A stretch of 64,000 nucleotides of DNA from an uncultured bacterium (GCA_963977015.1 CAXBMO010000027.1:23733-87732), one strand, 5' to 3'. Shown: positions 1 to 64,000, numbered from the stretch's first letter. A program made the numbers and translations. The notes: a model not told the origin generated them from the sequence alone.

Positions 1-2566
1 GGTTGGTGAACTGGCCGCCGGGCATCTCGTGCTCGTAGACTTCGGCGCTGCCTGCTCGAGGCGCACTTTGGAAGGGCTGATAAAAATCGAGCACTTCCTC
101 CCAGTAATCGCTGAACTCGTTCAACGCCTGAAGATTGAGCTTGGTATCGCGTTTGTGAGCTTCGAGAGCGGCGACGATCGAATTGAGGTTCGGCTGACTG
201 GTTGAGCCGGACATACTGCTGATCGCCAAATCCACGATGTCGACTCCGGCTTCGCAGGCTTTGAGAACAGAGGCGGCGCTGATTCCGCTGCTGTCGTGGG
301 TGTGGAAGTGAATCGGGATGCCGATTTCTCCGCTCAAGGTTTTCACCAGCTTCTGTGCGGCAAATGGTCGGCAGAGACCGGCCATGTCCTTGATCGCGAG
401 AATGTGCGCGCCCATCTTTTCCAGCTCTTTCGACATCTTCACGTAATACTCGAGCGAGTATTTATCGCGCTTGGGATCGTCGATGTTGCCGGTGTAACAA
501 ATCGCGGCCTCACAGACACTGTTGGTGTCCTCGACAACCGCTTTCATCGCCACTTCCAAATTCGGCAGGTAGTTGAGGCTGTCGAAAATTCGGAAGATAT
601 CCATCCCGGCCTCGGCCGAATGTTTCACGAAACCGGCGACGACGTTGTCGGGATAATTGGAGTAACCGACTGCGTTGGAACCGCGGAACAGCATCTGGAA
701 ACAGATGTTCGGGATGCGCTCACGGAGTTTGCGAAGCCGCTCCCACGGATCCTCGCGCAGGAAACGCATCGCGGTGTCGAACGTGGCGCCGCCCCACATT
801 TCCAGGCTGAAGAGTTCCGGCGTGCGTTGCGCGATGGCATCGGCAATCGCCAACATGTCGACCGAGCGCATGCGGGTCGCGATGAGCGATTGGTGAGCGT
901 CGCGCAACGTTGTGTCGGTAATGAGAAGGCGCTTCTCCTTCTTGATCCATTCGGCGAATCCGGTTGGTCCCAGCTCGAGAAGCTTCTGGCGGGAGCCGGG
1001 TGCGGGATCGCGACGCGGCTCAAAATGCGGCAACCGCGCGGGCGGCATCACCTCGGCCGGTTTCCAGTTCTTCGCCTGCTGATGGCCGTTGACGGTGACG
1101 TCGCTGAGATAGGCCAGGAGCTTGGTGGCGCGGTCGCGACGGGCCTTGAATTTCAGCAGGTCCGGGTTGTCGTCGATCAGCTTGGTGTGAGCCTGCCCCT
1201 GAAGGAAGGCGTCGTTCAGAATCACGTTTTCCAGGAACGGCATGTTCGTCTTCACCCCACGAATTCGGAATTCCCGCAGCGCGCGATACATGCGCTGGTT
1301 CGCCCCGCGAAAGGTGTTGGCCCACGCCGTGACCTTCACTAACATGCTGTCGTAAAACGGCGTGATCACGCTGCCCGCATCCCCGGAACCCGCGTCGAGA
1401 CGAATCCCGAGACCCGCCGCCGAGCGATAATTGACGATTCGGCCGTAGTCCGGTGCAAAGCCGTTTTCGGGATCTTCGGTCGTGATCCGGCACTGAATTG
1501 CGTAGCCGTTGCGTGGAATCTGGTCCTGCGGCGGGATGTTGATGACCTCGTCGTGAAGTTGGAAGCCCTTCGAAACCAGAATTTGCGAACGAACCAGGTC
1601 GATTCCGGTGATTTGCTCGGTCACGGTGTGCTCGACCTGGATCCGCGGGTTCATCTCGATGAAGAACCAGTCCTTCTTGTCCATGTCGTAGAGGAACTCG
1701 ACCGTGCCGGCGTTGTTGTAGCCGATCTCTTTACCGATCGCCACGGCTGACTGACAAAGGTCGTTCACCAACCCAGGATCGAGATCGATGCTTGGCGCAA
1801 TCTCGATGACTTTCTGATAACGGCGTTGCACCGAACAATCGCGCTCGTGCAGGTGAATCACATTTCCGTGACGATCGCCGAGAAGCTGGACCTCCAAGTG
1901 CTTGGCGCGATTGATGTAGCGCTCCAGAAAGACGCTTGGATTGCCAAACGCGCGCGCCGCTTCGGCTTGAGCGTCGGCCAGGTTCTGCTCCAGATCCTCC
2001 TCCTTCATCACCACCCGCATTCCGCGGCCACCTCCGCCAAACGCGGCCTTGATGATGAGGGGAAAGCCAATCTCCTTGGCGATTTTCATCGCTTCCCGAC
2101 CGCTGACGACCGGATCTTCCGTTCCCGGAAGCGTTGGAACTCCGGCTTTGTGCGCCACGGCGCGAGCCGCGACCTTGTCGCCCATCTTGTTCAGCAAATC
2201 GGGACTTGGCCCGATGAATTCGATCCCTTCATCGATGCAGGCCTGCGCAAAATCGGGATTCTCCGACAAAAAGCCATAACCGGGGTGAATGTGGGTCACG
2301 CCCTTGTCTTTCGCGATCGAAACGATGCCGTCGATGTCGAGATACGCGCCCACCGGCCCTTTTTCTTTGCGCAGCAAATAGGCTTCGTCCGCTTTGAAGC
2401 GATGGCGGCTGAATCGATCTTCTTCGGCAAAAATGGCGACCGTTTTGAGTCCCAACTCGTTGGCGGCACGGAAGATGCGAATGGCGATCTCACCCCGATT
2501 GACGGCCATCAGTTTACCGTCCGAAATATTGGGGTCGCGAAGAAGTGGAGAAAGACTTGCTGACAT
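1..2566 (-). CDS. pyc: Pyruvate carboxylase (3' part runs off the left edge)
   Basis: Not in the ORF track because it has no stop in the window. Manual translation from the ATG at 2566 gives MSASLSPLLRDPNISDGKLMAVNRGEIAIRIFRAANELG (biotin carboxylase N-terminus). The same frame at positions 40-2 reads VYEHEMPGGQFTN, a carboxyltransferase-domain motif of Pyc. Confidence 0.95.
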   Translation of the reverse strand, partial: MSASLSPLLRDPNISDGKLMAVNRGEIAIRIFRAANELGLKTVAIFAEEDRFSRHRFKADEAYLLRKEKGPVGAYLDIDGIVSIAKDKGVTHIHPGYGFLSENPDFAQACIDEGIEFIGPSPDLLNKMGDKVAARAVAHKAGVPTLPGTEDPVVSGREAMKIAKEIGFPLIIKAAFGGGGRGMRVVMKEEDLEQNLADAQAEAARAFGNPSVFLERYINRAKHLEVQLLGDRHGNVIHLHERDCSVQRRYQKVIEIAPSIDLDPGLVNDLCQSAVAIGKEIGYNNAGTVEFLYDMDKKDWFFIEMNPRIQVEHTVTEQITGIDLVRSQILVSKGFQLHDEVINIPPQDQIPRNGYAIQCRITTEDPENGFAPDYGRIVNYRSAAGLGIRLDAGSGDAGSVITPFYDSMLVKVTAWANTFRGANQRMYRALREFRIRGVKTNMPFLENVILNDAFLQGQAHTKLIDDNPDLLKFKARRDRATKLLAYLSDVTVNGHQQAKNWKPAEVMPPARLPHFEPRRDPAPGSRQKLLELGPTGFAEWIKKEKRLLITDTTLRDAHQSLIATRMRSVDMLAIADAIAQRTPELFSLEMWGGATFDTAMRFLREDPWERLRKLRERIPNICFQMLFRGSNAVGYSNYPDNVVAGFVKHSAEAGMDIFRIFDSLNYLPNLEVAMKAVVEDTNSVCEAAICYTGNIDDPKRDKYSLEYYVKMSKELEKMGAHILAIKDMAGLCRPFAAQKLVKTLSGEIGIPIHFHTHDSSGISAASVLKACEAGVDIVDLAISSMSGSTSQPNLNSIVAALEAHKRDTKLNLQALNEFSDYWEEVLDFYQPFQSAPRAGSAEVYEHEMPGGQFTN

Positions 2567-2734
2567 GGAAGCGAGAAACTAGTCGAAGCGGGGATTCTGT
2601 AAACGGGGAAAAGTTGGGGAGATTCAAGCCGATCGGCAGGCGTCCAATCAAGTCGGAAGAACTTTGTCGGGATTTTGAAATTCGGCTGGGATTCCTCGTT
2701 TTACCCACTGGTTGCGCTGGAATCCGTGGAATCG

Positions 2735-3006
2735 CCGTCGCGTAGCGACAGCTCATGCTAGCCGTGGGTTTCAACCCACGGAAAGCGATCGACCAAGAGA
2801 TCCGTCGCGTAGCGACCGTTCATGCTGTTGCGCCCCGATTTGCCGAATGGGGTTAGTTTCTCGAACGAGAGCCGCGAGATGAATACGTTCTTGAGCAATG
2901 GAAACGTTCCCACGCGTGAGCGGTCGCTGACGCGACGCAAGCTCCGGATCAAATGCGGTCCGTGGGTTGAAACCCACGGCTAACATGCCATGTCGCTACG
3001 CGACGG
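2735..3006. repeat. REP/REPIN-like element with ~47-bp terminal inverted repeats, each made of nested palindromes
   Basis: Left end: CCGTCGCGTAGCGACAGCTCATGCTAGCCGTGGGTTTCAACCCACGG (2735-2781). The right end (2960-3006) is its near-perfect reverse complement. Extra GTCGC..GCGAC copies occur at ~2804-2816 and 2923-2937. Confidence 0.8.
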
Positions 3007-3108
3007 TTCTGCTTCGGGTGTTGCCCGACACGGGCGGTTTCCGATGGATGAGTTTTTCCCGGCAGGATGAAGGTTCATTGCTGCTTTTCAGCAAAAGGCG
3101 GATGCGTT

Positions 3109-3196
3109 GTAAAACGGGACATCGGCCCGTTCCTGCGGACGACCTGCCGGTCGACCGGCGGGAGTCTCCGGGGAACGGGCCGATGTCCCGTTTTAC
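3109..3196. repeat. Second REP-like doublet / long hairpin (25-bp perfect stem); may also terminate modC transcription
   Basis: GTAAAACGGGACATCGGCCCGTTCC (3109-3133) pairs with GGAACGGGCCGATGTCCCGTTTTAC (3172-3196). The spacer contains a CCGGTCGACCGG palindrome. Confidence 0.75.
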
Positions 3197-3230
3197 CCAC
3201 CAAAGAGCCGGAGCGGCGTTTCGCGCTGCG

Positions 3231-3875
3231 TCATCTGCGACTTTCCTTTACCTGGCCATCCTGAAGGAGAAAATGCCGGGTGCCGAGCCGGAGCGCTTCG
3301 GCCCGGCTGTGGGTGATGTGAAGTGTGGTGACGCCGGTCGACGTTCGCACGGTTTCGAGGAGTCCGTAGACCTCTTCGCGGGTTTCCTCGTCCAGCGCGC
3401 TCATGGGTTCGTCGAGCAGAAGAATGGGAGGCTCAAAGGAGAGGGCGCGACCAATCGCGATGCGTTGGGATTCGCCGCCGCTCAGGCCCAGCGGACGTCG
3501 ATCCAGCAGGTCGCCGATTCCGAGAAGGCCGGACAATTTCTCGACAATGGCCTGGGTGCGTGACGGCGCAAAGCCGCGCAATTTCGGGGCGAACTCCAAG
3601 TGCTCGCGAACCGTCATCGTTTCAAACAGCGCCAAATCCTGGGGAACATATCCCACGTTGCGCTCGGCGGGAGGTCGCGCGGTGACGACCTTTCCTTCGA
3701 GCAAAATTTCGCCCTGGGCGACGTCGCGAAGCCCGCAGATGGCCTCCAGAATCGTGGTTTTCCCAGAACCGGTTTTGCCCATGATCACGGCGAAATCACC
3801 CGCCGCGACCTGGAACGAAATGCCTTCCAATCGAAAGTCGCCAGCGTGAACGGAAATATCGCGAAGCTCGATCAT
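3231..3875 (-). CDS. ABC transporter ATP-binding protein, molybdate/tungstate (ModC/WtpC-like)
   Basis: Walker A GKTGSGKT, signature LSGGESQR, Walker B LLLDEP, H-loop ITH; adjacent to a ModB-like permease. Confidence 0.85.
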   Translation of the reverse strand: MIELRDISVHAGDFRLEGISFQVAAGDFAVIMGKTGSGKTTILEAICGLRDVAQGEILLEGKVVTARPPAERNVGYVPQDLALFETMTVREHLEFAPKLRGFAPSRTQAIVEKLSGLLGIGDLLDRRPLGLSGGESQRIAIGRALSFEPPILLLDEPMSALDEETREEVYGLLETVRTSTGVTTLHITHSRAEALRLGTRHFLLQDGQVKESRR

Positions 3876-3878
3876 GAT

Positions 3879-4697
3879 TCAGGCGGCAAAGGTGAGGCCA
3901 AATTTGCGAACCAGCGCGAGGACCGCGAAAGCCGCTCCCACCAAAAGGAGCGAAACCGCTACCGCCGCCTCCAGATTTCCAGCGCTCAGTTCCAACCAAA
4001 CCGTGGTTGGCAAGACCTCGGTCTTCATCCGGGTTGCTCCCGCAAACACCAGAATCGGACCAAACTCGCTCAAACTCCGGGCCCAGGCCACGGTCGCCGC
4101 CGCCAGCATCCCACGACGCGCCGAAGGCAGCGCGATGTGCCAAAACGCCTGAAATTCCGAACAACCGAGGGTGAGGGCGACCTGTTCGGGACGGGCCGAA
4201 AGATGCTCGAACGTGCCTCGCATCGTCCGAATCGCGAAGGCCGCGCCAATGACAAATTGCGCGAGCACCACGCCAAACACGGTGTAGGTGAATGGGATCA
4301 CGCGCTCGATTTGGTTCCCGATCGTGGTCTGGAAAAAGATCAGCAGGCAGAGGCCCATCACCATGGGTGGAAGCACGATGGGAATGTCAAGTGCCGCCTC
4401 GATCAGCGATTTTCCCGGAATCTCGCGTCGCGAAAGCAGATAACCTGCCGGAACGGCGACGAGGAGCGAAAGCAGTGCCGTCACCGTGCAGGTCGTGAAG
4501 CTGAGAAACACCGAGTAGCGAATTTCCTTGGACGCCAACGCCGCGAACAAATCCGAAGGCCGGCTGTAAACCGCCGTCGCCGCCAAGATCGCGAGGATGA
4601 ACAGCAAATACCCGCCAGCGATGACGGCAAGCGAGATCCAGAAAGGGGAGTTAGGCGACCGGTTCAATCGTGTCGCGGATCGTGGCAAAGGCTGCAA
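3879..4697 (-). CDS. ABC transporter permease, molybdate/tungstate (ModB-like)
   Basis: Motifs DIPIVLPPMVMG and WARSLSEFG, an EAA-like loop (EQVALTLG) and multiple TM helices. Confidence 0.85.
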   Translation of the reverse strand: MQPLPRSATRLNRSPNSPFWISLAVIAGGYLLFILAILAATAVYSRPSDLFAALASKEIRYSVFLSFTTCTVTALLSLLVAVPAGYLLSRREIPGKSLIEAALDIPIVLPPMVMGLCLLIFFQTTIGNQIERVIPFTYTVFGVVLAQFVIGAAFAIRTMRGTFEHLSARPEQVALTLGCSEFQAFWHIALPSARRGMLAAATVAWARSLSEFGPILVFAGATRMKTEVLPTTVWLELSAGNLEAAVAVSLLLVGAAFAVLALVRKFGLTFAA

Positions 4698-4724
4698 AGG
4701 GGCGCAACCGAAATCGAGCCGCGA

Positions 4725-5405
4725 TTAAACGGCCTGGTCGGTGAGAATATAGCCGTGACCGCGTCGCGTATGGATGAGCGGCTTGGAGTCCGGTGAAGTC
4801 GAGATGGATTTGCGCAGGGAACTGACGGCCGAGTCGATCACGTTGCTCATGACGACGGCGTTGCTGTCGTAGAGGTGTTCCTCGATTTCCGTCCGTGAGA
4901 CGACTTGTCCCTGACGCAGCATCAGGTATTCGAGCAACGAAAACTGCTTGGGCGCCAGATCCAGCTTTTGACCTCCCCGGGTCGCGGTTTTCGTCGCCGA
5001 ATCCAGCTCCAGATCGCCGACAAAGACCTTGGAACTGCGCTTCTCATAGCGTCGCCGGCTCAGGGTTTCGATGCGGGCCAGGAGCTCCTCGATCGCGAAG
5101 GGTTTGATGAGGTAATCGTCCGCGCCTTTGCGCAAGCCGAGCACCCGGTCGTCGATCGTGTCTTTTGCGCTCAGGATGAGGATCGGTGTCTTGTCGCCCG
5201 CTTCGCGCAATTTCTCCAAGATGGTGAGCCCGTCCATGTTCGGCAGCATGATGTCGAGCACGAGCACGTCGAAATCGTAGGTCTGCGCCATCCAGTAACC
5301 TTCCTCGCCATCCGACGTCATATCGACCGCGTAGCCCGAGGCTTTCAGGGCTTTGCCGACCGGTTTTTGCAGGTGTTTCGAATCTTCTACAAAGAGGATG
5401 CGCAT
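4725..5405 (-). CDS. OmpR/PhoB-family response regulator
   Basis: Receiver motifs VEDS, LDIMLP and GADDYLIKPF; winged-helix C-terminus IHTRRGHGY. Confidence 0.93.
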   Translation of the reverse strand: MRILFVEDSKHLQKPVGKALKASGYAVDMTSDGEEGYWMAQTYDFDVLVLDIMLPNMDGLTILEKLREAGDKTPILILSAKDTIDDRVLGLRKGADDYLIKPFAIEELLARIETLSRRRYEKRSSKVFVGDLELDSATKTATRGGQKLDLAPKQFSLLEYLMLRQGQVVSRTEIEEHLYDSNAVVMSNVIDSAVSSLRKSISTSPDSKPLIHTRRGHGYILTDQAV

Positions 5406-5514
5406 CGCGGCGATGATAGCATGAGAACCTGAGCAAAGGATGACGAAATCCGGATGTCCCGACGGTCACCCGCTTTTTGCTTGCCGGATTTCCGAATTGC
5501 AGCGTCGATGAATC

Positions 5515-6306
5515 ATGAAAACACTCTCCGTTCACTTGCTTTCCTCGCTCGTTCTGGCGCTTCCAACCGTTGCGGAAGTGGTGACCAAAGAAGTGACCTA
5601 CGAAAGCGGTGGGTTGACGATGAAAGGACTGCTCGCGTGGGACGATGCGATTGAGGGGAAACGTCCGGGCGTGATCGTGGTTCACGAATGGTGGGGACAC
5701 AACGACTATGCCCGCGAACGCGCCAAAATGCTGGCGAAACTGGGCTACGCGGCCATGGCGATCGACATGTTTGGCGACGGGAAAACGGCCGATCATCCGA
5801 AGGATGCAGGCGCCTTTGCCGGTGAAGCGATGAAGAATCTGGATGTCGCGAAGGCCCGGTTCGAAGCCGCTCGAACGCTTCTCAACGAACAGCCGGTGAC
5901 CGACCCGGCGAAAAATGCGGCGATTGGCTACTGCTTTGGCGGAGGTGTCGTTCTCCACATGGCGCGGCTTGGCGTGGATTTGGACGGAGTTGTGAGTTTT
6001 CACGGAAGTCTCGGCGCGAAGCAGAAGGCGGAAGCCGGGGAGGTGAATGCCAAGGTGCTGGTTTGCAACGGTGCGGCGGACCAATTTGTGAGCGAAGAGG
6101 CGGTCGCAGCCTTCAAAGCGGAAATGGAAGCGGCGAAGGTCGATTTTGAGTTTATCAACTACGAGGGCGCGTTGCATGGATTCACCAACCCGGGGGCGAC
6201 GGCCAAAGGTGAAAAATTCGGTATCCCGCTGGCCTACGACAAGGCTGCGGATGAGGCTTCCTGGGCCGAGATGCAGACGTTTTTCGGCGAAATTTTCGGC
6301 GAATAG
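5515..6306 (+). CDS. Dienelactone hydrolase family protein, exported
   Basis: Signal peptide, HEWWG, nucleophile motif GYCFGG and HGFTNP. Confidence 0.9.
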   Translation: MKTLSVHLLSSLVLALPTVAEVVTKEVTYESGGLTMKGLLAWDDAIEGKRPGVIVVHEWWGHNDYARERAKMLAKLGYAAMAIDMFGDGKTADHPKDAGAFAGEAMKNLDVAKARFEAARTLLNEQPVTDPAKNAAIGYCFGGGVVLHMARLGVDLDGVVSFHGSLGAKQKAEAGEVNAKVLVCNGAADQFVSEEAVAAFKAEMEAAKVDFEFINYEGALHGFTNPGATAKGEKFGIPLAYDKAADEASWAEMQTFFGEIFGE

Positions 6307-6390
6307 AGCGGTTGGTGAGAGTTGATTCTCTCAAATCGCGAACGCGATCAAACATTCTGCGCCGGGCGCTGTCAAAACCCCGAACCTCCT

Positions 6391-9300
6391 ATGAGCACTG
6401 CTTCTCCCGCCTTCTCCGAGCGCAATTTGCGAGCGCTCCCCGCGCCGATTGTCGATAAACTGCGCGACCTGATTGCGCGAGTCCGGCGCATCGCCATCAC
6501 CAAGGGAGTTTTCGCGGTGATTGCCACTGCGCTGATCTCGCTGCTCACGATCATGGCGATCGATGCGACGGTCACGATTTTTTCGAGCGCGGTGCGATGG
6601 TCGCTCACGATCGGAGCCCTCGTCGTGACTGCCGTCGCGGCCTGGTGGTGGGTGTTCCGACCCGCAACGAAGCGGATTACCCTGACCAATATTGCGCGTT
6701 ACGTCGAAACGAGGCATCCCGAGTTGCAGGAGACGATCTCCAGTTCGCTCGAGTTGTTGGCGAGCGATGATCCCAACGAGATTCGGGGATCCGAAGAGCT
6801 GATTGGCGAAGTGGTGAAATCGGCGGTTCGCGACGTCGGCCAGGTTCGCAGCGAGGAAGAGTTCGATACCAGGCCGATTCGCCGTGCAGCGATGGTGGCG
6901 ATTTGCTTTGCCGGGCTGCTCGGTCTGATTTTTGTCATCTGGCCCAAACCCAGCACCACGTTGCTGACGAGGGCGGTGGCGCCATTTCTCCAGGTCGGAA
7001 ACGCCTACGCCGACACGCTTACCGTCAAGCCCGGACACATTCGGGTTCCGGCCGGAGAGGACGTTTCGATCGAAGTCTCGATTCGTCACAAGCGCCTCAA
7101 TCGCGCAACGGTGCGACGCCGCGACAATGAAGATGCGCCGGAGGGCGTCGAGCGGATGGACTTCCTGAGTGAGGACGATGATCACGTGCGAACCTTTGTC
7201 CGGACGTTTCCGAATGTGCAGAAGGACTTTCAGTACCGCGTTCATGCCGGTGCGGCTGTCAGCCAGTTCTACAACGTGGAGGTCGTCCCGCCTCCGATCA
7301 TCGACACCCTGACGATTCGCTATGAATTCCCGGAATATACCAATCTGCCTCCGGTTGAAGGCATCACCGAAACCGGTGAAATCGTCGCGCTCGAAAATAC
7401 GTTGGTGACCGTCACCGCCTTGACCAACCGGCCGATGGAAGCCGCCAATCTGTTGATCGGAACCGAGCCACAGGCCCAGCGCGATCGCGCTCCGGAGGAT
7501 GATCCGCGTGAATTGACCTGGCGCTTTTTCCTGAAGCGCGATCAGGACGAAGAATGGCAGATCCAGCTCAAAGACGACTACGGCTTCGAGAATCAACCCA
7601 TTTTCTACCGATTGCGTTCGGTTCGCGATCAGGCTCCGGAAATTACCCTGACTTCGCCGGAAGCCCGGCAACTGAAACTGCGACCAACCGAGTTTTTACC
7701 CATCAGCTACATAGCGAATGAAGATTTTGGGTTCAGCGCGGCAGAGTTGCTCGTCAAGATCGATGGTCGAGAGCCCGCCGAAGTGCTGCCTCAGACCCTC
7801 CCGAGCAAGAATGCGGAAGGTTGGGGAGGGAAAGCGCCGTTTGATCTTTCGAGCCTGGATTTGGAGCGCGCCCGGAGTCTGACCGTTCACGTTCGGCTCT
7901 CCGACAATCTCCCGAGTCACCTGAAGGGGGCTCAGAAAACAGTCAGCGAGGCGATCGAGATTCAGTTGGATCGAAATTCGAAGCCGTTGGTGGAGCAGAT
8001 TTTTGAAGCTCAGGAAAAGGAAATTCGCCAAACGCTAGAGGAAGCAAAGCGTGATCTGCGTGAAGCGAAGAGCGACAACGATCAGTTGCAGCGTGAACTG
8101 GACAGGGAAAAGGAGCAGGTTTCACCCGAAGCGTTGGCCAAACTGGATGAGGCTCGCAAGGAGATGATCGAAGCCGAGGAAAAGCTCCGGGAAATCAGCG
8201 CGAAAATGGAGGACACGGTCTTTAGCGAGCGAGCCAGGGAGATGGCAGAAATCGCGGAAGAGAATGTGAAGCCGGCACGCGAATCCGCCGAAGCCATTCC
8301 CCTGAGCGACGAACACGAGGAACGCAAGGCGGAGGCTGATCAGGTGGAAGAAGAGCTGGAAGCCGCGCTGGCGAATATCGACGAGGTGCTGAAAAACCTG
8401 GGTGAGAGCAAGGACGAGGTCGAGCAGGTTGCGGAATTGACGGAGTTGGCCAACGAGCAGCGCCGGTTGGCTCAGGAAGCGACGAAGCAGGTGCAGGAAC
8501 AGGCCGCCGAAGACGCGCTGACCAATGCCGAGCAGCAGAGCAAAAACGCCGAGCAGCGGGCCCGGGAAATGCAGGAATGGCAGAAACAGCAGGAGCGGGT
8601 CCAGGATGAATTGGGAGACATGCTTCGCGACGATCCGGAAGCTCTGCGCGAGGTGTTGGAGGCACAGAATCAGCGAGCTGAGGAATTGGCGGAACGGGCC
8701 GAAACCCTGGCTGAGGAACAAGCGCAACTCAAAGCGGCCACGGAGCAGGCGGCCATGCCGGAAAATGCGGAGGCGTTGACCGAGGAGATCATGAAGCAGC
8801 TTCGAAAGGAACAGCAGCAGATCGCGAAACGCGCTGAAGATCTTCAACAACAGATGGCGACCGAGAACCAATCGCTCGAGGAAGGCACGAAAGACGCCGA
8901 GAACGCGGCGAAGCAGTTGGAACGCAACAATTTGGATCGCGCCGAGGTTGCCGCGAATGAGGCGGCCGAGAACTTTGAACAGGTTGCAGACCAGGCTCAG
9001 CGTGAAGTTGCCCAGCAGGCGATTCAGGAAAAGGTTCAGGACGCGCTCGAACAGGCCGCTGAATCCAAAACGGGCCAGGTGCCAAATCCGGAAATGCAGG
9101 AAGGAATCGAGCAAGCCGCTCAAGCCGCTGCCGAGCAGTTGGCCAACGCTCCCCAACCCATGTCCGAGAGCCAAATGCAGGAAGCACTCCAGGAAGCTGC
9201 TCAAAACATGGCTCAAGCTCAGGCCGAGAATCCCGCCGCGACTCCCGAGCAATTGGCGCAAGCCGCTCAAGAAGCCTTCCAGGAACAAGCCCGGGAAGCC

Positions 9301-10632
9301 ATGCAACAGGCTGCCCAGGAGGCGATGCAACAAGCCGCGCAAGAGTCCGGACAGCAGCCCAATTCGGAGATGCGAAAAGCGATGGAGCAAGCGGCTGAGG
9401 CGGCGGCTGAACAATTGGCGGGCGAGCCGATGTCATCCGGGCAATTTGAAGAGTTGATGGAAGCCGCCGCTGAGCAAATGGCGCAGGCTGGTGAGAATGC
9501 GACTTCCGAGCAAATGGCGCAAGCTGCTGAAGAGATGTTCGAGCAGGCGGCCGCGGCCCAGCCTCCGCAGGCACCGGCGGGAACCAATTTGGACGGCGAA
9601 GCTCAGCCATCGGCCGAGATGGCGGCGGAGTTGCAGGAGCTGGCTCAGCGTCAGGAAGCGGTTTCGGAAGCGCTGAACTCCATTCAGTCCGGACAATTGG
9701 AGGACGCGCTTGCCGCGATGCAGGAGGCGCTCTCTGCCGAATCACAAACGTTGGCCCAGGAAGCCGAGGCGCTGTCAAAGGCTGCGGAAGCGGCGGAGCA
9801 GGGACAGGCGCGCTATGATGCTCAACAGGCGGAGAACAGTTTCGAGCAAGCCATGAAACAGGCACAGTCCGCCTCGGAGCAACTTGCGAAAGCGCAGCAA
9901 TCCCAGGACCAAAGTCAGGCTCAAGCGGCTCAACAAGCGGCCCAGGAAGCTGGACAACCGATGTCTTCGGAACAAGCGATGGCGCAGGCCCAACAAGGTG
10001 ACCTGCCGCCGGCGCAACCCAGTTCTTCAGAGCAGAGTGCGTTGAAATCCGGGAGTCAGGCCCAGGCGCAAAGCCAGAAAGCGCTGGAGAAAGCCGCGCA
10101 GCAGTTAAGCAAGGCCGCCCAGCAACTCAGTGACAAGGCGAACGCGCTTTCTCCGTCTCAGGATCAGGGCGAGAGCCAGGTGATGGACTCGCAGGAACTG
10201 GCGCAAAGCTTTGAGCAGGTAAGCCAGGCGGCTCAGGCCCAGGATGCGGCTCAGGCTGCGTCTCAGGCCATGAATGCGGCGAACGCGCTTCAACAAATGG
10301 CTCAGCAGGCGGCTGAGAACATGGGTGCGATGAGTCAGGCTGCTGCGATGGCACCTCCGTCCCTCCAAAATGGTCAACCGGGAGAGCCGTCGATGGCGGC
10401 GGAATCGCAGGAACTTAACGAGAGCGGAGAAGCCGGGCCTGCCGTCGATGCGAGTGGAGTTCCGCCGGAGATGGCAAAACTGGGAATCAGCGCGGAAGAC
10501 TGGGCGCGATTTCAGGGAACGCTGCAAAACGACATTACCAACCAACAGAGCGCCGGGGCACCGGAAGAGTATCAGGGACTCGTGAATCAGTATTTCCGGA
10601 TTATCGCAAAGGAGGCGCGCCGCACCAAATGA
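6391..10632 (+). CDS. Large membrane-anchored coiled-coil protein (DUF4175-like)
   Basis: Three N-terminal TM helices, ETRHPELQE..SSLEL motif, an Ig-like region (PEYTNLP), a long Q/E/A-rich helical tail and C-terminal PEEYQGLVNQYFRII. ATG at 6391 preferred over TTG at 6322. Confidence 0.75.
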   Translation: MSTASPAFSERNLRALPAPIVDKLRDLIARVRRIAITKGVFAVIATALISLLTIMAIDATVTIFSSAVRWSLTIGALVVTAVAAWWWVFRPATKRITLTNIARYVETRHPELQETISSSLELLASDDPNEIRGSEELIGEVVKSAVRDVGQVRSEEEFDTRPIRRAAMVAICFAGLLGLIFVIWPKPSTTLLTRAVAPFLQVGNAYADTLTVKPGHIRVPAGEDVSIEVSIRHKRLNRATVRRRDNEDAPEGVERMDFLSEDDDHVRTFVRTFPNVQKDFQYRVHAGAAVSQFYNVEVVPPPIIDTLTIRYEFPEYTNLPPVEGITETGEIVALENTLVTVTALTNRPMEAANLLIGTEPQAQRDRAPEDDPRELTWRFFLKRDQDEEWQIQLKDDYGFENQPIFYRLRSVRDQAPEITLTSPEARQLKLRPTEFLPISYIANEDFGFSAAELLVKIDGREPAEVLPQTLPSKNAEGWGGKAPFDLSSLDLERARSLTVHVRLSDNLPSHLKGAQKTVSEAIEIQLDRNSKPLVEQIFEAQEKEIRQTLEEAKRDLREAKSDNDQLQRELDREKEQVSPEALAKLDEARKEMIEAEEKLREISAKMEDTVFSERAREMAEIAEENVKPARESAEAIPLSDEHEERKAEADQVEEELEAALANIDEVLKNLGESKDEVEQVAELTELANEQRRLAQEATKQVQEQAAEDALTNAEQQSKNAEQRAREMQEWQKQQERVQDELGDMLRDDPEALREVLEAQNQRAEELAERAETLAEEQAQLKAATEQAAMPENAEALTEEIMKQLRKEQQQIAKRAEDLQQQMATENQSLEEGTKDAENAAKQLERNNLDRAEVAANEAAENFEQVADQAQREVAQQAIQEKVQDALEQAAESKTGQVPNPEMQEGIEQAAQAAAEQLANAPQPMSESQMQEALQEAAQNMAQAQAENPAATPEQLAQAAQEAFQEQAREAMQQAAQEAMQQAAQESGQQPNSEMRKAMEQAAEAAAEQLAGEPMSSGQFEELMEAAAEQMAQAGENATSEQMAQAAEEMFEQAAAAQPPQAPAGTNLDGEAQPSAEMAAELQELAQRQEAVSEALNSIQSGQLEDALAAMQEALSAESQTLAQEAEALSKAAEAAEQGQARYDAQQAENSFEQAMKQAQSASEQLAKAQQSQDQSQAQAAQQAAQEAGQPMSSEQAMAQAQQGDLPPAQPSSSEQSALKSGSQAQAQSQKALEKAAQQLSKAAQQLSDKANALSPSQDQGESQVMDSQELAQSFEQVSQAAQAQDAAQAASQAMNAANALQQMAQQAAENMGAMSQAAAMAPPSLQNGQPGEPSMAAESQELNESGEAGPAVDASGVPPEMAKLGISAEDWARFQGTLQNDITNQQSAGAPEEYQGLVNQYFRIIAKEARRTK

Positions 10633-11696
10633 GCCGAATCATCATTAGTTTTCTTGCCTTGGTCACGGCGTTTTCCGGACAAGTTCAGGCTCAGGGCGAG
10701 ATTGCTCAGAACGTCTTTTCTCAATACCGCGCCGAAGTTGATAAAGCGACGGATGCCGGACTTGAGTATCTCAAAAAGAATCAGCAAACCGAGGGGCATT
10801 TCCCGGGCCGACATGGCGATTCGACCGGGATCGTGGGATTGGTCGGAATGGCTTATCTTTCGAAAGGACATATCCCGGGATTTGGCCCGTATGGCGAGAC
10901 GATCGACCGCTGTATTGACTACGTTTTAAAGTATCAACAGAGCAACGGGCTCCTGGATCGGCGCGACACTTCTGGGCATGGCCCCATGTATGCGCACAAT
11001 ATCGCGACGCTGTTTTTGTCCGAAGTCTCCGGGATGGTTGATCCGGAGCGGCAAGACAAGCTCGATCCTGTTTTGGCCAAGGCGACGGAACTCATCCTGC
11101 GAGCTCAGGCGGTGTCGAAGAGCAAAGCATTTGTTGGTGGCTGGAGATACAAGCCGGATTCCCGCGATAGCGACCTCTCCTGCTCGGGATGGGCTCTCAT
11201 GAGTTTGCGCTCGGCAAAGCTCAATGGAGCGCCAATCCCCGATGAAGCGATTCAGAGCGCCGTCGAATACGTATTTGCCCGCCACGACAAACGCTTGGGA
11301 ACGTTTGGGTATACCGATACGCGTGGACACGCCGATTCTCTGACGGGGTGTGGTCTGTTGTGCCTCGAGCTGTGTGGATACCACGGTCACGAATCCACCT
11401 ATAAAGCCGGGGAATATATCTTGAACAACTTTCGTAATCTGCCGCGGAGTTCCCACGAATATTATGGGAATTACTACAACGCTCAGGGCATGTTTCAGCT
11501 GGGTGGGAAATACTGGGAGAAGTATGCGGAATGGATGTATACCTACTATATTCCCAAGCAGAAACCGACTGGCTCCTGGCACTCCCGTAGCCACGGAGAA
11601 ATTTACGGCACGGCGATGATGGTTCTTTCGTTTACGGTTCCGTATCGGCAATTGCCGATCTATCAACGAGACGAGACTGTCGACGAAGAGAGCTAG
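10629..11696 (+). CDS. Prenyltransferase/squalene-oxidase repeat (alpha/alpha-barrel) protein, exported
   Basis: Signal peptide; repeats such as LEYLKKNQQTEG, GGWRY..DSDLSCSGWALMSLRSA and QKPTGSW. ATGA overlap with the upstream gene. Confidence 0.8.
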   Translation: MSRIIISFLALVTAFSGQVQAQGEIAQNVFSQYRAEVDKATDAGLEYLKKNQQTEGHFPGRHGDSTGIVGLVGMAYLSKGHIPGFGPYGETIDRCIDYVLKYQQSNGLLDRRDTSGHGPMYAHNIATLFLSEVSGMVDPERQDKLDPVLAKATELILRAQAVSKSKAFVGGWRYKPDSRDSDLSCSGWALMSLRSAKLNGAPIPDEAIQSAVEYVFARHDKRLGTFGYTDTRGHADSLTGCGLLCLELCGYHGHESTYKAGEYILNNFRNLPRSSHEYYGNYYNAQGMFQLGGKYWEKYAEWMYTYYIPKQKPTGSWHSRSHGEIYGTAMMVLSFTVPYRQLPIYQRDETVDEES

Positions 11697-11896
11697 CGGA
11701 ATTGTTTTCGGGTTTTGGCTCAGTTCATTCGCGTCATCTGTCCACTGACTTCCGGGCCGGCGTATTAGAAGCGGGTTGGAGAACCTTGATCAAGAGGGGA
11801 GTAAGCCGATGGTCGGTATATTATTTAATAAATATTGAATTTCTGGTTATTGTTATTATGTTTTGCTGTTTCTAGAGGTTTTCTAGAGCCGCTTTC

Positions 11897-14113
11897 ATGA
11901 AATCCTACCTCTTCACCTGCTCAAGCTGCGGAACGCAAATGGCGTTTACGGAGAATCAGGCTGGTTTGGTGGGGCCTTGTGGGGGATGTGGAATCAATAT
12001 TGAAGCCCCTCTGCCGTTTCAATCGAAGTCGATACCAGTCGGAATTTCATCCAGCGAATCGGAGGAATTGGAACGGAGAAGGGCGGAGGAGCCAAGTCTC
12101 GGGAAGTTGATCACCCCCCAGGGCAACTTTGTCGCGCTGAGAGGTGAATACATTCGCTTTGGTTCAAGCATCAACTGTGATGTCGTGATTGCCGATTGCT
12201 ACGGAGTTTCCGACGAGCAATTTCGTCTCGCCGAGGATGATGATCGTCATATTCTCGTGAATCTTGCTCCCAACGAAAATCAGACTCGGGTGAATGCGAT
12301 GGCGGTTTGTGAACGGCCGTTGAAGGATCAGGACGTCATTTTCGCGGGACAGCTTCGCCTGACGTATCGTGCTCCCACGATTGGTAAAGAGGAGCAGAAG
12401 GTGAAGGAGACGAATCGCCAGAGCTATGCCCGGGCGGCCATCATTGGTGCGATTGCGTTGCTGTTGGTGTTCGTTATTGCGGACTTTGCCGGAAGTCCTA
12501 CTCCCGAAAGGAAGAAAACTCCGGAACGTTCTGCCCCGATCGTGATGCCTGGAAAGGAACCGAGGAAGCCAACGCCTCCTCCCGTTCGAACCGTGCCGCC
12601 TTCTCAGCCACTTCCCCCGCAGAATGCGGTTGCCGCGGCTTATCCGACAGTTTCACCCGGGTACACTCCTCCCGGTGTTGGTCCCAATGATAACAGTCTG
12701 CCCTACAACGTCGTTGCTGCTCCTGATCGTCAAATGGTTCAAAACGTCCGTCGATCGCAGGTTCATCAGGCGTCGTTTGATCATGTAACGCTTTACGAGG
12801 AGTCCGTCGTCAACCACTACGAGCAGGTCTTGGTCGATGCGTATCTCGCGAACGGCCACCGCAGTTGGAAGTGGGATCGAGAGGCAATCACGGCGTTGAA
12901 TCTCTTCGCCAGGATCTATACGGGAGAAGGAGTTGCCTTCAGTCGGAGCGACTTTGCCGCCTTAAAGAGAGCGGTAACCCATTGTATCCAGGCAGGGTGC
13001 CGGGATGCGGCGATTCTCCATGCGAAAGAGCGAATTCAAAGCACGGAATACGGACTCATTGCGAAAGCCGGAGATCCGAGTCCATCGCCAACCTTGGATG
13101 AACAGGTTCTCGCGGCCTATCCTGCTGAAGTCCGGGCTCCTTCTTATCTTCATAAAATGAAGATGAGCGCGGGAAGTGAAGATAAGAAATCAAAGGAAGC
13201 CATCATGGCGGAGCTGATTGATAGCACGGCAGAATGGAATGTGAACACCAATGATCCTTATCTCTCTACGGTGTATTGGGATCATGTAGAGCAGGCTACG
13301 ATCGCCGCCGTAAATGTGATGGAAGGGAAGACGAAGTCGGTCGTTAACCGTTTTGACACGTCTTTCAAGATGCATTCCGTTCCGCAGGAGGTTCGCGATG
13401 TCTTTCGGACAGCGGTGCCGGTTTGGTTGGCGTGGAACGACCGGGCCGAGAAACCGGATGACGAAGACGGCGATTTGGCGGAGCTGGGTTTGGCGAGAAA
13501 CCGTCTGGAGCAATTTTGGGATAATGGGCTCCAGATGCCGATCGTTCCCGAATTGATGCTCAAAGTTGCCCTGATGTCTGGTGAGAAGGAACTCTTCAGC
13601 CTGTGGTATGATCGCTCTATCATGTTGAATCCCGAGGATCCAACCCCTTACCGGCTCAAGGCTGAGTTTCTCAGCCCCAGCAACTACGGTGATGTTGCTG
13701 AACTAACCGCCTTTGCCGACTCGCTGATTGACGAAATGGATTCGCCCAACCTCCCGTGGTTGGGGCTGGAAGTTTACGCCAAGCTCAATGGTATGATCGA
13801 CAACGATTTTGCGAAGCGGACTGAGATCTGGAAGCGGGTTTCATCGACGTTCGACACATTCTTCAAACGTTATCCCGATGCGCATTTTCGCAAAGCGCAG
13901 CGGGCCGCCATATCCTGGGAACTGGGATACGAAGAGGAAGCGCGCGAACAGCTGGAGGAGACGGGGCTCGATTACGCCGCTTTCACCATTAACTTCAAGC
14001 CTGAGTTGCTGGGCGAAGAGTCGCCCCATGAGCAAATGATGAAGGACGTGGAGGAGGCGGAATTCAGAAACCGATTGGAAGGCGCGATTCTGGGGGGTGG
14101 GAAAAGAGGCTAA
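11897..14113 (+). CDS. Multidomain membrane protein: Zn-ribbon, degenerate FHA domain, TM helix, Pro-rich linker, helical C-terminal domain (DUF4034-like)
   Basis: CSSC..CGGC; FHA-like IRFGS..CDVVI...VS...QTRVN...LKDQDVIFAG; TM AIIGAIALLLVFVIA. Confidence 0.6.
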   Translation: MKSYLFTCSSCGTQMAFTENQAGLVGPCGGCGINIEAPLPFQSKSIPVGISSSESEELERRRAEEPSLGKLITPQGNFVALRGEYIRFGSSINCDVVIADCYGVSDEQFRLAEDDDRHILVNLAPNENQTRVNAMAVCERPLKDQDVIFAGQLRLTYRAPTIGKEEQKVKETNRQSYARAAIIGAIALLLVFVIADFAGSPTPERKKTPERSAPIVMPGKEPRKPTPPPVRTVPPSQPLPPQNAVAAAYPTVSPGYTPPGVGPNDNSLPYNVVAAPDRQMVQNVRRSQVHQASFDHVTLYEESVVNHYEQVLVDAYLANGHRSWKWDREAITALNLFARIYTGEGVAFSRSDFAALKRAVTHCIQAGCRDAAILHAKERIQSTEYGLIAKAGDPSPSPTLDEQVLAAYPAEVRAPSYLHKMKMSAGSEDKKSKEAIMAELIDSTAEWNVNTNDPYLSTVYWDHVEQATIAAVNVMEGKTKSVVNRFDTSFKMHSVPQEVRDVFRTAVPVWLAWNDRAEKPDDEDGDLAELGLARNRLEQFWDNGLQMPIVPELMLKVALMSGEKELFSLWYDRSIMLNPEDPTPYRLKAEFLSPSNYGDVAELTAFADSLIDEMDSPNLPWLGLEVYAKLNGMIDNDFAKRTEIWKRVSSTFDTFFKRYPDAHFRKAQRAAISWELGYEEEAREQLEETGLDYAAFTINFKPELLGEESPHEQMMKDVEEAEFRNRLEGAILGGGKRG

Positions 14114-14120
14114 CGCCGAT

Positions 14121-14525
14121 TCAGAGAGACGGTTGCTCGACACTGTCAATCTCCAGCAGAACTTCCCCCGTTCTGGGATCCAGGGCTCGCAGCGCATACG
14201 TCTCAAAATTGGGATCCGTGGCATAGCGCAAAAAATCGGGTTCTTCGCCGTCCAGCTTCCAGGTCTCCCGAGTCCATGGGTTGATGGGAAGTTCCTTGAG
14301 GAATCCAAAATCCGACAACACGCCAATCAGTTGGGATCCCGTCAATTCCTCCCGCGGAACGTAGCGCTCTTGATCCACGTGGTAGTCCTGCACGGCGGCC
14401 TGAATCTGGAGAAGCATCGTACGGGTTTGCTGTTCATGCCGAACCGACTGAACGCCCCGCAACAGCAGACTTCCAAGGCCCAGAACGAGGGCCGCGAGAA
14501 TCGAGATTCGGATCACCCAGTTCAT
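14121..14525 (-). CDS. Small membrane-anchored protein, pseudopilin (GspG)-like
   Basis: The ATG at 14525 overlaps the upstream stop (ATGA). Hydrophobic N-terminal helix, then IQAAVQDYHVDQERY and LPINPWT. Confidence 0.55.
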   Translation of the reverse strand: MNWVIRISILAALVLGLGSLLLRGVQSVRHEQQTRTMLLQIQAAVQDYHVDQERYVPREELTGSQLIGVLSDFGFLKELPINPWTRETWKLDGEEPDFLRYATDPNFETYALRALDPRTGEVLLEIDSVEQPSL

Positions 14526-15748
14526 GATTTCAGCCAAGGATTCCAGATTTCGTAACCGAAATAGTAGAAGCAGGAAAGGAGGAGCAGGCCAAGGAGCCAT
14601 GCATCCCGGCGATGAAAACCGTGGGGGTTCTTTTTGGTGAGGTCGAGCAGCAGGCCCGTTGGGCATCCGAACCGGCAATAGCCCATTGGGACAGCTGCCG
14701 AGAATGCAAGACTAACGACCGCCACGATGATCGTTGCCAGTCCGGCACCGCGTAGTGCCCACGCATCAAATGGCTCAATTCCGGCCAAATCGATTGGGAG
14801 TTTGAGGAAGACAACGGTCAATACCAGAACCAGGAGCAAACCGGGTAGGGCGAGAATTCCCCATTTTACGTCAGGATTGAGCCGGGGTCTGCGGTTGGCG
14901 GGGACCAGTTTCATCAGCCATCGTTGCAGATGTCCGTGTGGGCAGATGTGGGTGCAATAGACGGGATGTCCCGTTGCCCAGGGAATGATGAAGGCGATCG
15001 CCGCCAGGAAGACTAGGCCGGGAAGCGTTCGCCAGGGAATGCCATGCTCCATCCAGCTGGAAATCAGCGATTGAGCGAGCAAATCGCCGGAAACGAGCCC
15101 GAGATAAATCACGATGGCGACGTGAATCCAGGTTTTGCGGCGTTGAATTCGGGGATTACGCCAAAATGCGAGCAGCAGACCCGCCAATGCCGTGAGAATC
15201 AGGGTGGCGTCCTGCCAGCGAAAGTTGAAGGAAGGGCCGGTCCGGTTGAGACCTTCCGCCTTGGCGGCGCGAAGGAAGACACTGTTTGCGACAGCCTCGC
15301 TGGTTCGCGTGGCGCCCGAGACGCCGAAAACCTTCTCCTGATTGGCCAGTTCGCTCCAGGTTTGGCCATTCCAACGTTCCATAAAGAGATAATCCTTTGT
15401 CACGTCCTCAACGTGACTCGGTGTATCGTAACTGTGGCGGATGGAGAGCCCGAGAAGCGCATCGTTGGTATCGAACACCATCAGGACATCGCTGGGGCCG
15501 GAGTATCCATTGATGTCCCGGGAATGCGGCATGGTTCGAACCACATAGCCGATTTTCTTTTTCTTCTTGTTGTAGGCGTGAAATCCGCCGCGCGGACTCT
15601 TCACATCAACCATCAGCGTGTGGGTTTCCGGAAGAAACTCACGAACCTCTGAAGCAAGAATTGGGCGATCGCCCTCGGCGGTGACGCGGAGGTGATGGGC
15701 GTGGATCATCCAGCCAATGCTCAGTGCCGCGCCCAGCCGGAACAGCAT
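14522..15748 (-). CDS. FMN-binding + 4Fe-4S-binding membrane protein (NosR/NirI-like)
   Basis: Flavinylation motif VSGATRTS, GYSGP, two CxxxCP motifs (YCTHICPHG, YCRFGCPTG), EPF and several TMs. Start may extend to 15838. Confidence 0.75.
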   Translation of the reverse strand: MLFRLGAALSIGWMIHAHHLRVTAEGDRPILASEVREFLPETHTLMVDVKSPRGGFHAYNKKKKKIGYVVRTMPHSRDINGYSGPSDVLMVFDTNDALLGLSIRHSYDTPSHVEDVTKDYLFMERWNGQTWSELANQEKVFGVSGATRTSEAVANSVFLRAAKAEGLNRTGPSFNFRWQDATLILTALAGLLLAFWRNPRIQRRKTWIHVAIVIYLGLVSGDLLAQSLISSWMEHGIPWRTLPGLVFLAAIAFIIPWATGHPVYCTHICPHGHLQRWLMKLVPANRRPRLNPDVKWGILALPGLLLVLVLTVVFLKLPIDLAGIEPFDAWALRGAGLATIIVAVVSLAFSAAVPMGYCRFGCPTGLLLDLTKKNPHGFHRRDAWLLGLLLLSCFYYFGYEIWNPWLKS

Positions 15749-15848
15749 CGCCAGAGGAACCTGGATGGTCGGGCGAATGTTGCTTAAGCCGCGAAAAGAA
15801 ATCCTCCGCTTGATCGACGAGCCCTTATTGCCGGCCATTGACGATCCT

Positions 15849-16691
15849 TCAATCGTTGGATGGCGGCTGCATGTAGCTCACGAGATCGATCAGCGTTTTC
15901 CGCATGTCTTTGCGCCCGATGATAAGATCAACCAACCCATGTTCCTTCATGAACTCTGCGGTTTGGAAGCCGGGAGGCAAACTCTGGTGGGTCGTTTCCT
16001 TGACCACCCGCGGTCCGGCAAAGCCGATCATGCATTTCGGTTCGGCGATGATCACATCGCCGAGGGTTGCGAAGCTCGCGGTGACGCCGCCGGTTGTCGG
16101 ATGGGTCAAAACCGCGATGTAGGCCAAACCCGCTTGGTGATGGCGGGCCAGGGCGGCGCTGGTTTTACCCATTTGCATCAGGCTCAAAATCCCTTCGTGC
16201 ATCCGGGCTCCGCCGGAAGCGCTGAACAAGATGACCGGCCTGCGTTCAGCGGTGGCGGTCTCGATTGCGCGGGCTATTTTTTCGCCAACTACAGACCCCA
16301 TGCTCGCCCCGAGAAAGCGAAAATCCATGATGCCGACAACGACGGGATTTTCCCCGAGATCTCCACGGCCGGTGACGACAGCTTCGTGCAACCCGGTCTT
16401 TTCCTGGTACTTCGGAACTTTGTTGGCGTAGTCCAAGAATCCCAGAGGATCAATGCTGTCCAGGTTGGTGTCCATTTCCTGGAACGATCCGGCATCGAGC
16501 AGGCTGGCGATTCGTTCGGGCGCGGTGAGAATGAAATGATGGTCGCATTTGCCGCAGACTCGAAGGTTTTCCTCCAGTTCGAGTTGATGCAGCATGGCTC
16601 CGCAACTCGGACATTTTTGCCAGAGACCCTCAGGCATGTCCTTTTTCTTGTCGCCGATTCCTTTGATGGATGGTTTCTTAAAAATCCCCAT
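15849..16691 (-). CDS. accD: Acetyl-CoA carboxylase carboxyltransferase beta subunit
   Basis: LWQKCPSC..CGKC zinc finger, GASMGSVVGEK, SGGARMHEG, PTTGGVTASFA, GFQTAEF. Confidence 0.96.
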   Translation of the reverse strand: MGIFKKPSIKGIGDKKKDMPEGLWQKCPSCGAMLHQLELEENLRVCGKCDHHFILTAPERIASLLDAGSFQEMDTNLDSIDPLGFLDYANKVPKYQEKTGLHEAVVTGRGDLGENPVVVGIMDFRFLGASMGSVVGEKIARAIETATAERRPVILFSASGGARMHEGILSLMQMGKTSAALARHHQAGLAYIAVLTHPTTGGVTASFATLGDVIIAEPKCMIGFAGPRVVKETTHQSLPPGFQTAEFMKEHGLVDLIIGRKDMRKTLIDLVSYMQPPSND

Positions 16692-16713
16692 TTGGAGCAA
16701 AATTGTTAAAGTT

Positions 16714-17460
16714 TCACGATGTCACACTGGCTCTTGCGATAGTGATAACCGCGACTTTTGACGCGCTCGCGTCTTGTTTCAACACCTTTGCGCATTCATT
16801 GGCGGTTGATCCGGTCGTCATCACATCATCGACGAGCAAAATGTTGGCGTTTTTCAGCGCCTTTTGCTGCCATGCTAAGCGGCTTACGGCGAAGGCGTCC
16901 ACTAAATTCGTCAGGCGCTCTTTTCGTTCTAGGTGAGCCTGTGCAGAGGTGTAACGAATGCGGCGCAGGGCGTTGCAATGGCGAAATCCGCGATTCTGGG
17001 ACAGGAGCGTGCAAAGTTCCGCCGATTGATTGAAGTGGCGTTCCCGCTCTCGACGGGGATGCAGGGGAACCGGCACCAGCAGCCACCGGTCTTCCAAACG
17101 GAACCTGCGATCGCTCAAGCCGGCTTCGAGAAGGGTTGCGAGCAGGGGGCTCAAATGCATTTGCCGGCCGTATTTGAACGCATGAATCATCTCGCGAAGC
17201 AGGTCATTGGCGAGAAACGGTGCCCGGGCAAAGTCGTAAGCCGGCTTCGAGTCCCGGCAGCGGCGGCAGGTTGCACCGGCTTGGGAGCCTTCGACAAAGG
17301 GTTCGCAGCAAGTATCGCAAAACGGCGAGGGAAGTGGAGCGAGCCGCTTGGTGCAGTCGCCGCAAAGCCGGAGTTGGCCAGGTTCCCAATCTGGAGTGTC
17401 GCACCCCGGACACAGCCGCGGGTAAACGATGTCCAGCAGTCTGTTCGGCAAGATTGCCAT
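16714..17460 (-). CDS. comF: ComF family protein (double Zn-ribbon + phosphoribosyltransferase)
   Basis: N-terminal CxxC pairs, VPVPLHPRRERERHFNQS and LLVDDVMTTGST. Confidence 0.88.
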   Translation of the reverse strand: MAILPNRLLDIVYPRLCPGCDTPDWEPGQLRLCGDCTKRLAPLPSPFCDTCCEPFVEGSQAGATCRRCRDSKPAYDFARAPFLANDLLREMIHAFKYGRQMHLSPLLATLLEAGLSDRRFRLEDRWLLVPVPLHPRRERERHFNQSAELCTLLSQNRGFRHCNALRRIRYTSAQAHLERKERLTNLVDAFAVSRLAWQQKALKNANILLVDDVMTTGSTANECAKVLKQDASASKVAVITIARASVTS

Positions 17461-17589
17461 CGCCGGAGCCTAGGCCAAAAGATGCCGTCGCGTCAATCCT
17501 GGGATTCGTGGTCGGGGGTGCTTTCGATTGTGCAACGCCGTTTTTAGTCTCCATTACGCCGTGGCACGTAATCCCACATATTTCCGTTT

Positions 17590-19011
17590 ATGAAAATCAT
17601 TGTTGTAGGCGCCGGTGAAGTTGGCCGCCATTTGGCTGAACATCTTTCCAGCGAAGCGCATGACACCACGATCGTGGAAATGAGCGACAAATTGGCTCAT
17701 GATCTGGCCTCGCTGGACGCCCGGATCATTCAGGGAAACGGATCGTCAGTCGATGTCCTGCTCGATGCCGGAGCCAATGAGTGTGACTTGTTTATGGCGT
17801 TGACCAGCAGTGCCGACGTGAATCTGGTCGCCTGCAGCGTGGCCAAGGAATTGGGCGCAAAGCGCACAATTTGCCGCGTTCATCCGGCGGCCCAGCGCGA
17901 GGAGTGGCTTTTTGACTATCGCAGCCATTTCGGAGTCGACCTGCTCTTCAGTACCGAACTTCTGGCGGCGATTCAGCTGGCCAAGTTCATCCGGAATCCG
18001 GAATCGATGTTTGTGGAGGAGATTGCGCGAGGTCATATCGAGCTGCAGCAGATCAAAATTTCGCGGGGAAGCGTGGCCGAGAACAAGCAATTGCTCGACT
18101 TGGGATTGCCGGATCGCGTTCGGGTCGGGGCGATCCAGCGCGGTGAAGAGATTGTGATTCCCACCGCTTACGAGCAGCTCGTTGCGGGGGATCTGGTGAT
18201 GTTGATTGGCGAGCCTCGCATTGTTCACGAAAGTGCCGGGAAGCTGGGAAAAGGGGTGAAGCACGAGTCTCTCCGCGTCGTGATTTTCGGGGGAGGGGAG
18301 TATGGGTTTTCGCTCGCGCAACTGCTCGAAAGCTGGGAATGCAAAGTCCGGATCATGGAGTCGGATCCCAAATTGTGCGAGGAGCTTACGGATCGACTGA
18401 AGGATACGACGATTCTCAATGTCGATGCGACCAAGTTGTCGGAGTTGCGTGAAGAACGCGTTGAAGCGGCGGACTTTTTTGTGGCAACCAGCGACAGCGA
18501 CGAGGACAACGTGATGGCTTGCCTCCAAGCCCGTCACCTGGGGGCCAAAGAATGTCTGACCCTGATTCACCGGGCCGACTACGCGGAAGCGATCAGTTCA
18601 TTTGGAGTTGGGGTCGGGGTCAAGCATGCGGTTAGCCCGCGAGAGGCGACTCGAATCGAGCTGATGCGCTACGTCACTTCGGACATCGGTCATACGATTC
18701 TGGATATCGCGGATGCCGAGATCATCGAAGCCATGATTAAAGAGGAATGCGTGGTGGCTGGTCAGAAAGTCAGCGATGTGGACTGGCCAGGCGGAAGCAT
18801 TTTGATCGGTTTGCTGCATGGCGCCAACGCCTCAATGCCTGCCGCCGGTGACGTGATTGAAGGGGGCGACACGATTTATGCGTTGGTTTCCAAACAAGCG
18901 AAAAAGCGCTTCTTCAAGTTGCTGCGCCGCAAGAGCAAGGTTGTTCCGGGAAACGGGAAGGACGCTTCAGAGAAGGCTGATGCCGCTTCCAAAGAGGCTT
19001 CAACCGGTTGA
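17590..19011 (+). CDS. trkA: Trk system potassium uptake regulatory subunit
   Basis: Two RCK_N/RCK_C pairs with GAGEVG and GGGEYG nucleotide-binding motifs. Confidence 0.92.
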   Translation: MKIIVVGAGEVGRHLAEHLSSEAHDTTIVEMSDKLAHDLASLDARIIQGNGSSVDVLLDAGANECDLFMALTSSADVNLVACSVAKELGAKRTICRVHPAAQREEWLFDYRSHFGVDLLFSTELLAAIQLAKFIRNPESMFVEEIARGHIELQQIKISRGSVAENKQLLDLGLPDRVRVGAIQRGEEIVIPTAYEQLVAGDLVMLIGEPRIVHESAGKLGKGVKHESLRVVIFGGGEYGFSLAQLLESWECKVRIMESDPKLCEELTDRLKDTTILNVDATKLSELREERVEAADFFVATSDSDEDNVMACLQARHLGAKECLTLIHRADYAEAISSFGVGVGVKHAVSPREATRIELMRYVTSDIGHTILDIADAEIIEAMIKEECVVAGQKVSDVDWPGGSILIGLLHGANASMPAAGDVIEGGDTIYALVSKQAKKRFFKLLRRKSKVVPGNGKDASEKADAASKEASTG

Positions 19012-19067
19012 TGCTTCCGGAAAATCTCTCTTGATGGTTTTGCTGGGTTCCGTCACGTTCCGGGAGC

Positions 19068-19853
19068 ATGGAAAGCTCCCCCCAATCGGTTCCTCCAGAA
19101 TTTGCTCCTCCAACCAGTGAGCCGCCGCAGCTTTGGGGGCCGTTGGGAACCCTGGGGATTGGTCTTGTCATCTGCCTGGTGTGGTTTATTGCCCAAACCG
19201 CCATCGCGATTGTCATGGTCAGTTTGAACTTTCTGGTGGATCGGGATGCGGCCGATACCCTGCAGTACGATGGCGATTTATTGGGGGTGGCGACGGTGGG
19301 AGCTGGGGTTGCCGCCATCATCGCAATGTTCTTCTTTGTTTGGATCCGCAAGGTTCCGTGGGCGGACTACCTTGACTTGCGATGGCCGTGGCGTTGGTGG
19401 CTTCAATTGCCATTTTGGTTGGCAATCACCTATGGCTTGGGATTTCTCTTCGGTCATCTGGCTCCGATGTTTAATCGGGAAGAGATTCCGGAATTCATGC
19501 AGAAAGCGTTTCTGTCGACCGACTACATGATCATTCTTTGGTTGGGTGTTGCGGTAATGGCGCCCCTTTTTGAAGAGTTTTTCTTTCGTGGCTTCCTTTA
19601 TGCCGGTTGGCGAAATTCAGTTTTGGGCTGGACCGGGACGGCGGTCATCACTTCGCTTCTCTGGGCCCTCATCCATGTTCAGTACGGCTGGTTTGAGATC
19701 AGTTGCATCTTCGTCCTGGGGCTCGTTTTTGCGGTAGCCCGCGAAGTTACCGGCTCCCTTTGGATTCCGGTTGCCATGCATGCCTTGAACAATGCGGTCG
19801 CCATTTATGCGACCGAGGTGGAGATGGCGAAGCTGGCCTTGAATGCACCCTAA
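19068..19853 (+). CDS. CPBP family intramembrane metalloprotease (CAAX protease-like)
   Basis: APLFEEFFFRG, WALIH, HALNN and multiple TMs. Confidence 0.9.
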   Translation: MESSPQSVPPEFAPPTSEPPQLWGPLGTLGIGLVICLVWFIAQTAIAIVMVSLNFLVDRDAADTLQYDGDLLGVATVGAGVAAIIAMFFFVWIRKVPWADYLDLRWPWRWWLQLPFWLAITYGLGFLFGHLAPMFNREEIPEFMQKAFLSTDYMIILWLGVAVMAPLFEEFFFRGFLYAGWRNSVLGWTGTAVITSLLWALIHVQYGWFEISCIFVLGLVFAVAREVTGSLWIPVAMHALNNAVAIYATEVEMAKLALNAP

Positions 19854-20680
19854 TTTTTGAACTCCGGGAAGAACGGATTGTTCCGCTTTTCCTCTCGAAC
19901 GCTGGTGAACGGGCCGTGTCCGGGACAAAGCACCGTATCGTCAGGCAGCGAGAGAATTTTTTCCCGGTTGGTTTGGAGAGCGTCCTGATACGAGATGATT
20001 CCGCCGCCCATGGAACCGGCAAACATGGCATCGCCGACCACTGCGACCGGGCGTTCCAGCCCTTCAATGACATAGGTGGTTCCCCCGTGAGAGTGTCCCC
20101 AGGTCGTGGCTGTTCTCATGCTGAGATTTCCGATTTCGAAAGTATCTCCTTCCTCAAATGAGATTCCGCCTTTCCAAGGCTCCTTGGCGTTTGCGTGGAC
20201 GGGGATTCCCAGACGTCCCGAAATCGTGTCGGCTTCCGCGATGTGATCGGGATGGGTATGAGTCAAAAAGAGGCCGGTCGCCTTTAAGTCGTGAGTTTTG
20301 AGGAAGTCGAGCAGCGGGAACGCGTCGGTCCCGGTATCAAAGATCGCCGCTTGGCGGGACTGAGGATCCCAAACGACAAAGGCGTTGACCGTCATTCCGC
20401 TGTGATATCGGGAATTGAACAACTCGAGACCGTCCAACTTTACGGGTCTCGGATACCACAACTTCATCGCTGAACGGAGCAGTGCGTTGCTGTCCAATTC
20501 GAGGGCCGGGGCCAGTTTCGGCAGTGACGTCTCGTCGAGTTCGCCCCTTGCCAGGGATTTGATTGTCTCTGCGGAGACGCCGGTTCTCTTGCTCAATTCC
20601 CGATCCGTCAGCCTCAGACCGTTCATCGCCTTGGTGATGATGTCGTTGAAATCGTCTTCGATCGCAATTTTGCTGGTCAT
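19850..20680 (-). CDS. MBL-fold metallo-hydrolase with N-terminal HTH-like extension
   Basis: THTHPDH, GHSHG, VGDAMF and PGHG motifs; the first ~65 aa resemble an XRE-type HTH. Confidence 0.88.
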   Translation of the reverse strand: MTSKIAIEDDFNDIITKAMNGLRLTDRELSKRTGVSAETIKSLARGELDETSLPKLAPALELDSNALLRSAMKLWYPRPVKLDGLELFNSRYHSGMTVNAFVVWDPQSRQAAIFDTGTDAFPLLDFLKTHDLKATGLFLTHTHPDHIAEADTISGRLGIPVHANAKEPWKGGISFEEGDTFEIGNLSMRTATTWGHSHGGTTYVIEGLERPVAVVGDAMFAGSMGGGIISYQDALQTNREKILSLPDDTVLCPGHGPFTSVREEKRNNPFFPEFKN

Positions 20681-20725
20681 ATTGACCTAACAGTGCCCGA
20701 AACGCCGGGTGAAGTCATCCAGTTT

Positions 20726-20923
20726 TCAGTTCGAGACGCTCCGGATCCCAAGCGGGATTTCCGTAATCTTGGCGCTTCTGGCCTCAAACGTGTGGCTCGA
20801 CTCGCGGGAATCGGCAATGGCCCGGCGTTGCATATGGTCCATCCCAAAAAGGAAAACGGCTACGCCCGAGTAAAAGATGACTCGGCTGATAATGCGTTGG
20901 CGAAGAGGAGGTCGAAACAGCAC
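20726..20923 (-). CDS. Possible small single-TM protein
   Basis: 65-aa ORF with one hydrophobic stretch (VIFYSGVAVFLFGM), filling a gap co-directional with its neighbours; GTG start. Confidence 0.3.
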   Translation of the reverse strand: MLFRPPLRQRIISRVIFYSGVAVFLFGMDHMQRRAIADSRESSHTFEARSAKITEIPLGIRSVSN

Positions 20924-21052
20924 GACGGAAATGGAGCGAGAATTATCATTTGTGCCACTAAAATTTTAGAAAATCCTCAGAGTTATTAGTTAAGAGTGCC
21001 GAATTAGTGGATTGCTCAGAAATCAGCGCGCAGATGTTTCTGTGACGGTGGA

Positions 21053-21478
21053 CTAGGCTTCATCGGAAGGCGGTAGCTCCAATTCCGGTTGATTGGCGCG
21101 CGATCGCATCCAATTGATCGAGTTGAGGATCGATTTGCGTTGGACGAACCACAATTCAAGATCCCTCTTTCCGGGGAAATTCATCAGAACCAGCCCCATC
21201 AACATGGTGAGGAGTCCCTGGCCGGGGGTAATCAGCATGATAACGCCCATTAACAGCAGGATCAGGCCAGCCGCGTTCTTGGCGATCAAGGTGCTCCAAC
21301 GGAGAATCGGGTGGCGCGCAGCCCACGATGTTTCGTGCTTTCGGTCTGGAATGAAGTAATCGGGCGACATCCGGACGACGATGATTGGAATGATGATCAG
21401 CGTCAGGAAAAAGGTCAGCGCGGAAATCGAACCAACCCAGACCTTCACGCTAGTTGGAATGGAATCCCAAGTGCTCAT
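21053..21478 (-). CDS. PGPGW-domain transmembrane protein
   Basis: GVIMLITPGQGLLTMLMGL..FPGK motif and three hydrophobic segments. Confidence 0.8.
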   Translation of the reverse strand: MSTWDSIPTSVKVWVGSISALTFFLTLIIIPIIVVRMSPDYFIPDRKHETSWAARHPILRWSTLIAKNAAGLILLLMGVIMLITPGQGLLTMLMGLVLMNFPGKRDLELWFVQRKSILNSINWMRSRANQPELELPPSDEA

Positions 21479-21590
21479 GAATTTGCAAAACCTTAGAGAG
21501 GAATGGAAAGCTCGCAATTACAGGGAAATTCCAAATTTAGAGTCGCAAATTTTACTTCGCTAGCGGCCAGAGTCGTGATATGGCTAACGC

Positions 21591-22025
21591 ATGCTGAAAT
21601 TCCAGATTCTCCCCGCAATTTTGCTTTCGGTTTTTCTCACCAGTTGTGTGTCGGTCTCCGTTGATCGAGGCAAGAAAAAGTCATCTCCGGCTCCAACGCA
21701 AGGTGAGGCAATCGCCCAACCTTTGGGGGCTCCGGCTCCGTCGCGCCAGAAAACGCTCGTTGAGCACGAAATCGTTTCGGGGGATTCCCTCTGGAAGATT
21801 GCTCGACAATACGAGACCAGCGTCGCTGAAATTAAGGAAGCCAACCAACTCGACAGTGACGTCATCATCGCTGGTCAAACCTTGAAGGTGCCAACGTTTC
21901 AGGTTCCCGAAGGGCAGGCCACCAATGAATTGGGAATTTTCGAAAGCGGCAGCCAGCCCGCGCCGACCACGTCAACCGCGCCACCACCACCACCGGTCAT
22001 TATTCCTCCGATTACTTCTTCGTAA
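21591..22025 (+). CDS. LysM-domain lipoprotein
   Basis: Lipobox LTSC; LysM HEIVSGDSLWKIARQYETSVAEIKEANQL..IIAGQTLKVP. Confidence 0.9.
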   Translation: MLKFQILPAILLSVFLTSCVSVSVDRGKKKSSPAPTQGEAIAQPLGAPAPSRQKTLVEHEIVSGDSLWKIARQYETSVAEIKEANQLDSDVIIAGQTLKVPTFQVPEGQATNELGIFESGSQPAPTTSTAPPPPPVIIPPITSS

Positions 22026-24564
22026 GTCGAACCCCTTCAATGTCCGCGATTCGGGGCTGAAGGACCCGCCCGGCCCTCAGGAAAATCATCTGGGGACCGG
22101 TGTTTTTCGCATCAATCGTGATCTCTGATTTCGGTCCGAACTTAATCGCTTTGAAGTCATCCCAGCTGTTGGTGCGCTGAGTTTCGCCCGAAAGTTGCGT
22201 GCCGGCGCAGATCAACTCGATTTTGCTTCCGGCCCTATCTTCACAGGCCTGCAGAACTTCAACGGTATAGGTTCCTGGTGCCGCGATTTTGACGGTCCAT
22301 TGAATCCAAGTGTTTGGTGAGGTCCAGTTTTCGAAGTTTCCGGTCACAGGGTTGATGTATCCTCCGTTGGACTCGCCTCTGAGTTCACCCGCCGTTGCCG
22401 TGAGCAGTTTTCCCGATTCGAGGGTTCGCATCTCGGTAATCGACTTCTGGAGTTGAGCCAAAAGACGCTGTTGCAGCGATTCCATTCCCGCGAGCTTCGT
22501 CGTTTTGAGAAAGTTGATGGTCTGCGGAAGAGGTCGATCCACCATGACGCTGAAAACGCGTTGTCGATCAGAACCCGAGGCGGCGTCCAGGGCTCGTTTC
22601 CAGCCATTGACGTCCACGGGCTCTTTGTCCGGGAGGCCGAGCATCCGGATGTAAGCCCTCATGGCCGCAGTTTTCAGCGCGGCGTTGTCCGCGCCATCCA
22701 TGATTTCAATGAGAAGCCCGCTGGCGCTCCTGACAGGCCAATTGTTCAAGGCCAAAATGGCATCGCCTTTATAGGTCGCGTCTTCCTCCTTGAAAATTCT
22801 TTGCAGTCTGGCCTCGGCAGCCTTGCCTCCCAGTGAGCCCACGATCCGGCAAAGTGACTTCCGGTGGTCACCCGAGCTGCTGTTCATCGCCGTCAAGATG
22901 GGAGATGAACGTTTCTCCACATCCGGATCCTTGAGCAAAATCGTGATGGCGGCATCTTCTAAAAGTTGTCGATCCGCCGTTGCGATTTTCGGCTTCTTCA
23001 ACGCGGTCAGCAAATCATTGAGATGATCGTCCTGAGCGATGATTCGGATGGTTTTAGCCGCCAGATTTCTTTCTTTTGGGTCGGTTGACGCGCTGAAGAC
23101 TTTCAGAACGTCGCTAAACGCCTCGGGCATGTTGCGACTGGCGACGGTGTCCATGATGTACATCCGGACACGTCCTGGAGTGGCTTCCTTCAGCTCCTGC
23201 AAAATGGCTTCATAAACGCCCGGCCCTTCCAATTCCTTCAGCACCCGCAGTGCTCTCGGGTCAGACTTCTCCGGGTTCAGAAATTCTACGACCAAGCCCA
23301 CATCCTCAGCGGTTCCTTTTCCTGTATCAGCCAAATTGGCCATGCGTTTGGCCTTGTCGGCTTCAGACAATTTGCCGAGAAGGAAGAATGCGCCCAGAAC
23401 AATGATGAACGTCAGGCTGATGAGCGATCCGATTAAAACTCCACGACGCTTTTTGCGAGCTTCTTCCTGGTAGCGCAACTCAACCGTCGCGGAATGGGAA
23501 CTGATGGGGCCGGTTGATGACGTCGATGTCGTGACTCCTCCAGTCCGATGGGGACCTGTTTGTGGACCTGTTGACCGTTTTGCCGTGGGCTGTGGCCCGG
23601 TCTTCATCGTTCGTGGACTGCCGCCAATCTGTAGCTGGCCCGTCGCCGGGTTGACGCCTTGATTGGGCTCTTCCGGAACGAGAATTGCCTCGGCGACTTC
23701 TTCCTCGGGAGCAACGTAAACGGGACCGCTTGAAGTTGCCGCAACCGGCGGGAATCGCTCCAAGGCCTCTCGGGCGTCGGCAGGACGCCGTTTCATGTCG
23801 CGATTGATGAGCCACATGACCCATTGGCAAACGTCATCGGGGAGATCGGGGCGCGCTTCCTTCAGGGGCTTCACCTTGTGTTGCAAGTGAGCGGCCATCA
23901 CCTGGGGCGCTGATTCCCCATCAAACGGATATTTTCCGGTAAGGCTGAAGTAGTAGATGGCACCCATCGCGTAGAGATCGGTCCGGAAATCGAGCTTCAG
24001 TCGCTCGAACTGCTCGGGGGCCATGAAATAGATTGAGCCGAGAATGGCATCACCCTGGTCAATGGTCTGAACGGAGGGCGCGTCGCTGATTTTCGCCAAA
24101 CCAAAATCGAGGACCTTGATCTGGAATTTGCCGCTGGCCCGCCAAATCACCATGATGTTGCCGGGTTTGAGATCCCGGTGCAGCATATTCACCGCCTGTG
24201 CTGCGATGAGTGCTTCCAAGGTCTGGTTCACCACCTCGGAGAAGTCGTTTAACGTCAACAACCCTCGCCCGACGGTCTCGTCGAGAGTTTCTCCGTCGAG
24301 GAGTTCCATGACCACAAATCCGCCGGATTCGTCCTGACCGATGTCGAAAACCGTGACGATGTTTGGGTGATTGAGAGACGACATGACCGTCGCCTCTTTC
24401 ATCAGCTTCTGCGCCGCCTCCTCAACGTCATCCTTGTTTGCTTGCTCTGGCGTGAGGATACGCTTGAGCGCAACTTCACGCTTAAGCTGTGTATCGAAAG
24501 CCCGATATACGGCCCCTAAGCCACCTTGGCCGATTTTTTCCTGGATTTGATAACGGTCACTCAT
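22012..24564 (-). CDS. Hanks-type Ser/Thr protein kinase with TM helix, extracytoplasmic HEAT-like repeats and a C-terminal CBM-like beta domain
   Basis: IGQGGLGAVY, VALK, HRDLKPGN, DFG, APE; TM GVLIGSLISLTFIIVLGAFFLL; C-terminal NWTSPNTWIQWTVKIAAPGTYTVEV. Confidence 0.9.
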   Translation of the reverse strand: MSDRYQIQEKIGQGGLGAVYRAFDTQLKREVALKRILTPEQANKDDVEEAAQKLMKEATVMSSLNHPNIVTVFDIGQDESGGFVVMELLDGETLDETVGRGLLTLNDFSEVVNQTLEALIAAQAVNMLHRDLKPGNIMVIWRASGKFQIKVLDFGLAKISDAPSVQTIDQGDAILGSIYFMAPEQFERLKLDFRTDLYAMGAIYYFSLTGKYPFDGESAPQVMAAHLQHKVKPLKEARPDLPDDVCQWVMWLINRDMKRRPADAREALERFPPVAATSSGPVYVAPEEEVAEAILVPEEPNQGVNPATGQLQIGGSPRTMKTGPQPTAKRSTGPQTGPHRTGGVTTSTSSTGPISSHSATVELRYQEEARKKRRGVLIGSLISLTFIIVLGAFFLLGKLSEADKAKRMANLADTGKGTAEDVGLVVEFLNPEKSDPRALRVLKELEGPGVYEAILQELKEATPGRVRMYIMDTVASRNMPEAFSDVLKVFSASTDPKERNLAAKTIRIIAQDDHLNDLLTALKKPKIATADRQLLEDAAITILLKDPDVEKRSSPILTAMNSSSGDHRKSLCRIVGSLGGKAAEARLQRIFKEEDATYKGDAILALNNWPVRSASGLLIEIMDGADNAALKTAAMRAYIRMLGLPDKEPVDVNGWKRALDAASGSDRQRVFSVMVDRPLPQTINFLKTTKLAGMESLQQRLLAQLQKSITEMRTLESGKLLTATAGELRGESNGGYINPVTGNFENWTSPNTWIQWTVKIAAPGTYTVEVLQACEDRAGSKIELICAGTQLSGETQRTNSWDDFKAIKFGPKSEITIDAKNTGPQMIFLRAGRVLQPRIADIEGVRLTKK

Positions 24565-24781
24565 AACCGGTTGAGTCCTGGTTTCTCACGCAACGGCCCG
24601 TGACATGGGTAATCGGAGGGCAAGTAAAACCGAAGGCTCGGGAATGGTAGTATCTCCTTAAAGCAAATCCAGAGGCAATCATCAATTAGCGATTTTTCGT
24701 TTTTCGGTAATCTTTGGTTTTTCTTTCGCGAATCACGACTGGACGGCAGTAGGAATTACCCTTTATCAGTCGCCTTTAGCC

Positions 24782-26020
24782 ATGGAAATCTTCGAACTGA
24801 TCGCGCTCCTTTTGAGTATCACCGCTGTGTTTGGGTATCTTAACGCACGGGTTAACCGGCTGCCGACCACCATTGGGGTGATGCTGTTCGCTCTCATTTT
24901 CTCGTTGGTTTTGATCCTGTTGGGCTCCGTCTTTCCCGGGATTCGCGACTCTGCGACAGACATCATCTCGCAGGTGGATTTCAATGAGGCGCTGATGCAG
25001 ACGATGCTTTGTTTTTTGCTGTTTGCGGGCGCGCTCCACGTCAATCTCGATGATCTCAGGCAACAACGCCGTGTCATTGGGATTATGGCTTCCGTTGGTG
25101 TCGTCCTTTCCACCGCAATAATCGGAACGGGTGCCTGGCTTCTTCTCGGCGCGTTTGGAATGGAGGTTCGCTACATTGAATGCCTGCTCTTCGGGGCGCT
25201 GATTTCGCCAACGGATCCGGTCGCTGTTTTGGGGATCCTGAAAACGGTGGGCGTTAAAAAGTCGCTGGAAACCAAAATCACCGGCGAATCCCTGTTCAAT
25301 GATGGAATCGGAGTTGTGGTGTTCCTGGCCATTCTCGGGATTGCGACCAGTTCGGATGGCCATGTCTCGGCCGGCCATATCGGCCATATCCTCTTGGTCG
25401 AAGTTGGGGGAGGCGTCATTTTTGGCCTGATCCTCGGGTGGCTTGGTTATCAAATGCTCCGGCAGATTGAAAACTACCAGATCGAGGTCTTGATTACTCT
25501 TGCCATCGTCGCCGGTGGCTATGCATTGGCCATGAAATTGCACACCTCCGGGCCGTTGGCGGTTGTCGTCGCCGGATTGATGATTGGCAATCAGGGGCGA
25601 ACACTTGCCATGTCGGAACACACGCGGGAGCATCTCGACCAGTTTTGGGAACTCATCGATGAAATCCTCAATGCAGTTCTCTTCGTGCTGATCGGGTTGG
25701 AAGTGTTGATTCTCGCCCTCAATGGGAATGCGCTTCTCTTGGGAGTGCTTGCCATTCCGCTCGTGATTGGTGCGCGATTCGTGGCGGTTTGTTCCACGGT
25801 AGGGATGCTTGCGAAGTTTCGTCCCTTCAGCAAAGGAGCAATTCCCATTATGACGTGGGGAGGATTGCGTGGCGGCATTTCGGTTGCGCTCGCTCTCGCT
25901 CTCCCGGCGCAACTGATTGAGTCTCGCGATGTGTTTTTGACGATGACTTACGTGGTCGTCATTTTCAGCATCGCAGTTCAGGGGCTCACCTTGAGCAAGG
26001 TCATATCGAAATACGCCTAG
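24782..26020 (+). CDS. CPA1-family Na+/H+ antiporter (NhaP-like)
   Basis: FGALISPTDPVAV, GESLFNDG and WGGLRGGISVALAL. Confidence 0.93.
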   Translation: MEIFELIALLLSITAVFGYLNARVNRLPTTIGVMLFALIFSLVLILLGSVFPGIRDSATDIISQVDFNEALMQTMLCFLLFAGALHVNLDDLRQQRRVIGIMASVGVVLSTAIIGTGAWLLLGAFGMEVRYIECLLFGALISPTDPVAVLGILKTVGVKKSLETKITGESLFNDGIGVVVFLAILGIATSSDGHVSAGHIGHILLVEVGGGVIFGLILGWLGYQMLRQIENYQIEVLITLAIVAGGYALAMKLHTSGPLAVVVAGLMIGNQGRTLAMSEHTREHLDQFWELIDEILNAVLFVLIGLEVLILALNGNALLLGVLAIPLVIGARFVAVCSTVGMLAKFRPFSKGAIPIMTWGGLRGGISVALALALPAQLIESRDVFLTMTYVVVIFSIAVQGLTLSKVISKYA

Positions 26021-26199
26021 AAACGGCTCGAAATACGCCTGGCAGCGCTCGGGCAGCCTGCTGGCTCCGTTGGTGGTTCTGTGGTCGAACTTGGGAGATT
26101 CTTCTTCGTGCTTCGTCTTGTTTAGAAGTGCAGATATTTAATATTAATTGACTATTATGATTTCTATGGCATTTTATGGGAAATCGAACACGAAAGTTG

Positions 26200-27102
26200 A
26201 TGAAATCCATCCTACAAATAACCCTCCTCAGTCTGGTTGCTGGTTCCATTGCGACCGCCGGCGACGATCTGCACCTCGCCTCCTATGATTCCGATTCTCT
26301 GGAATCCGTCATGGCGCCTTCCTCCTTGGGAAAAGCCGTTATCGAAAGTAATTACCAGAAGTCTCGCAATCTGTTTCTTGAGGCTACCGGTGGCTGGGTC
26401 TTTGCAGTTGGCGATGGTGAGCTAACCAGCTCTGTCAACAAGGCACTCGATAAGTCCGCTTTTGGTGGGAAAGGATATAAGTCATCAGCCGATATTCACG
26501 GCCGCTCGATTGATGATATCTATGACACCGGCAATTCTTTCAGCCTTCGCCTTGGTTTAAACCTTGGGAGCACGTTCTCTACAACCGGCAAGAATCCCAT
26601 CTACAGTGAAAAGAACAATGGTCGCGTCTTTGTGCGGGTATCCCGCACGGAATTTGACGGTGGTCTCACCTCACTTGGGTATATTGACGATTGCACGCTC
26701 ACCGGTGATTTTCACGACTATCAGGACTGGGGAATTGCCCTTGGCTATGAGCGCGACTTTGGTCAAGGCCGCCTTCGTCCGTTTGTCGGGTTTGAAGCTG
26801 GAATCAAGTTTGTCGATGATATTGACGTAAACTTCATTGCTGAGAAAGGGCATCACGGTAGCACCTACAATGATGTAACCCTCTATGATGATTCCGTTGC
26901 CCTTGGTTTGCTCTTCTCTTTCGGAATCGATTTCGATGTTACCCAGAGCTTCACGGTGGGAATCGAAAGTGGTATCGGTTATCAGACCGGGCTTGATGAG
27001 GACGATTCCGATCTTGCCGAGTTTGAGATGGAAGAACTGAATGATGCGGAAGGAAACTTCTGGTCCGTCCCAGTTCTCATCACCGGTCGAATCAATTTCT
27101 AA
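26200..27102 (+). CDS. Outer-membrane beta-barrel protein (putative)
   Basis: Signal peptide, amphipathic beta strands (RLRPFVGFEAGIKF, FSFGIDFDV) and a C-terminal Phe (GRINF). Confidence 0.65.
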   Translation: MKSILQITLLSLVAGSIATAGDDLHLASYDSDSLESVMAPSSLGKAVIESNYQKSRNLFLEATGGWVFAVGDGELTSSVNKALDKSAFGGKGYKSSADIHGRSIDDIYDTGNSFSLRLGLNLGSTFSTTGKNPIYSEKNNGRVFVRVSRTEFDGGLTSLGYIDDCTLTGDFHDYQDWGIALGYERDFGQGRLRPFVGFEAGIKFVDDIDVNFIAEKGHHGSTYNDVTLYDDSVALGLLFSFGIDFDVTQSFTVGIESGIGYQTGLDEDDSDLAEFEMEELNDAEGNFWSVPVLITGRINF

Positions 27103-27147
27103 ATTCGTTGGTTAAATTAGTGTGTTTGTTTAATTAAGTTCATTCCT

Positions 27148-27186
27148 AAATCGTCGCTCTTGGGTGGGACCAAGGGCGACGATTTT
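27148..27186. terminator. Probable bidirectional intrinsic terminator
   Basis: AAATCGTCGCTCTTGG-gtggga-CCAAGGGCGACGATTTT hairpin between two convergent genes. Confidence 0.7.
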
Positions 27187-27268
27187 ATGTACGGACATCA
27201 AGGCCCGCGACCTCTGGCGATGAGGTGGCTTTCGAAGTGGAACGGACCGGCGATCGCCGATTGCTCGA

Positions 27269-27919
27269 TTACGAGATTTTGTCGGCCACTTTCCTCGCGT
27301 GCTCTGCCCGGCGCGAAATCTCGTCCCAATTTTGCTCTGCGATCAGATCTTTCGGGGCGAGCCATGAACCTCCGACCGCCGTGACGAGTGGGGAAGAGAG
27401 ATATTCTTGCAGGTTGTCAGGATTCACGCCGCCGAGCGGGATAAACCCCATTCCCAGGTGTTGATACGGTGCCGCAATGTTGTGGAGGTGCTTGAGACCT
27501 CCGGCTGATTCGGCTGGGAAAAATTTCAGGAGCCGGCATCCGAGCGTGATGCTCTGGTCGATGTCGGTCGGAGTCATGACGCCAGTCGTAAACGGCAACC
27601 CGTTGTGCTTGGCATGCATCACCACTTCAGCATTGACGCCGGGCGCAACCCCAAAATGGGCCCCTGTATCTTTCACCTGTCCGACTTGCCGGGGATTGAT
27701 GATGGTTCCGACACCGGCCAGGATCTGGGGAACTTCGTGTCGAATGCGATAAAGCGCAGCAAGGGCAGCGTCCGTCCTCAGCGTCAATTCGATCGCGTCC
27801 ACGCCTCCGTTGAGCAGCGCTCGCACGGTAGGGACGGCATCCTCCTCACGCTCTATCATCAGTACGGCGATGATGCCGCTCTTGGCAATCCGTTTGCCTA
27901 TGTCAGATTCGGGAGTCAT
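27269..27919 (-). CDS. eda: KDPG/KHG aldolase
   Basis: [34 protein letters not shown] and VGGSW. Confidence 0.93.
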
Positions 27920-27983
27920 GCGCGAAATTACGTTCGCAGAAACAAATTGCAACGTCGTGCACGGACGCTTTCGTTGTCTGGAA

Positions 27984-28733
27984 ATGGCAAAGCTACATTT
28001 ACGCTCTTGGATTTCGGCTAGACTCAGCGTTTTAACGGCATCTCTCTTGGTTCTCCCGGCGGTCGGCCAGGATGCTCCCAAACCCAAGCCTGCCCGAAAA
28101 CCGAATCCTGCGTTTGCCCAAATTACGGATATCGAAGGGCTGCCAAGAGTTCTCCTCATCGGAGATTCCATTTCCATTGGCTACACGGTACCGACCCGGG
28201 AAGCGTTGCAGGGAGTTGCCAACGTGCATCGTCCTGCGGCGAATTGCGGTCCAACGACTCGGGGGCTTGAGGCTATCGAATCCTGGCTGGGAACCGGGAA
28301 ATGGGACGTGATTCACTTCAACTGGGGGCTTCACGACCTCAAATACATGGGGCCGAATGGGAAAAATCTTGCGGATCCCGAAGATTCCTCGAGCGGGCAA
28401 CAAGTTCCCCCGGCCGAGTATGGTGCCAATCTGGAAAAACTGGTGGAGCGGCTGAAACAAACGGAAGCAACGCTCATCTGGCGGAATACAACTCCGGTTC
28501 CGGAAGGGGCCGCCGGGCGCGTTGTCGGCGATGCCGCGAAATACAACGAGATTGCCGCTAAAATCATGGAAAAGCATGGCGTTCAAATCGACGACATGTT
28601 TGCGCTCGTGAAACCGCAGATCGGCGAGATCATGCGTCCGGCTAACGTTCACTTCACACCGGAAGGTTCTCAATTGCTCGGAAAGCATGTTGCCGGGGTG
28701 ATTCAGGCTGCGCTCGAGAGCAAATCGGAGTAA
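27984..28733 (+). CDS. SGNH/GDSL hydrolase, exported
   Basis: [15 protein letters not shown] and NVHF; N-terminal signal-like segment. Confidence 0.88.
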
Positions 28734-28763
28734 GATTCGAAACGGGAATCAGTCACAGTCTCA

Positions 28764-29765
28764 GTGGAAGATCATTACGGACATCGCATCAGCTACCTGC
28801 GCATCTCGGTCACCGACCGGTGCAATGAGCGCTGTACGTATTGCATGCCGGATGAGGAGCAAACCTGGCTGGAACGGACCGAGATCCTGACTGAGGAAGA
28901 AATTTTGAGGGTGGTTCACGCGGGAGTCAGCCTTGGAATCTCCAAAATCCGGGTGACGGGCGGGGAGCCTCTGACCCGGCCGGGAGTGGTCGATTTGATG
29001 GGTAAATTGGGAGCCATTCCCCAGATTCAGAACTTGGGATTTTCAACCAACGGAACGTTGTTAAGCCGGAAATTGAAGTCTGGCGTCACCAACGCTCAAG
29101 GCCTTTATGATGCCGGGGTCAGGGCTTTGAATCTGTCGCTCGATAGTCTTGATCCCGAGGTTTATCGCGAATCCACCAGTCGCGACCTGCTGCCTCAATT
29201 TCTCGAGGGGCTTGAGGCTGCTCAGGAAGCCGGATTCGAGAACATTCGACTCAATTGCGTGCTGATGCGCAATCGCAATGAGCATGAACTGTGGAGTCTG
29301 GTGGAGTTCGCGGCGGAGCGGGGATGCCTGATCCGTTTCGTCGAGTTGATGCCTGTCAGCAGTCGTGAAGTTTTGACCGAGGAGAACTTCCTTCCGGCGA
29401 TTGAGGCAAGGCGCATCATCGAATTTCGACACGGCGAGTTGAAACCACTTCCCGACTATCGAACAAACGGCCCCGCGAGTTATTTCGAACTGGAGTCCGG
29501 TCAAAAAATCGGATTTATCAGCGCGATGACGAATCTGCATTTTTGCGAAAATTGCGACAAGCTCCGTCTCACCGCAGAAGGGAAGCTTCGTCCCTGCTTG
29601 GGGAGTCACCTTGAATTCGACATGCGCAAGGTTCTTCGTGATTCCTCAACAACCGATGCGGATTTGCAGCAGTTTTTCCGTGATGTCGTCGATCGAAAGC
29701 CGAAAGAACACGATTTTCGCGAGAATTATCAGCCGCAGCGCCGGATGATTGCCATCGGCGGCTAG
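28764..29765 (+). CDS. moaA: GTP 3',8-cyclase (molybdenum cofactor biosynthesis)
   Basis: YLRISVTDRCNERCTYCMP radical-SAM motif, TGGEP, C-terminal FCENC..C cluster and terminal IGG. Confidence 0.95.
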   Translation: MEDHYGHRISYLRISVTDRCNERCTYCMPDEEQTWLERTEILTEEEILRVVHAGVSLGISKIRVTGGEPLTRPGVVDLMGKLGAIPQIQNLGFSTNGTLLSRKLKSGVTNAQGLYDAGVRALNLSLDSLDPEVYRESTSRDLLPQFLEGLEAAQEAGFENIRLNCVLMRNRNEHELWSLVEFAAERGCLIRFVELMPVSSREVLTEENFLPAIEARRIIEFRHGELKPLPDYRTNGPASYFELESGQKIGFISAMTNLHFCENCDKLRLTAEGKLRPCLGSHLEFDMRKVLRDSSTTDADLQQFFRDVVDRKPKEHDFRENYQPQRRMIAIGG

Positions 29766-29839
29766 TCGAAAAAGTTCGGGCGAAAACGTGCAGAATCACT
29801 AGTTGATTTCTGCTAATTATAAATTTTATTTAAATTTAT

Positions 29840-32488
29840 ATGTTTGCGTCGCTTTTGGAACTCCTCCGTCGCCTCGATGTCCGCCTCACGTTGGGCGTCG
29901 CTCTGGTCGGCCTGGTGACACTGATTGTCTTGGTATCATCAAACTCAAACCGTGCGATCGAACAGGCTGAGGCCTCGCAACGCGCGTTTGCAAAACCGGT
30001 TTTAGTGAATCTGGAGCCTCGTATCCAGAGCGCGATCGCAGAAGTGGAGACCGTGCTTCACGAGGCGATGGCGCATCCCTTGGTTGCCAGTGCCGAACTT
30101 CCGGGGGAATCGCGGAGTGCGGTCTTGCGGGGCAAACGCGATCAGCATCCCTTGATTGATGCGTTGGAAATTCACCGGAAAGGTGCTGTCGTCGCATCGA
30201 CGAAGGTGGAGGAAAAGGTTCCGGTGGAGGCTTCGTTATTGGAGCGTGTTGGCAGCGAGAAACTACGGATCGAGGCGGGAGAGTCGAAGTGGTCGATCTT
30301 TATTGCCTTTCCGTTTCGCGAAGATGTCGACAATGAAGAATGGATGGTCGCCCATGTGCCGACTGTTGAAATCGCGGCGATTTTGAAAGCGACCGGATCG
30401 AAAAATCTGGCGTTGTTGGACGGGCGAGGCCGAATTCTGGCACATACGGAGGAGGCGAAGGTTGGGCAACGACTCGTTCGTTCGGAGGCTGGATTGACCG
30501 ATCCCGAGGGAACAAAATTTCATGTGGTGGAGAAGAATCTGGATTTTGCCGCTGAAATGGTCGGCGACGTTTGGAGGGTGGCGTTCCTTTTCCCCGAGAA
30601 CATGGCTGTCCAGTTGTCCGGAAGTTCAGCAGGAACGCAGTTCGCCATGGGGTTGTTGGTTTTGGTTCTGGGATCAGGTGTGCTGTTCTATTTGTCGATG
30701 CGCCATGGTCGACAGCTCGATTCAATCACCGAGTTTGCGAAGCGTTTGGAAGCGGGAGATTTCGACGAACGCTTGCCCGAGCAAACGAGCGTTGAATTGG
30801 GGCGATTGGCCAAACGGATGAACGCGTTGGCGAAACGGCTCCACTCGTATAAATCGGAAACCGACCAGGAAGTCGCGAACCACGCCAAACGCCTGAAAGA
30901 GCTGGATCGTTGGACACAGGGGCTGAATGCTCAAGTGCTTGCGACGAACGATACCAGCCGTGAAGGGATGCTTTTCATCACGCCCGATGGCTCGAAGGTG
31001 GTTGGGCACAACTCCAGCTTGTTGGAGCTGTGCGGCATGACCAAGGAAGATATGGAGTCGATGGAGGCTGAGCAGTTGCCTCAGCGTCTGGCGTGGATGT
31101 TCCAGGAAACAGAGGAGTTTCTTCGCTGGTGGAAGCAGTGCTTCGTGACGCCGGAAGAGGTGGCGCCAAAGAGTTGGAAGCTGCGCCAGCCTGAAGATGG
31201 AGAAGCGGAAGTCCGGGTGACGCCGGTCAAGGCGGATGAGAAGTTGCTCGCGCTGCTTTGGCGTTTCGAGGACCGAACGGAGGAAGTTCGCATTGCGCGT
31301 AAAGCCGAGAGCGTGGAGAAGGCTGAGTTGATTGGTAACCTGGCCAGCGGCATTGGTCATGAGTTCAACCGGATTCTAACCGGTGTTGTCGCCAATTTGG
31401 CGGAGGTTGACGGATCGATTTCCGAGGAACTCTGGACGACCGTGGTTGAGGAGGCGAAGGCTTCCGCCAACCAGGCTGCAACCATGTCTCGCGGCCTGCT
31501 CGGTTACTCCAAGGCCAATCTCCTCGATGTGAAGGTGAACAATGTTCACAATCTGGTTCGCTGGGTAAAAGGTCAGATCAGCCCGAATTTGCCGCCAGAG
31601 ATCGAGCTCAAAATCGAGCTTCCCGAGAACAACTGCCATGTGTCCGGCGATCGAGAGAAAATGCGTACCGTTCTTTTTGAACTTTGCGAAAACGCGATCG
31701 CGGCAATGAAGGGTGGTGGCGTGCTGACGATTGGGGCCGAATCCTTTGAAGTGGGCGGCGATGACCTGGCTCCCGACGATCTGGAAGCGGGCAACTATGT
31801 CTGTTTTGTCGTCAAGGACACGGGGCACGGAATCCCGGATGCGATTCGCGGAAGAATTTTTGAGCCCTTCTTTACGACGAATCCCGAAGGCAGCGGCCTG
31901 GGGCTTTCCTCAACTTCCGGAATTGTCTGGCAACACGGCGGTTGGATTGCGTGCGAAAGCGAGGAAGGGCAGGGCACGACGATGCGGGTCTATCTGCCGT
32001 CTTCGGAACTGCCTGTCCCGGTGGTGGTCGAGACCGGTGACGAATCGGTGGAAGCCAAGCAGGTCACCTCACTGAAGAGCGAGGCTCCGGATACGCCAAT
32101 CGCCGGAGACTTTGTCCTCGTGATTGATGACGAAGACATGGTGAGACGGCTCACGCAGGCGATTCTGAAGCGTGGCGGCTACGAGTCGGTCGGTGCGCGC
32201 AGCGGCCGCGAGGCGCTGGAGATTTGCCATGAGCATCAGGATCGGATTTCGCTGATTGTTCTTGATCTGAACATGCCGGAAATGAGCGGTCGCGAGTTTT
32301 TCGACATTCTTCGCCGCGAGATCGGTGATGTGCCGGTCATCGTCGTCAGCGGATACCTGATGGACTTCGACGCCTTTGCGATGAGCCCGGAATCAGGCAC
32401 GCCTCCGTCTGGTTTTGTGCAGAAGCCCTATCAAGCGGACCGCTTTTTGACCGAGGTTGGCGGAATTTTGCAACGGAAGGCTGCGTAA
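29840..32488 (+). CDS. Hybrid sensor histidine kinase (TM-Cache-like-TM-HAMP-PAS-like-HisKA-HATPase-receiver)
   Basis: H-box GIGHEFN, ENAIAAM, DTGHGI, FEPFFTT and GSGLGL; receiver DDED..LDLNMP..KPY. Confidence 0.92.
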   Translation: MFASLLELLRRLDVRLTLGVALVGLVTLIVLVSSNSNRAIEQAEASQRAFAKPVLVNLEPRIQSAIAEVETVLHEAMAHPLVASAELPGESRSAVLRGKRDQHPLIDALEIHRKGAVVASTKVEEKVPVEASLLERVGSEKLRIEAGESKWSIFIAFPFREDVDNEEWMVAHVPTVEIAAILKATGSKNLALLDGRGRILAHTEEAKVGQRLVRSEAGLTDPEGTKFHVVEKNLDFAAEMVGDVWRVAFLFPENMAVQLSGSSAGTQFAMGLLVLVLGSGVLFYLSMRHGRQLDSITEFAKRLEAGDFDERLPEQTSVELGRLAKRMNALAKRLHSYKSETDQEVANHAKRLKELDRWTQGLNAQVLATNDTSREGMLFITPDGSKVVGHNSSLLELCGMTKEDMESMEAEQLPQRLAWMFQETEEFLRWWKQCFVTPEEVAPKSWKLRQPEDGEAEVRVTPVKADEKLLALLWRFEDRTEEVRIARKAESVEKAELIGNLASGIGHEFNRILTGVVANLAEVDGSISEELWTTVVEEAKASANQAATMSRGLLGYSKANLLDVKVNNVHNLVRWVKGQISPNLPPEIELKIELPENNCHVSGDREKMRTVLFELCENAIAAMKGGGVLTIGAESFEVGGDDLAPDDLEAGNYVCFVVKDTGHGIPDAIRGRIFEPFFTTNPEGSGLGLSSTSGIVWQHGGWIACESEEGQGTTMRVYLPSSELPVPVVVETGDESVEAKQVTSLKSEAPDTPIAGDFVLVIDDEDMVRRLTQAILKRGGYESVGARSGREALEICHEHQDRISLIVLDLNMPEMSGREFFDILRREIGDVPVIVVSGYLMDFDAFAMSPESGTPPSGFVQKPYQADRFLTEVGGILQRKAA

Positions 32489-32534
32489 GACCGAAAAAGA
32501 GGTCGCACCTTGGGTTTCCAGCCTATCATTGTGC

Positions 32535-32909
32535 ATGGTGGATTTTCCCAAGCTCGGTCGCAGCTTTCGTTTTGCCTTCGCCGGACTTCGTTACGTTGTC
32601 CGCACCGAGCAAAACATGCGGATTCACTTGGTGATTTCCGCGATCGTGTTGGTGGCGGGATGGTACTTTCAGATTTCCCATTTGGAATGGATCGCAGTCG
32701 TTCTTTGCATGGGGGCAGTGATTGGCGCTGAGACCGTGAACTCCGCAATCGAGCGATTGGCGGACCGGGTTACCGAAAGTGAGGATACGCTGATTCGGAT
32801 CGCCAAAGATGCGGCCGCAGGAGGTGTTCTGGCCCTTGCTGTCGCTTCGTTCGTCATTGGCGCGATCATCTTTTTGCCCCGGATTCTCGAACTCGTGCGT
32901 TCGTTCTAG
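32535..32909 (+). CDS. dgkA: Diacylglycerol/undecaprenol kinase (DgkA family)
   Basis: SFRFAFAGL, EQNMRIH, ETVNSAIERLAD and IAKDAAAG. Confidence 0.9.
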   Translation: MVDFPKLGRSFRFAFAGLRYVVRTEQNMRIHLVISAIVLVAGWYFQISHLEWIAVVLCMGAVIGAETVNSAIERLADRVTESEDTLIRIAKDAAAGGVLALAVASFVIGAIIFLPRILELVRSF

Positions 32910-32919
32910 GAGAAGAGAA

Positions 32920-34344
32920 TCAAGCGAGCACGCCCTTCACGACATGGGCTTCTTCCACGCCGGTCAATCTGGCGTCGAGGCCCTGGTGACGAACGCTGAG
33001 CCGTTCGTGATCGATGCCCAGCAAATGGAGAATCGTGGCGTTTAAGTCGCGAATGTGAACCGGGTTTTCGACGATGTTGTAGGAAAAATCGTCTGTTTCG
33101 CCGTAGACGGTTCCGGGTTTGATTCCCCCACCGGCCATCCACATGCTGAAACACCGCGGATGATGGTCGCGACCGTAGTTGTCCTGGCTCAGTTTTCCCT
33201 GACAATAGATGGTTCGTCCGAATTCGCCGCCCCAGATCACCAACGTGTCGTCCAGCAAACCCCGCCGTTTCAAGTCCTGAACCAGGGCATAAGCCGGCTG
33301 ATCCACATCCCGGCACTGCCGCGGAAGGTCACCCGTCAGGTTGCCGTGCTGATCCCAGCCGCGATGAAAAATCTGGGTGAAGCGAACGCCGCGTTCCGCC
33401 ATGCGGCGGGCCAGCAGGCAATTGTAAGCAAAGGTTCCCGGCTCGTTCACATCCGGACCATACATATCCAGGGTTTCCTCGGATTCACCGGCGGTGTCCA
33501 CCAACTCGGGAACGGAGGATTGCATCCGAAAGGCCATTTCGTACTGCGCGATCCGAGCCTGCGTTTCAGGATCTCCGAGCCTCTCAAACTGCTTTTGATT
33601 CAGCGCGTTCAATCCATCGAGCATGGTGCGTCGAACGCTGGGATCAACGCCGGACGGATTGGAAAGATACAGGACGGGATCGCCCTGGGAGCGCAGCGCG
33701 ACTCCCTGGTGCTTCGAAGGCAGAAATCCGCTGCCCCAAAGGCGCGAGAACAGGGCCTGGGCATCGCGTTTCGCTGACCATTTGCTGTTCAGAACGACAA
33801 ACGAAGGCAGGTTTTCATTCTCGCTCCCAAGGCCGTAGCTGAGCCATGCGCCGAGGCTGGGCTTTCCGGGGATTTGATCGCCGGTTTGGATGTAGGTGAT
33901 CGCAGGATCATGGTTAATCGCCTCCGTGTACATGGTTTTGACCACGGCGATGTCGTCCGTCATTTTGGCCATGTTCGGGAGCAACTCGCTCACCCAGGTT
34001 CCCGAGTTTCCATGTTGCTTGAAGTCGTAAATGGTCGGCGCCACCGGGAAACGTTTCTGCTTTGACGTCATGCCGGTGAGTCGCTGGCCCTGACGAATGG
34101 AATCCGGCAAATCCTTGTCGAACCACTTCTGCATTTCCGGCTTGTGATCCCAGAGATCCAATTGTGATGGCGCCCCTGACATGAACAGATAAATGGCGCG
34201 CTTTGCCTTGGGGAAAAGGTCGCTCAATCCCACCGCATTTTGGCCGAGCAGCGAACCGAGGGCGGCGATACCCAGACCGCGGGCGCCTTGTCCAAAGAAT
34301 TGCCGGCGGGTCTCCAGCGTCTGGTAGTCGGTGAACGGATTCAT
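32920..34344 (-). CDS. DUF1501 family protein (Tat-exported, sulfatase-like fold)
   Basis: Tat motif [37 protein letters not shown] and GRDHHP. Confidence 0.92.
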
Positions 34345-34351
34345 GGTCAGT

Positions 34352-37300
34352 CTAGTGCTTGGTAACGGCTTCGTCGAGGTTGAGGAGCTGGTTCGCAACC
34401 ATGGTCAGTGAGGCGAGTCCAACCGGATTGCTCAGGTTCGAGTTGGGCTTATCACCTTCAGTTAACAGCTGTTTCGCTTCCTCGGGAGAATTCCGATAGT
34501 GTTCTCGGAAAATGCGCAGCGAGTTCGCCGCGATGGAGTACTCGTCAGGGGCAAATTCGCGTCCCAGCACATGCATGGCGATCGCTTGAACCGGGTCTTC
34601 CAACTGGAGGCAGCGCTCGGCAAGATGGCGGGCCGCTTCGACGAACTGCACGTCATTCATCAAAACCAGCGCCTGCAGTGGCGTGTTGGTTCGTTCGCGA
34701 TTGACAATACAGCTCTCGCGATTCGGCGCATCAAATGCGGTCATGTTCGGAGGCGGAGCGGTGCGTTTCCAAAAGGTGTAGATGCTTCGGCGATAAAGGG
34801 CCTCGTTGTAGTGGCGAAAGAATTTTACCGTATTGCTGTTCTCGTAGCCGACCGATTGCCACAACCCGCCGGGCTGATAGGGCCGAACGCCCGGTCCGCC
34901 GATTTTCTCGACCAGCAAGCCACTCGCAAACAGAGCCTGGTCCCGAATCATTTCCGCGTCCATGCGGAATCGCGGTCCACGGGCGTAGTAGCGGTTTTCG
35001 GGATCCTTCCTCCAATTCCGGGAGTCAATCTTCGATCCGCGGCGATACGCTTGTGACATCACGATTTGTTTCACGAGCCGTTTCACATCCCAACCGTTCT
35101 CGACAAAATCGACCGCCAACCAATTGAGCAGTTCGGGGTGAGTCGGGACCGATCCCTGAGTTCCAAAGTCGTCGGCCGTCTCGACCAACCCTGCTCCGAA
35201 AAATTCCTGCCAGATCCGATTCACGGTAACGCGCGCCGTAAGCGGATTCTCGGGATCGACAATCCATTGGGCGAGTCCAAGACGGTTCATTGGAGCGTCG
35301 TTGCTCAATTTGGGCAATGCTGCCGGGACTCCCGGTTGGACGATTTCTCCGGTCGGATGATCATACTCGCCGCGATCCAGAATCGGTGCTGATGGTGTTC
35401 CAGGTTTGTCCGCCATCACGTGAGTAATGGGAGTGCTGCGCTGAATCTGGTTCAGCTGCATTTGGGCCTCGGATTGTTGGGCGTAGAGTTTGCGGGTGGG
35501 TTCGTGATGAGCCTGGTGAAAGTGATCGAGCAACTCCTGGGCAGGCTTTTCTTCCATCTTCCCGGAGAGCATTCCTGGGATCTTGGAAAGCGAGTTCAGC
35601 CCTTTGATTTCGTCAGCCGTCAACGCGTCGTAGAACTCCAGTTTCTTCAGCATCTCGCCATCTGCCAGAATCTTGAGGGGCGCATCGTTGGCGAAGTCTC
35701 CGGCCAGCGTGTCGATCTCCAAATAGGGAAACCGTTCCCGGCCCATCTTGCGCGCTCCGGAGTAGGCAACGACGCCTTCGGATCTTCCTGATCCGTCGTA
35801 GACCCAACTCAATGACGCCCGGCTACCGGGACGCAGGTGCTTGATGAGGTGGGCTTGAAGCATTCCGCCTTCGCCGTCAAAAAACGTCAATTCAACGCCT
35901 TCCTCAAACAGGTCGAGAACCATTCGGAACCCTCGTCCGTTTTCGTCAAGCTGTTCGCAAAGTGGATAGCGTCCCAGTTTGTCTGGGGCGGCGACCTCCG
36001 CAAAAATCGTCATGGGCTGATCCTTCCCGAAGTTGACGGAGAAATCAGCAGCACCGCGATTCTGATGGCCTCGCAAGTGACCAACGGTGGCGTTTTTGGA
36101 TTCTCGCCATGCCTGGAAAGCCGGCGCAGCGTCCTTCTTCGCGGCTTTCAATTGACGCCCAATTTCGCCGAGCTTGGCCTTGGTGACGGTCTCCTGCTCT
36201 TTGGTTTCCGCGTCAGGATAAACGCGGATGATGGGCGGCGTGTCCGGTTGGTTGCCGTCCATTCCGGGTTGCGTCGTGTGATTGAAATACGCGAAAAGCT
36301 GAAAGTATTCCGTTTGGCTGATCGGATCAAATTTGTGGTCATGGCATTGCGCGCATCCAGTCGTCAGTCCGAGCCAAACCGAAGACGTGGTGTTGACGCG
36401 ATCCACCGCATACCGAACCAGGAATTCCTCCGCGATCGCTCCGCCTTCCGAGGTTGTCACATTACAGCGGTTAAACCCCGTCGCGACCAGTTGCGACTGC
36501 GTCGGCTCAGGCAACAGGTCGCCCGCCAGTTGTTCGATCGTGAACTGATCAAAGGGCTGATTTGCATTGTAAGCCTGAATCACCCAGTCGCGATAGGGCC
36601 ACATTTCGCGATAGTTGTCGAGGTGGAGACCATGAGTGTCGGCATAGCGGGCCGCATCCAGCCAATAACGGGCGCGGTGTTCGCCATAACGCGGCGAACT
36701 CAGCAAGCGGTCCACCAGTTTCTCGTAGGCATTGGGGGATTGATCGGCAACGAAAGTCGCGACTTCGGTGGGAGTTGGAGGGAGCCCAGTCAAATCCAGC
36801 GTGACGCGGCGAATCAGCGTTTGACGATCGGCTTCCGGTTCCGGAGTGAGGCGCCGAACCTTCAATTCGGCATCGACAAAGTGATCAATTCCCGATCCTT
36901 CGGCCTTCGCGGGTTTGATGAATGCCCAGTGCTCCTGCCAGGGCGCGCCTTCCGCAATCCAGCGCTTGATCAGCACAATCTCCTGTGGGTTGAGCGTTTT
37001 GTGAGACTTGGGCGGAGGCATCAACTCACTCGTGTCATCGGTCTCCAACCGAAAGACCAGCTCGCTTTCATCCGGATTCCCCGGCACGATGGCGAATTCC
37101 TTGGCGTCAGCCTCCCGGTCCAGGCGCAGGTCACCCTTCCGGCTTGCCGAATCCGGCCCGTGACAGCTGAAGCAGTTGTCGCTCAAGATCGGGCGAATGT
37201 GTTTGTTGAACTGAATCTCTTCAACGTGCACCGGTGTGTCGTAGGGCGGAACCGGATGAGAAAGCAGCGAGGCCATCTCCGTGTTGTAAGTCGCCAATTT

Positions 37301-37654
37301 GGAGTTGGAATCCGTGGGCGAAGGTGGGCGTGCTGCGATTACGACCTCATCGTCGTCGGAGGTGACGGTGAAAGCTGCCACCGCGATTGCGGCAATTGCG
37401 GCTGCCGCGCCGAAGCCTCGAACGAGGTTCGATTCATACCATCGTGGTGTGGCCGGAGGAACTTCGCGGGGAAAGTCGCCCGCCATTTCTTTGAGCGAGT
37501 CCTGGTCGAACTCCAACATCGCGTGAAGCTGGCAAAACTCGGCGTAGCTCTTCCGAAGCTCACCATCGTGTTCCAACTGATGAAACAATTCGGCCTGCTC
37601 CTCGGGGGAGAGTTGACCGTCCAGCATCTTGGAAAATTTCAAGTCCTGGCTCAT
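34352..37654 (-). CDS. PSD1/planctomycete cytochrome c protein (PSCyt1-DUF1549-degenerate LamG-DUF1553) with N-terminal anti-sigma-like domain and TM helix
   Basis: CxxCH motifs CFSCH and [46 protein letters not shown] and TNTPLQAL. The ATG at 37654 overlaps the sigma factor stop. Confidence 0.9.
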
Positions 37655-38196
37655 TCGGGGGAAGGGGCGAGTTTTTTGCGGATACAAAGACCGAGGGATT
37701 GGCGGGAGCGATGCAGCAATTGCGAAACGGCGTTGGCCTGAAGGCGCAGCTCGGTCGCAATCTGAGTCACGCTCACGCCGTGCAAATAGCGTTTGATCAC
37801 GACGTTGCGTTGACGTTCCGGGAGCTGCTTGAGGCAGGCTTGAAGGGCTTGCGATCGCTGTTCGTAGGCTTCGTCGATTTCCCCCGCTTCCGCCGCGACG
37901 GTCTCTAGCAATTCGTCATTGAAAAGGAGCCTCTTCGAATCGCGTGCCAGCTTTTTGCGATGAGCCAGCACCTGAAGCCGGGCAATCTTGAACGCCCAGG
38001 CCCGGAAATTCGTGCCAAGGGTGAACGTTTCGCTCTTTCGCCACAGCACGAGATTCACCTCCTGCAGGATGTCGCGGGCGACATGAGGATCCGCAATCAA
38101 AGACAGGACGAATCCGTAGATCGGTCCTTGATGTCCTTCGACCAAGGTTAGGAACTCGTCGTTGTCTGGACTCACGCGTGATTGGGAGAGACTCAT
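37651..38196 (-). CDS. ECF RNA polymerase sigma-70 factor, Rhodopirellula/Verrucomicrobium type
   Basis: DILQEVNLVLWRK..F..GTNFRAWAFKIARLQV; region 4 LQACLKQLPERQR...LHRSRQSL..CI. Confidence 0.92.
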   Translation of the reverse strand: MSLSQSRVSPDNDEFLTLVEGHQGPIYGFVLSLIADPHVARDILQEVNLVLWRKSETFTLGTNFRAWAFKIARLQVLAHRKKLARDSKRLLFNDELLETVAAEAGEIDEAYEQRSQALQACLKQLPERQRNVVIKRYLHGVSVTQIATELRLQANAVSQLLHRSRQSLGLCIRKKLAPSPE

Positions 38197-38362
38197 CGTT
38201 TACAGGGCTGAAATAGTCCTTTGGGCCGAATCTTACGCAGAAATCGCTCAGGAAGGGTGAGGTTGACGAAAATCGGGAATTAGAGCAAGTTCAATCCCAG
38301 AGTCGATCTTCACACAGGTCATCCATGATAACCTGAGCCCCGGCGCTGACGTAACTCTCACG

Positions 38363-39748
38363 ATGACGCCTCCGCAACTTTACGGCCAACTTGTTGAACT
38401 TCTCGATGATCGAAAGGTCTCCGTCGATTCGTCGGTTCTCGAAGAGCATTCCACCGACCGGTGGCACGCAAGCGCTTCGCCTGACGTTGTCGTGTTTGCG
38501 GAAAGCACCCAGGACGTTTCGCGTGTTCTGCGCTTTGCCAACGAGCACCGGATTCCGGTGACGCCGCGGGGGGCCGGAGTCGGCTACGTTGGGGGATGTG
38601 TGCCGCTCAATGCCGGAATCGCGCTTTCCGTTGCGCGCATGAATAGAATTCTGGAAATCAGCCCGCAGGACGGAGTCGCCGTGGTTGAGCCCGGCGTCAT
38701 CACGGGCCATTTGCAGCGGCAGGTTCGTGAAATGGGATGGTACTACCCACCCGATCCGGCGAGTCTCAACGAATGCAGCCTGGGCGGAAACATTGCGACC
38801 AATGCCGGTGGGCCGAAGTGTCTCAAATATGGGGTTACCAGAAATTATGTGCTCGGGTTGGAAGTCGTTCTGGCCAGTGGAGAAATTCTAAACGCCGGAG
38901 GGCGCGTGCATAAAAACAAGACCGGGTTCGATCTGGTCGGCCTGTTTGTCGGTTCCGAGGGGCTGCTCGGCGTCGTCACCAAGGCAACGCTGCGAATCAT
39001 TCCCCATCCGCCTGCCCGCGCCACCTTTTCCGTGGGATTCGATCGTTTTGATCAGGCCGCCCAGGCCGTGCAAGCCGTGCTCGACGCGGGATTTCTGCCA
39101 TGCACGCTGGAGATCACCGATGCGTTCACGCTCCAGGCGGCGCGCGACAATCCGGACGTCACCGCAGACGTCCCCAATGGCGATGCGCACTTGTTGTTGG
39201 AAATCGATGGGCAACCCGGTGCCGTGGAAGCCGACAAAGCGGTGCTGACGAAGCTTCTGCAAGCCCTGGGGCCCACTAGCATTGATGTCGCGGTCCGTGA
39301 GGAGGACTGCGAGCAACTCTGGGAAATCCGCCGTGCCTTTTCCTACAGTCTTCGCGCGACGGGGTTGACGAAGATGAACCAGGACATCGTGGTTCCGCGG
39401 GGCCGAATCGTTGAGCTCGCTCAGTTTTCGCGCCAATTGCAGGAGGAAACGGGATATCAGGTCGCCAGTTTCGGCCATGCCGGAGATGGAAATATCCACG
39501 TCAATCTCATGGTCGATCCGGACGAGGTGAAGCGTCATCCGGATCGCGTCAACGCGGCTTTGAACCGGCTCTTCGGCCAGGTGCTGGCTTGGAATGGTGC
39601 CATTACCGGCGAGCATGGTTTGGGGATCGCCCGCAAACCCTGGGTCGCGGATGCGCTGGGACCCGTTTCGCGCCAGGTTCACGCGGATTTGAAGCGTGCG
39701 CTCGATCCGAACGGCATTCTCAATCCCGGAAAGTTCGTCGAGATTTAG
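38363..39748 (+). CDS. FAD-linked oxidase (GlcD/D-lactate dehydrogenase family)
   Basis: PRGAGVG, YPPDPAS, GGNIATNAGG, GSEG, GHAGDGNIH, GEHGLG and NPGK. Confidence 0.92.
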   Translation: MTPPQLYGQLVELLDDRKVSVDSSVLEEHSTDRWHASASPDVVVFAESTQDVSRVLRFANEHRIPVTPRGAGVGYVGGCVPLNAGIALSVARMNRILEISPQDGVAVVEPGVITGHLQRQVREMGWYYPPDPASLNECSLGGNIATNAGGPKCLKYGVTRNYVLGLEVVLASGEILNAGGRVHKNKTGFDLVGLFVGSEGLLGVVTKATLRIIPHPPARATFSVGFDRFDQAAQAVQAVLDAGFLPCTLEITDAFTLQAARDNPDVTADVPNGDAHLLLEIDGQPGAVEADKAVLTKLLQALGPTSIDVAVREEDCEQLWEIRRAFSYSLRATGLTKMNQDIVVPRGRIVELAQFSRQLQEETGYQVASFGHAGDGNIHVNLMVDPDEVKRHPDRVNAALNRLFGQVLAWNGAITGEHGLGIARKPWVADALGPVSRQVHADLKRALDPNGILNPGKFVEI

Positions 39749-39814
39749 GATTCGCATCCTGACTCGGTCACGTATTCCCGGTTGCAGAATCGTCCCGATC
39801 CGAGATCATCCCCC

Positions 39815-41476
39815 ATGGACGAAGGTTCACCATTGTGGGTCGGTCAGTTGGCGTTCGTCATCCTGGTCGCTCCCGTGTTGGCCGCGATTGCGTGCCTCAT
39901 CCTCAGTTGGCGCTATCAAAAGGTCACATTGAAGGGCATGCGGATGATTGGCGGCGCCCGTCATCAACCGCCAAAGCCGCCGGTTCGCTCCCAAATGCCA
40001 CACGGGACCCTGCATGTGCGTTTTCATGATGAGAAGACCCTTGCGCCGATTTCGAAGGAGGCGGAGGCGGCGTATCAGCGAATGGATCGCACCCTCTCCG
40101 GCAGCGTCATCGTTTACCTGATGGCCGGGATCACCTACGCCTTCATTCTCGCGATCGTCACCCTTCACGTCTCTGAAGCCGGTTTTCTCGTGTGGCGTTT
40201 TCTCTTCCTCTTCATCGCCTACCTTTGGCCGGTCACGGTTGCCGTCAGCCTGGTTTCCGGGAGTCGACGCAAAGCCATCGGCGCGTATCTCGCCGTTTTC
40301 CTCCTTGTCTCGCTCGGAACGATCATTTTCAGTGAAGAAACCACCTTTGGGCAGTTAATCTTCCTTTGGGCGCTCCTCAATTTACCGGGAACCGTCATCG
40401 TCCTCCTCTTTTTGCACCGCAAACTCCGCGCGATGGGGCCCATGTTGCTGGTCTTCTTTACGGCGGCGGTTGCCGGGGCTGTGGGCGCGTTCGAGCTCTT
40501 GCGACAAACCAGCGATGAAGGTTTCGAACGCATGGTCGAGATCGCGCAAGCCGTTGGTTTAAGCGCGGAGGCGATGTTTTGGCTCATCCTGCTCGCTGGA
40601 ACCGTGATTCTTGGGGTTTTGGGGAAACAGATTTGGGATCTGATGGGCCAGTTTTACCGGCGCAAAGTGTTCAGCGATCAGATGCTGGTCCTCGATTGCC
40701 TGTGGCTCCAATTCGGCATCATTCAGCCTCTCGTCATCATCCAATCCGGTTGGTGGACCCTTGCCGGTTTGGCGGGATTCATCGCCTACAAGCTGGTCAC
40801 CCTCATTGGATTTACCCTGCTTCGGCGCTATTTTCCACCGGCCAAACCACCACCAACGCTCCTTCTCCTCCGCGTTTTCTCGCTCGGCCATCAAAGTGAG
40901 CGTTTCTTCAAGGTTTTTGGGCGCTGGTGGCTGCGCTGGGGCAGCATTCGGATGATCGCCGGCCCGGACCTGGTCGCGGCGACCGTCAGTCCGCACGAAT
41001 TCCTCGAGTTTGTCGCCGGACGCCACCTCAAACGCTTTGTCAAAAATGACCAGGACCTGGCGAGTCGCAGCGCCCGGATTGACAACGCCATTGATCCCGA
41101 CGGCACCTACCGCGTCTCCGAGTTTTTCTGCCACGCCGATACGTGGCAACGCACCATGCGCACGCTCGCCAGAAACAGTCAGGCCATCCTCATGGACCTT
41201 CGCAGTTTCGCCAAAACCAATCAGGGCTGCACCTATGAGCTGGAGCAACTCTTGGACTACGTCGATCTCGATCGCGTCGCCCTCGTCATCGACAACAGCA
41301 CCGATCGTGAGTTCTTGCAGCAGACGCTCCGCGATTTGTGGTCGCGGCTCCTTCCTGATTCGCCCAACCGGCAACTCGCCAACCCCACCATCCACGTTTT
41401 TCATGCCCTGAAACAAGATCGGGACACCATGCGCGCGCTTTTGCTCATGTTAGGCGGAACTCAAAAGATCGTTTAG
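39815..41476 (+). CDS. Polytopic membrane protein with C-terminal soluble alpha/beta (possibly TIR-like) domain
   Basis: About 9-10 hydrophobic segments followed by LLLLRVF...IAGPDL...EFFCHADTWQ...ILMDLRSF...GCTYEL. Start may be TTG at 39782. Confidence 0.65.
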   Translation: MDEGSPLWVGQLAFVILVAPVLAAIACLILSWRYQKVTLKGMRMIGGARHQPPKPPVRSQMPHGTLHVRFHDEKTLAPISKEAEAAYQRMDRTLSGSVIVYLMAGITYAFILAIVTLHVSEAGFLVWRFLFLFIAYLWPVTVAVSLVSGSRRKAIGAYLAVFLLVSLGTIIFSEETTFGQLIFLWALLNLPGTVIVLLFLHRKLRAMGPMLLVFFTAAVAGAVGAFELLRQTSDEGFERMVEIAQAVGLSAEAMFWLILLAGTVILGVLGKQIWDLMGQFYRRKVFSDQMLVLDCLWLQFGIIQPLVIIQSGWWTLAGLAGFIAYKLVTLIGFTLLRRYFPPAKPPPTLLLLRVFSLGHQSERFFKVFGRWWLRWGSIRMIAGPDLVAATVSPHEFLEFVAGRHLKRFVKNDQDLASRSARIDNAIDPDGTYRVSEFFCHADTWQRTMRTLARNSQAILMDLRSFAKTNQGCTYELEQLLDYVDLDRVALVIDNSTDREFLQQTLRDLWSRLLPDSPNRQLANPTIHVFHALKQDRDTMRALLLMLGGTQKIV

Positions 41477-41543
41477 GAGCCTCACACGGCGAAAATCTCT
41501 CCTTGATCCCGAGTCCACGCACGGTTCCATTCGACCGCGCACT

Positions 41544-42953
41544 TTGGTCTTTAGTTCACACATCTTTTTATTTTACTTCCTGCCGCTCGCCCTCCTGGTC
41601 TACTACGCCAGTCCGCGTGCGTTGAAGCATATGTCGCTCACGCTCATGAGCTACATCTTCTATGGATGGTGGAATCCTTGGCTCATTTTCCTCATTTTTG
41701 GGTCGACGATCATCGATTTCCTCTGCGGACAGGCCATTACCCAAACTGGCGCCACCGAGAAACAGCGAAAAGCCGGGCTCCTCATCTCGATCATCGCCAA
41801 CCTCTCCATTCTCGCCTTTTTCAAATACGCGGGATTCTTTGCCGGGACCGTCAGCTCAGCCGTGGGCGAGGCCGCCCTCTTTCCCGCCTGGTTCTACACC
41901 ATTCCGCTCCCCGTCGGCATCTCCTTCTACACCTTTCAATCGATGAGTTACTCCATCGATCTCTACCGGGGCCACGCACGTCCCTGCAAGTCCTTCGTCG
42001 ACTTCATGTGCTACGTCTCCATGTTCCCGCAACTCGTCGCCGGTCCCATTGTTCGCTATGGATCGGTCGCGGAACAACTTCACAGCCGCGTTCACAGCAT
42101 CGAAGGGTTCGTTCACGGCTTTACCCGCTTCAACTTTGGCTTTGCCAAGAAAATCCTCCTCGCCAACCCCATGGGCCAGATCGCCGACGCCTGTTTCGGG
42201 GCAGGGGAGGGCGCGCTCGGTCCCTTCTCCGCCTGGCTTGGTATCATTGCCTACGCCTTCCAGATTTACTTCGACTTTTCAGGATACTCAGACATGGCCC
42301 TGGGGCTGGGGCGCATGTTTGGCTTTCGCTTTCCCGAGAACTTCAACGCGCCCTACAAATCGCACAGCATCACCGATTTCTGGCGTCGCTGGCACATCTC
42401 TCTCTCCAGCTTCCTGCGCGACTACCTCTACATCCCGCTGGGCGGCAACCGCATCAGCCCCTCGCGCACCTATGCCAACCTCCTCATCGTCATGATCATC
42501 GGTGGCCTCTGGCATGGCGCGCAATGGACCTTCGTCGCCTGGGGCGCGATTCACGGAGGCATGCTCGCCCTCGAGCGATGGCAGGGCAAGGACTCTCCCT
42601 ACCGACGCCTGCCCAACCCCGTTCGCATTGCCCTCACCTTTGGCATCATCCTCATCACCTGGGTCTTCTTCCGGGCAGAGAACTTTGAAGTCGCCGGCCG
42701 CTACCTCTCTGCCATGTTTGGCGTGGGCGGATTCGAACCCACAGCCGACCTCCTCCGCGCCTACGTCTTCCGGCCCGGCAACCTCATCATGTTCCTCATC
42801 TGCTCCGGAGTTGTCTGGGGACTCCCCCGCATCCGCGAAATCCTTGATGACCTCACCCTCTGGAAGGTGCTCCTCGGCCTCGCCCTCCTCATCCTCGCCG
42901 TCAACATGATGTGGACACAGGGCTTTAACCCGTTTTTGTATTTCCAATTCTAG
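41544..42953 (+). CDS. MBOAT O-acyltransferase, AlgI/PatA family
   Basis: PVGISFYTFQ, FPQLVAGPI, QIYFDFSGYSD, FWRRWHISLS and GLWHGA. Confidence 0.95.
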   Translation: MVFSSHIFLFYFLPLALLVYYASPRALKHMSLTLMSYIFYGWWNPWLIFLIFGSTIIDFLCGQAITQTGATEKQRKAGLLISIIANLSILAFFKYAGFFAGTVSSAVGEAALFPAWFYTIPLPVGISFYTFQSMSYSIDLYRGHARPCKSFVDFMCYVSMFPQLVAGPIVRYGSVAEQLHSRVHSIEGFVHGFTRFNFGFAKKILLANPMGQIADACFGAGEGALGPFSAWLGIIAYAFQIYFDFSGYSDMALGLGRMFGFRFPENFNAPYKSHSITDFWRRWHISLSSFLRDYLYIPLGGNRISPSRTYANLLIVMIIGGLWHGAQWTFVAWGAIHGGMLALERWQGKDSPYRRLPNPVRIALTFGIILITWVFFRAENFEVAGRYLSAMFGVGGFEPTADLLRAYVFRPGNLIMFLICSGVVWGLPRIREILDDLTLWKVLLGLALLILAVNMMWTQGFNPFLYFQF

Positions 42954-42955
42954 GT

Positions 42956-44611
42956 ATGGCCAACGAGAAGTTCAAGAATCCCTACGAAGAGGAAATCGAC
43001 GATCCTGAAATCCGGATTTCGCCGACGATCTGTTGGTTTGTGGCGGGAATCTTCCTGGGATTGATGGTGCTTCCTCCGTTGCTGAGAAATTTGATGGCGG
43101 CGTTGGAGACGAACGGCTGGATTCCGGCGATTGAGTTCTTCGTGCGTCCGACCGATGAGGCGATCAATCTGTTGGCGCAGAAGAAGGAGAGCGATCCACG
43201 AATCGTGCGGCAGTCGCCGAATTTTATCGATCATCGCGAGTCTTGGGAGTTGAAATTGGAAGGGGCGGATTTCACGGAAGCTCCGCGGCGGCACCTGCAG
43301 GCAATGCTGACGGCGGTCTTGCAGGAAGGAAACCGGAAGACGGTCATGGGTGAGGATGGTTGGTTGTTCTTTCGTCCTGCGATCGATTCGCTCACTGGAT
43401 ACGGCCCCTTGAAGAGTGAACCGGATTCGGTGGCGAAGGATCCCACGCGCCCGCCCTGGCAGGGCCCCAAGCCCGCGATCGTCGAGTTTGCCCGGCAACT
43501 GCAGGCAGAGGATGTGGAATTGATGCTGGTGCCGATTCCCGTGAAGCCGATGATTTATGGATTGAATGGGAAGCCGTTGGAAGCTCCGCTACTCCATAAG
43601 GACGCGCCGAAGTTCTATGCAGAGTTGGAGGATGCCGGCGTGACGGTTCTGGATTTGGCTCCCTTACTCAGCGATTGGGCAAAAGACACCGCCGTGTTTC
43701 TGAAGCAGGATACGCATTGGAATCCGCGGACCATGGAGCGATGCGCACGGTTCGTCTCGGATACGATTCGACGGCGTCCGTGGTTTGAGGAGGTCGATTC
43801 ACAGCCGAACCGGTTTAGCTATCAACCGGGAAAGGCGGAATACATCGGAGATTTGGTGGAGAAACTTGATTTTCCGGAAGGCCGGAATCCGTTCAACGTC
43901 GAGAAGGTCAGCTTAACGCATGTCATCAACACCAAAACCAGGGAGCCGGCGGATATCTACGATCGTGATTCCCCGGTGGTGCTTCTGGGAGACAGCTTTA
44001 CCAACATCTTTTCGGCGGAATCGATGCATTGGGGAACGAATGCCGGCTTTGCCCAGCACCTGGCTCGTCATCTCGGATTGAGTGTCGACACGATTGCTCA
44101 AAACGGGCAGGCATCGACCGGGGTTCGGCGGACCCTGGCAAGTCGGCCCGGCGCGTTGGAAGGAAAGAAGCTGGTGATCTGGGCGATTGCGGCGCGCGAC
44201 TTGTTTTTGAGTGAGACGGTGGCGCGCGAAACGAATGTCGAATGGCGATCTGTCGCGTTTAACCCGGAACCGAAGCCGAAGGAGTTGCCGGTTGGCGCCC
44301 TCGTGGTGAAAGGCGAAATGATCGAGCGCGCTGCGGTGCAGGACCCGAAGACTGTGCCTTATCCGGCTTCCCTCTACGCGGCTAAGTATCGCATTACCGA
44401 AGTGATCCAGGGCGACTATATGGAAGGGGAGGTGCTCGTCTTTCACTGGGGTTTCCGGGAACGGAAACTGCTCCCCAGTGCCGCCTATCAGGTGGGCGAT
44501 TCCCGGGAACTCGTCCTCGTTCCCTTCGACTCCCAGTCCGAGTTGCAATCGATCAATCGGGCGGACCTTGATGAGTTTCTGCTTTTGCCGTTTTGGGCGA
44601 TCGAAGAATAG
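42956..44611 (+). CDS. AlgJ/AlgX-family SGNH-like O-acetyltransferase
   Basis: N-terminal TM, GEDGWLF, PIPVK, FLKQDTHW and LLGDSF; directly downstream of the AlgI-like gene. Confidence 0.88.
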   Translation: MANEKFKNPYEEEIDDPEIRISPTICWFVAGIFLGLMVLPPLLRNLMAALETNGWIPAIEFFVRPTDEAINLLAQKKESDPRIVRQSPNFIDHRESWELKLEGADFTEAPRRHLQAMLTAVLQEGNRKTVMGEDGWLFFRPAIDSLTGYGPLKSEPDSVAKDPTRPPWQGPKPAIVEFARQLQAEDVELMLVPIPVKPMIYGLNGKPLEAPLLHKDAPKFYAELEDAGVTVLDLAPLLSDWAKDTAVFLKQDTHWNPRTMERCARFVSDTIRRRPWFEEVDSQPNRFSYQPGKAEYIGDLVEKLDFPEGRNPFNVEKVSLTHVINTKTREPADIYDRDSPVVLLGDSFTNIFSAESMHWGTNAGFAQHLARHLGLSVDTIAQNGQASTGVRRTLASRPGALEGKKLVIWAIAARDLFLSETVARETNVEWRSVAFNPEPKPKELPVGALVVKGEMIERAAVQDPKTVPYPASLYAAKYRITEVIQGDYMEGEVLVFHWGFRERKLLPSAAYQVGDSRELVLVPFDSQSELQSINRADLDEFLLLPFWAIEE

Positions 44612-44631
44612 GATGGATCGCATCCTTGTCT

Positions 44632-45681
44632 TCAGTTTGTTCCCTGGCGTTCTTTTTGCGTAGCGCGTTTTCGCGCCATCGCGCGCTTGGCCAATTCATC
44701 GGCTATCACACCGGCCAGGATCACGATTCCGATCACGGCGAATTCGGCGCGTTGGAAACCGGCGAAGACCAGATTCATCATGTTTCGCAGCACGCGGAGA
44801 AGGGCCGTTCCAATGATGACCCCGATGATGGTGCCGCTTCCGCCGCGCAGACTGCATCCGCCCAAAACCGCGGCGGCGATGGCGTAGAGTTCGTAGAAGT
44901 TTCCGTGGTCAACTGGTTGAGCCTGATTGAGGTCGAGCACGAAGAGTAGGCCGGCCAATCCGGCGAGGCCGGAGCAGATCACGTAGGCAAGCGTGATCAT
45001 CTTGTCGGTGTCAATTCCGCTGAAACGGGCCGCTTCCTCGTTGTTTCCAAGAGCGAGCAGGTAGCGGCCGTAGATCGTCCGATTGAGAAAAATGCCGACG
45101 GCAACCGCGACGATGATGAGGATGATGCACGGGAAAGGAATGCCGAATCCGCCTTCGAATGGCCGAATCTCGCCGGTGGCGAGCCAGCGCAAGCCCTTGA
45201 AATCGTTGCCGAAGCCAGCCGTCTGGTCGCCGGTGAAGGCCCGGGTGACGCCACGATAGATGAGGAGTCCGCAGAGCGTCACGATGAACGGTTGCAGCTT
45301 CAACTTGGTGACGAGCAGACCGTGGGCGAGTCCGATCAACATCGGGATGGTCAAAGCGACGATCAACGTCAACCACACCGGCCAGCCCTGATCGACAATC
45401 AGCCAAGGCACGCCAACCCCGACCAGACAGACCACCGAGCCTAACGACAAATCAATTCCTCCGGAGATGATCACCAGCGCCACCCCGACCCCCAGGATTC
45501 CGAACAACGACGTCCGCCGAATCAGGTTTTCCTGGTTGTAGCCGGACATGAACGAAGGGTTCATGATCCAGGTGACAACGTAGACGACAAAAAGCAGGGC
45601 GAAGATGCCAATGACGCGTTTCAAGCTGTCGTTCTGGCCGATGGCGGCTTTGATTTGGTGTCCGATTTGGGTGAAATCCAT
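44632..45681 (-). CDS. Sugar ABC transporter permease (RbsC-like)
   Basis: GGIDLSLG, PFIVTL, GNNEEAARFSGI and YELYAIAAAVLGG. Confidence 0.92.
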   Translation of the reverse strand: MDFTQIGHQIKAAIGQNDSLKRVIGIFALLFVVYVVTWIMNPSFMSGYNQENLIRRTSLFGILGVGVALVIISGGIDLSLGSVVCLVGVGVPWLIVDQGWPVWLTLIVALTIPMLIGLAHGLLVTKLKLQPFIVTLCGLLIYRGVTRAFTGDQTAGFGNDFKGLRWLATGEIRPFEGGFGIPFPCIILIIVAVAVGIFLNRTIYGRYLLALGNNEEAARFSGIDTDKMITLAYVICSGLAGLAGLLFVLDLNQAQPVDHGNFYELYAIAAAVLGGCSLRGGSGTIIGVIIGTALLRVLRNMMNLVFAGFQRAEFAVIGIVILAGVIADELAKRAMARKRATQKERQGTN

Positions 45682-45829
45682 GGTTGATGGGCTGTGCTGC
45701 AGTTGGCGTTCTGTCGGGGTACGGTTCTAGCGGAGAAGTTTCCCTTTTTCCAGACCCATTCCGCACTTTCCCCGGAATTGGGCAGGGAGACTGATCGCTG
45801 CGGTTTTGGAGAGCATGGAAAGCGATTGC

Positions 45830-46336
45830 TCAGTTTCCTTGTTGTGGTAGCGGGTCGTCCGATTCCTGAGAAAAGCCGGATAACGTAACGTTCTGGATGC
45901 CAGCGTTGCTCAGTTCCTCGAGTATTCCCGCAAACCATATCCCCTTGGCGGCGTCATCCGCTGAAAGGATGGTAATCAGCTGAATTTGGGGTTTGTTATG
46001 GATCTTGATTTGCTCTCGGAGGACGGGAAATTCCTTCTGGTCCGATTGGGCCGTTTCAATGAGTTTGTCGTTCGCCCAGATCTCTCCGTTTCCCTTCAGG
46101 TGAATGGAAAGCTGATCGATGGCGAGGGTGTCACCAGAACCAGGAAGCGAAAAAGGCGACAGCGATGTTTCCGTGGCATCCTGGGGTTCTCCAACGGGTC
46201 CATCTTCCACGATGATGATCTCCGCCGCGGGTTTGGGAGCAATATTGGAGGTCGCGATGAGCGCGACGGTGACCGCCAGCAACAAACCACCCAATACCAG
46301 AATCGTTCCGACCACCCGGCTCTTCGAGAGTTTCAT
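45830..46336 (-). CDS. ExbD/TolR-like single-TM protein lacking the TM aspartate
   Basis: TM, then LSIHLKGNGEIWAN...ILSADDAA...ILEELSNAGIQNV, which resembles the ExbD periplasmic domain. Confidence 0.55.
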   Translation of the reverse strand: MKLSKSRVVGTILVLGGLLLAVTVALIATSNIAPKPAAEIIIVEDGPVGEPQDATETSLSPFSLPGSGDTLAIDQLSIHLKGNGEIWANDKLIETAQSDQKEFPVLREQIKIHNKPQIQLITILSADDAAKGIWFAGILEELSNAGIQNVTLSGFSQESDDPLPQQGN

Positions 46337-46383
46337 TTCTTCACGGGATCAAAAAGCAAAAGGAATGACAAGCGGAATGATCT

Positions 46384-47886
46384 TCAATGGTGCTCCGCGT
46401 TTCCCGTAGCCAGCTGCATGATAGATTCTTCGTTCAGCTCTTCACGGCTGAGTTCTCCGGTGATTCGCCCTTCGTGCATCACCAGAGTGCGGTCGCTCAT
46501 CCCAATAACCTCCTCCATTTCGCTGGAGACGAAGAGGATGGCGACGCCGGAGCCGGCGAGGTCCTCCATGAGGGCGTAGATCTCCTGTTTGGCGCCGACA
46601 TCGATTCCGCGAGTTGGTTCATCGAGGAGGAGGACGCGCGGTTCCAGGGCAAGCCATTTGCCGAGGACGATTTTCTGCTGATTGCCGCCGGAGAGATAAC
46701 GCACGATCTGGGATTCGCTGGGAGTTTTGACCCGCATTTGGCGAATCATGGTTTCGCTGATCTCGGTTTCCCTGGCGTCGTTTAAGAAGAGGTTTCGGAT
46801 GCTTTCCCGTTTTAAACTGGCCAAACTCAGGTTTTCCCGGACCGTCATTTCCAGAATCAACCCTTGCTGCTTTCGATCTTCCGGGACCAGCGCCATTCGT
46901 GCGCGGATCGCGTCGATCGGTGATTGTAAGTCGACACATTCACCCGCAAGGTGGATTTCTCCGTTCAGGGGAGGAGTTATGCCGAACAGTGTGTGGAGCA
47001 CCTCGGTTCGACCGGCACCAACCAGTCCTGCCATACCCACAACTTCGCCGGCTTTGATGGCGAAGCTCAATTCGTGTTGCGGATGCGTCGATGTTCTCAG
47101 ATTCCTGACTTCGAGCGCGACCTCGCCCGGCTGGTGAATGGTGCGCTGATAAAACTGGGATATTTCACGACCGACCATCATGCGGACCATCTCGTCATGG
47201 GTGATGGATTCGAGGGCCAGCTCCCCGGCGTTTTCCCCATCTCGCAACACGGTGACGCGATCCGCCAGTTCCTTCACTTCGCCCAATCGATGGCTGATGT
47301 AGATGACGCTAACGCCACGGGTGCGTAGATCTTTGATCACCGTGAAGAGCGTGGCCGTCTCCTTTTGGGAAAGACTCGACGTGGGCTCGTCCATGATCAA
47401 AACGCGTGCATCGGTCGAAAGAGCCTTGGCGATTTCCACGAGTTGTTGGCGACCAATCGTGAGGTTTTCGACCAGTTCACGCGGATCCACATCGAGTCCA
47501 ACCATGTCCAGAAAACGGTCCGCTTCGCGGTGAATGGTGGCGTCATCAATCAGGCCGTGAAGCCTGGGTTCCCGCCCCAGAAAAATGTTCGCGCCAATGC
47601 TGAGGTTCGTCGCTAGATTGAGCTCCTGATGGATCAAGGCGATTCCGTGATCCAACGCCGTCTGCACGGAGTCAATCGTCACAACCTGGCCGTCGATTCG
47701 CAGCTCACCTTCATCGCTGGGCTGCACCCCGGCCAGAATCTTCATCAGGGTGCTTTTTCCGGCACCGTTTTCGCCCAAAACCGCCAACACTTCGCCTTTC
47801 TCCAAACGGAGGGAGACGTTGTGAAGCGCGCGAACGCCGGGGAAACGCTTGCCCATATTTTGGACTTCGAGCAGGGGTTTTGCCAT
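46384..47886 (-). CDS. Sugar ABC transporter ATP-binding protein (RbsA-like, double ABC)
   Basis: [32 protein letters not shown] and [12 protein letters not shown]. Confidence 0.95.
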
Positions 47887-47949
47887 GAGTCCCGCGATGT
47901 TAGTGGCGTGATTGCGCCACAGCAAGCTTGAACCTGCGCGGTTCGAGCG

Positions 47950-50154
47950 CTAGTCCATGGCCTCGATTTGCACGCTGCAATACTTGTAGGAAGGCTGGCG
48001 TGAATGAGGGTCGAGGGAACCGAGGGTGAGTCGATTGGTTTCCGGGTAATGGAAGGGGATGAAAACCTGTCCCGGCTGGAGCGACGAGGTCGTGAAAACA
48101 TCGACCTCCATCTCGCCACGGCGTGATTTGACGCGTGCGCGATCGCCTTCCCAAAGGTTCAGGCACTTGGCGTCGAAGCGGCTGATTTCAATGTAGGCGC
48201 GATCGGGATGAAACCGGCGCAAAATGGACGATTTCTTCGTCCGGGTTTGGGTCTGCCACTGGGTCGAACTCCCTCGCCCCGTGAGCAACGTGTAGGGATA
48301 GTTCTCGTCGGGAGGCTCCGGATTTTCCTGAACCTCATCGAAAATGAATCGCGCCCGGCGATCCTCGGTGAAAAACTTGCCGTCTTCAAACAAACGGCGC
48401 TGAACCTTGTGGTGGGATTGGGGCTCGGGCCACGGCCACTGAATACCACCGGCTTCTTCGATTTCTTCGTATCCCCGAATGCCCGAAATATCGCAGGGTT
48501 GATCCTCGGTGAGTTCCTGAAGCGTGGCGAAGGCGTCTTCTGGAGACTTCCATCTGGATAACCAGTCTCCCGCCCCCCAGGTTGCGGCGAGGAGTCGAAA
48601 AATCTTGAAATCGGACAACGCCTGGCCCGGGGCACGGCTGACCTTTCTCGTAACGCCGATGCGGCGCTCGGAATTAATCATCGTCCCATCCTTTTCGCCC
48701 CAACCTGCCGCCGGAAGAATCAAATCCGCCATTCCCGCCGTCTCGGTATGGGTGTACATGTCCTGAACCACGAGAAACTCGAGCTTGGAGAACAATTCCC
48801 GGAGCCGAAGTTGATTGGCCCATGAATGACCGACGTTGTTTCCAATGATCCACAACGCCCGAATGGCTCCCGATTCAATGCCGTCGAGGATCTGGTCGTA
48901 GCTCCAACCCGGTTCGTCCGGAATTTGGTAGGATTCGATTCCGAGGACGTCAGCGACTTTTTCGCGGTGAGCCGAATTGGTGAAGTCGTGTCCTCCAAGA
49001 AGCGTTGACGTATTGCTGAAGAGCCGTGAGCCCATGGCATTGGCCTGGCCGCTGATGGAATTGGCGCCCGTTCCTCTGCGCCCCATATTCCCAGTCATGA
49101 GCGCTATATTGATGATGGCCTGGACGGTCCGGGTTCCCTCATAGCTCTGATTCACGCCCATGGTCCACCAAAGGGAAACGCTTTCTCCCTTTCCGATCGT
49201 TTCCGCGAGAAGTTCGAGCTCGGAAATCGTCAAGCCTGTGGCTTTGGTGACGAGTTCCGGCGTAAACTTCTGAACATGACTGGCGAAATCGTCGAAGCCG
49301 TTGGTGAATTTCGCGACGAAATCATGATCGACCCAATCATTCTTGATCAGCAGATGGGCAATTCCGTAGAACAGGGTGAGGTCTGACTTCGGGAGCAGCC
49401 CGACATGCTGAGTCGCCTGGGTCGCGGTTTCGGTGCGACGTGGGTCGATCACAATGATCTTTGGCGAACGCGGGTTGTTCTGAACGCGCTGCCACAGAAT
49501 GGGATGCGTCAGGCAAAGATTGGATCCGATCAAGACGATCACGTCGGACTTTTCCAGGTCGGAAAAGGTGTAGGGTGGGGCATCGAAACCGAACGATTCC
49601 CGATAAGCCCTTGCCGAGCTGGCCATGCCTTGAGGCGAGTTGCCGTCGCCATGAATCATGCCCATCTCAAATTTGGCGAACGCTCCCAACAACGCCATCT
49701 CCTCCGTGCAAATTTGTCCGCTGCTGAGAAACGCGATCGATTCCGGACCAAAGCGATGTTGCACTTCGCGCATGCGATCGCAGAACACGCCAGCCGCGAT
49801 TTTCCAGTCGACGGGTTTGAGCTCGTCGCTACGGTTGAGCCGGTAGTAAGGCGTGGCTGCGCGGTCCGGCGCGGCGAGAGGCGCGAGCGCTTCCCAACCC
49901 TTGGGGCATGCCATGCCACGGTTGACCGGGTAGTCGATGTTGGGCGAAAGGCTGACTGCTTGTCCTTCGAAGAGGTCAACGTAGAGCGAGCATCCGGTCG
50001 AACAGTAGCCGCAGACGGTGTTGGCTGAGGCGTCCGGGACCTGCCCGCTTTGGTGTTGCCCGAGACCAAAGAGCCCGGGCTCTCGAACGAGTTGTTCGGT
50101 AAGGGGGCCGTTGAGGGCCCGAAATTGAGGGGACAGATTTGGCAGTGAGTTCAT
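47950..50154 (-). CDS. Assimilatory nitrate reductase-like molybdopterin oxidoreductase (NasA/NarB family) with atypical active site
   Basis: CGYCSTGC...CPKG 4Fe-4S motif, WTMGVNQ, GQANAMG, LPAAGWGEKDGT.INSERR and PHSRQPSYK. The Mo-ligand Cys position reads Gly. Confidence 0.85.
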   Translation of the reverse strand: MNSLPNLSPQFRALNGPLTEQLVREPGLFGLGQHQSGQVPDASANTVCGYCSTGCSLYVDLFEGQAVSLSPNIDYPVNRGMACPKGWEALAPLAAPDRAATPYYRLNRSDELKPVDWKIAAGVFCDRMREVQHRFGPESIAFLSSGQICTEEMALLGAFAKFEMGMIHGDGNSPQGMASSARAYRESFGFDAPPYTFSDLEKSDVIVLIGSNLCLTHPILWQRVQNNPRSPKIIVIDPRRTETATQATQHVGLLPKSDLTLFYGIAHLLIKNDWVDHDFVAKFTNGFDDFASHVQKFTPELVTKATGLTISELELLAETIGKGESVSLWWTMGVNQSYEGTRTVQAIINIALMTGNMGRRGTGANSISGQANAMGSRLFSNTSTLLGGHDFTNSAHREKVADVLGIESYQIPDEPGWSYDQILDGIESGAIRALWIIGNNVGHSWANQLRLRELFSKLEFLVVQDMYTHTETAGMADLILPAAGWGEKDGTMINSERRIGVTRKVSRAPGQALSDFKIFRLLAATWGAGDWLSRWKSPEDAFATLQELTEDQPCDISGIRGYEEIEEAGGIQWPWPEPQSHHKVQRRLFEDGKFFTEDRRARFIFDEVQENPEPPDENYPYTLLTGRGSSTQWQTQTRTKKSSILRRFHPDRAYIEISRFDAKCLNLWEGDRARVKSRRGEMEVDVFTTSSLQPGQVFIPFHYPETNRLTLGSLDPHSRQPSYKYCSVQIEAMD

Positions 50155-50303
50155 CGACTGCCGTTCAGCGCGAGGCTTGGTTTAAGATTTGCACGTTGGC
50201 TTCTGGTGCTTGGCCTTCTTTCCCTGAATCGATGCCGCAGTCTTGAATTCGAACAGGTAAAGCGGAAGGTGCCAAGTGATTGTTTCATGCCTAAGACTTT
50301 CCT

Positions 50304-50320
50304 AGCCTAATTCATGCCAA
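50304..50320 (-). promoter_or_regulatory. Possible sigma-54 (-24/-12) promoter upstream of the nitrate reductase-like gene
   Basis: Minus strand TTGGCATGAATTAGGCT has correct GG-N10-GC spacing but AGGC instead of the consensus TTGC. Confidence 0.3.
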
Positions 50321-50629
50321 CTCTGGAGATTATTGGGTTCTTTGCTTAGTATAATTTCGGGATTTTGCCCTGGATAGATGTAAAGCGTGTAAAATAAGCG
50401 CTTTGCGGGGGTGGGTTAGTATTACTGGCGCAGTGGTACAGTATGCTTACGTGAGCGTTCGATAGCTAGGTGTTACGAATGATCCACATAACCTGCACAC
50501 CAGTGAGCAAATCGTTGCCATGGTGTTTAAATCAACCGTTCCGCTGCCTATCTACTCCTGGTGGCGGCGGAGTCGCACTTGTTTCCGAAGCTCTCCCTGT
50601 CCATCAGCTGCACGTTCACGATACGGGCA

Positions 50630-52114
50630 CTAATTCTCCCAGACTTCGTAAATCAGGGTTGCCTCACCAAACTTCGCGGCGCTCGAAGTTGCTGCGCCAC
50701 GGGTGCTCAGCCGGTCGATGCGTTGCTCTTTTACGCTCTCAAAGAGTGTGCTGGCCCATCCCTGATTGTGGAGATCGGTGAACTGCTTCGTCGATGCGAC
50801 GGCTTTGAGAATTTCGCTTCCGTAGGGTGCGCCCATTTCAAACTCAAAACCATCTCCGGCGGTTGGAATCACCACGGGGGCGCCTTTCTTGATGAGATTG
50901 GTCGATTTTACCTTGTTGGGGAAAATCTGTAACACGTCACCTTCCGCGTTTTGGTAGTAAAGTCGCAGGTAACAATCCTGATCGGCGCTGACTCTGACGA
51001 CAAGTTTGTCTCCCGCTCGAAAGATGCGCTGGTTGGTTGAGAGTTCGAGCTTGATATCTCCCGTTGTAACCACGCCACTGTTGCTGACTACCGCATCCGC
51101 GTTCGAGCCTTCAGGAACGAAATTCACCGAAATCCCGCGGGCTTTTTCCGTTGAACTTTTGACCGGTGCATTGCCGGCCTTGCTTTGCACAAAGGTTGCG
51201 ACCTTGGTGCTGGAGGATGGAATCTCGAATTGGGCGTGTTGCTTCGATGCATTTCGACTGATGCGGCGAAGTTTTCCGACGAGGTCATCAACCCGGCGGT
51301 CGGTTGCCTTCCGCATGTCTCCGAAGGAAAGGTTGGGATTCGACCTCAACACCTCGCAAAGCGAGTAGGTTAGGACTCCGGCGGATTGTTTCTCGCTCAT
51401 TCCCAAGGCGGCGAACCGGGCGGCAGAGATTTCGTTGGCCAATTCCCCCGAACCGGATGCCGCCAGAACGTAGTGCTTGGGGTTGGAGCGGATTCGCGAA
51501 AAGAACTGATTTTCCTGCTTCTTCGGCAACGTCTTCTTCCTTTTTCCAAAAAAGCCCAAGGGCAGGCCTCGGGTTTCGGAGAATTCCGGCGGATCCGCCC
51601 GTGTTCCGGTTCCGGAATGGCAGCAATCCAGAATCACGAGTACGTTTGCCGTCGGAACGCGGCTCAGGAGATGGCGGATGATGTCGTCGGTCAGCCACGT
51701 ATTCGGTCTGGTTGGATCAATATCGTGAGGGCAGAGCGCCTCATCTTCGCCGTCAGACTCATCACCATTGAGGTCGGGCGTTTGTGAGCCGTGACCGGAA
51801 AAATAGAAAATCACGGAGTCGTTGGCCTTGACCCCGTTGATGAGATGCTGCTCAAAGGCGGACATGATCCCGGCTCGGGTTGCCGAGCGGTTCGTCACGG
51901 TGCGAATCGAACTCGCAGGAACGCCATAGGTGCTGGTGAGGAGGGATTTGAAGCGATTAACATCGTTCACGCAGCCACGCAGCGAAGGCACGGGATCCGG
52001 ATAATCGTCGATCCCGACGAGGAGGGCGTGAGTGGCTCCCCAACTATGGGAAACAAGGAGGCAGGCCAACGCGAAACCGAGTTTGGCACGGTTTAGAGGG
52101 TTTCTAAGCTTCAT
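50630..52114 (-). CDS. Exported caspase-family (C14, metacaspase-like) peptidase with C-terminal DUF4384 domain
   Basis: Signal peptide; ALLVGIDDY, LRGCVND, catalytic FSGHG and LDCCHSG; C-terminal GDKLVVRVSADQDCYLRLYY....QIFPN...APYGSEILKAVAS. Confidence 0.9.
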   Translation of the reverse strand: MKLRNPLNRAKLGFALACLLVSHSWGATHALLVGIDDYPDPVPSLRGCVNDVNRFKSLLTSTYGVPASSIRTVTNRSATRAGIMSAFEQHLINGVKANDSVIFYFSGHGSQTPDLNGDESDGEDEALCPHDIDPTRPNTWLTDDIIRHLLSRVPTANVLVILDCCHSGTGTRADPPEFSETRGLPLGFFGKRKKTLPKKQENQFFSRIRSNPKHYVLAASGSGELANEISAARFAALGMSEKQSAGVLTYSLCEVLRSNPNLSFGDMRKATDRRVDDLVGKLRRISRNASKQHAQFEIPSSSTKVATFVQSKAGNAPVKSSTEKARGISVNFVPEGSNADAVVSNSGVVTTGDIKLELSTNQRIFRAGDKLVVRVSADQDCYLRLYYQNAEGDVLQIFPNKVKSTNLIKKGAPVVIPTAGDGFEFEMGAPYGSEILKAVASTKQFTDLHNQGWASTLFESVKEQRIDRLSTRGAATSSAAKFGEATLIYEVWEN

Positions 52115-52162
52115 GGTTAGGAAGAGGGCAACAGGGATTGCTCAAATGTGGAGAAAGTCTCC

Positions 52163-52330
52163 CTAGTCAAGTCCGGCCCCGCTGCTGCGTCCCCAGGCAC
52201 CATAGCGCTGGTCCTGGCCCAGTCCTTTGCTGCCGTCGCCATCGTCCGCCCCGGTCGGTGTGGATTCGCATGACGTGAGAATGATGCCCGCAGCGAGCAG
52301 CGATAAGATTGTCCAAACAGCCTTTTTCAT
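52163..52330 (-). CDS. Small (55 aa) lipoprotein, below the ORF-track cutoff
   Basis: Manual translation: MKKAVWTILSLLAAGIILTSCESTPTGADDGDGSKGLGQDQRYGAWGRSSGAGLD*. It has a basic N-terminus, hydrophobic core and lipobox LTS-C, and fills the gap between two co-oriented genes. Confidence 0.8.
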   Translation of the reverse strand: MKKAVWTILSLLAAGIILTSCESTPTGADDGDGSKGLGQDQRYGAWGRSSGAGLD

Positions 52331-52363
52331 AATTGATAATTGCAGACGATCAGGAGCGCCATG

Positions 52364-55300
52364 TCAAAGGGATTCTGTCAGGGTCTTCAGCCGATCCTGA
52401 AGCTCAAGGAGGGGCGGCACGCCGGGTTCCGGCTTGAGCATGGCCGCGACAAGGGTGATCCCCTGCTTGGAAAAGGTCTCGATCAGGGGTTGCAGCGTGG
52501 GCGGCGCGTTGACAATCATTGCTTCAACCTCGCCCAATGCCCGGTTCAAAACCTGAAACGCGGTGCCAAAATCGACTTCCGGGTTTGCCTCAATCAATTC
52601 CGTAAACGTTTTCAGGCTGCTCTCGTAGGCGGCGACCACCGGCGCGTTGTCGTTGGTGAGCTTGTGGGCTTGGGCACGTTGGTAGTGGGAAATCGCGAGG
52701 TTGGAAAGCGTATCGGGTTCTCCAGGTTGCTCGGCAAGGATCTGTTCGAGCAACTTGTCAGCGGAATCGAGGCTTTGGAAGGCGCGACTGGCCTGTTCCA
52801 GTTTGATGAAGGCTTTTGCCTGATTGATCAGGCTGTCGGAAGCGCTGAAACGGGCAAAATCGGGCGCGCTTTTCTCGACCAGTTCCCACCGATTCACCGC
52901 GTCGTCGAAGGTCGCGACCGCCGCCTCAAACTCGCCGGAAGCTCGATGCGTTTCGGCAAGATCATGGGTCACCGATGCCAGTTTGCCGAGCAATTTGGGA
53001 TCCACCGTTTCGTCGCCGGCTTTTGCCACCATCTCATCTCCTTTCTCGATTGCAGAGGTGTAATACTCCTTCGCGAGATCAAATCCGCCGCCACTCTGAT
53101 GAAACCGGCCCAAATCAGCCAGACTGAGAAAGAGCGATTCTTGGATCGTCGCGATTTCTTCTGCCTGGACCGCCGCTTCCATAATGTTTTTCAGCCCCTT
53201 CTTGTGTTCTTCGAGCGCCTGTTCGTATTGCTCGTTCCGGGTCAGCGATTCCGCCAACAGGTGGTGGGTCACTCCCAGTTCACGACGCCAGATCGCGTTG
53301 CGCGGTTCGCGTTTCACTAGCGTGGAGAATTCGTCGATCGAGCGTTGCAGCGTTGCCGGCGCTTTCTCCGGTTCGGTCTGCTGAAGAATGCTCCCGAGCG
53401 CCGAATAGATCCGGGCGACGCGCGAAACGTTGCGAAGATCATTGGGATCCTGCGTCTCGATCACCTCCTTCGCAGCCGTGTAGTTTGCTGTCGCAGCTTT
53501 CACGTCACCGCCAAACAACGCGACCGAGCCGCGATGATCGAGCGCGTCGAATTTGATTTGGGCAAGCTCGGAATTGTCACCCACCTCATCGGCAATCGCG
53601 ATCGATTCATCATAGGCGATCATCGCTTCGTCAGGCCGATTGAGGTTGCGTTGGGTGTCGCCAAGAAAACGCAAGGCGAGGGACAGGAGTTGCCGAAACT
53701 CGACCGACTCCAGGTTCGATTTGTGAAGCCTCTCCAGCGCCGACACGCTGTCCATCAGGTATCCCTCAGAGTCGCTGACCTGATCCGGCAACTGCGAAAG
53801 CGCGTCCCCGAGCCAAAGTTGGGTCTCCGCGATGAGCCGCTCCTTCTCCTCCGGCGTGGGTGGTTCAAAGCGGGAGGCGGTCAGCTCCTCCAGCGTTCCC
53901 TGCAGATTTTTGGCTGCGATGTCGGCTCTTCCCAAGGTGCGATAAATCTTCGCCCGCGAAATTTCGAGGCGCACCCGGCTCGCGAAGGCATCCCAATTGC
54001 TCGGCGCCTCCTTTTCCGCATACGCATCGACTTTCTCGATCACGCCTTCCGCCAACTCGAGCCGTCCCGTGCTCTCCAGCTTCGACTGCAAATCCTCCAG
54101 CATGAACGAAATCAGTTGATCGGCATCGCCGCGTGCATCGACCGCCTCGTTCTTTTGGAACCACGCGAAAACTCCACCGGCAACGGCCGTGATGGTAAGG
54201 GCGCTCAATCCCGTCATCACCGCCCGGCGAACTCGGGTCGCGCGCTTTTGCCGGGCGAGGGCGTGATCCCGGGAAGCTTTGATGAACCCGCGTGCGGCCG
54301 CGTATTCGTCTCCTTCAAGCAGGTGCGGCGCATGATTCGCCAAACTCAGCCCCTCCTCCAGTTCCAACCCTTCCGGCAAGAGGAGCGAGGTATGCTCCTT
54401 GTTCGTCTTCCAGCGCTTCATCGCCTGCTCCACATGGGAGCGGATTCGCAAGTGCTCGCGGTTGGCGCTGACCCAGTTCGAAACCCGCGGCCAACGGCGT
54501 AACAACGCCTCGTGCGCGAGGGAAACCGTCGCCACATCATCGCCGCCGGCCGTGAGCAGGCGCGCTCCAATCAGCGCATCAATCAGAGCCTTGCGTTCCT
54601 TCGTATCGGCGAGTTTGTTCTTGGCGGCGCGACGCCGGGTCGCAAACGCTTCGGTATTGGCATCGACGGTCACGAGCGCGTGGAGCAAGCTGCCAAACGC
54701 GTCCTGCTGCTTTTGGGTAAGGCCGGTGAAGAGGTTTTCCGCCCGTTGGCTCAGCGCGCCTTCCAGCCCGCCCAGCGAATCGTAGACCTTGAACGTCAGC
54801 TCGTTGTCGCCGGTGCGATGCTCGTAGAGTTCCAGCAGCAGATCCTGGAGCAAGGGGAGGGTGTCCGGCTGCTTTTGCGCCTCTTCCAGAATTTTGGAGG
54901 AAAGGCGGAGTCCGCCCTGTTCCTGACTATGTTGCTCAAACTTGACTCCGGCCATTCGAGCCGGCTCCTCGATAATGCGGCGAAGCGCGTCCGGCCCCGG
55001 CGCGAGCAGATCAAACTGCCCGGTGTCCCCCTTGAGATTCAGAAAAATCTGGGATTGCTGCGCGATCGCGTAGAAGTCGCTCCGCATCGTCACGATGACC
55101 CAGCAACGTCCGCTTTGCGCGAGTTCGCCCAGGGTGTTGAGAAACTCCGTCCGGTCCTCGTCGCTGATGCGCTTGTCGGTGAACAGCTCCTCAAACTGAT
55201 CGATCACCAAAAGCAGCTTCACGGTTCCTCCCGCATTCGCCGAAGCCGCGTTCAGGGCTTCCAGCGCGGTCCCCGCGAGATTGGAGCGCAGTTTAATCTG

Positions 55301-56272
55301 CCACTCCGGCAAGGCCCCTTCCTCCTTCAACGCGTCGGTTAAGGCATCGAGAATCTTGCCCTCGGCCTGTCCCGGCATCAACACCGCGGATCGCCAGGCG
55401 GCGACCGATTCATCCAAATTGTACTTCGTCAGGTTCGCGCGAAGCCCGGCTCGCACCATCGACGATTTTCCGCTGCCGCTTGCGCCAATCACCGCCACGA
55501 ACGCGCATCCATCGACCGGGTCCGTCTCGCGCTGGCGCAGCAACTCCTCCAGCTTCCAAACCTCTTCCTCGCGCCCAAAAAAGATGTCGGTGTGCTCCAG
55601 GTCAAACGCCTCCAGGCCGCGATACGGCGCATCCATCCAGCGGGCGTGAAGCCGAACATCGCTTTCGTCGAGGTGACGGTCGATCAACTGGCGCAAATGC
55701 ACCTTCAGCCGCCCGGCAAAGTCCACCGGTTGTTGAAAGCTGTGATAGGCTCGCGTGTTGTGGCCCTGCTCATCGTGGAACATCTCCCCAATGAACTGCT
55801 CCACCATCGCGCGCTGGTGGACCATGTCCTCAAACTGGGCACGATCGGACTGAGCCGACAGCCGGCGGTTGTAGGAATCGTCGTCATAGCGGCGATAAAA
55901 GATCATGTCCGGGCGAGCGCCGCCGGTTGCCTCCGCCGCCATCAGCATCATGTCGAACTCGCGCTCCGTTCCGCTCCGATACGGGCTTCCGTCCGGCTTC
56001 GTGATTCCTCCCAAGGGCGAACCGAGCCGGCTCCAGAGAATAAACGCCGCGATGTCGATTCCCGCCTCATTGGAAACCACCATGTCCACTCCTTCCTGGA
56101 ATGAGGCGTTCGGCCCCAACGGCAAATCCTCCCACAAGACGGGCAGCAGCACCACCGCATCACCATACCAACGCTGCAGTTGCTCGATTACCAACTTTGA
56201 TTTTTCCCGCTCTTCCGCGACATCGCCGGGTGAACTGATGAATATGCGGATCGTCTTTGGTTCCATTTCCAT
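52364..56272 (-). CDS. NLR-like STAND NTPase: DUF4062/TIR-like effector, nSTAND1 NTPase, TM helix, TPR-like repeats
   Basis: RIFISSPGDVAEER...SGTEREF; PYRGLEAF....IFFGRE; Walker A GASGSGKSS; Walker B VIDQFEELF; LPLLQ; HEALLRRW; TM AVMTGLSALTITAVAGGVFAWF; helical repeats. Start 56272 or 56266, with GGAGG upstream. Confidence 0.88.
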   Translation of the reverse strand: MEMEPKTIRIFISSPGDVAEEREKSKLVIEQLQRWYGDAVVLLPVLWEDLPLGPNASFQEGVDMVVSNEAGIDIAAFILWSRLGSPLGGITKPDGSPYRSGTEREFDMMLMAAEATGGARPDMIFYRRYDDDSYNRRLSAQSDRAQFEDMVHQRAMVEQFIGEMFHDEQGHNTRAYHSFQQPVDFAGRLKVHLRQLIDRHLDESDVRLHARWMDAPYRGLEAFDLEHTDIFFGREEEVWKLEELLRQRETDPVDGCAFVAVIGASGSGKSSMVRAGLRANLTKYNLDESVAAWRSAVLMPGQAEGKILDALTDALKEEGALPEWQIKLRSNLAGTALEALNAASANAGGTVKLLLVIDQFEELFTDKRISDEDRTEFLNTLGELAQSGRCWVIVTMRSDFYAIAQQSQIFLNLKGDTGQFDLLAPGPDALRRIIEEPARMAGVKFEQHSQEQGGLRLSSKILEEAQKQPDTLPLLQDLLLELYEHRTGDNELTFKVYDSLGGLEGALSQRAENLFTGLTQKQQDAFGSLLHALVTVDANTEAFATRRRAAKNKLADTKERKALIDALIGARLLTAGGDDVATVSLAHEALLRRWPRVSNWVSANREHLRIRSHVEQAMKRWKTNKEHTSLLLPEGLELEEGLSLANHAPHLLEGDEYAAARGFIKASRDHALARQKRATRVRRAVMTGLSALTITAVAGGVFAWFQKNEAVDARGDADQLISFMLEDLQSKLESTGRLELAEGVIEKVDAYAEKEAPSNWDAFASRVRLEISRAKIYRTLGRADIAAKNLQGTLEELTASRFEPPTPEEKERLIAETQLWLGDALSQLPDQVSDSEGYLMDSVSALERLHKSNLESVEFRQLLSLALRFLGDTQRNLNRPDEAMIAYDESIAIADEVGDNSELAQIKFDALDHRGSVALFGGDVKAATANYTAAKEVIETQDPNDLRNVSRVARIYSALGSILQQTEPEKAPATLQRSIDEFSTLVKREPRNAIWRRELGVTHHLLAESLTRNEQYEQALEEHKKGLKNIMEAAVQAEEIATIQESLFLSLADLGRFHQSGGGFDLAKEYYTSAIEKGDEMVAKAGDETVDPKLLGKLASVTHDLAETHRASGEFEAAVATFDDAVNRWELVEKSAPDFARFSASDSLINQAKAFIKLEQASRAFQSLDSADKLLEQILAEQPGEPDTLSNLAISHYQRAQAHKLTNDNAPVVAAYESSLKTFTELIEANPEVDFGTAFQVLNRALGEVEAMIVNAPPTLQPLIETFSKQGITLVAAMLKPEPGVPPLLELQDRLKTLTESL

Positions 56273-56380
56273 TGGCCCTTGTGCCGCTCCTCCTATCTCA
56301 GGAAACGCCATTTCGGTCAAGGAGGAAAGCCCTCGCCCTCAAAGCGTAACCAATCGGAAAATCGCGGCGTCTTGGAAACT

Positions 56381-56917
56381 ATGACTGCGATCGTTCACAA
56401 ACTCTTCGTCCTCAGCCTCGTTTTTGGAGCGGTTTCCAGCCCCCTCGCCGCCGCCGAACGCACCGCGCAGGAAATCGAGGCAAACGCGGGCGAACTCGTC
56501 GGTCAACGCGTTACCTTGGACGTCGCCTGGCTCAAGCTCCTGCGTCACTCCGGCAACCGCAACCAGTACGCCGTCATCGCTGCCTACACCTGGGATGAGG
56601 ACAGCGAGCGCCTCGGCGGAACCATTCCCGTTGTTATCGACAGCGAAGGCGCGAAACGGTTGCTCTCGCGTTACGAAGCCAAGCCCGACGGCCGCCTCAC
56701 CTGGTTCAGTGGCGTCGACCTCGACACCAAACGGCTGTCTGGAACCCTTCGCCGCGGCGGTGAGGATCGCAATCTCTACATCGACCTCACCAGCGGCCCC
56801 TCCAGTCCAATTGGACTCAATCTCGCCAGCGAAATGGACGCCAAACGCAGCGAAATCGAGGCCAAAATCAGTGAGGCCATCGCGCAGAAGGTGGAGGAGC
56901 TGAAGAACAACAACTGA
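56381..56917 (+). CDS. Hypothetical exported protein
   Basis: Signal peptide MTAIVHKLFVLSLVFGAVSSPLAA and consistent codon usage; divergent from the STAND gene. Confidence 0.7.
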   Translation: MTAIVHKLFVLSLVFGAVSSPLAAAERTAQEIEANAGELVGQRVTLDVAWLKLLRHSGNRNQYAVIAAYTWDEDSERLGGTIPVVIDSEGAKRLLSRYEAKPDGRLTWFSGVDLDTKRLSGTLRRGGEDRNLYIDLTSGPSSPIGLNLASEMDAKRSEIEAKISEAIAQKVEELKNNN

Positions 56918-56933
56918 GTAGGAATAATGGAGG

Positions 56934-59900
56934 TTACGGGGTTTTGGGCAGCTCCAGTAGCTGATGCCCCGGAAGGAACCGTCCGGGCATGACAGGAAGC
57001 CCGCCGCGACCGACGAGGATGAAGCTGTTGCGCTGGCCGGGAATCTTGATCGTGCAACGCTCCTGAAGGTCGTTGCTTGAATCGAGCAGCGCGGCGTCGA
57101 GGGCGGCTTGAGCGGCACTCAGGTCGCTGAGGGCATCGATCCGGACTTCACCGTCCGTGCCGAAATCAGAGGAGGCGGTGATGCTGCTGTTGTTCTGAAA
57201 AAGGACGTCGCTGCCGATCTGGATGAAGCCGCCGGTGCCGAGAATCGCGTTTGCGCTGAGAATGCTGTTGTTAAGGAGGAGGAAGCGGGCGTCATCAATG
57301 ATGATGTTGCCGCCATCGCTGCCGGCCTCGGCAATGATTTGGCTGTTATCGAGCCGGATGGTGTCGGGCACGCGGATCTCGATGTTGCCCGCGTTTTGAC
57401 CGGCCCGTGCTGTAATGGAACTGCTGTCGAGGAGCAGGTTGCTCCCGCCGTCGAGAAAGATGCTACCCGCGTTAGTAAGCAGCGATTCCACGTTGATGGA
57501 GCTGCCGCTGCTCAGGATGATGTTGCCGACCGAGTCGATGTCGATGCTGCCCGCGTTGCCGGCTCCCGCGCTGCGCGAGCTGATCGTGCCGTTGTTGGAG
57601 AGGCGCAGGGTGTTGCGGCCAGTCACGTTGAGATCGATCGATCCGGCGTTGCCCGAACCGGTCGATTCGGCGAAGATCCCGGCTCCTGAGCCGCTGATGT
57701 TGATGTCGCGAACGGTGGCGGTGATATCGCCGCCACGCCCCGAGCCCGAGGTGCTCCCTCGGATCGACGATCCATTGAAAATGTTCAAATCGGTCAAGGA
57801 ACGCACGTTGATGTTTCCGGCGCGCCCCGATCCGGCGGTCTGCGCCTCGATCCCGCTGCCGTTGCCTGTCATGGTGATGCGATTCGCCCCAACCTGGACA
57901 CTGCCGCCCTGGCCGCTGTGCAACGTCGTCGCGCTGACATTGCCGCCGCTGCTCATCGCGATCTGTTTGGCGTTGAGCCGGATGTTGCCGGCATTCCCCC
58001 TTCCCCGAGAAACGGCTTCGATCCCTGCGCCGCCCTGGAGCAGAACGCGATCTCGAGCTGAAACCGTGATGTTGCCGCTGCTGCCGGAGCCGAGCGTGGT
58101 CGCGCTGACCCCGGCTCCGCTGTTCATGAAGAGATTGCCTGCCGCCAGACTCACGCTCCCGGCGTTGCCGGAGCCCCGTGTCTCCGCCTCGATCCGCCCT
58201 CTATTCCTCAGCGTCGTATTCCCCGAGGTCTGGACCGTCACCGTTCCGCCTTGCCCGGTCCCGGAAGTTGTCCCGCTCACCCCTCCACCATTCTGGACGG
58301 TCAGCGTAGCCGCTGTGATTCCCAAGGTTCCCGCATCACCGCTTCCTGCAGCTTCCGCCGAAATTCGGCCCGCGGAATCCACCGCGATCGTGTTACCCTG
58401 AACGGTAATGCTTCCCCCATGGCCGCTTCCGGAAGTGGTGGCGCTGACTCGGCCGCCATTGCGAACGGTCAGGAAACTGGCGACTGCCAAGTCGATGCTT
58501 CCGGCAGAACCCGTGCTTTGCGCCTGCGCCTCGATGACGCCTCCGTCAATCAACATGTCGCTAGCGTCGACGGCGACATTGCCTCCCTGACCGCTACCGG
58601 AGGTCGTTGCGCTCAGGCTGGCTCCACCGCCTAGATTCACCGCATTGGCCGTGACACTCACGCTACCGGCATCGCCGGCGCCACTCGTCGTCGATGAGAC
58701 GGAGCCATTACCAGTTATCGCCAAGGCGTCGGTAGTGATGTTGATCGTTCCAGCGTTGCCGGGCCCGGAGGTCCTGGTCGTGAGAAATCCACCGCTCGAG
58801 ATGTTCAATGCAGATGTGCCAATCAGGATATCGCCTGCATCTGCAGCCGTCTTGGTTTCTGAAGTCACAAAGCCGCCGCTGGAAATGTTCACCTCTCTTC
58901 CGCGAATGGAAACGGTTCCTGCCCGCCCCCTACTTGCGGTCTGTGTGGTGGAGAAACCTCCATCTGAGAAGGTGATAATGTTGCCCGTGAAGTTGACTTG
59001 GCCGGCATTGCCACTGCCGAGTGTTTGAGAAGTTACAAATCCACCTTTGGAGATGGTGAGTTGATTTCCCGACAAGGTTACGACTCCTGCTTGCCCCTCT
59101 CCTTCGGTGCGGGAATCAATCGCTCCCATTAGATTGGCCGTGTTGGCCACTATGTCGATTCGGCCTGCGTTCCCAGCCAACTCGCCATCGGGAACATATT
59201 CACCCGTGGTGAGGGAACGGATTTCACCCGTGGGTGCAAGGTTAAGTTCTCCAACATTCAACGCAACAGTCCCAGAGGTTCCGCTCGTTTCTGTTTGCGT
59301 GTCAATCGATCCCGAGACATCCAACCTTCCTCCACTAATGTGGATGCTCCCTGCGTTTCCCCAATTTGGCTCAACGATTCGCTTCGCGAGTTCACGAATT
59401 CTTTCATACTGCAGCGCGATAAGCACTTCTGTCGCGGTAAAGGAGTTCAACTGGCGACCGGCAAACTCAGGGTTATTATGGAATCCACCGGGATTTGCCA
59501 GTTCGGCGTTGATTGCATTAATAGCCTCGGAGGTGTCGACCGCGCCGAATTCTGCCAGTTTTTCTATCACTGCGACCCCGGAAAGAGCCGTCGATGAATC
59601 CACCACACCACTATTCTCCAATTCCTCAATCCTCAAGGCTGAATCAATCCTCTCCAGCCTGAAATCGGTAGGATCCAGGATTGTGTAGCCCAATTCTTCG
59701 AGGAATGCTGCGCCAGAATCGAACTCTCCGGACACCTGACCCAATGAAATGTTCTGAACAACGACCTCGGAGGTGGATAACACAGTGCCCCGGACTTCAG
59801 CATGATTCGCATTGATTGAAATATTTCCGGCATTGCCAGTCGAGCGGGTTCGGGAGTTGATTGTACCGTCTACAATCACTGACTGCGCTGCAGGTTGGGA

Positions 59901-62900
59901 AAGTCCACGGATAGTGATATTTCCTGCGTCTCCGAACTGCCTTCCCTCAGGTCCATTGCTTCTTGAGTCGGAAAACAAGAATCCGTTCTCATTTAAATGG
60001 AGTTCATCCGTCCGGATTTCGATACTGCCTGCGGGGCCAATACCTCCTCGTGCGCTTACTTCGATGCTAGAAATAGTTATTCGCGGTGCCTCAAGAATAA
60101 CATCACCACCTTTTCCCTGGTTTAAGGTTGCCGAGCTGATGGTTTGAGTAAGGCTACGTCCATCCAGGTTGATTTCATTGGACGCCTTGATTGTAAGATC
60201 GCCTGCATTGCCAGTTTTGCTGCCTGCCGAGTTTGATTTGATCGATCTGGATCTGTTGAATAGCCTCAAATCGTTCACCTCGATCGTAATGTCTCCGGCG
60301 TCTCCAATACCTTGTGTCGTTGTGCTGATTTTGGCGAAATCTTGCATCAGGAGCGTATCTGCCGTGATTGCGATATCTCCACCAGTTCCTTTTACCGAAA
60401 ATGTCGATATTTGTCCGCCATCCAAGCTGATAGTGCCGGCCGATGATGCATTGGGATCACTATGGTCGGCCTTTGAAACATGAATCGTTATACTGCCTCC
60501 ATTACCCACACCATCGGGAAGCCGGTTGCTGGGGTCTTCACCTCGGGCCAAAATGAATCCCCTGGAGCCAGTTACATTGAGGCTTCCTGTTTGAACAAAA
60601 ATGTCGCCTGCGCTTCCAGCGCCCGTTGTTTTGGAACTGATGGGGCCGAGCAATTCAACTGAATTCGCGAAAATTGCAATCGAACTTGCATCATGGTCAG
60701 ATGGTGTGCCTGTGGTAAAGCCCTGGGTCTTTGGCACGGTGAAGGTTCCGGTGCGAAAGGTGATATCTCCAATTTCTGTATCAGGAAAGGCTGTACCAAA
60801 GTTGATGCCCCCGTCAATGGAGATGCTCGTGTCCGCTTCGATGATAAAGTTGGGTTTGCCCGGTATTGAAGTCGGATTGGTGAGAAGGATTTCTTTTCCG
60901 ACAGCTCGCAGAGCCGGCTCGCCGCCAACGTAGCCAGTCGAGGTCAACGACAGAACATCAGGGAGATTTAGGAAAAGAACATCATTGGGCCCAACGCGAC
61001 TTGCTATGTATTCCCCGCCTTCCGCTTTCCCGGTTACCGGAGCATTGCCAAAGGAGATGTTTCCAAAGTCGTTGGGCCCGACTTGGACGGCTCCCGTGAT
61101 GTGAACGCTTGTTTGATCGGAATCGACTCCATTGACGTCGCGAAAAAGGATATCCGGGGCGTCGCCGACGAGAAAGTCCTCTCCCGCCTCTGGATTCAGA
61201 ACCCGGGTCGTGGTCACGTTTCCGGCAATCTCGGTCGCAACGGCTTGGAAATGAATCGTGCCGGCCCGAACCCGGTTTAGATCGTTTCGGGTTGCTTCAG
61301 ACTGGATGCTGGCGGCCGCTCCGATTGAGATCGTTCCTCCCGAAATCGTGATATTGCCGCCAGAACTGGGATCGGTTCCGTCCACGCTGGATGAACCCAG
61401 AGCCGAGGAGGAAATGGTGCCGCCGGCCATCTCAAACCGGGCATCGGCGATTCCCTGGCTGGCGTCGGTGGAGGCGAAAATGGAAAGGTCGCCGCCAATT
61501 CCGGTGTTGAGGCCAATTGACGAAAACGTGCCTCCATTGAAATTGACCTTTCCGACGCGGGCCAGGGATCGGCCAATTTCAATCAACCCGCCATCTCCGG
61601 TGCTCTCGGTCGTGGTGTTGACGGTTCCGGAGTTGAGGGTGAATTGATCCGCGGCCAGCAGGCTGACATCTCCGCCGGTTCCTGCACCCGTGGTCAACGT
61701 GGTGATGTTGCCGCCGTCGACCGTGATTTCAGGTGCGTTGATAGTGACCGCGCCTCCGTCTGAATTGACGCCACTGGTTCCGATTTTCCCGTCCGCACTG
61801 GCGGTAACGCTAGTCGCTGCAGTCAGATTCAAGGATCCACCTGGAGCGCTTCCGGTGGATTGCGTTCCCAGGAAACTATTGGCTCCGGAGACGGAAACGG
61901 TATCGGCGAAAATCGCGATGTTGCCGCCGATTCCGGCATTGGATGTTTCCGACAAAATCGAACCGCCGTTGGTCAATTCCAGACCATCCGCGTTGATCGT
62001 GAGCGTTCCCCCTGCGGCAGACGCCATTCCACTGGTTTCGGTCACGATGGAGCTACCAGCGCCATCAATTGCGACATCTCCGATTGTGGTGATCCCAATG
62101 GCTCCGCCTGGCCCGGAACCGCTGGTGGAGGACTGGATCAAGCCGCCGTTGGTCACGGACAGGTTTGCAGCATTCAGAGTTAGCGTTCCGCCAGCGCCGG
62201 ACAAAGTGGTTTGCGTGCTGATTGTGGCGGGGCTGGCATCTCCAATGACGTTGAGGTTCCCAGATGCGGTGAGTTGGATGTTTCCGCCAGGTTGAGCTGA
62301 ATGGGTGACCGACTCGACGACTCCCGGCATCGTGGGAGTCGATTGGATGGTGATGTCGCTGCCGGCATCGATGAAGATGTTTCCGCCACCGTTTCCGGAA
62401 TTCGCGGTTGAGGTGATGGCGCCGTTGACGATGGCCGGTCCGCTGACTTGGATGTCGATGTCTCCGCCCCGACCGGTTGCGAAATCGGTGGAAGTAATGG
62501 AGCTGCCACCTTCGACCGTCAGTTTTCCTCCCCGAATCACCACATTTCCGCCGCTGGTTGAGGAAACATTCGACCCGATGGCGCCGTTCAGGGTGACGCT
62601 GGCGGTTTCGGGCAGCGTCAGGTTGATGACGGGGAGGGAAGGGGGATTGGTCACGTCGAGAGTGGTGGTGGCACCAGGAGGGGCCGCGACCAGGTTGGTT
62701 CGTCCAGAGGTTGGCGCGATGGTGCTGTCGGTGATCTGGACGGAGCCGCCGAGGAGATGAATCGAATCGGCGCTGCCTGCTCCCCAGTTGACTCCGTTCA
62801 GGGTGATGGCGGAATTGGGCCCGAGGAAACCGAACGAAGCGACTTTGCCCGTCACCGTGGCCGGTAGCGCGCTTGCGGTTGCGGCGAACGTGCCTCCACC

Positions 62901-63353
62901 TTGGAGCGTCATCCGATCGGCTGTCGTGGCGGTGAACGCGCCGGTGATGTTGAGCGAAGCGCCGTTGCCGAAAATGACGCCGTTCGGGTTCATGAAAAAG
63001 AGGTTCGCCCCGGCATTGATCGCGCCATTGATCGAAGAGGGGGCCCCGCCAGTCACTCGCGTCAGGACGTTGTTCACGCCGTCGGTCTCGAAGTTGGCGG
63101 ATTCCAGATTGTCCAGATTGAAGGACTCGAAACTGTGAAAGAGGTTGGCGCCAACTTCTTCGCCCCGCGCCTTGAGAATTTCGTAGAGGGGGCCGGTAAG
63201 GGTCAGTTCGTCAGCGGAGAGATCTCCGCTCAGGTCGAGGTCGTCGTGGATGCCGATCGATCCGTCGAACTTGATGCTCTGTCCGTGGATGATTCCCGAG
63301 AAAGCCAGTGTCCCCAGCACTAGCCATCCAAGCAAAAGAGGTTTTTGAATCAT
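56934..63353 (-). CDS. Filamentous haemagglutinin-like two-partner secretion exoprotein (TpsA), 2139 aa
   Basis: Signal peptide; TPS domain NLFHSFESFNL..RVTGG..NLFFMNPNGVIFG; many G(N/D)AGxIxI beta-helix repeats; C-terminal C...SFILVGRGGLP motif. Confidence 0.92.
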   Translation of the reverse strand: MIQKPLLLGWLVLGTLAFSGIIHGQSIKFDGSIGIHDDLDLSGDLSADELTLTGPLYEILKARGEEVGANLFHSFESFNLDNLESANFETDGVNNVLTRVTGGAPSSINGAINAGANLFFMNPNGVIFGNGASLNITGAFTATTADRMTLQGGGTFAATASALPATVTGKVASFGFLGPNSAITLNGVNWGAGSADSIHLLGGSVQITDSTIAPTSGRTNLVAAPPGATTTLDVTNPPSLPVINLTLPETASVTLNGAIGSNVSSTSGGNVVIRGGKLTVEGGSSITSTDFATGRGGDIDIQVSGPAIVNGAITSTANSGNGGGNIFIDAGSDITIQSTPTMPGVVESVTHSAQPGGNIQLTASGNLNVIGDASPATISTQTTLSGAGGTLTLNAANLSVTNGGLIQSSTSGSGPGGAIGITTIGDVAIDGAGSSIVTETSGMASAAGGTLTINADGLELTNGGSILSETSNAGIGGNIAIFADTVSVSGANSFLGTQSTGSAPGGSLNLTAATSVTASADGKIGTSGVNSDGGAVTINAPEITVDGGNITTLTTGAGTGGDVSLLAADQFTLNSGTVNTTTESTGDGGLIEIGRSLARVGKVNFNGGTFSSIGLNTGIGGDLSIFASTDASQGIADARFEMAGGTISSSALGSSSVDGTDPSSGGNITISGGTISIGAAASIQSEATRNDLNRVRAGTIHFQAVATEIAGNVTTTRVLNPEAGEDFLVGDAPDILFRDVNGVDSDQTSVHITGAVQVGPNDFGNISFGNAPVTGKAEGGEYIASRVGPNDVLFLNLPDVLSLTSTGYVGGEPALRAVGKEILLTNPTSIPGKPNFIIEADTSISIDGGINFGTAFPDTEIGDITFRTGTFTVPKTQGFTTGTPSDHDASSIAIFANSVELLGPISSKTTGAGSAGDIFVQTGSLNVTGSRGFILARGEDPSNRLPDGVGNGGSITIHVSKADHSDPNASSAGTISLDGGQISTFSVKGTGGDIAITADTLLMQDFAKISTTTQGIGDAGDITIEVNDLRLFNRSRSIKSNSAGSKTGNAGDLTIKASNEINLDGRSLTQTISSATLNQGKGGDVILEAPRITISSIEVSARGGIGPAGSIEIRTDELHLNENGFLFSDSRSNGPEGRQFGDAGNITIRGLSQPAAQSVIVDGTINSRTRSTGNAGNISINANHAEVRGTVLSTSEVVVQNISLGQVSGEFDSGAAFLEELGYTILDPTDFRLERIDSALRIEELENSGVVDSSTALSGVAVIEKLAEFGAVDTSEAINAINAELANPGGFHNNPEFAGRQLNSFTATEVLIALQYERIRELAKRIVEPNWGNAGSIHISGGRLDVSGSIDTQTETSGTSGTVALNVGELNLAPTGEIRSLTTGEYVPDGELAGNAGRIDIVANTANLMGAIDSRTEGEGQAGVVTLSGNQLTISKGGFVTSQTLGSGNAGQVNFTGNIITFSDGGFSTTQTASRGRAGTVSIRGREVNISSGGFVTSETKTAADAGDILIGTSALNISSGGFLTTRTSGPGNAGTINITTDALAITGNGSVSSTTSGAGDAGSVSVTANAVNLGGGASLSATTSGSGQGGNVAVDASDMLIDGGVIEAQAQSTGSAGSIDLAVASFLTVRNGGRVSATTSGSGHGGSITVQGNTIAVDSAGRISAEAAGSGDAGTLGITAATLTVQNGGGVSGTTSGTGQGGTVTVQTSGNTTLRNRGRIEAETRGSGNAGSVSLAAGNLFMNSGAGVSATTLGSGSSGNITVSARDRVLLQGGAGIEAVSRGRGNAGNIRLNAKQIAMSSGGNVSATTLHSGQGGSVQVGANRITMTGNGSGIEAQTAGSGRAGNINVRSLTDLNIFNGSSIRGSTSGSGRGGDITATVRDINISGSGAGIFAESTGSGNAGSIDLNVTGRNTLRLSNNGTISSRSAGAGNAGSIDIDSVGNIILSSGSSINVESLLTNAGSIFLDGGSNLLLDSSSITARAGQNAGNIEIRVPDTIRLDNSQIIAEAGSDGGNIIIDDARFLLLNNSILSANAILGTGGFIQIGSDVLFQNNSSITASSDFGTDGEVRIDALSDLSAAQAALDAALLDSSNDLQERCTIKIPGQRNSFILVGRGGLPVMPGRFLPGHQLLELPKTP
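56947..57338. repeat. Direct repeat (copy 1; copy 2 at 63609-64000, may extend past the window)
   Basis: Ungapped alignment at offset 6662; the encoded peptides differ at 10 of 131 residues by manual comparison. Confidence 0.9.
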
Positions 63354-63604
63354 GGCGCAGTTAGAGTCTAGGTTCCCGCTTCAGGGGAGATTCCCTGTCG
63401 CAATACGATTGGTTAAACCTGACTGCGACAGCCTCACCTTCGGCGTTTCATGAGTGCCACGTTGTTAGGTTATCAAACGCTCGACCTTTGCGTCAATTAT
63501 CTTCCTGTGGAAGGTCGCCGAAAGAAAATGCCTCGATGGCGAGGTTGATATAGGGTGGTGCGGAAAAGGGATTGCGGTGTCCCGGCAATCTTCTCCACTT
63601 CCCG

Positions 63605-64000
63605 CTACGGCAGCTCCAGCAGCTGATGCCCCGGTAAAAATCGTCCGGGCATGACAGGAAGCCCGCCGCGACCGACGAGGATGAAGCTATTGCGCTGACC
63701 CGGGAGTTTGACGGCACAACGTTCCTGCAGGTCGTTGCTGGCATCCAGCAACGCCGCGTCGAGGGCGGCTTGAGCCGCGCTGAGGTCGCTGAGGGCATCG
63801 ATGCGAACTTCGCCATCGGCGCCGAATTCGGAGGAGGCGGTGATGTTGCTGTTGTTCTGAAAGAGGACGTCGGTGCCAATCTGGATGAAGCCGCCGGTGC
63901 CGAGAATCGCGTTGGCGCTGAGGGTGCTGTTGTTGAGAAGCAGGAAGCGGGCGTCATCAATGATGATGTTGCCGCCATTGCTGCCGGCCTCGGCGATGAT
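63605..64000 (-). CDS. 3' end of a second, paralogous filamentous haemagglutinin-like gene (starts beyond the right edge)
   Basis: Manual translation: IIAEAGSNGGNIIIDDARFLLLNN...LQERCAVKLPGQRNSFILVGRGGLPVMPGRFLPGHQLLELP*, with stop at 63605-63607. Confidence 0.9.
   Translation of the reverse strand: MIAEAGSNGGNIIIDDARFLLLNNSTLSANAILGTGGFIQIGTDVLFQNNSNITASSEFGADGEVRIDALSDLSAAQAALDAALLDASNDLQERCAVKLPGQRNSFILVGRGGLPVMPGRFLPGHQLLELP

Follow-up and report, generated by a model that had tools for sequence, protein, structure and literature searches.

A candidate membrane-spanning NLR-like receptor encoded beside a predicted lipoprotein and an exported caspase in a marine verrucomicrobial genome

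Organization of the locus

The window, by which we mean the whole 64,000-nucleotide stretch of DNA analyzed here, derives from a marine verrucomicrobial host and contains a block of three minus-strand genes encoding an NLR-like protein, a 55-aa protein and a caspase-DUF4384 protein (Table 1). ORF calls confirmed the tight spacing reported by a first-pass annotation, with gaps of 33 and 48 bp, and no terminator-like or promoter-like site was found in either gap; the layout is operon-like, and the three genes are probably co-transcribed. The longest NLR ORF (52364..56320, minus strand) begins at an alternative TTG start at 56320. The ATG start is preceded by GGAGGAG and yields a product identical to database protein P0004. 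Third-position GC content (GC3) ranges between 0.64 and 0.73 in the block and between 0.64 and 0.75 in neighboring genes, and by this measure the block is not distinct from its surroundings.

The edge of the block is marked by the plus-strand gene for a 178-aa protein with a signal peptide, which is conserved in the same-genus genome G003. This gene intervenes between the NLR gene and a region that had been described as adjacent tandem TpsA adhesins. One TPS-domain ORF was confirmed in the window; the ORF beyond it is truncated by the window end and has no Pfam match, so a tandem arrangement is not established.

Table 1. Features of the locus, in window coordinates.
Feature	Coordinates	Strand	Description
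Caspase-DUF4384 gene (metacaspase-like protease, Sec signal)	50630..52114	-	494 aa; Peptidase_C14 aa 29-296 (His108, Cys165), DUF4384 aa 365-443
Small lipobox ORF (presumed lipobox)	52163..52330	-	55 aa
NLR-like gene	52364..56272	-	1302 aa from ATG 56272; TIR-like N-domain, nSTAND1 NTPase, predicted TM helix, TPR ectodomain
TPR solenoid, predicted periplasmic	52367..54157	-	about 600 aa; several TPR families (Pfam)
Single predicted TM helix	54158..54226	-	after basic stretch QKRATRVRR
nSTAND1 NTPase module	54392..55627	-	PF20703; presumed Walker A GASGSGKSS, presumed Walker B LLVIDQFEE
DUF4062-like (NIR, TIR-fold) N-domain, putative NADase effector	55658..56272	-	Pfam sub-threshold, fold, conserved residues
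Signal-peptide protein gene	56381..56917	+	178 aa; between NLR and TpsA genes
TPS-domain ORF	56934..63353		

The NLR-like protein

The NTPase module matches nSTAND1 with an E-value of 1.1e-95 and 321.9 bits (cut-off 27.1) over profile positions 1-377 of 379, and the two motifs that we take to be Walker A and Walker B are intact in the translation, in agreement with the NTPase proposed initially. A single hydrophobic segment (P0001 residues 699-721) follows, with flanking charges of +6/-1 on its N side and +2/-4 on its C side, and beyond it lies the TPR region recognized by Pfam, so that the annotated order of one TM helix followed by TPR-like repeats stands. A TM helix occupies the same post-NTPase junction in NLR paralogues and lies directly after the NTPase in 40 of 44 complete relatives (≥900 aa); in 39 of the 40 TM-bearing relatives, the N-side flank is the richer in Lys and Arg. 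Under hydropathy and charge rules made for this analysis, these patterns support an N-in/C-out topology as a property of the family, predicted to place the NTPase and effector inside and the TPR region outside the inner membrane, as had been suggested.

The N-terminal domain carries the conserved motifs RIFISSPGDV, LWED and SGTEREF, the last containing Glu103 and Glu105 (ATG numbering), both of which are invariant among 44 N-domain sequences. It had been called DUF4062/TIR-like. A whole-protein Pfam scan of the NLR gave no DUF4062 match, and the N-terminus alone aligned to PF13271 over profile positions 1-80 of 82 at an E-value of 0.0075, with 16.9 bits under a cut-off of 24.7. The N-domain alignment, run as a profile against the sequences of the PDB, returned one chance-level match (E 0.096). 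Foldseek comparison of the AF2 model (pLDDT 88.5) with the PDB was ambiguous, giving mixed Rossmann-like folds with weak E-values, and a wide VIA-align search was therefore needed. Its top eight matches were all TIR domains (Z 11.4-9.9), the best being the MAL TIR (Z 11.4, rmsd 3.0 over 137 residues), and other Rossmann-like folds trailed at Z of about 9-10. By its model, then, the domain has a TIR-like flavodoxin fold. The domain is widespread, being common to 3383 representative clusters at E≤0.001. Parts of two 2026 preprints (one of them bioRxiv 10.64898/2026.09.04.749371) describe DUF4062 as a TIR-like NADase domain whose catalytic Glu sits close to residue 100, the published residues falling at positions 97-108; Glu103 and Glu105 lie within this range and may be equivalent to them, which would fit a putative NADase activity.

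Homologues of the TPR region were found in the sister-lineage protein P0005, at locus L115 and in a protein of the same-genus locus L003, together with weak matches to kinase-TPR proteins. A word-indexed search with this region recovered, apart from the protein itself, only a single protein of the sister lineage and, weakly, two kinase-TPR proteins, so few that either the architecture is rare or relatives were missed by the word filter. Among the 40 complete TM-bearing relatives, 18 have WD40 and six FGE-sulfatase-like outer domains, and only L115 has a homologous TPR ectodomain. A whole-protein pattern search of genome contigs with P0001 gave 55 pattern matches and no relative among them. When its nSTAND1 module, N-terminus and C-terminus were each compared with 85 loci by single-sequence tblastn, the only matches were the two paralogues from the same genus, L003, and L052, the last a weak match to the P-loop. 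Within the genus, the nearest paralogues have the order N-domain-nSTAND1-TM-WD40-FGE-sulfatase; one of them (locus L001) is adjoined by reverse transcriptase and HRDC genes. The NLR belongs to a large family centered on Verrucomicrobia and Planctomycetes, with a WD40, FGE-sulfatase-like or TPR sensor predicted to lie outside the membrane.

The exported caspase and the small lipoprotein

The caspase protein matches Peptidase_C14 (1.1e-24, 87.9 bits, cut-off 21.4) and DUF4384 (PF14326; 5.3e-22, 78.1 bits, cut-off 27), and its model resembles metacaspases (Foldseek, 5.6e-13). Its 14 full-length homologues, at 27-42% identity, share DUF4384 as well as an invariant His108/Cys165 dyad, and a signal-peptide-like N-terminus is present in 14/14. 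The initial description as a C14 caspase with a His/Cys dyad, signal peptide and DUF4384 therefore holds, and conservation of the signal peptide supports the predicted export of the protease across the inner membrane. DUF4384 was otherwise met in exported proteins among the sequences examined.

The 55-aa ORF starts with MKK, continues with the hydrophobic run AVWTILSLLAAGIIL and has L-T-S-C, which we take to be a lipobox, at residues 18-21; the signal MKKAVWTILSLLAAGIILTS directly precedes the Cys. With its basic n-region, hydrophobic run and lipobox Cys, the product has the features of a lipoprotein signal and is predicted to be lipidated, as first annotated. The remaining 34 residues form a Gly/Asp/Ser-rich tail containing Lys35, Arg42 and Arg48. 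The ORF has a GC3 of 0.68, like neighboring genes, and is called as a gene in the protein database, but no family model matched it. A homologue search among database proteins of 30-97 aa found only the protein itself and none in the sister lineage; since only these lengths were searched, a longer or uncalled form may exist.

The proposal that the TPR region reads a lipopeptide received weak backing from structure prediction. The complex of the TPR region with the lipoprotein tail scored 0.39 (runs 0.39, 0.14 and 0.40) against 0.00 for the best control, and the runs shared at least 55% of contacts, with pLDDT of 88-89 for the TPR chain but 44-45 for its partner. The mark set for this score was reached by 58/80 solved complexes and 2/110 mismatched pairs; at scores of 0.60 or less, it was reached by only seven of the 80 solved complexes, yet by both passing mismatches. 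Unless there were good prior grounds for the pairing, most weak passes of this kind turn out to be wrong. The prediction, spread over 0.14-0.40, weakly favors binding.

Distribution of the genes in relatives

The sister lineage retains both large genes at about 80% identity: P0005 is 79% identical to the NLR over the TPR part and 92% over the N-domain, and P0009 is 81% identical to the caspase. P0005 and P0009 share a longest-contig figure of 64,685 bases, and it is solely from this figure that we infer the two genes to be adjacent there. In a strain about 97% identical to the window, one contig bridges all three genes, and the small ORF carries two +3-nt insertions. Two small-share sequencing runs (X6 and X7) match parts of the NLR gene only.

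The same-genus genome G003 has nothing corresponding to window positions 50678-56344; its flanks meet directly, with 32 codons from the 3' end of the caspase gene left as a relic. A single deletion has removed the block from G003, where it is dispensable. At locus L003 of the same genus, the genes for a TIR-TM-TPR protein and for a caspase with a signal peptide are divergently oriented. We considered descent of this pair and the window pair from one ancestral TPR-caspase pair, and rejected it because the L003 caspase is not a close paralogue of the window caspase (P0003) and groups apart from it in a FastTree tree of 130 caspase domains, although its branch there is long.

Outside these genomes, the expectation of a conserved NLR-caspase linkage mostly failed. 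Caspase or DUF4384 neighbors occur at 0/79 relative NLR loci, the sole exception being L168, where DUF4384 is fused within the matched gene itself, and an nSTAND1-like ORF is present at 1/160 caspase loci (L052, a weak case). When 400 further genomes from the phylum were scanned, 33 had DUF4384; none of the 33 has nSTAND1 nearby, and in the only one with nSTAND1 it is on a different contig. The contigs carrying the five other nSTAND1 genes of the same genome are without caspases, and at L115 the 9.4 kb upstream and the 1.5 kb downstream are free of caspase genes. By a crude rule, ORFs downstream of 46 relatives include six that are signal-peptide-like and one that is lipoprotein-like. With these counts and a lipoprotein that has no detected homologue, the trio is a local arrangement, not a conserved system, and the NLR core probably acts without a caspase in nearly all relatives. 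Linkage seems confined to one sister lineage and, by analogy, to L003.

Interpretation

The domains, topology signals, family pattern, local layout and presence or absence in relatives described above are observations; we infer NADase activity, co-transcription and any coupling of protease and receptor, with its direction. The NLR would be a single-pass STAND/NLR membrane receptor, with the TIR-like putative NADase and nSTAND1 NTPase in the cytoplasm and, after the single TM helix, the TPR solenoid of about 600 aa in the periplasm. In the periplasm, a ligand of the TPR region or a change in it would cluster the NTPase modules, and clustering would switch on the NADase, leading to NAD+ depletion and growth arrest. 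The lipoprotein and the exported protease, presumably of Arg/Lys type, would form a lineage-specific periplasmic input module, in which cleavage of the tethered lipoprotein tail or of the receptor's outer part alters what the TPR region sees. Functional coupling of this kind is plausible, at just short of an even chance.

Several other explanations of the locus have to be weighed against this one. The three genes could be neighbors with no functional link, the NLR being self-contained and the lipoprotein and caspase-DUF4384 forming an independent envelope module that landed downstream of it in a variable region. This is a realistic possibility, favored by the linkage counts, by the dispensability of the block in G003 and by the company that each part keeps elsewhere: caspase-DUF4384 genes have recurrent neighbors of their own (an ECF sigma factor gene in L041, zf-HC2 anti-sigma genes in L041, L038 and L075, and small DUF4384 proteins), and NLR paralogues are flanked by varied genes (patatin, TIR, SLOG and a diversity-generating retroelement). 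Against a chance neighborhood stand the short same-strand gaps free of terminator-like sites, the retention of both large genes in the sister lineage, the second, independent TM-TPR/secreted-caspase neighborhood at L003, and the fact that all three predicted products face the periplasm; the TPR-tail score adds weakly to these. The topology itself could also be misread if the hydrophobic segment, which is Gly/Ser/Thr-rich and of modest hydropathy (1.71 over 19 residues), were not a membrane helix and the entire NLR were cytoplasmic, as are Avs2-type DUF4062-STAND-TPR proteins. We consider this very improbable, since the position and basic N-flank of the segment are kept in paralogues and in the 40/44 relatives, many of them more hydrophobic there, and L168 links the same N-domain via a TM helix to DUF4384.

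The stronger proposal, an obligate three-part outside-in cascade in which the caspase makes or removes a lipoprotein-derived peptide ligand that the TPR region reads, triggering NTPase oligomerization and NAD+ depletion, draws on the operon-like layout, the topology and, weakly, the TPR-tail score. It would also fit the basic residues of the disordered lipoprotein tail and the metacaspase-like fold of the protease, given that orthocaspases cleave after basic residues (PMC6426788). We nevertheless judge it improbable: no homologue of the small ORF could be detected, the sister lineage included, relatives of the NLR appear to function without such partners, and a weak complex score counts for little unless binding was likely beforehand.

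What the locus would mean depends on which of these readings is right. In insects, a protease cascade processes Spaetzle, which activates Toll. A bacterial counterpart of this logic, running from metacaspase-like protease to micro-lipoprotein peptide to the TPR region of the NLR and on to the NADase, is by analogy conceivable but unlikely; if it were true, exported caspase-DUF4384 proteases would serve generally as "site-1" triggers of membrane transducers of several kinds, including anti-sigma factors, kinases and NLRs. The characterized bacterial NLR-like defenses sense their triggers, to our knowledge, in the cytoplasm. The locus described here would be a member of a large, little-studied branch with the sensor outside the inner membrane and a TIR-like putative NADase and NTPase inside, a topology that resembles that of animal Toll-like receptors and would let the cell react to periplasmic events before cytoplasmic entry. 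The TPR variant, exported protease and micro-lipoprotein make a compact three-gene construct for testing a proteolysis-fed receptor, and, should the neighbors prove unrelated, the locus would still be a convenient entry to the membrane-spanning NLR family.

Comparison with known systems

A similar domain order is that of PsAvs2-type proteins, described as DUF4062 (NIR)-STAND-TPR in bioRxiv 10.64898/2026.09.04.749371. They share with the window NLR a TIR-like N-domain whose conserved Glu lies close to residue 100, a STAND NTPase in the middle, a C-terminal TPR region and an expected output of NAD+ depletion; unlike them, the window protein has an NTPase of the nSTAND1 type and a predicted TM helix that would place the TPR region outside the cytoplasm. 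In their main text, three DUF4062 preprints nowhere use the word "transmembrane". None of the PADLOC Avs models matched the NLR, and the only PADLOC matches were of the P-loop to mad3 (22.6 bits) and of PDC-S60 to the N-domain (18 bits).

The window NLR shares its NTPase clade with the nSTAND1/NACHT conflict-system proteins, whose sensors include FGS/C-type-lectin domains, some diversified by retroelements and some predicted to be periplasmic (Kaur et al., 2020; Kaur et al., 2021; Kibby et al., 2022, preprint; Dore et al., 2024). Surveys among these already predict that TM-type STAND sensors read periplasmic signals, and the first-pass premise of a cytoplasmic site of action for bacterial NLRs was accordingly too strong. 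The window protein differs in its outer TPR domain, rare at 1/40 relatives, and an exported caspase and lipoprotein gene downstream are not described for these systems in the consulted passages of Kaur, Kibby and Dore. The EACC1-caspase two-gene membrane systems (System 4 of Kaur et al., 2020, as excerpted) likewise have a gene for a small membrane-associated protein adjoining a caspase gene, sometimes with nSTAND1 present. Unlike them, the window caspase is predicted to be exported and the small ORF bears a lipoprotein signal and matches no family model; the NCBIfam model "caspase, EACC1-associated type" gave the window caspase 61.9 bits, under its cut-off of 140.

A precedent with a solved structure for a periplasmic TPR domain combined with a caspase-fold protease is DdvA/DdvS of Myxococcus xanthus (excerpts of PMC11506125). 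DdvA resembles the proposed receptor in being a single-pass defense-response transducer with a large periplasmic TPR region and a caspase-fold protease, and proteolysis has been proposed there as a signaling step. In DdvA, however, the TPR region and a CHAT protease are part of one polypeptide with a cytoplasmic zinc anti-sigma domain, whereas in the window the protease is separate and metacaspase-like, and the predicted cytoplasmic part consists of the NTPase and TIR-like domain. The exported caspase-DUF4384 proteins encoded beside ECF sigma and anti-sigma factors belong to the same protease family as the window caspase and likewise adjoin the gene for a membrane-spanning transducer; at the window locus, the place of the anti-sigma factor or kinase is taken, by prediction, by an NTPase-NADase of the NLR type.

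Organization of the locus

The window comes from the chromosome of a 6.9 Mb genome with 56% GC. Its nearest public relatives carry the label Verrucomicrobiales, and the sequencing runs containing this stretch are labeled as marine metagenome. The first-pass annotation had described three tightly spaced minus-strand genes, encoding an NLR of ~1300 aa, a 55-aa lipoprotein and a caspase with a DUF4384 domain. The ORF coordinates confirm this layout, with an NLR product of 1302 aa from the ATG and intergenic gaps of 33 and 48 bp, where scanning with consensus patterns gave no promoter- or terminator-like sites. The trio is not distinct from its surroundings by base composition. On its upstream side, a 178-aa protein, kept at 73% identity in the same-genus genome G003, is encoded between the trio and a 2139-aa TPS-domain (TpsA) ORF; a molybdopterin oxidoreductase gene lies 475 bp downstream, and the remainder of the window consists of ordinary chromosomal genes.

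Positions of window features and of comparison loci (G000, genome of the window)
Feature	Sequence	Coordinates	Strand	Remarks
NLR gene	window	52364..56272	minus	ATG with GGAGGAG ahead; in-frame TTG at 56320
55-aa lipobox ORF	window	52163..52330	minus	
Caspase-DUF4384 gene	window	50630..52114	minus	
178-aa signal-peptide gene	window	56381..56917	plus	upstream of NLR gene; no known family
1436-aa ORF	window	6322-10632	plus	no Pfam match at E<=1e-5
Part of the 1436-aa ORF region	window	8001-10000		unusual AT skew 0.39, GC skew 0.14
L001, closest NLR paralogue	G002:C116	~4254-12255		
L087, split form	G000:C25	4242-12845		
L168, N-domain-TM-DUF4384 protein		9947-11254		
L003, same-genus TPR-caspase locus	G001:C25	5786-17000		

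A TIR-like domain and a predicted membrane-spanning receptor

A Pfam scan of the NLR identified nSTAND1 (E-value 1.1e-95) and several TPR families across the last ~600 residues; the first 234 residues matched DUF4062 below threshold (E-value 0.0075), yet covered nearly the whole profile. When 1.84 billion representatives were scanned in full with HMMER, this N-domain turned up in 3383 proteins at E<=0.001 and in 365 at E<=1e-30, most of them 1000-2300 aa long with the domain at their start. Judged from these matches and from the (nearly) invariant motifs RIFISSPGDV, LWED, IDIAVFILWSRLG and SGTEREF in an alignment of 44 of these proteins, the N-domain is widespread and well conserved. An AlphaFold2 model built from the same alignment (mean pLDDT 88.5) was compared with 48,161 chains, and the top structural matches were TIR domains, with MAL TIR first (Z 11.4), followed by TIRAP, TIR-SAVED, SfSTING, RPS4, TIR-STING, IL-1RAcPb and SARM1, down to Z 9.9. 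Just under them ranked nucleoside deoxyribosyltransferases and further folds of Rossmann-like type. Three preprints from 2026 (including bioRxiv 10.64898/2026.09.04.749371) describe DUF4062 domains as TIR-like NADases whose catalytic Glu lies at 97-108, a position that fits Glu103/Glu105 of SGTEREF as putative catalytic residues. Going by its domain family, the output of the NLR would be NAD+ depletion.

The NLR has a single hydrophobic segment (residues 699-721 of its translation P0001, or 683-705 counted from the ATG), which follows the basic stretch QKRATRVRR and whose 15-residue flanks are charged +6/-1 (N side) and +2/-4 (C side). This junction recurs in P0005, the NLR of the sister lineage, in the two same-genus paralogues that are closest to the NLR, and in a further two from the window genome itself. 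Using the N-domain alignment, we gathered 79 relative NLR loci from species-representative genomes, one genome per species, with kin not independent. A hydrophobic segment lies between residues 640 and 900 in 40 of the 44 complete ORFs of at least 900 aa, and in 39 of these 40 Lys/Arg is richer on the N flank than on the C flank (mean 5.55 vs 2.33), which argues for a predicted N-in/C-out topology as a property of the family, not peculiar to the window NLR. The earlier proposal that the TPR region lies outside and the NTPase inside holds at the level of predicted topology. These calls rest on our own hydropathy and charge rules; set beside the recurrence of the segment and its flank bias, an error in the topology seems very improbable.

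Beyond the TM helix, 18 of the 40 relatives carry WD40 propellers, at least 6 carry FGE-sulfatase-like domains, and one (L115) has a TPR region resembling that of the window; the closest same-genus paralogues have WD40 and FGE-sulfatase outer parts. The closest paralogue of all (L001, 1544 aa) runs in the order N-domain, nSTAND1, short hydrophobic segment, WD40 and FGE-sulfatase. Its neighbors encode a reverse transcriptase, a protein with HRDC and a TIR-FGE-sulfatase protein, and resemble a diversity-generating retroelement that targets an outward-facing NLR sensor.

Other paralogues have different surroundings. Patatin-like phospholipase genes directly adjoin them in the window genome (L086, G000:C44), where the neighbor has a lipoprotein signal and lies 4 bp after the NLR gene, and at L171 (G003:C92) and L172 (G019:C146), where the patatin gene, assigned from a GGGxR motif spotted by eye, lies just upstream and encodes no signal. 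A split form (L087) consists of a separate 452-aa TIR protein and then a 923-aa nSTAND1 protein without the N-domain, continuing with a SLOG-cluster2 protein and with a protein of 1154 aa that carries a lipoprotein signal and matches no family. At L168, a 435-aa protein has the TIR-like N-domain, a TM helix (about residues 242-262) and DUF4384, with no NTPase, a minimal 'effector-TM-DUF4384' form.

The downstream genes

Besides a Sec-type signal, the 494-aa caspase has the Pfam domains Peptidase_C14 and DUF4384. Its 14 full-length homologues, which come from several phyla, all retain the signal segment together with His108 and Cys165. Its model (pLDDT 73) contains a disordered Lys/Arg-rich loop at 168-212 and is structurally closest to metacaspases (Foldseek 5.6e-13). 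We inspected the neighbors of caspase-DUF4384 genes in 13 of 15 full-length loci and found recurrent ones at L041, L038, L075, L053, L078, L008, L020, L019 and L076: an ECF sigma factor gene and zinc-finger (zf-HC2) anti-sigma genes (L041, L038, L075), between one and three small DUF4384 proteins, LysM occurring in one of them (L008, L020, L053, L078), and cytochrome c-DUF4384 fusions. Together, exported caspase-DUF4384 proteins and these recurrent neighbors look like an uncharacterized envelope signaling theme, which we count in favor of a link between the caspase and the NLR.

The 55-aa ORF opens with a classic lipoprotein signal, in which MKK and a hydrophobic stretch lead to L-T-S-C, followed by a 34-residue tail rich in Gly, Asp and Ser, with Lys35, Arg42 and Arg48. 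It has gene-like GC3 and is present as a called gene in the protein database, where no homologue was found among proteins of 30-97 aa. In a strain of ~97% identity, a single contig spans the caspase start, the 55-aa ORF and the NLR end, and two 3-base insertions fall inside the ORF, which fits a maintained reading frame.

The first-pass annotation had suggested that periplasmic proteolysis makes or removes a peptide ligand that is read by the TPRs. With a 3-row alignment of our own, the TPR ectodomain folded together with lipoprotein residues 21-55 scored 0.39, 0.14 and 0.40 against 0.00 for three controls, with contacts agreeing at 55% or more and a partner pLDDT of 44-45. Of 80 solved complexes, 58 passed the mark used, as did 2 among 110 mismatched pairs, but passes at or below 0.60 comprised only 7 of the 80 solved complexes and both passing mismatches. 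By the scoring method's own account, such a pass is likelier to be false than true except where the pairing was already probable, and the method rates the modeled complex as weak support.

Linkage between the receptor and the caspase

The first-pass annotation had proposed an outside-in circuit for the trio and named conserved linkage in other genomes as its check; linkage of that kind was not found. The window genome has six nSTAND1 genes above the threshold, caspase matches in five places and a single DUF4384, which occur together only at this locus. No full-length NLR orthologue was detected among 40 relatives, whose best matches end at the TM helix. A caspase-family profile, with the window as positive control, found a caspase/DUF4384 gene in none of the 79 relative NLR loci, the sole further match being the N-domain joined via a TM helix to DUF4384 at L168. 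Among 160 caspase loci (80 from genomes and 80 from metagenomes, 2.08 Mb), none contained the NLR N-domain and one (L052) an nSTAND1-like ORF. Across 400 further genomes from the phylum, 33 have DUF4384, and only one of these 33 also has nSTAND1, on a separate contig. By a crude rule, the ORFs downstream of 46 NLR relatives were signal-peptide-like in 6 cases and lipoprotein-like in 1.

These counts favor the reading that the NLR and its downstream genes have no link at all, which we consider somewhat improbable. Other observations favor a link. The sister lineage has both an NLR (P0005, 79% identical in the TPR part and 92% in the N-domain) and a caspase (P0009, 81%), and the two share a longest-contig value of 64,685 bases, which suggests a single contig. 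In G003 the genes flanking the trio are present at 83% and 73% identity, ~70 bases stand in place of window 50678-56344 (L169, G003:C743), and the caspase 3' end survives as a 32-codon relic next to the 178-aa gene; the joined flanks and the relic show that the block was lost in one deletion. This deletion shows the block to be dispensable and old, not to be a single functional unit. Another same-genus locus, L003, has a 1017-aa TIR-TM-TPR protein divergent from a 751-aa signal-peptide caspase, with a 335-aa membrane-anchored protein beside the former and a caspase-like-WD40 protein after the latter. Its TPR part is 27% identical to that of the window NLR. The L003 caspase was rejected as a close paralogue of the window caspase P0003, as the two do not group in a FastTree of 130 caspase domains, where the L003 protein has a long branch, so the two TPR-caspase neighborhoods look independent.

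Functional coupling of the NLR with the downstream genes is a tentative reading, held at just short of an even call. Contained within it, the more specific cascade that uses a lipopeptide as ligand is unlikely, and any direction given to a protease-receptor link would be inferred.

Relation to known systems

Our preferred view is that the NLR adds a new, TPR-type member to a family of membrane-spanning NTPase-NADase receptors that is known but has yet to be studied by experiment. This family operates without caspases, and the lipoprotein and caspase genes downstream of the NLR are a lineage-specific addition. Published surveys (Kaur 2020/2021; Kibby 2022; Dore 2024) already name nSTAND1, describe STAND sensors diversified by retroelements, some of them predicted to be periplasmic, and list bacterial NACHT 'TM region' sensors as probably responding to signals in the membrane or the periplasm. 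The Avs2 protein of one 2026 preprint is a cytoplasmic DUF4062-STAND-TPR protein, and the word 'transmembrane' is absent from the main text of the 2026 DUF4062 preprints. For the link between NLR and caspase, there is a parallel in DdvA of Myxococcus xanthus (PMC11506125), a solved single-pass anti-sigma factor whose periplasmic part is a TPR-CHAT module with proposed signaling by proteolysis; we count this pairing of a periplasmic TPR with a protease in favor of the link.
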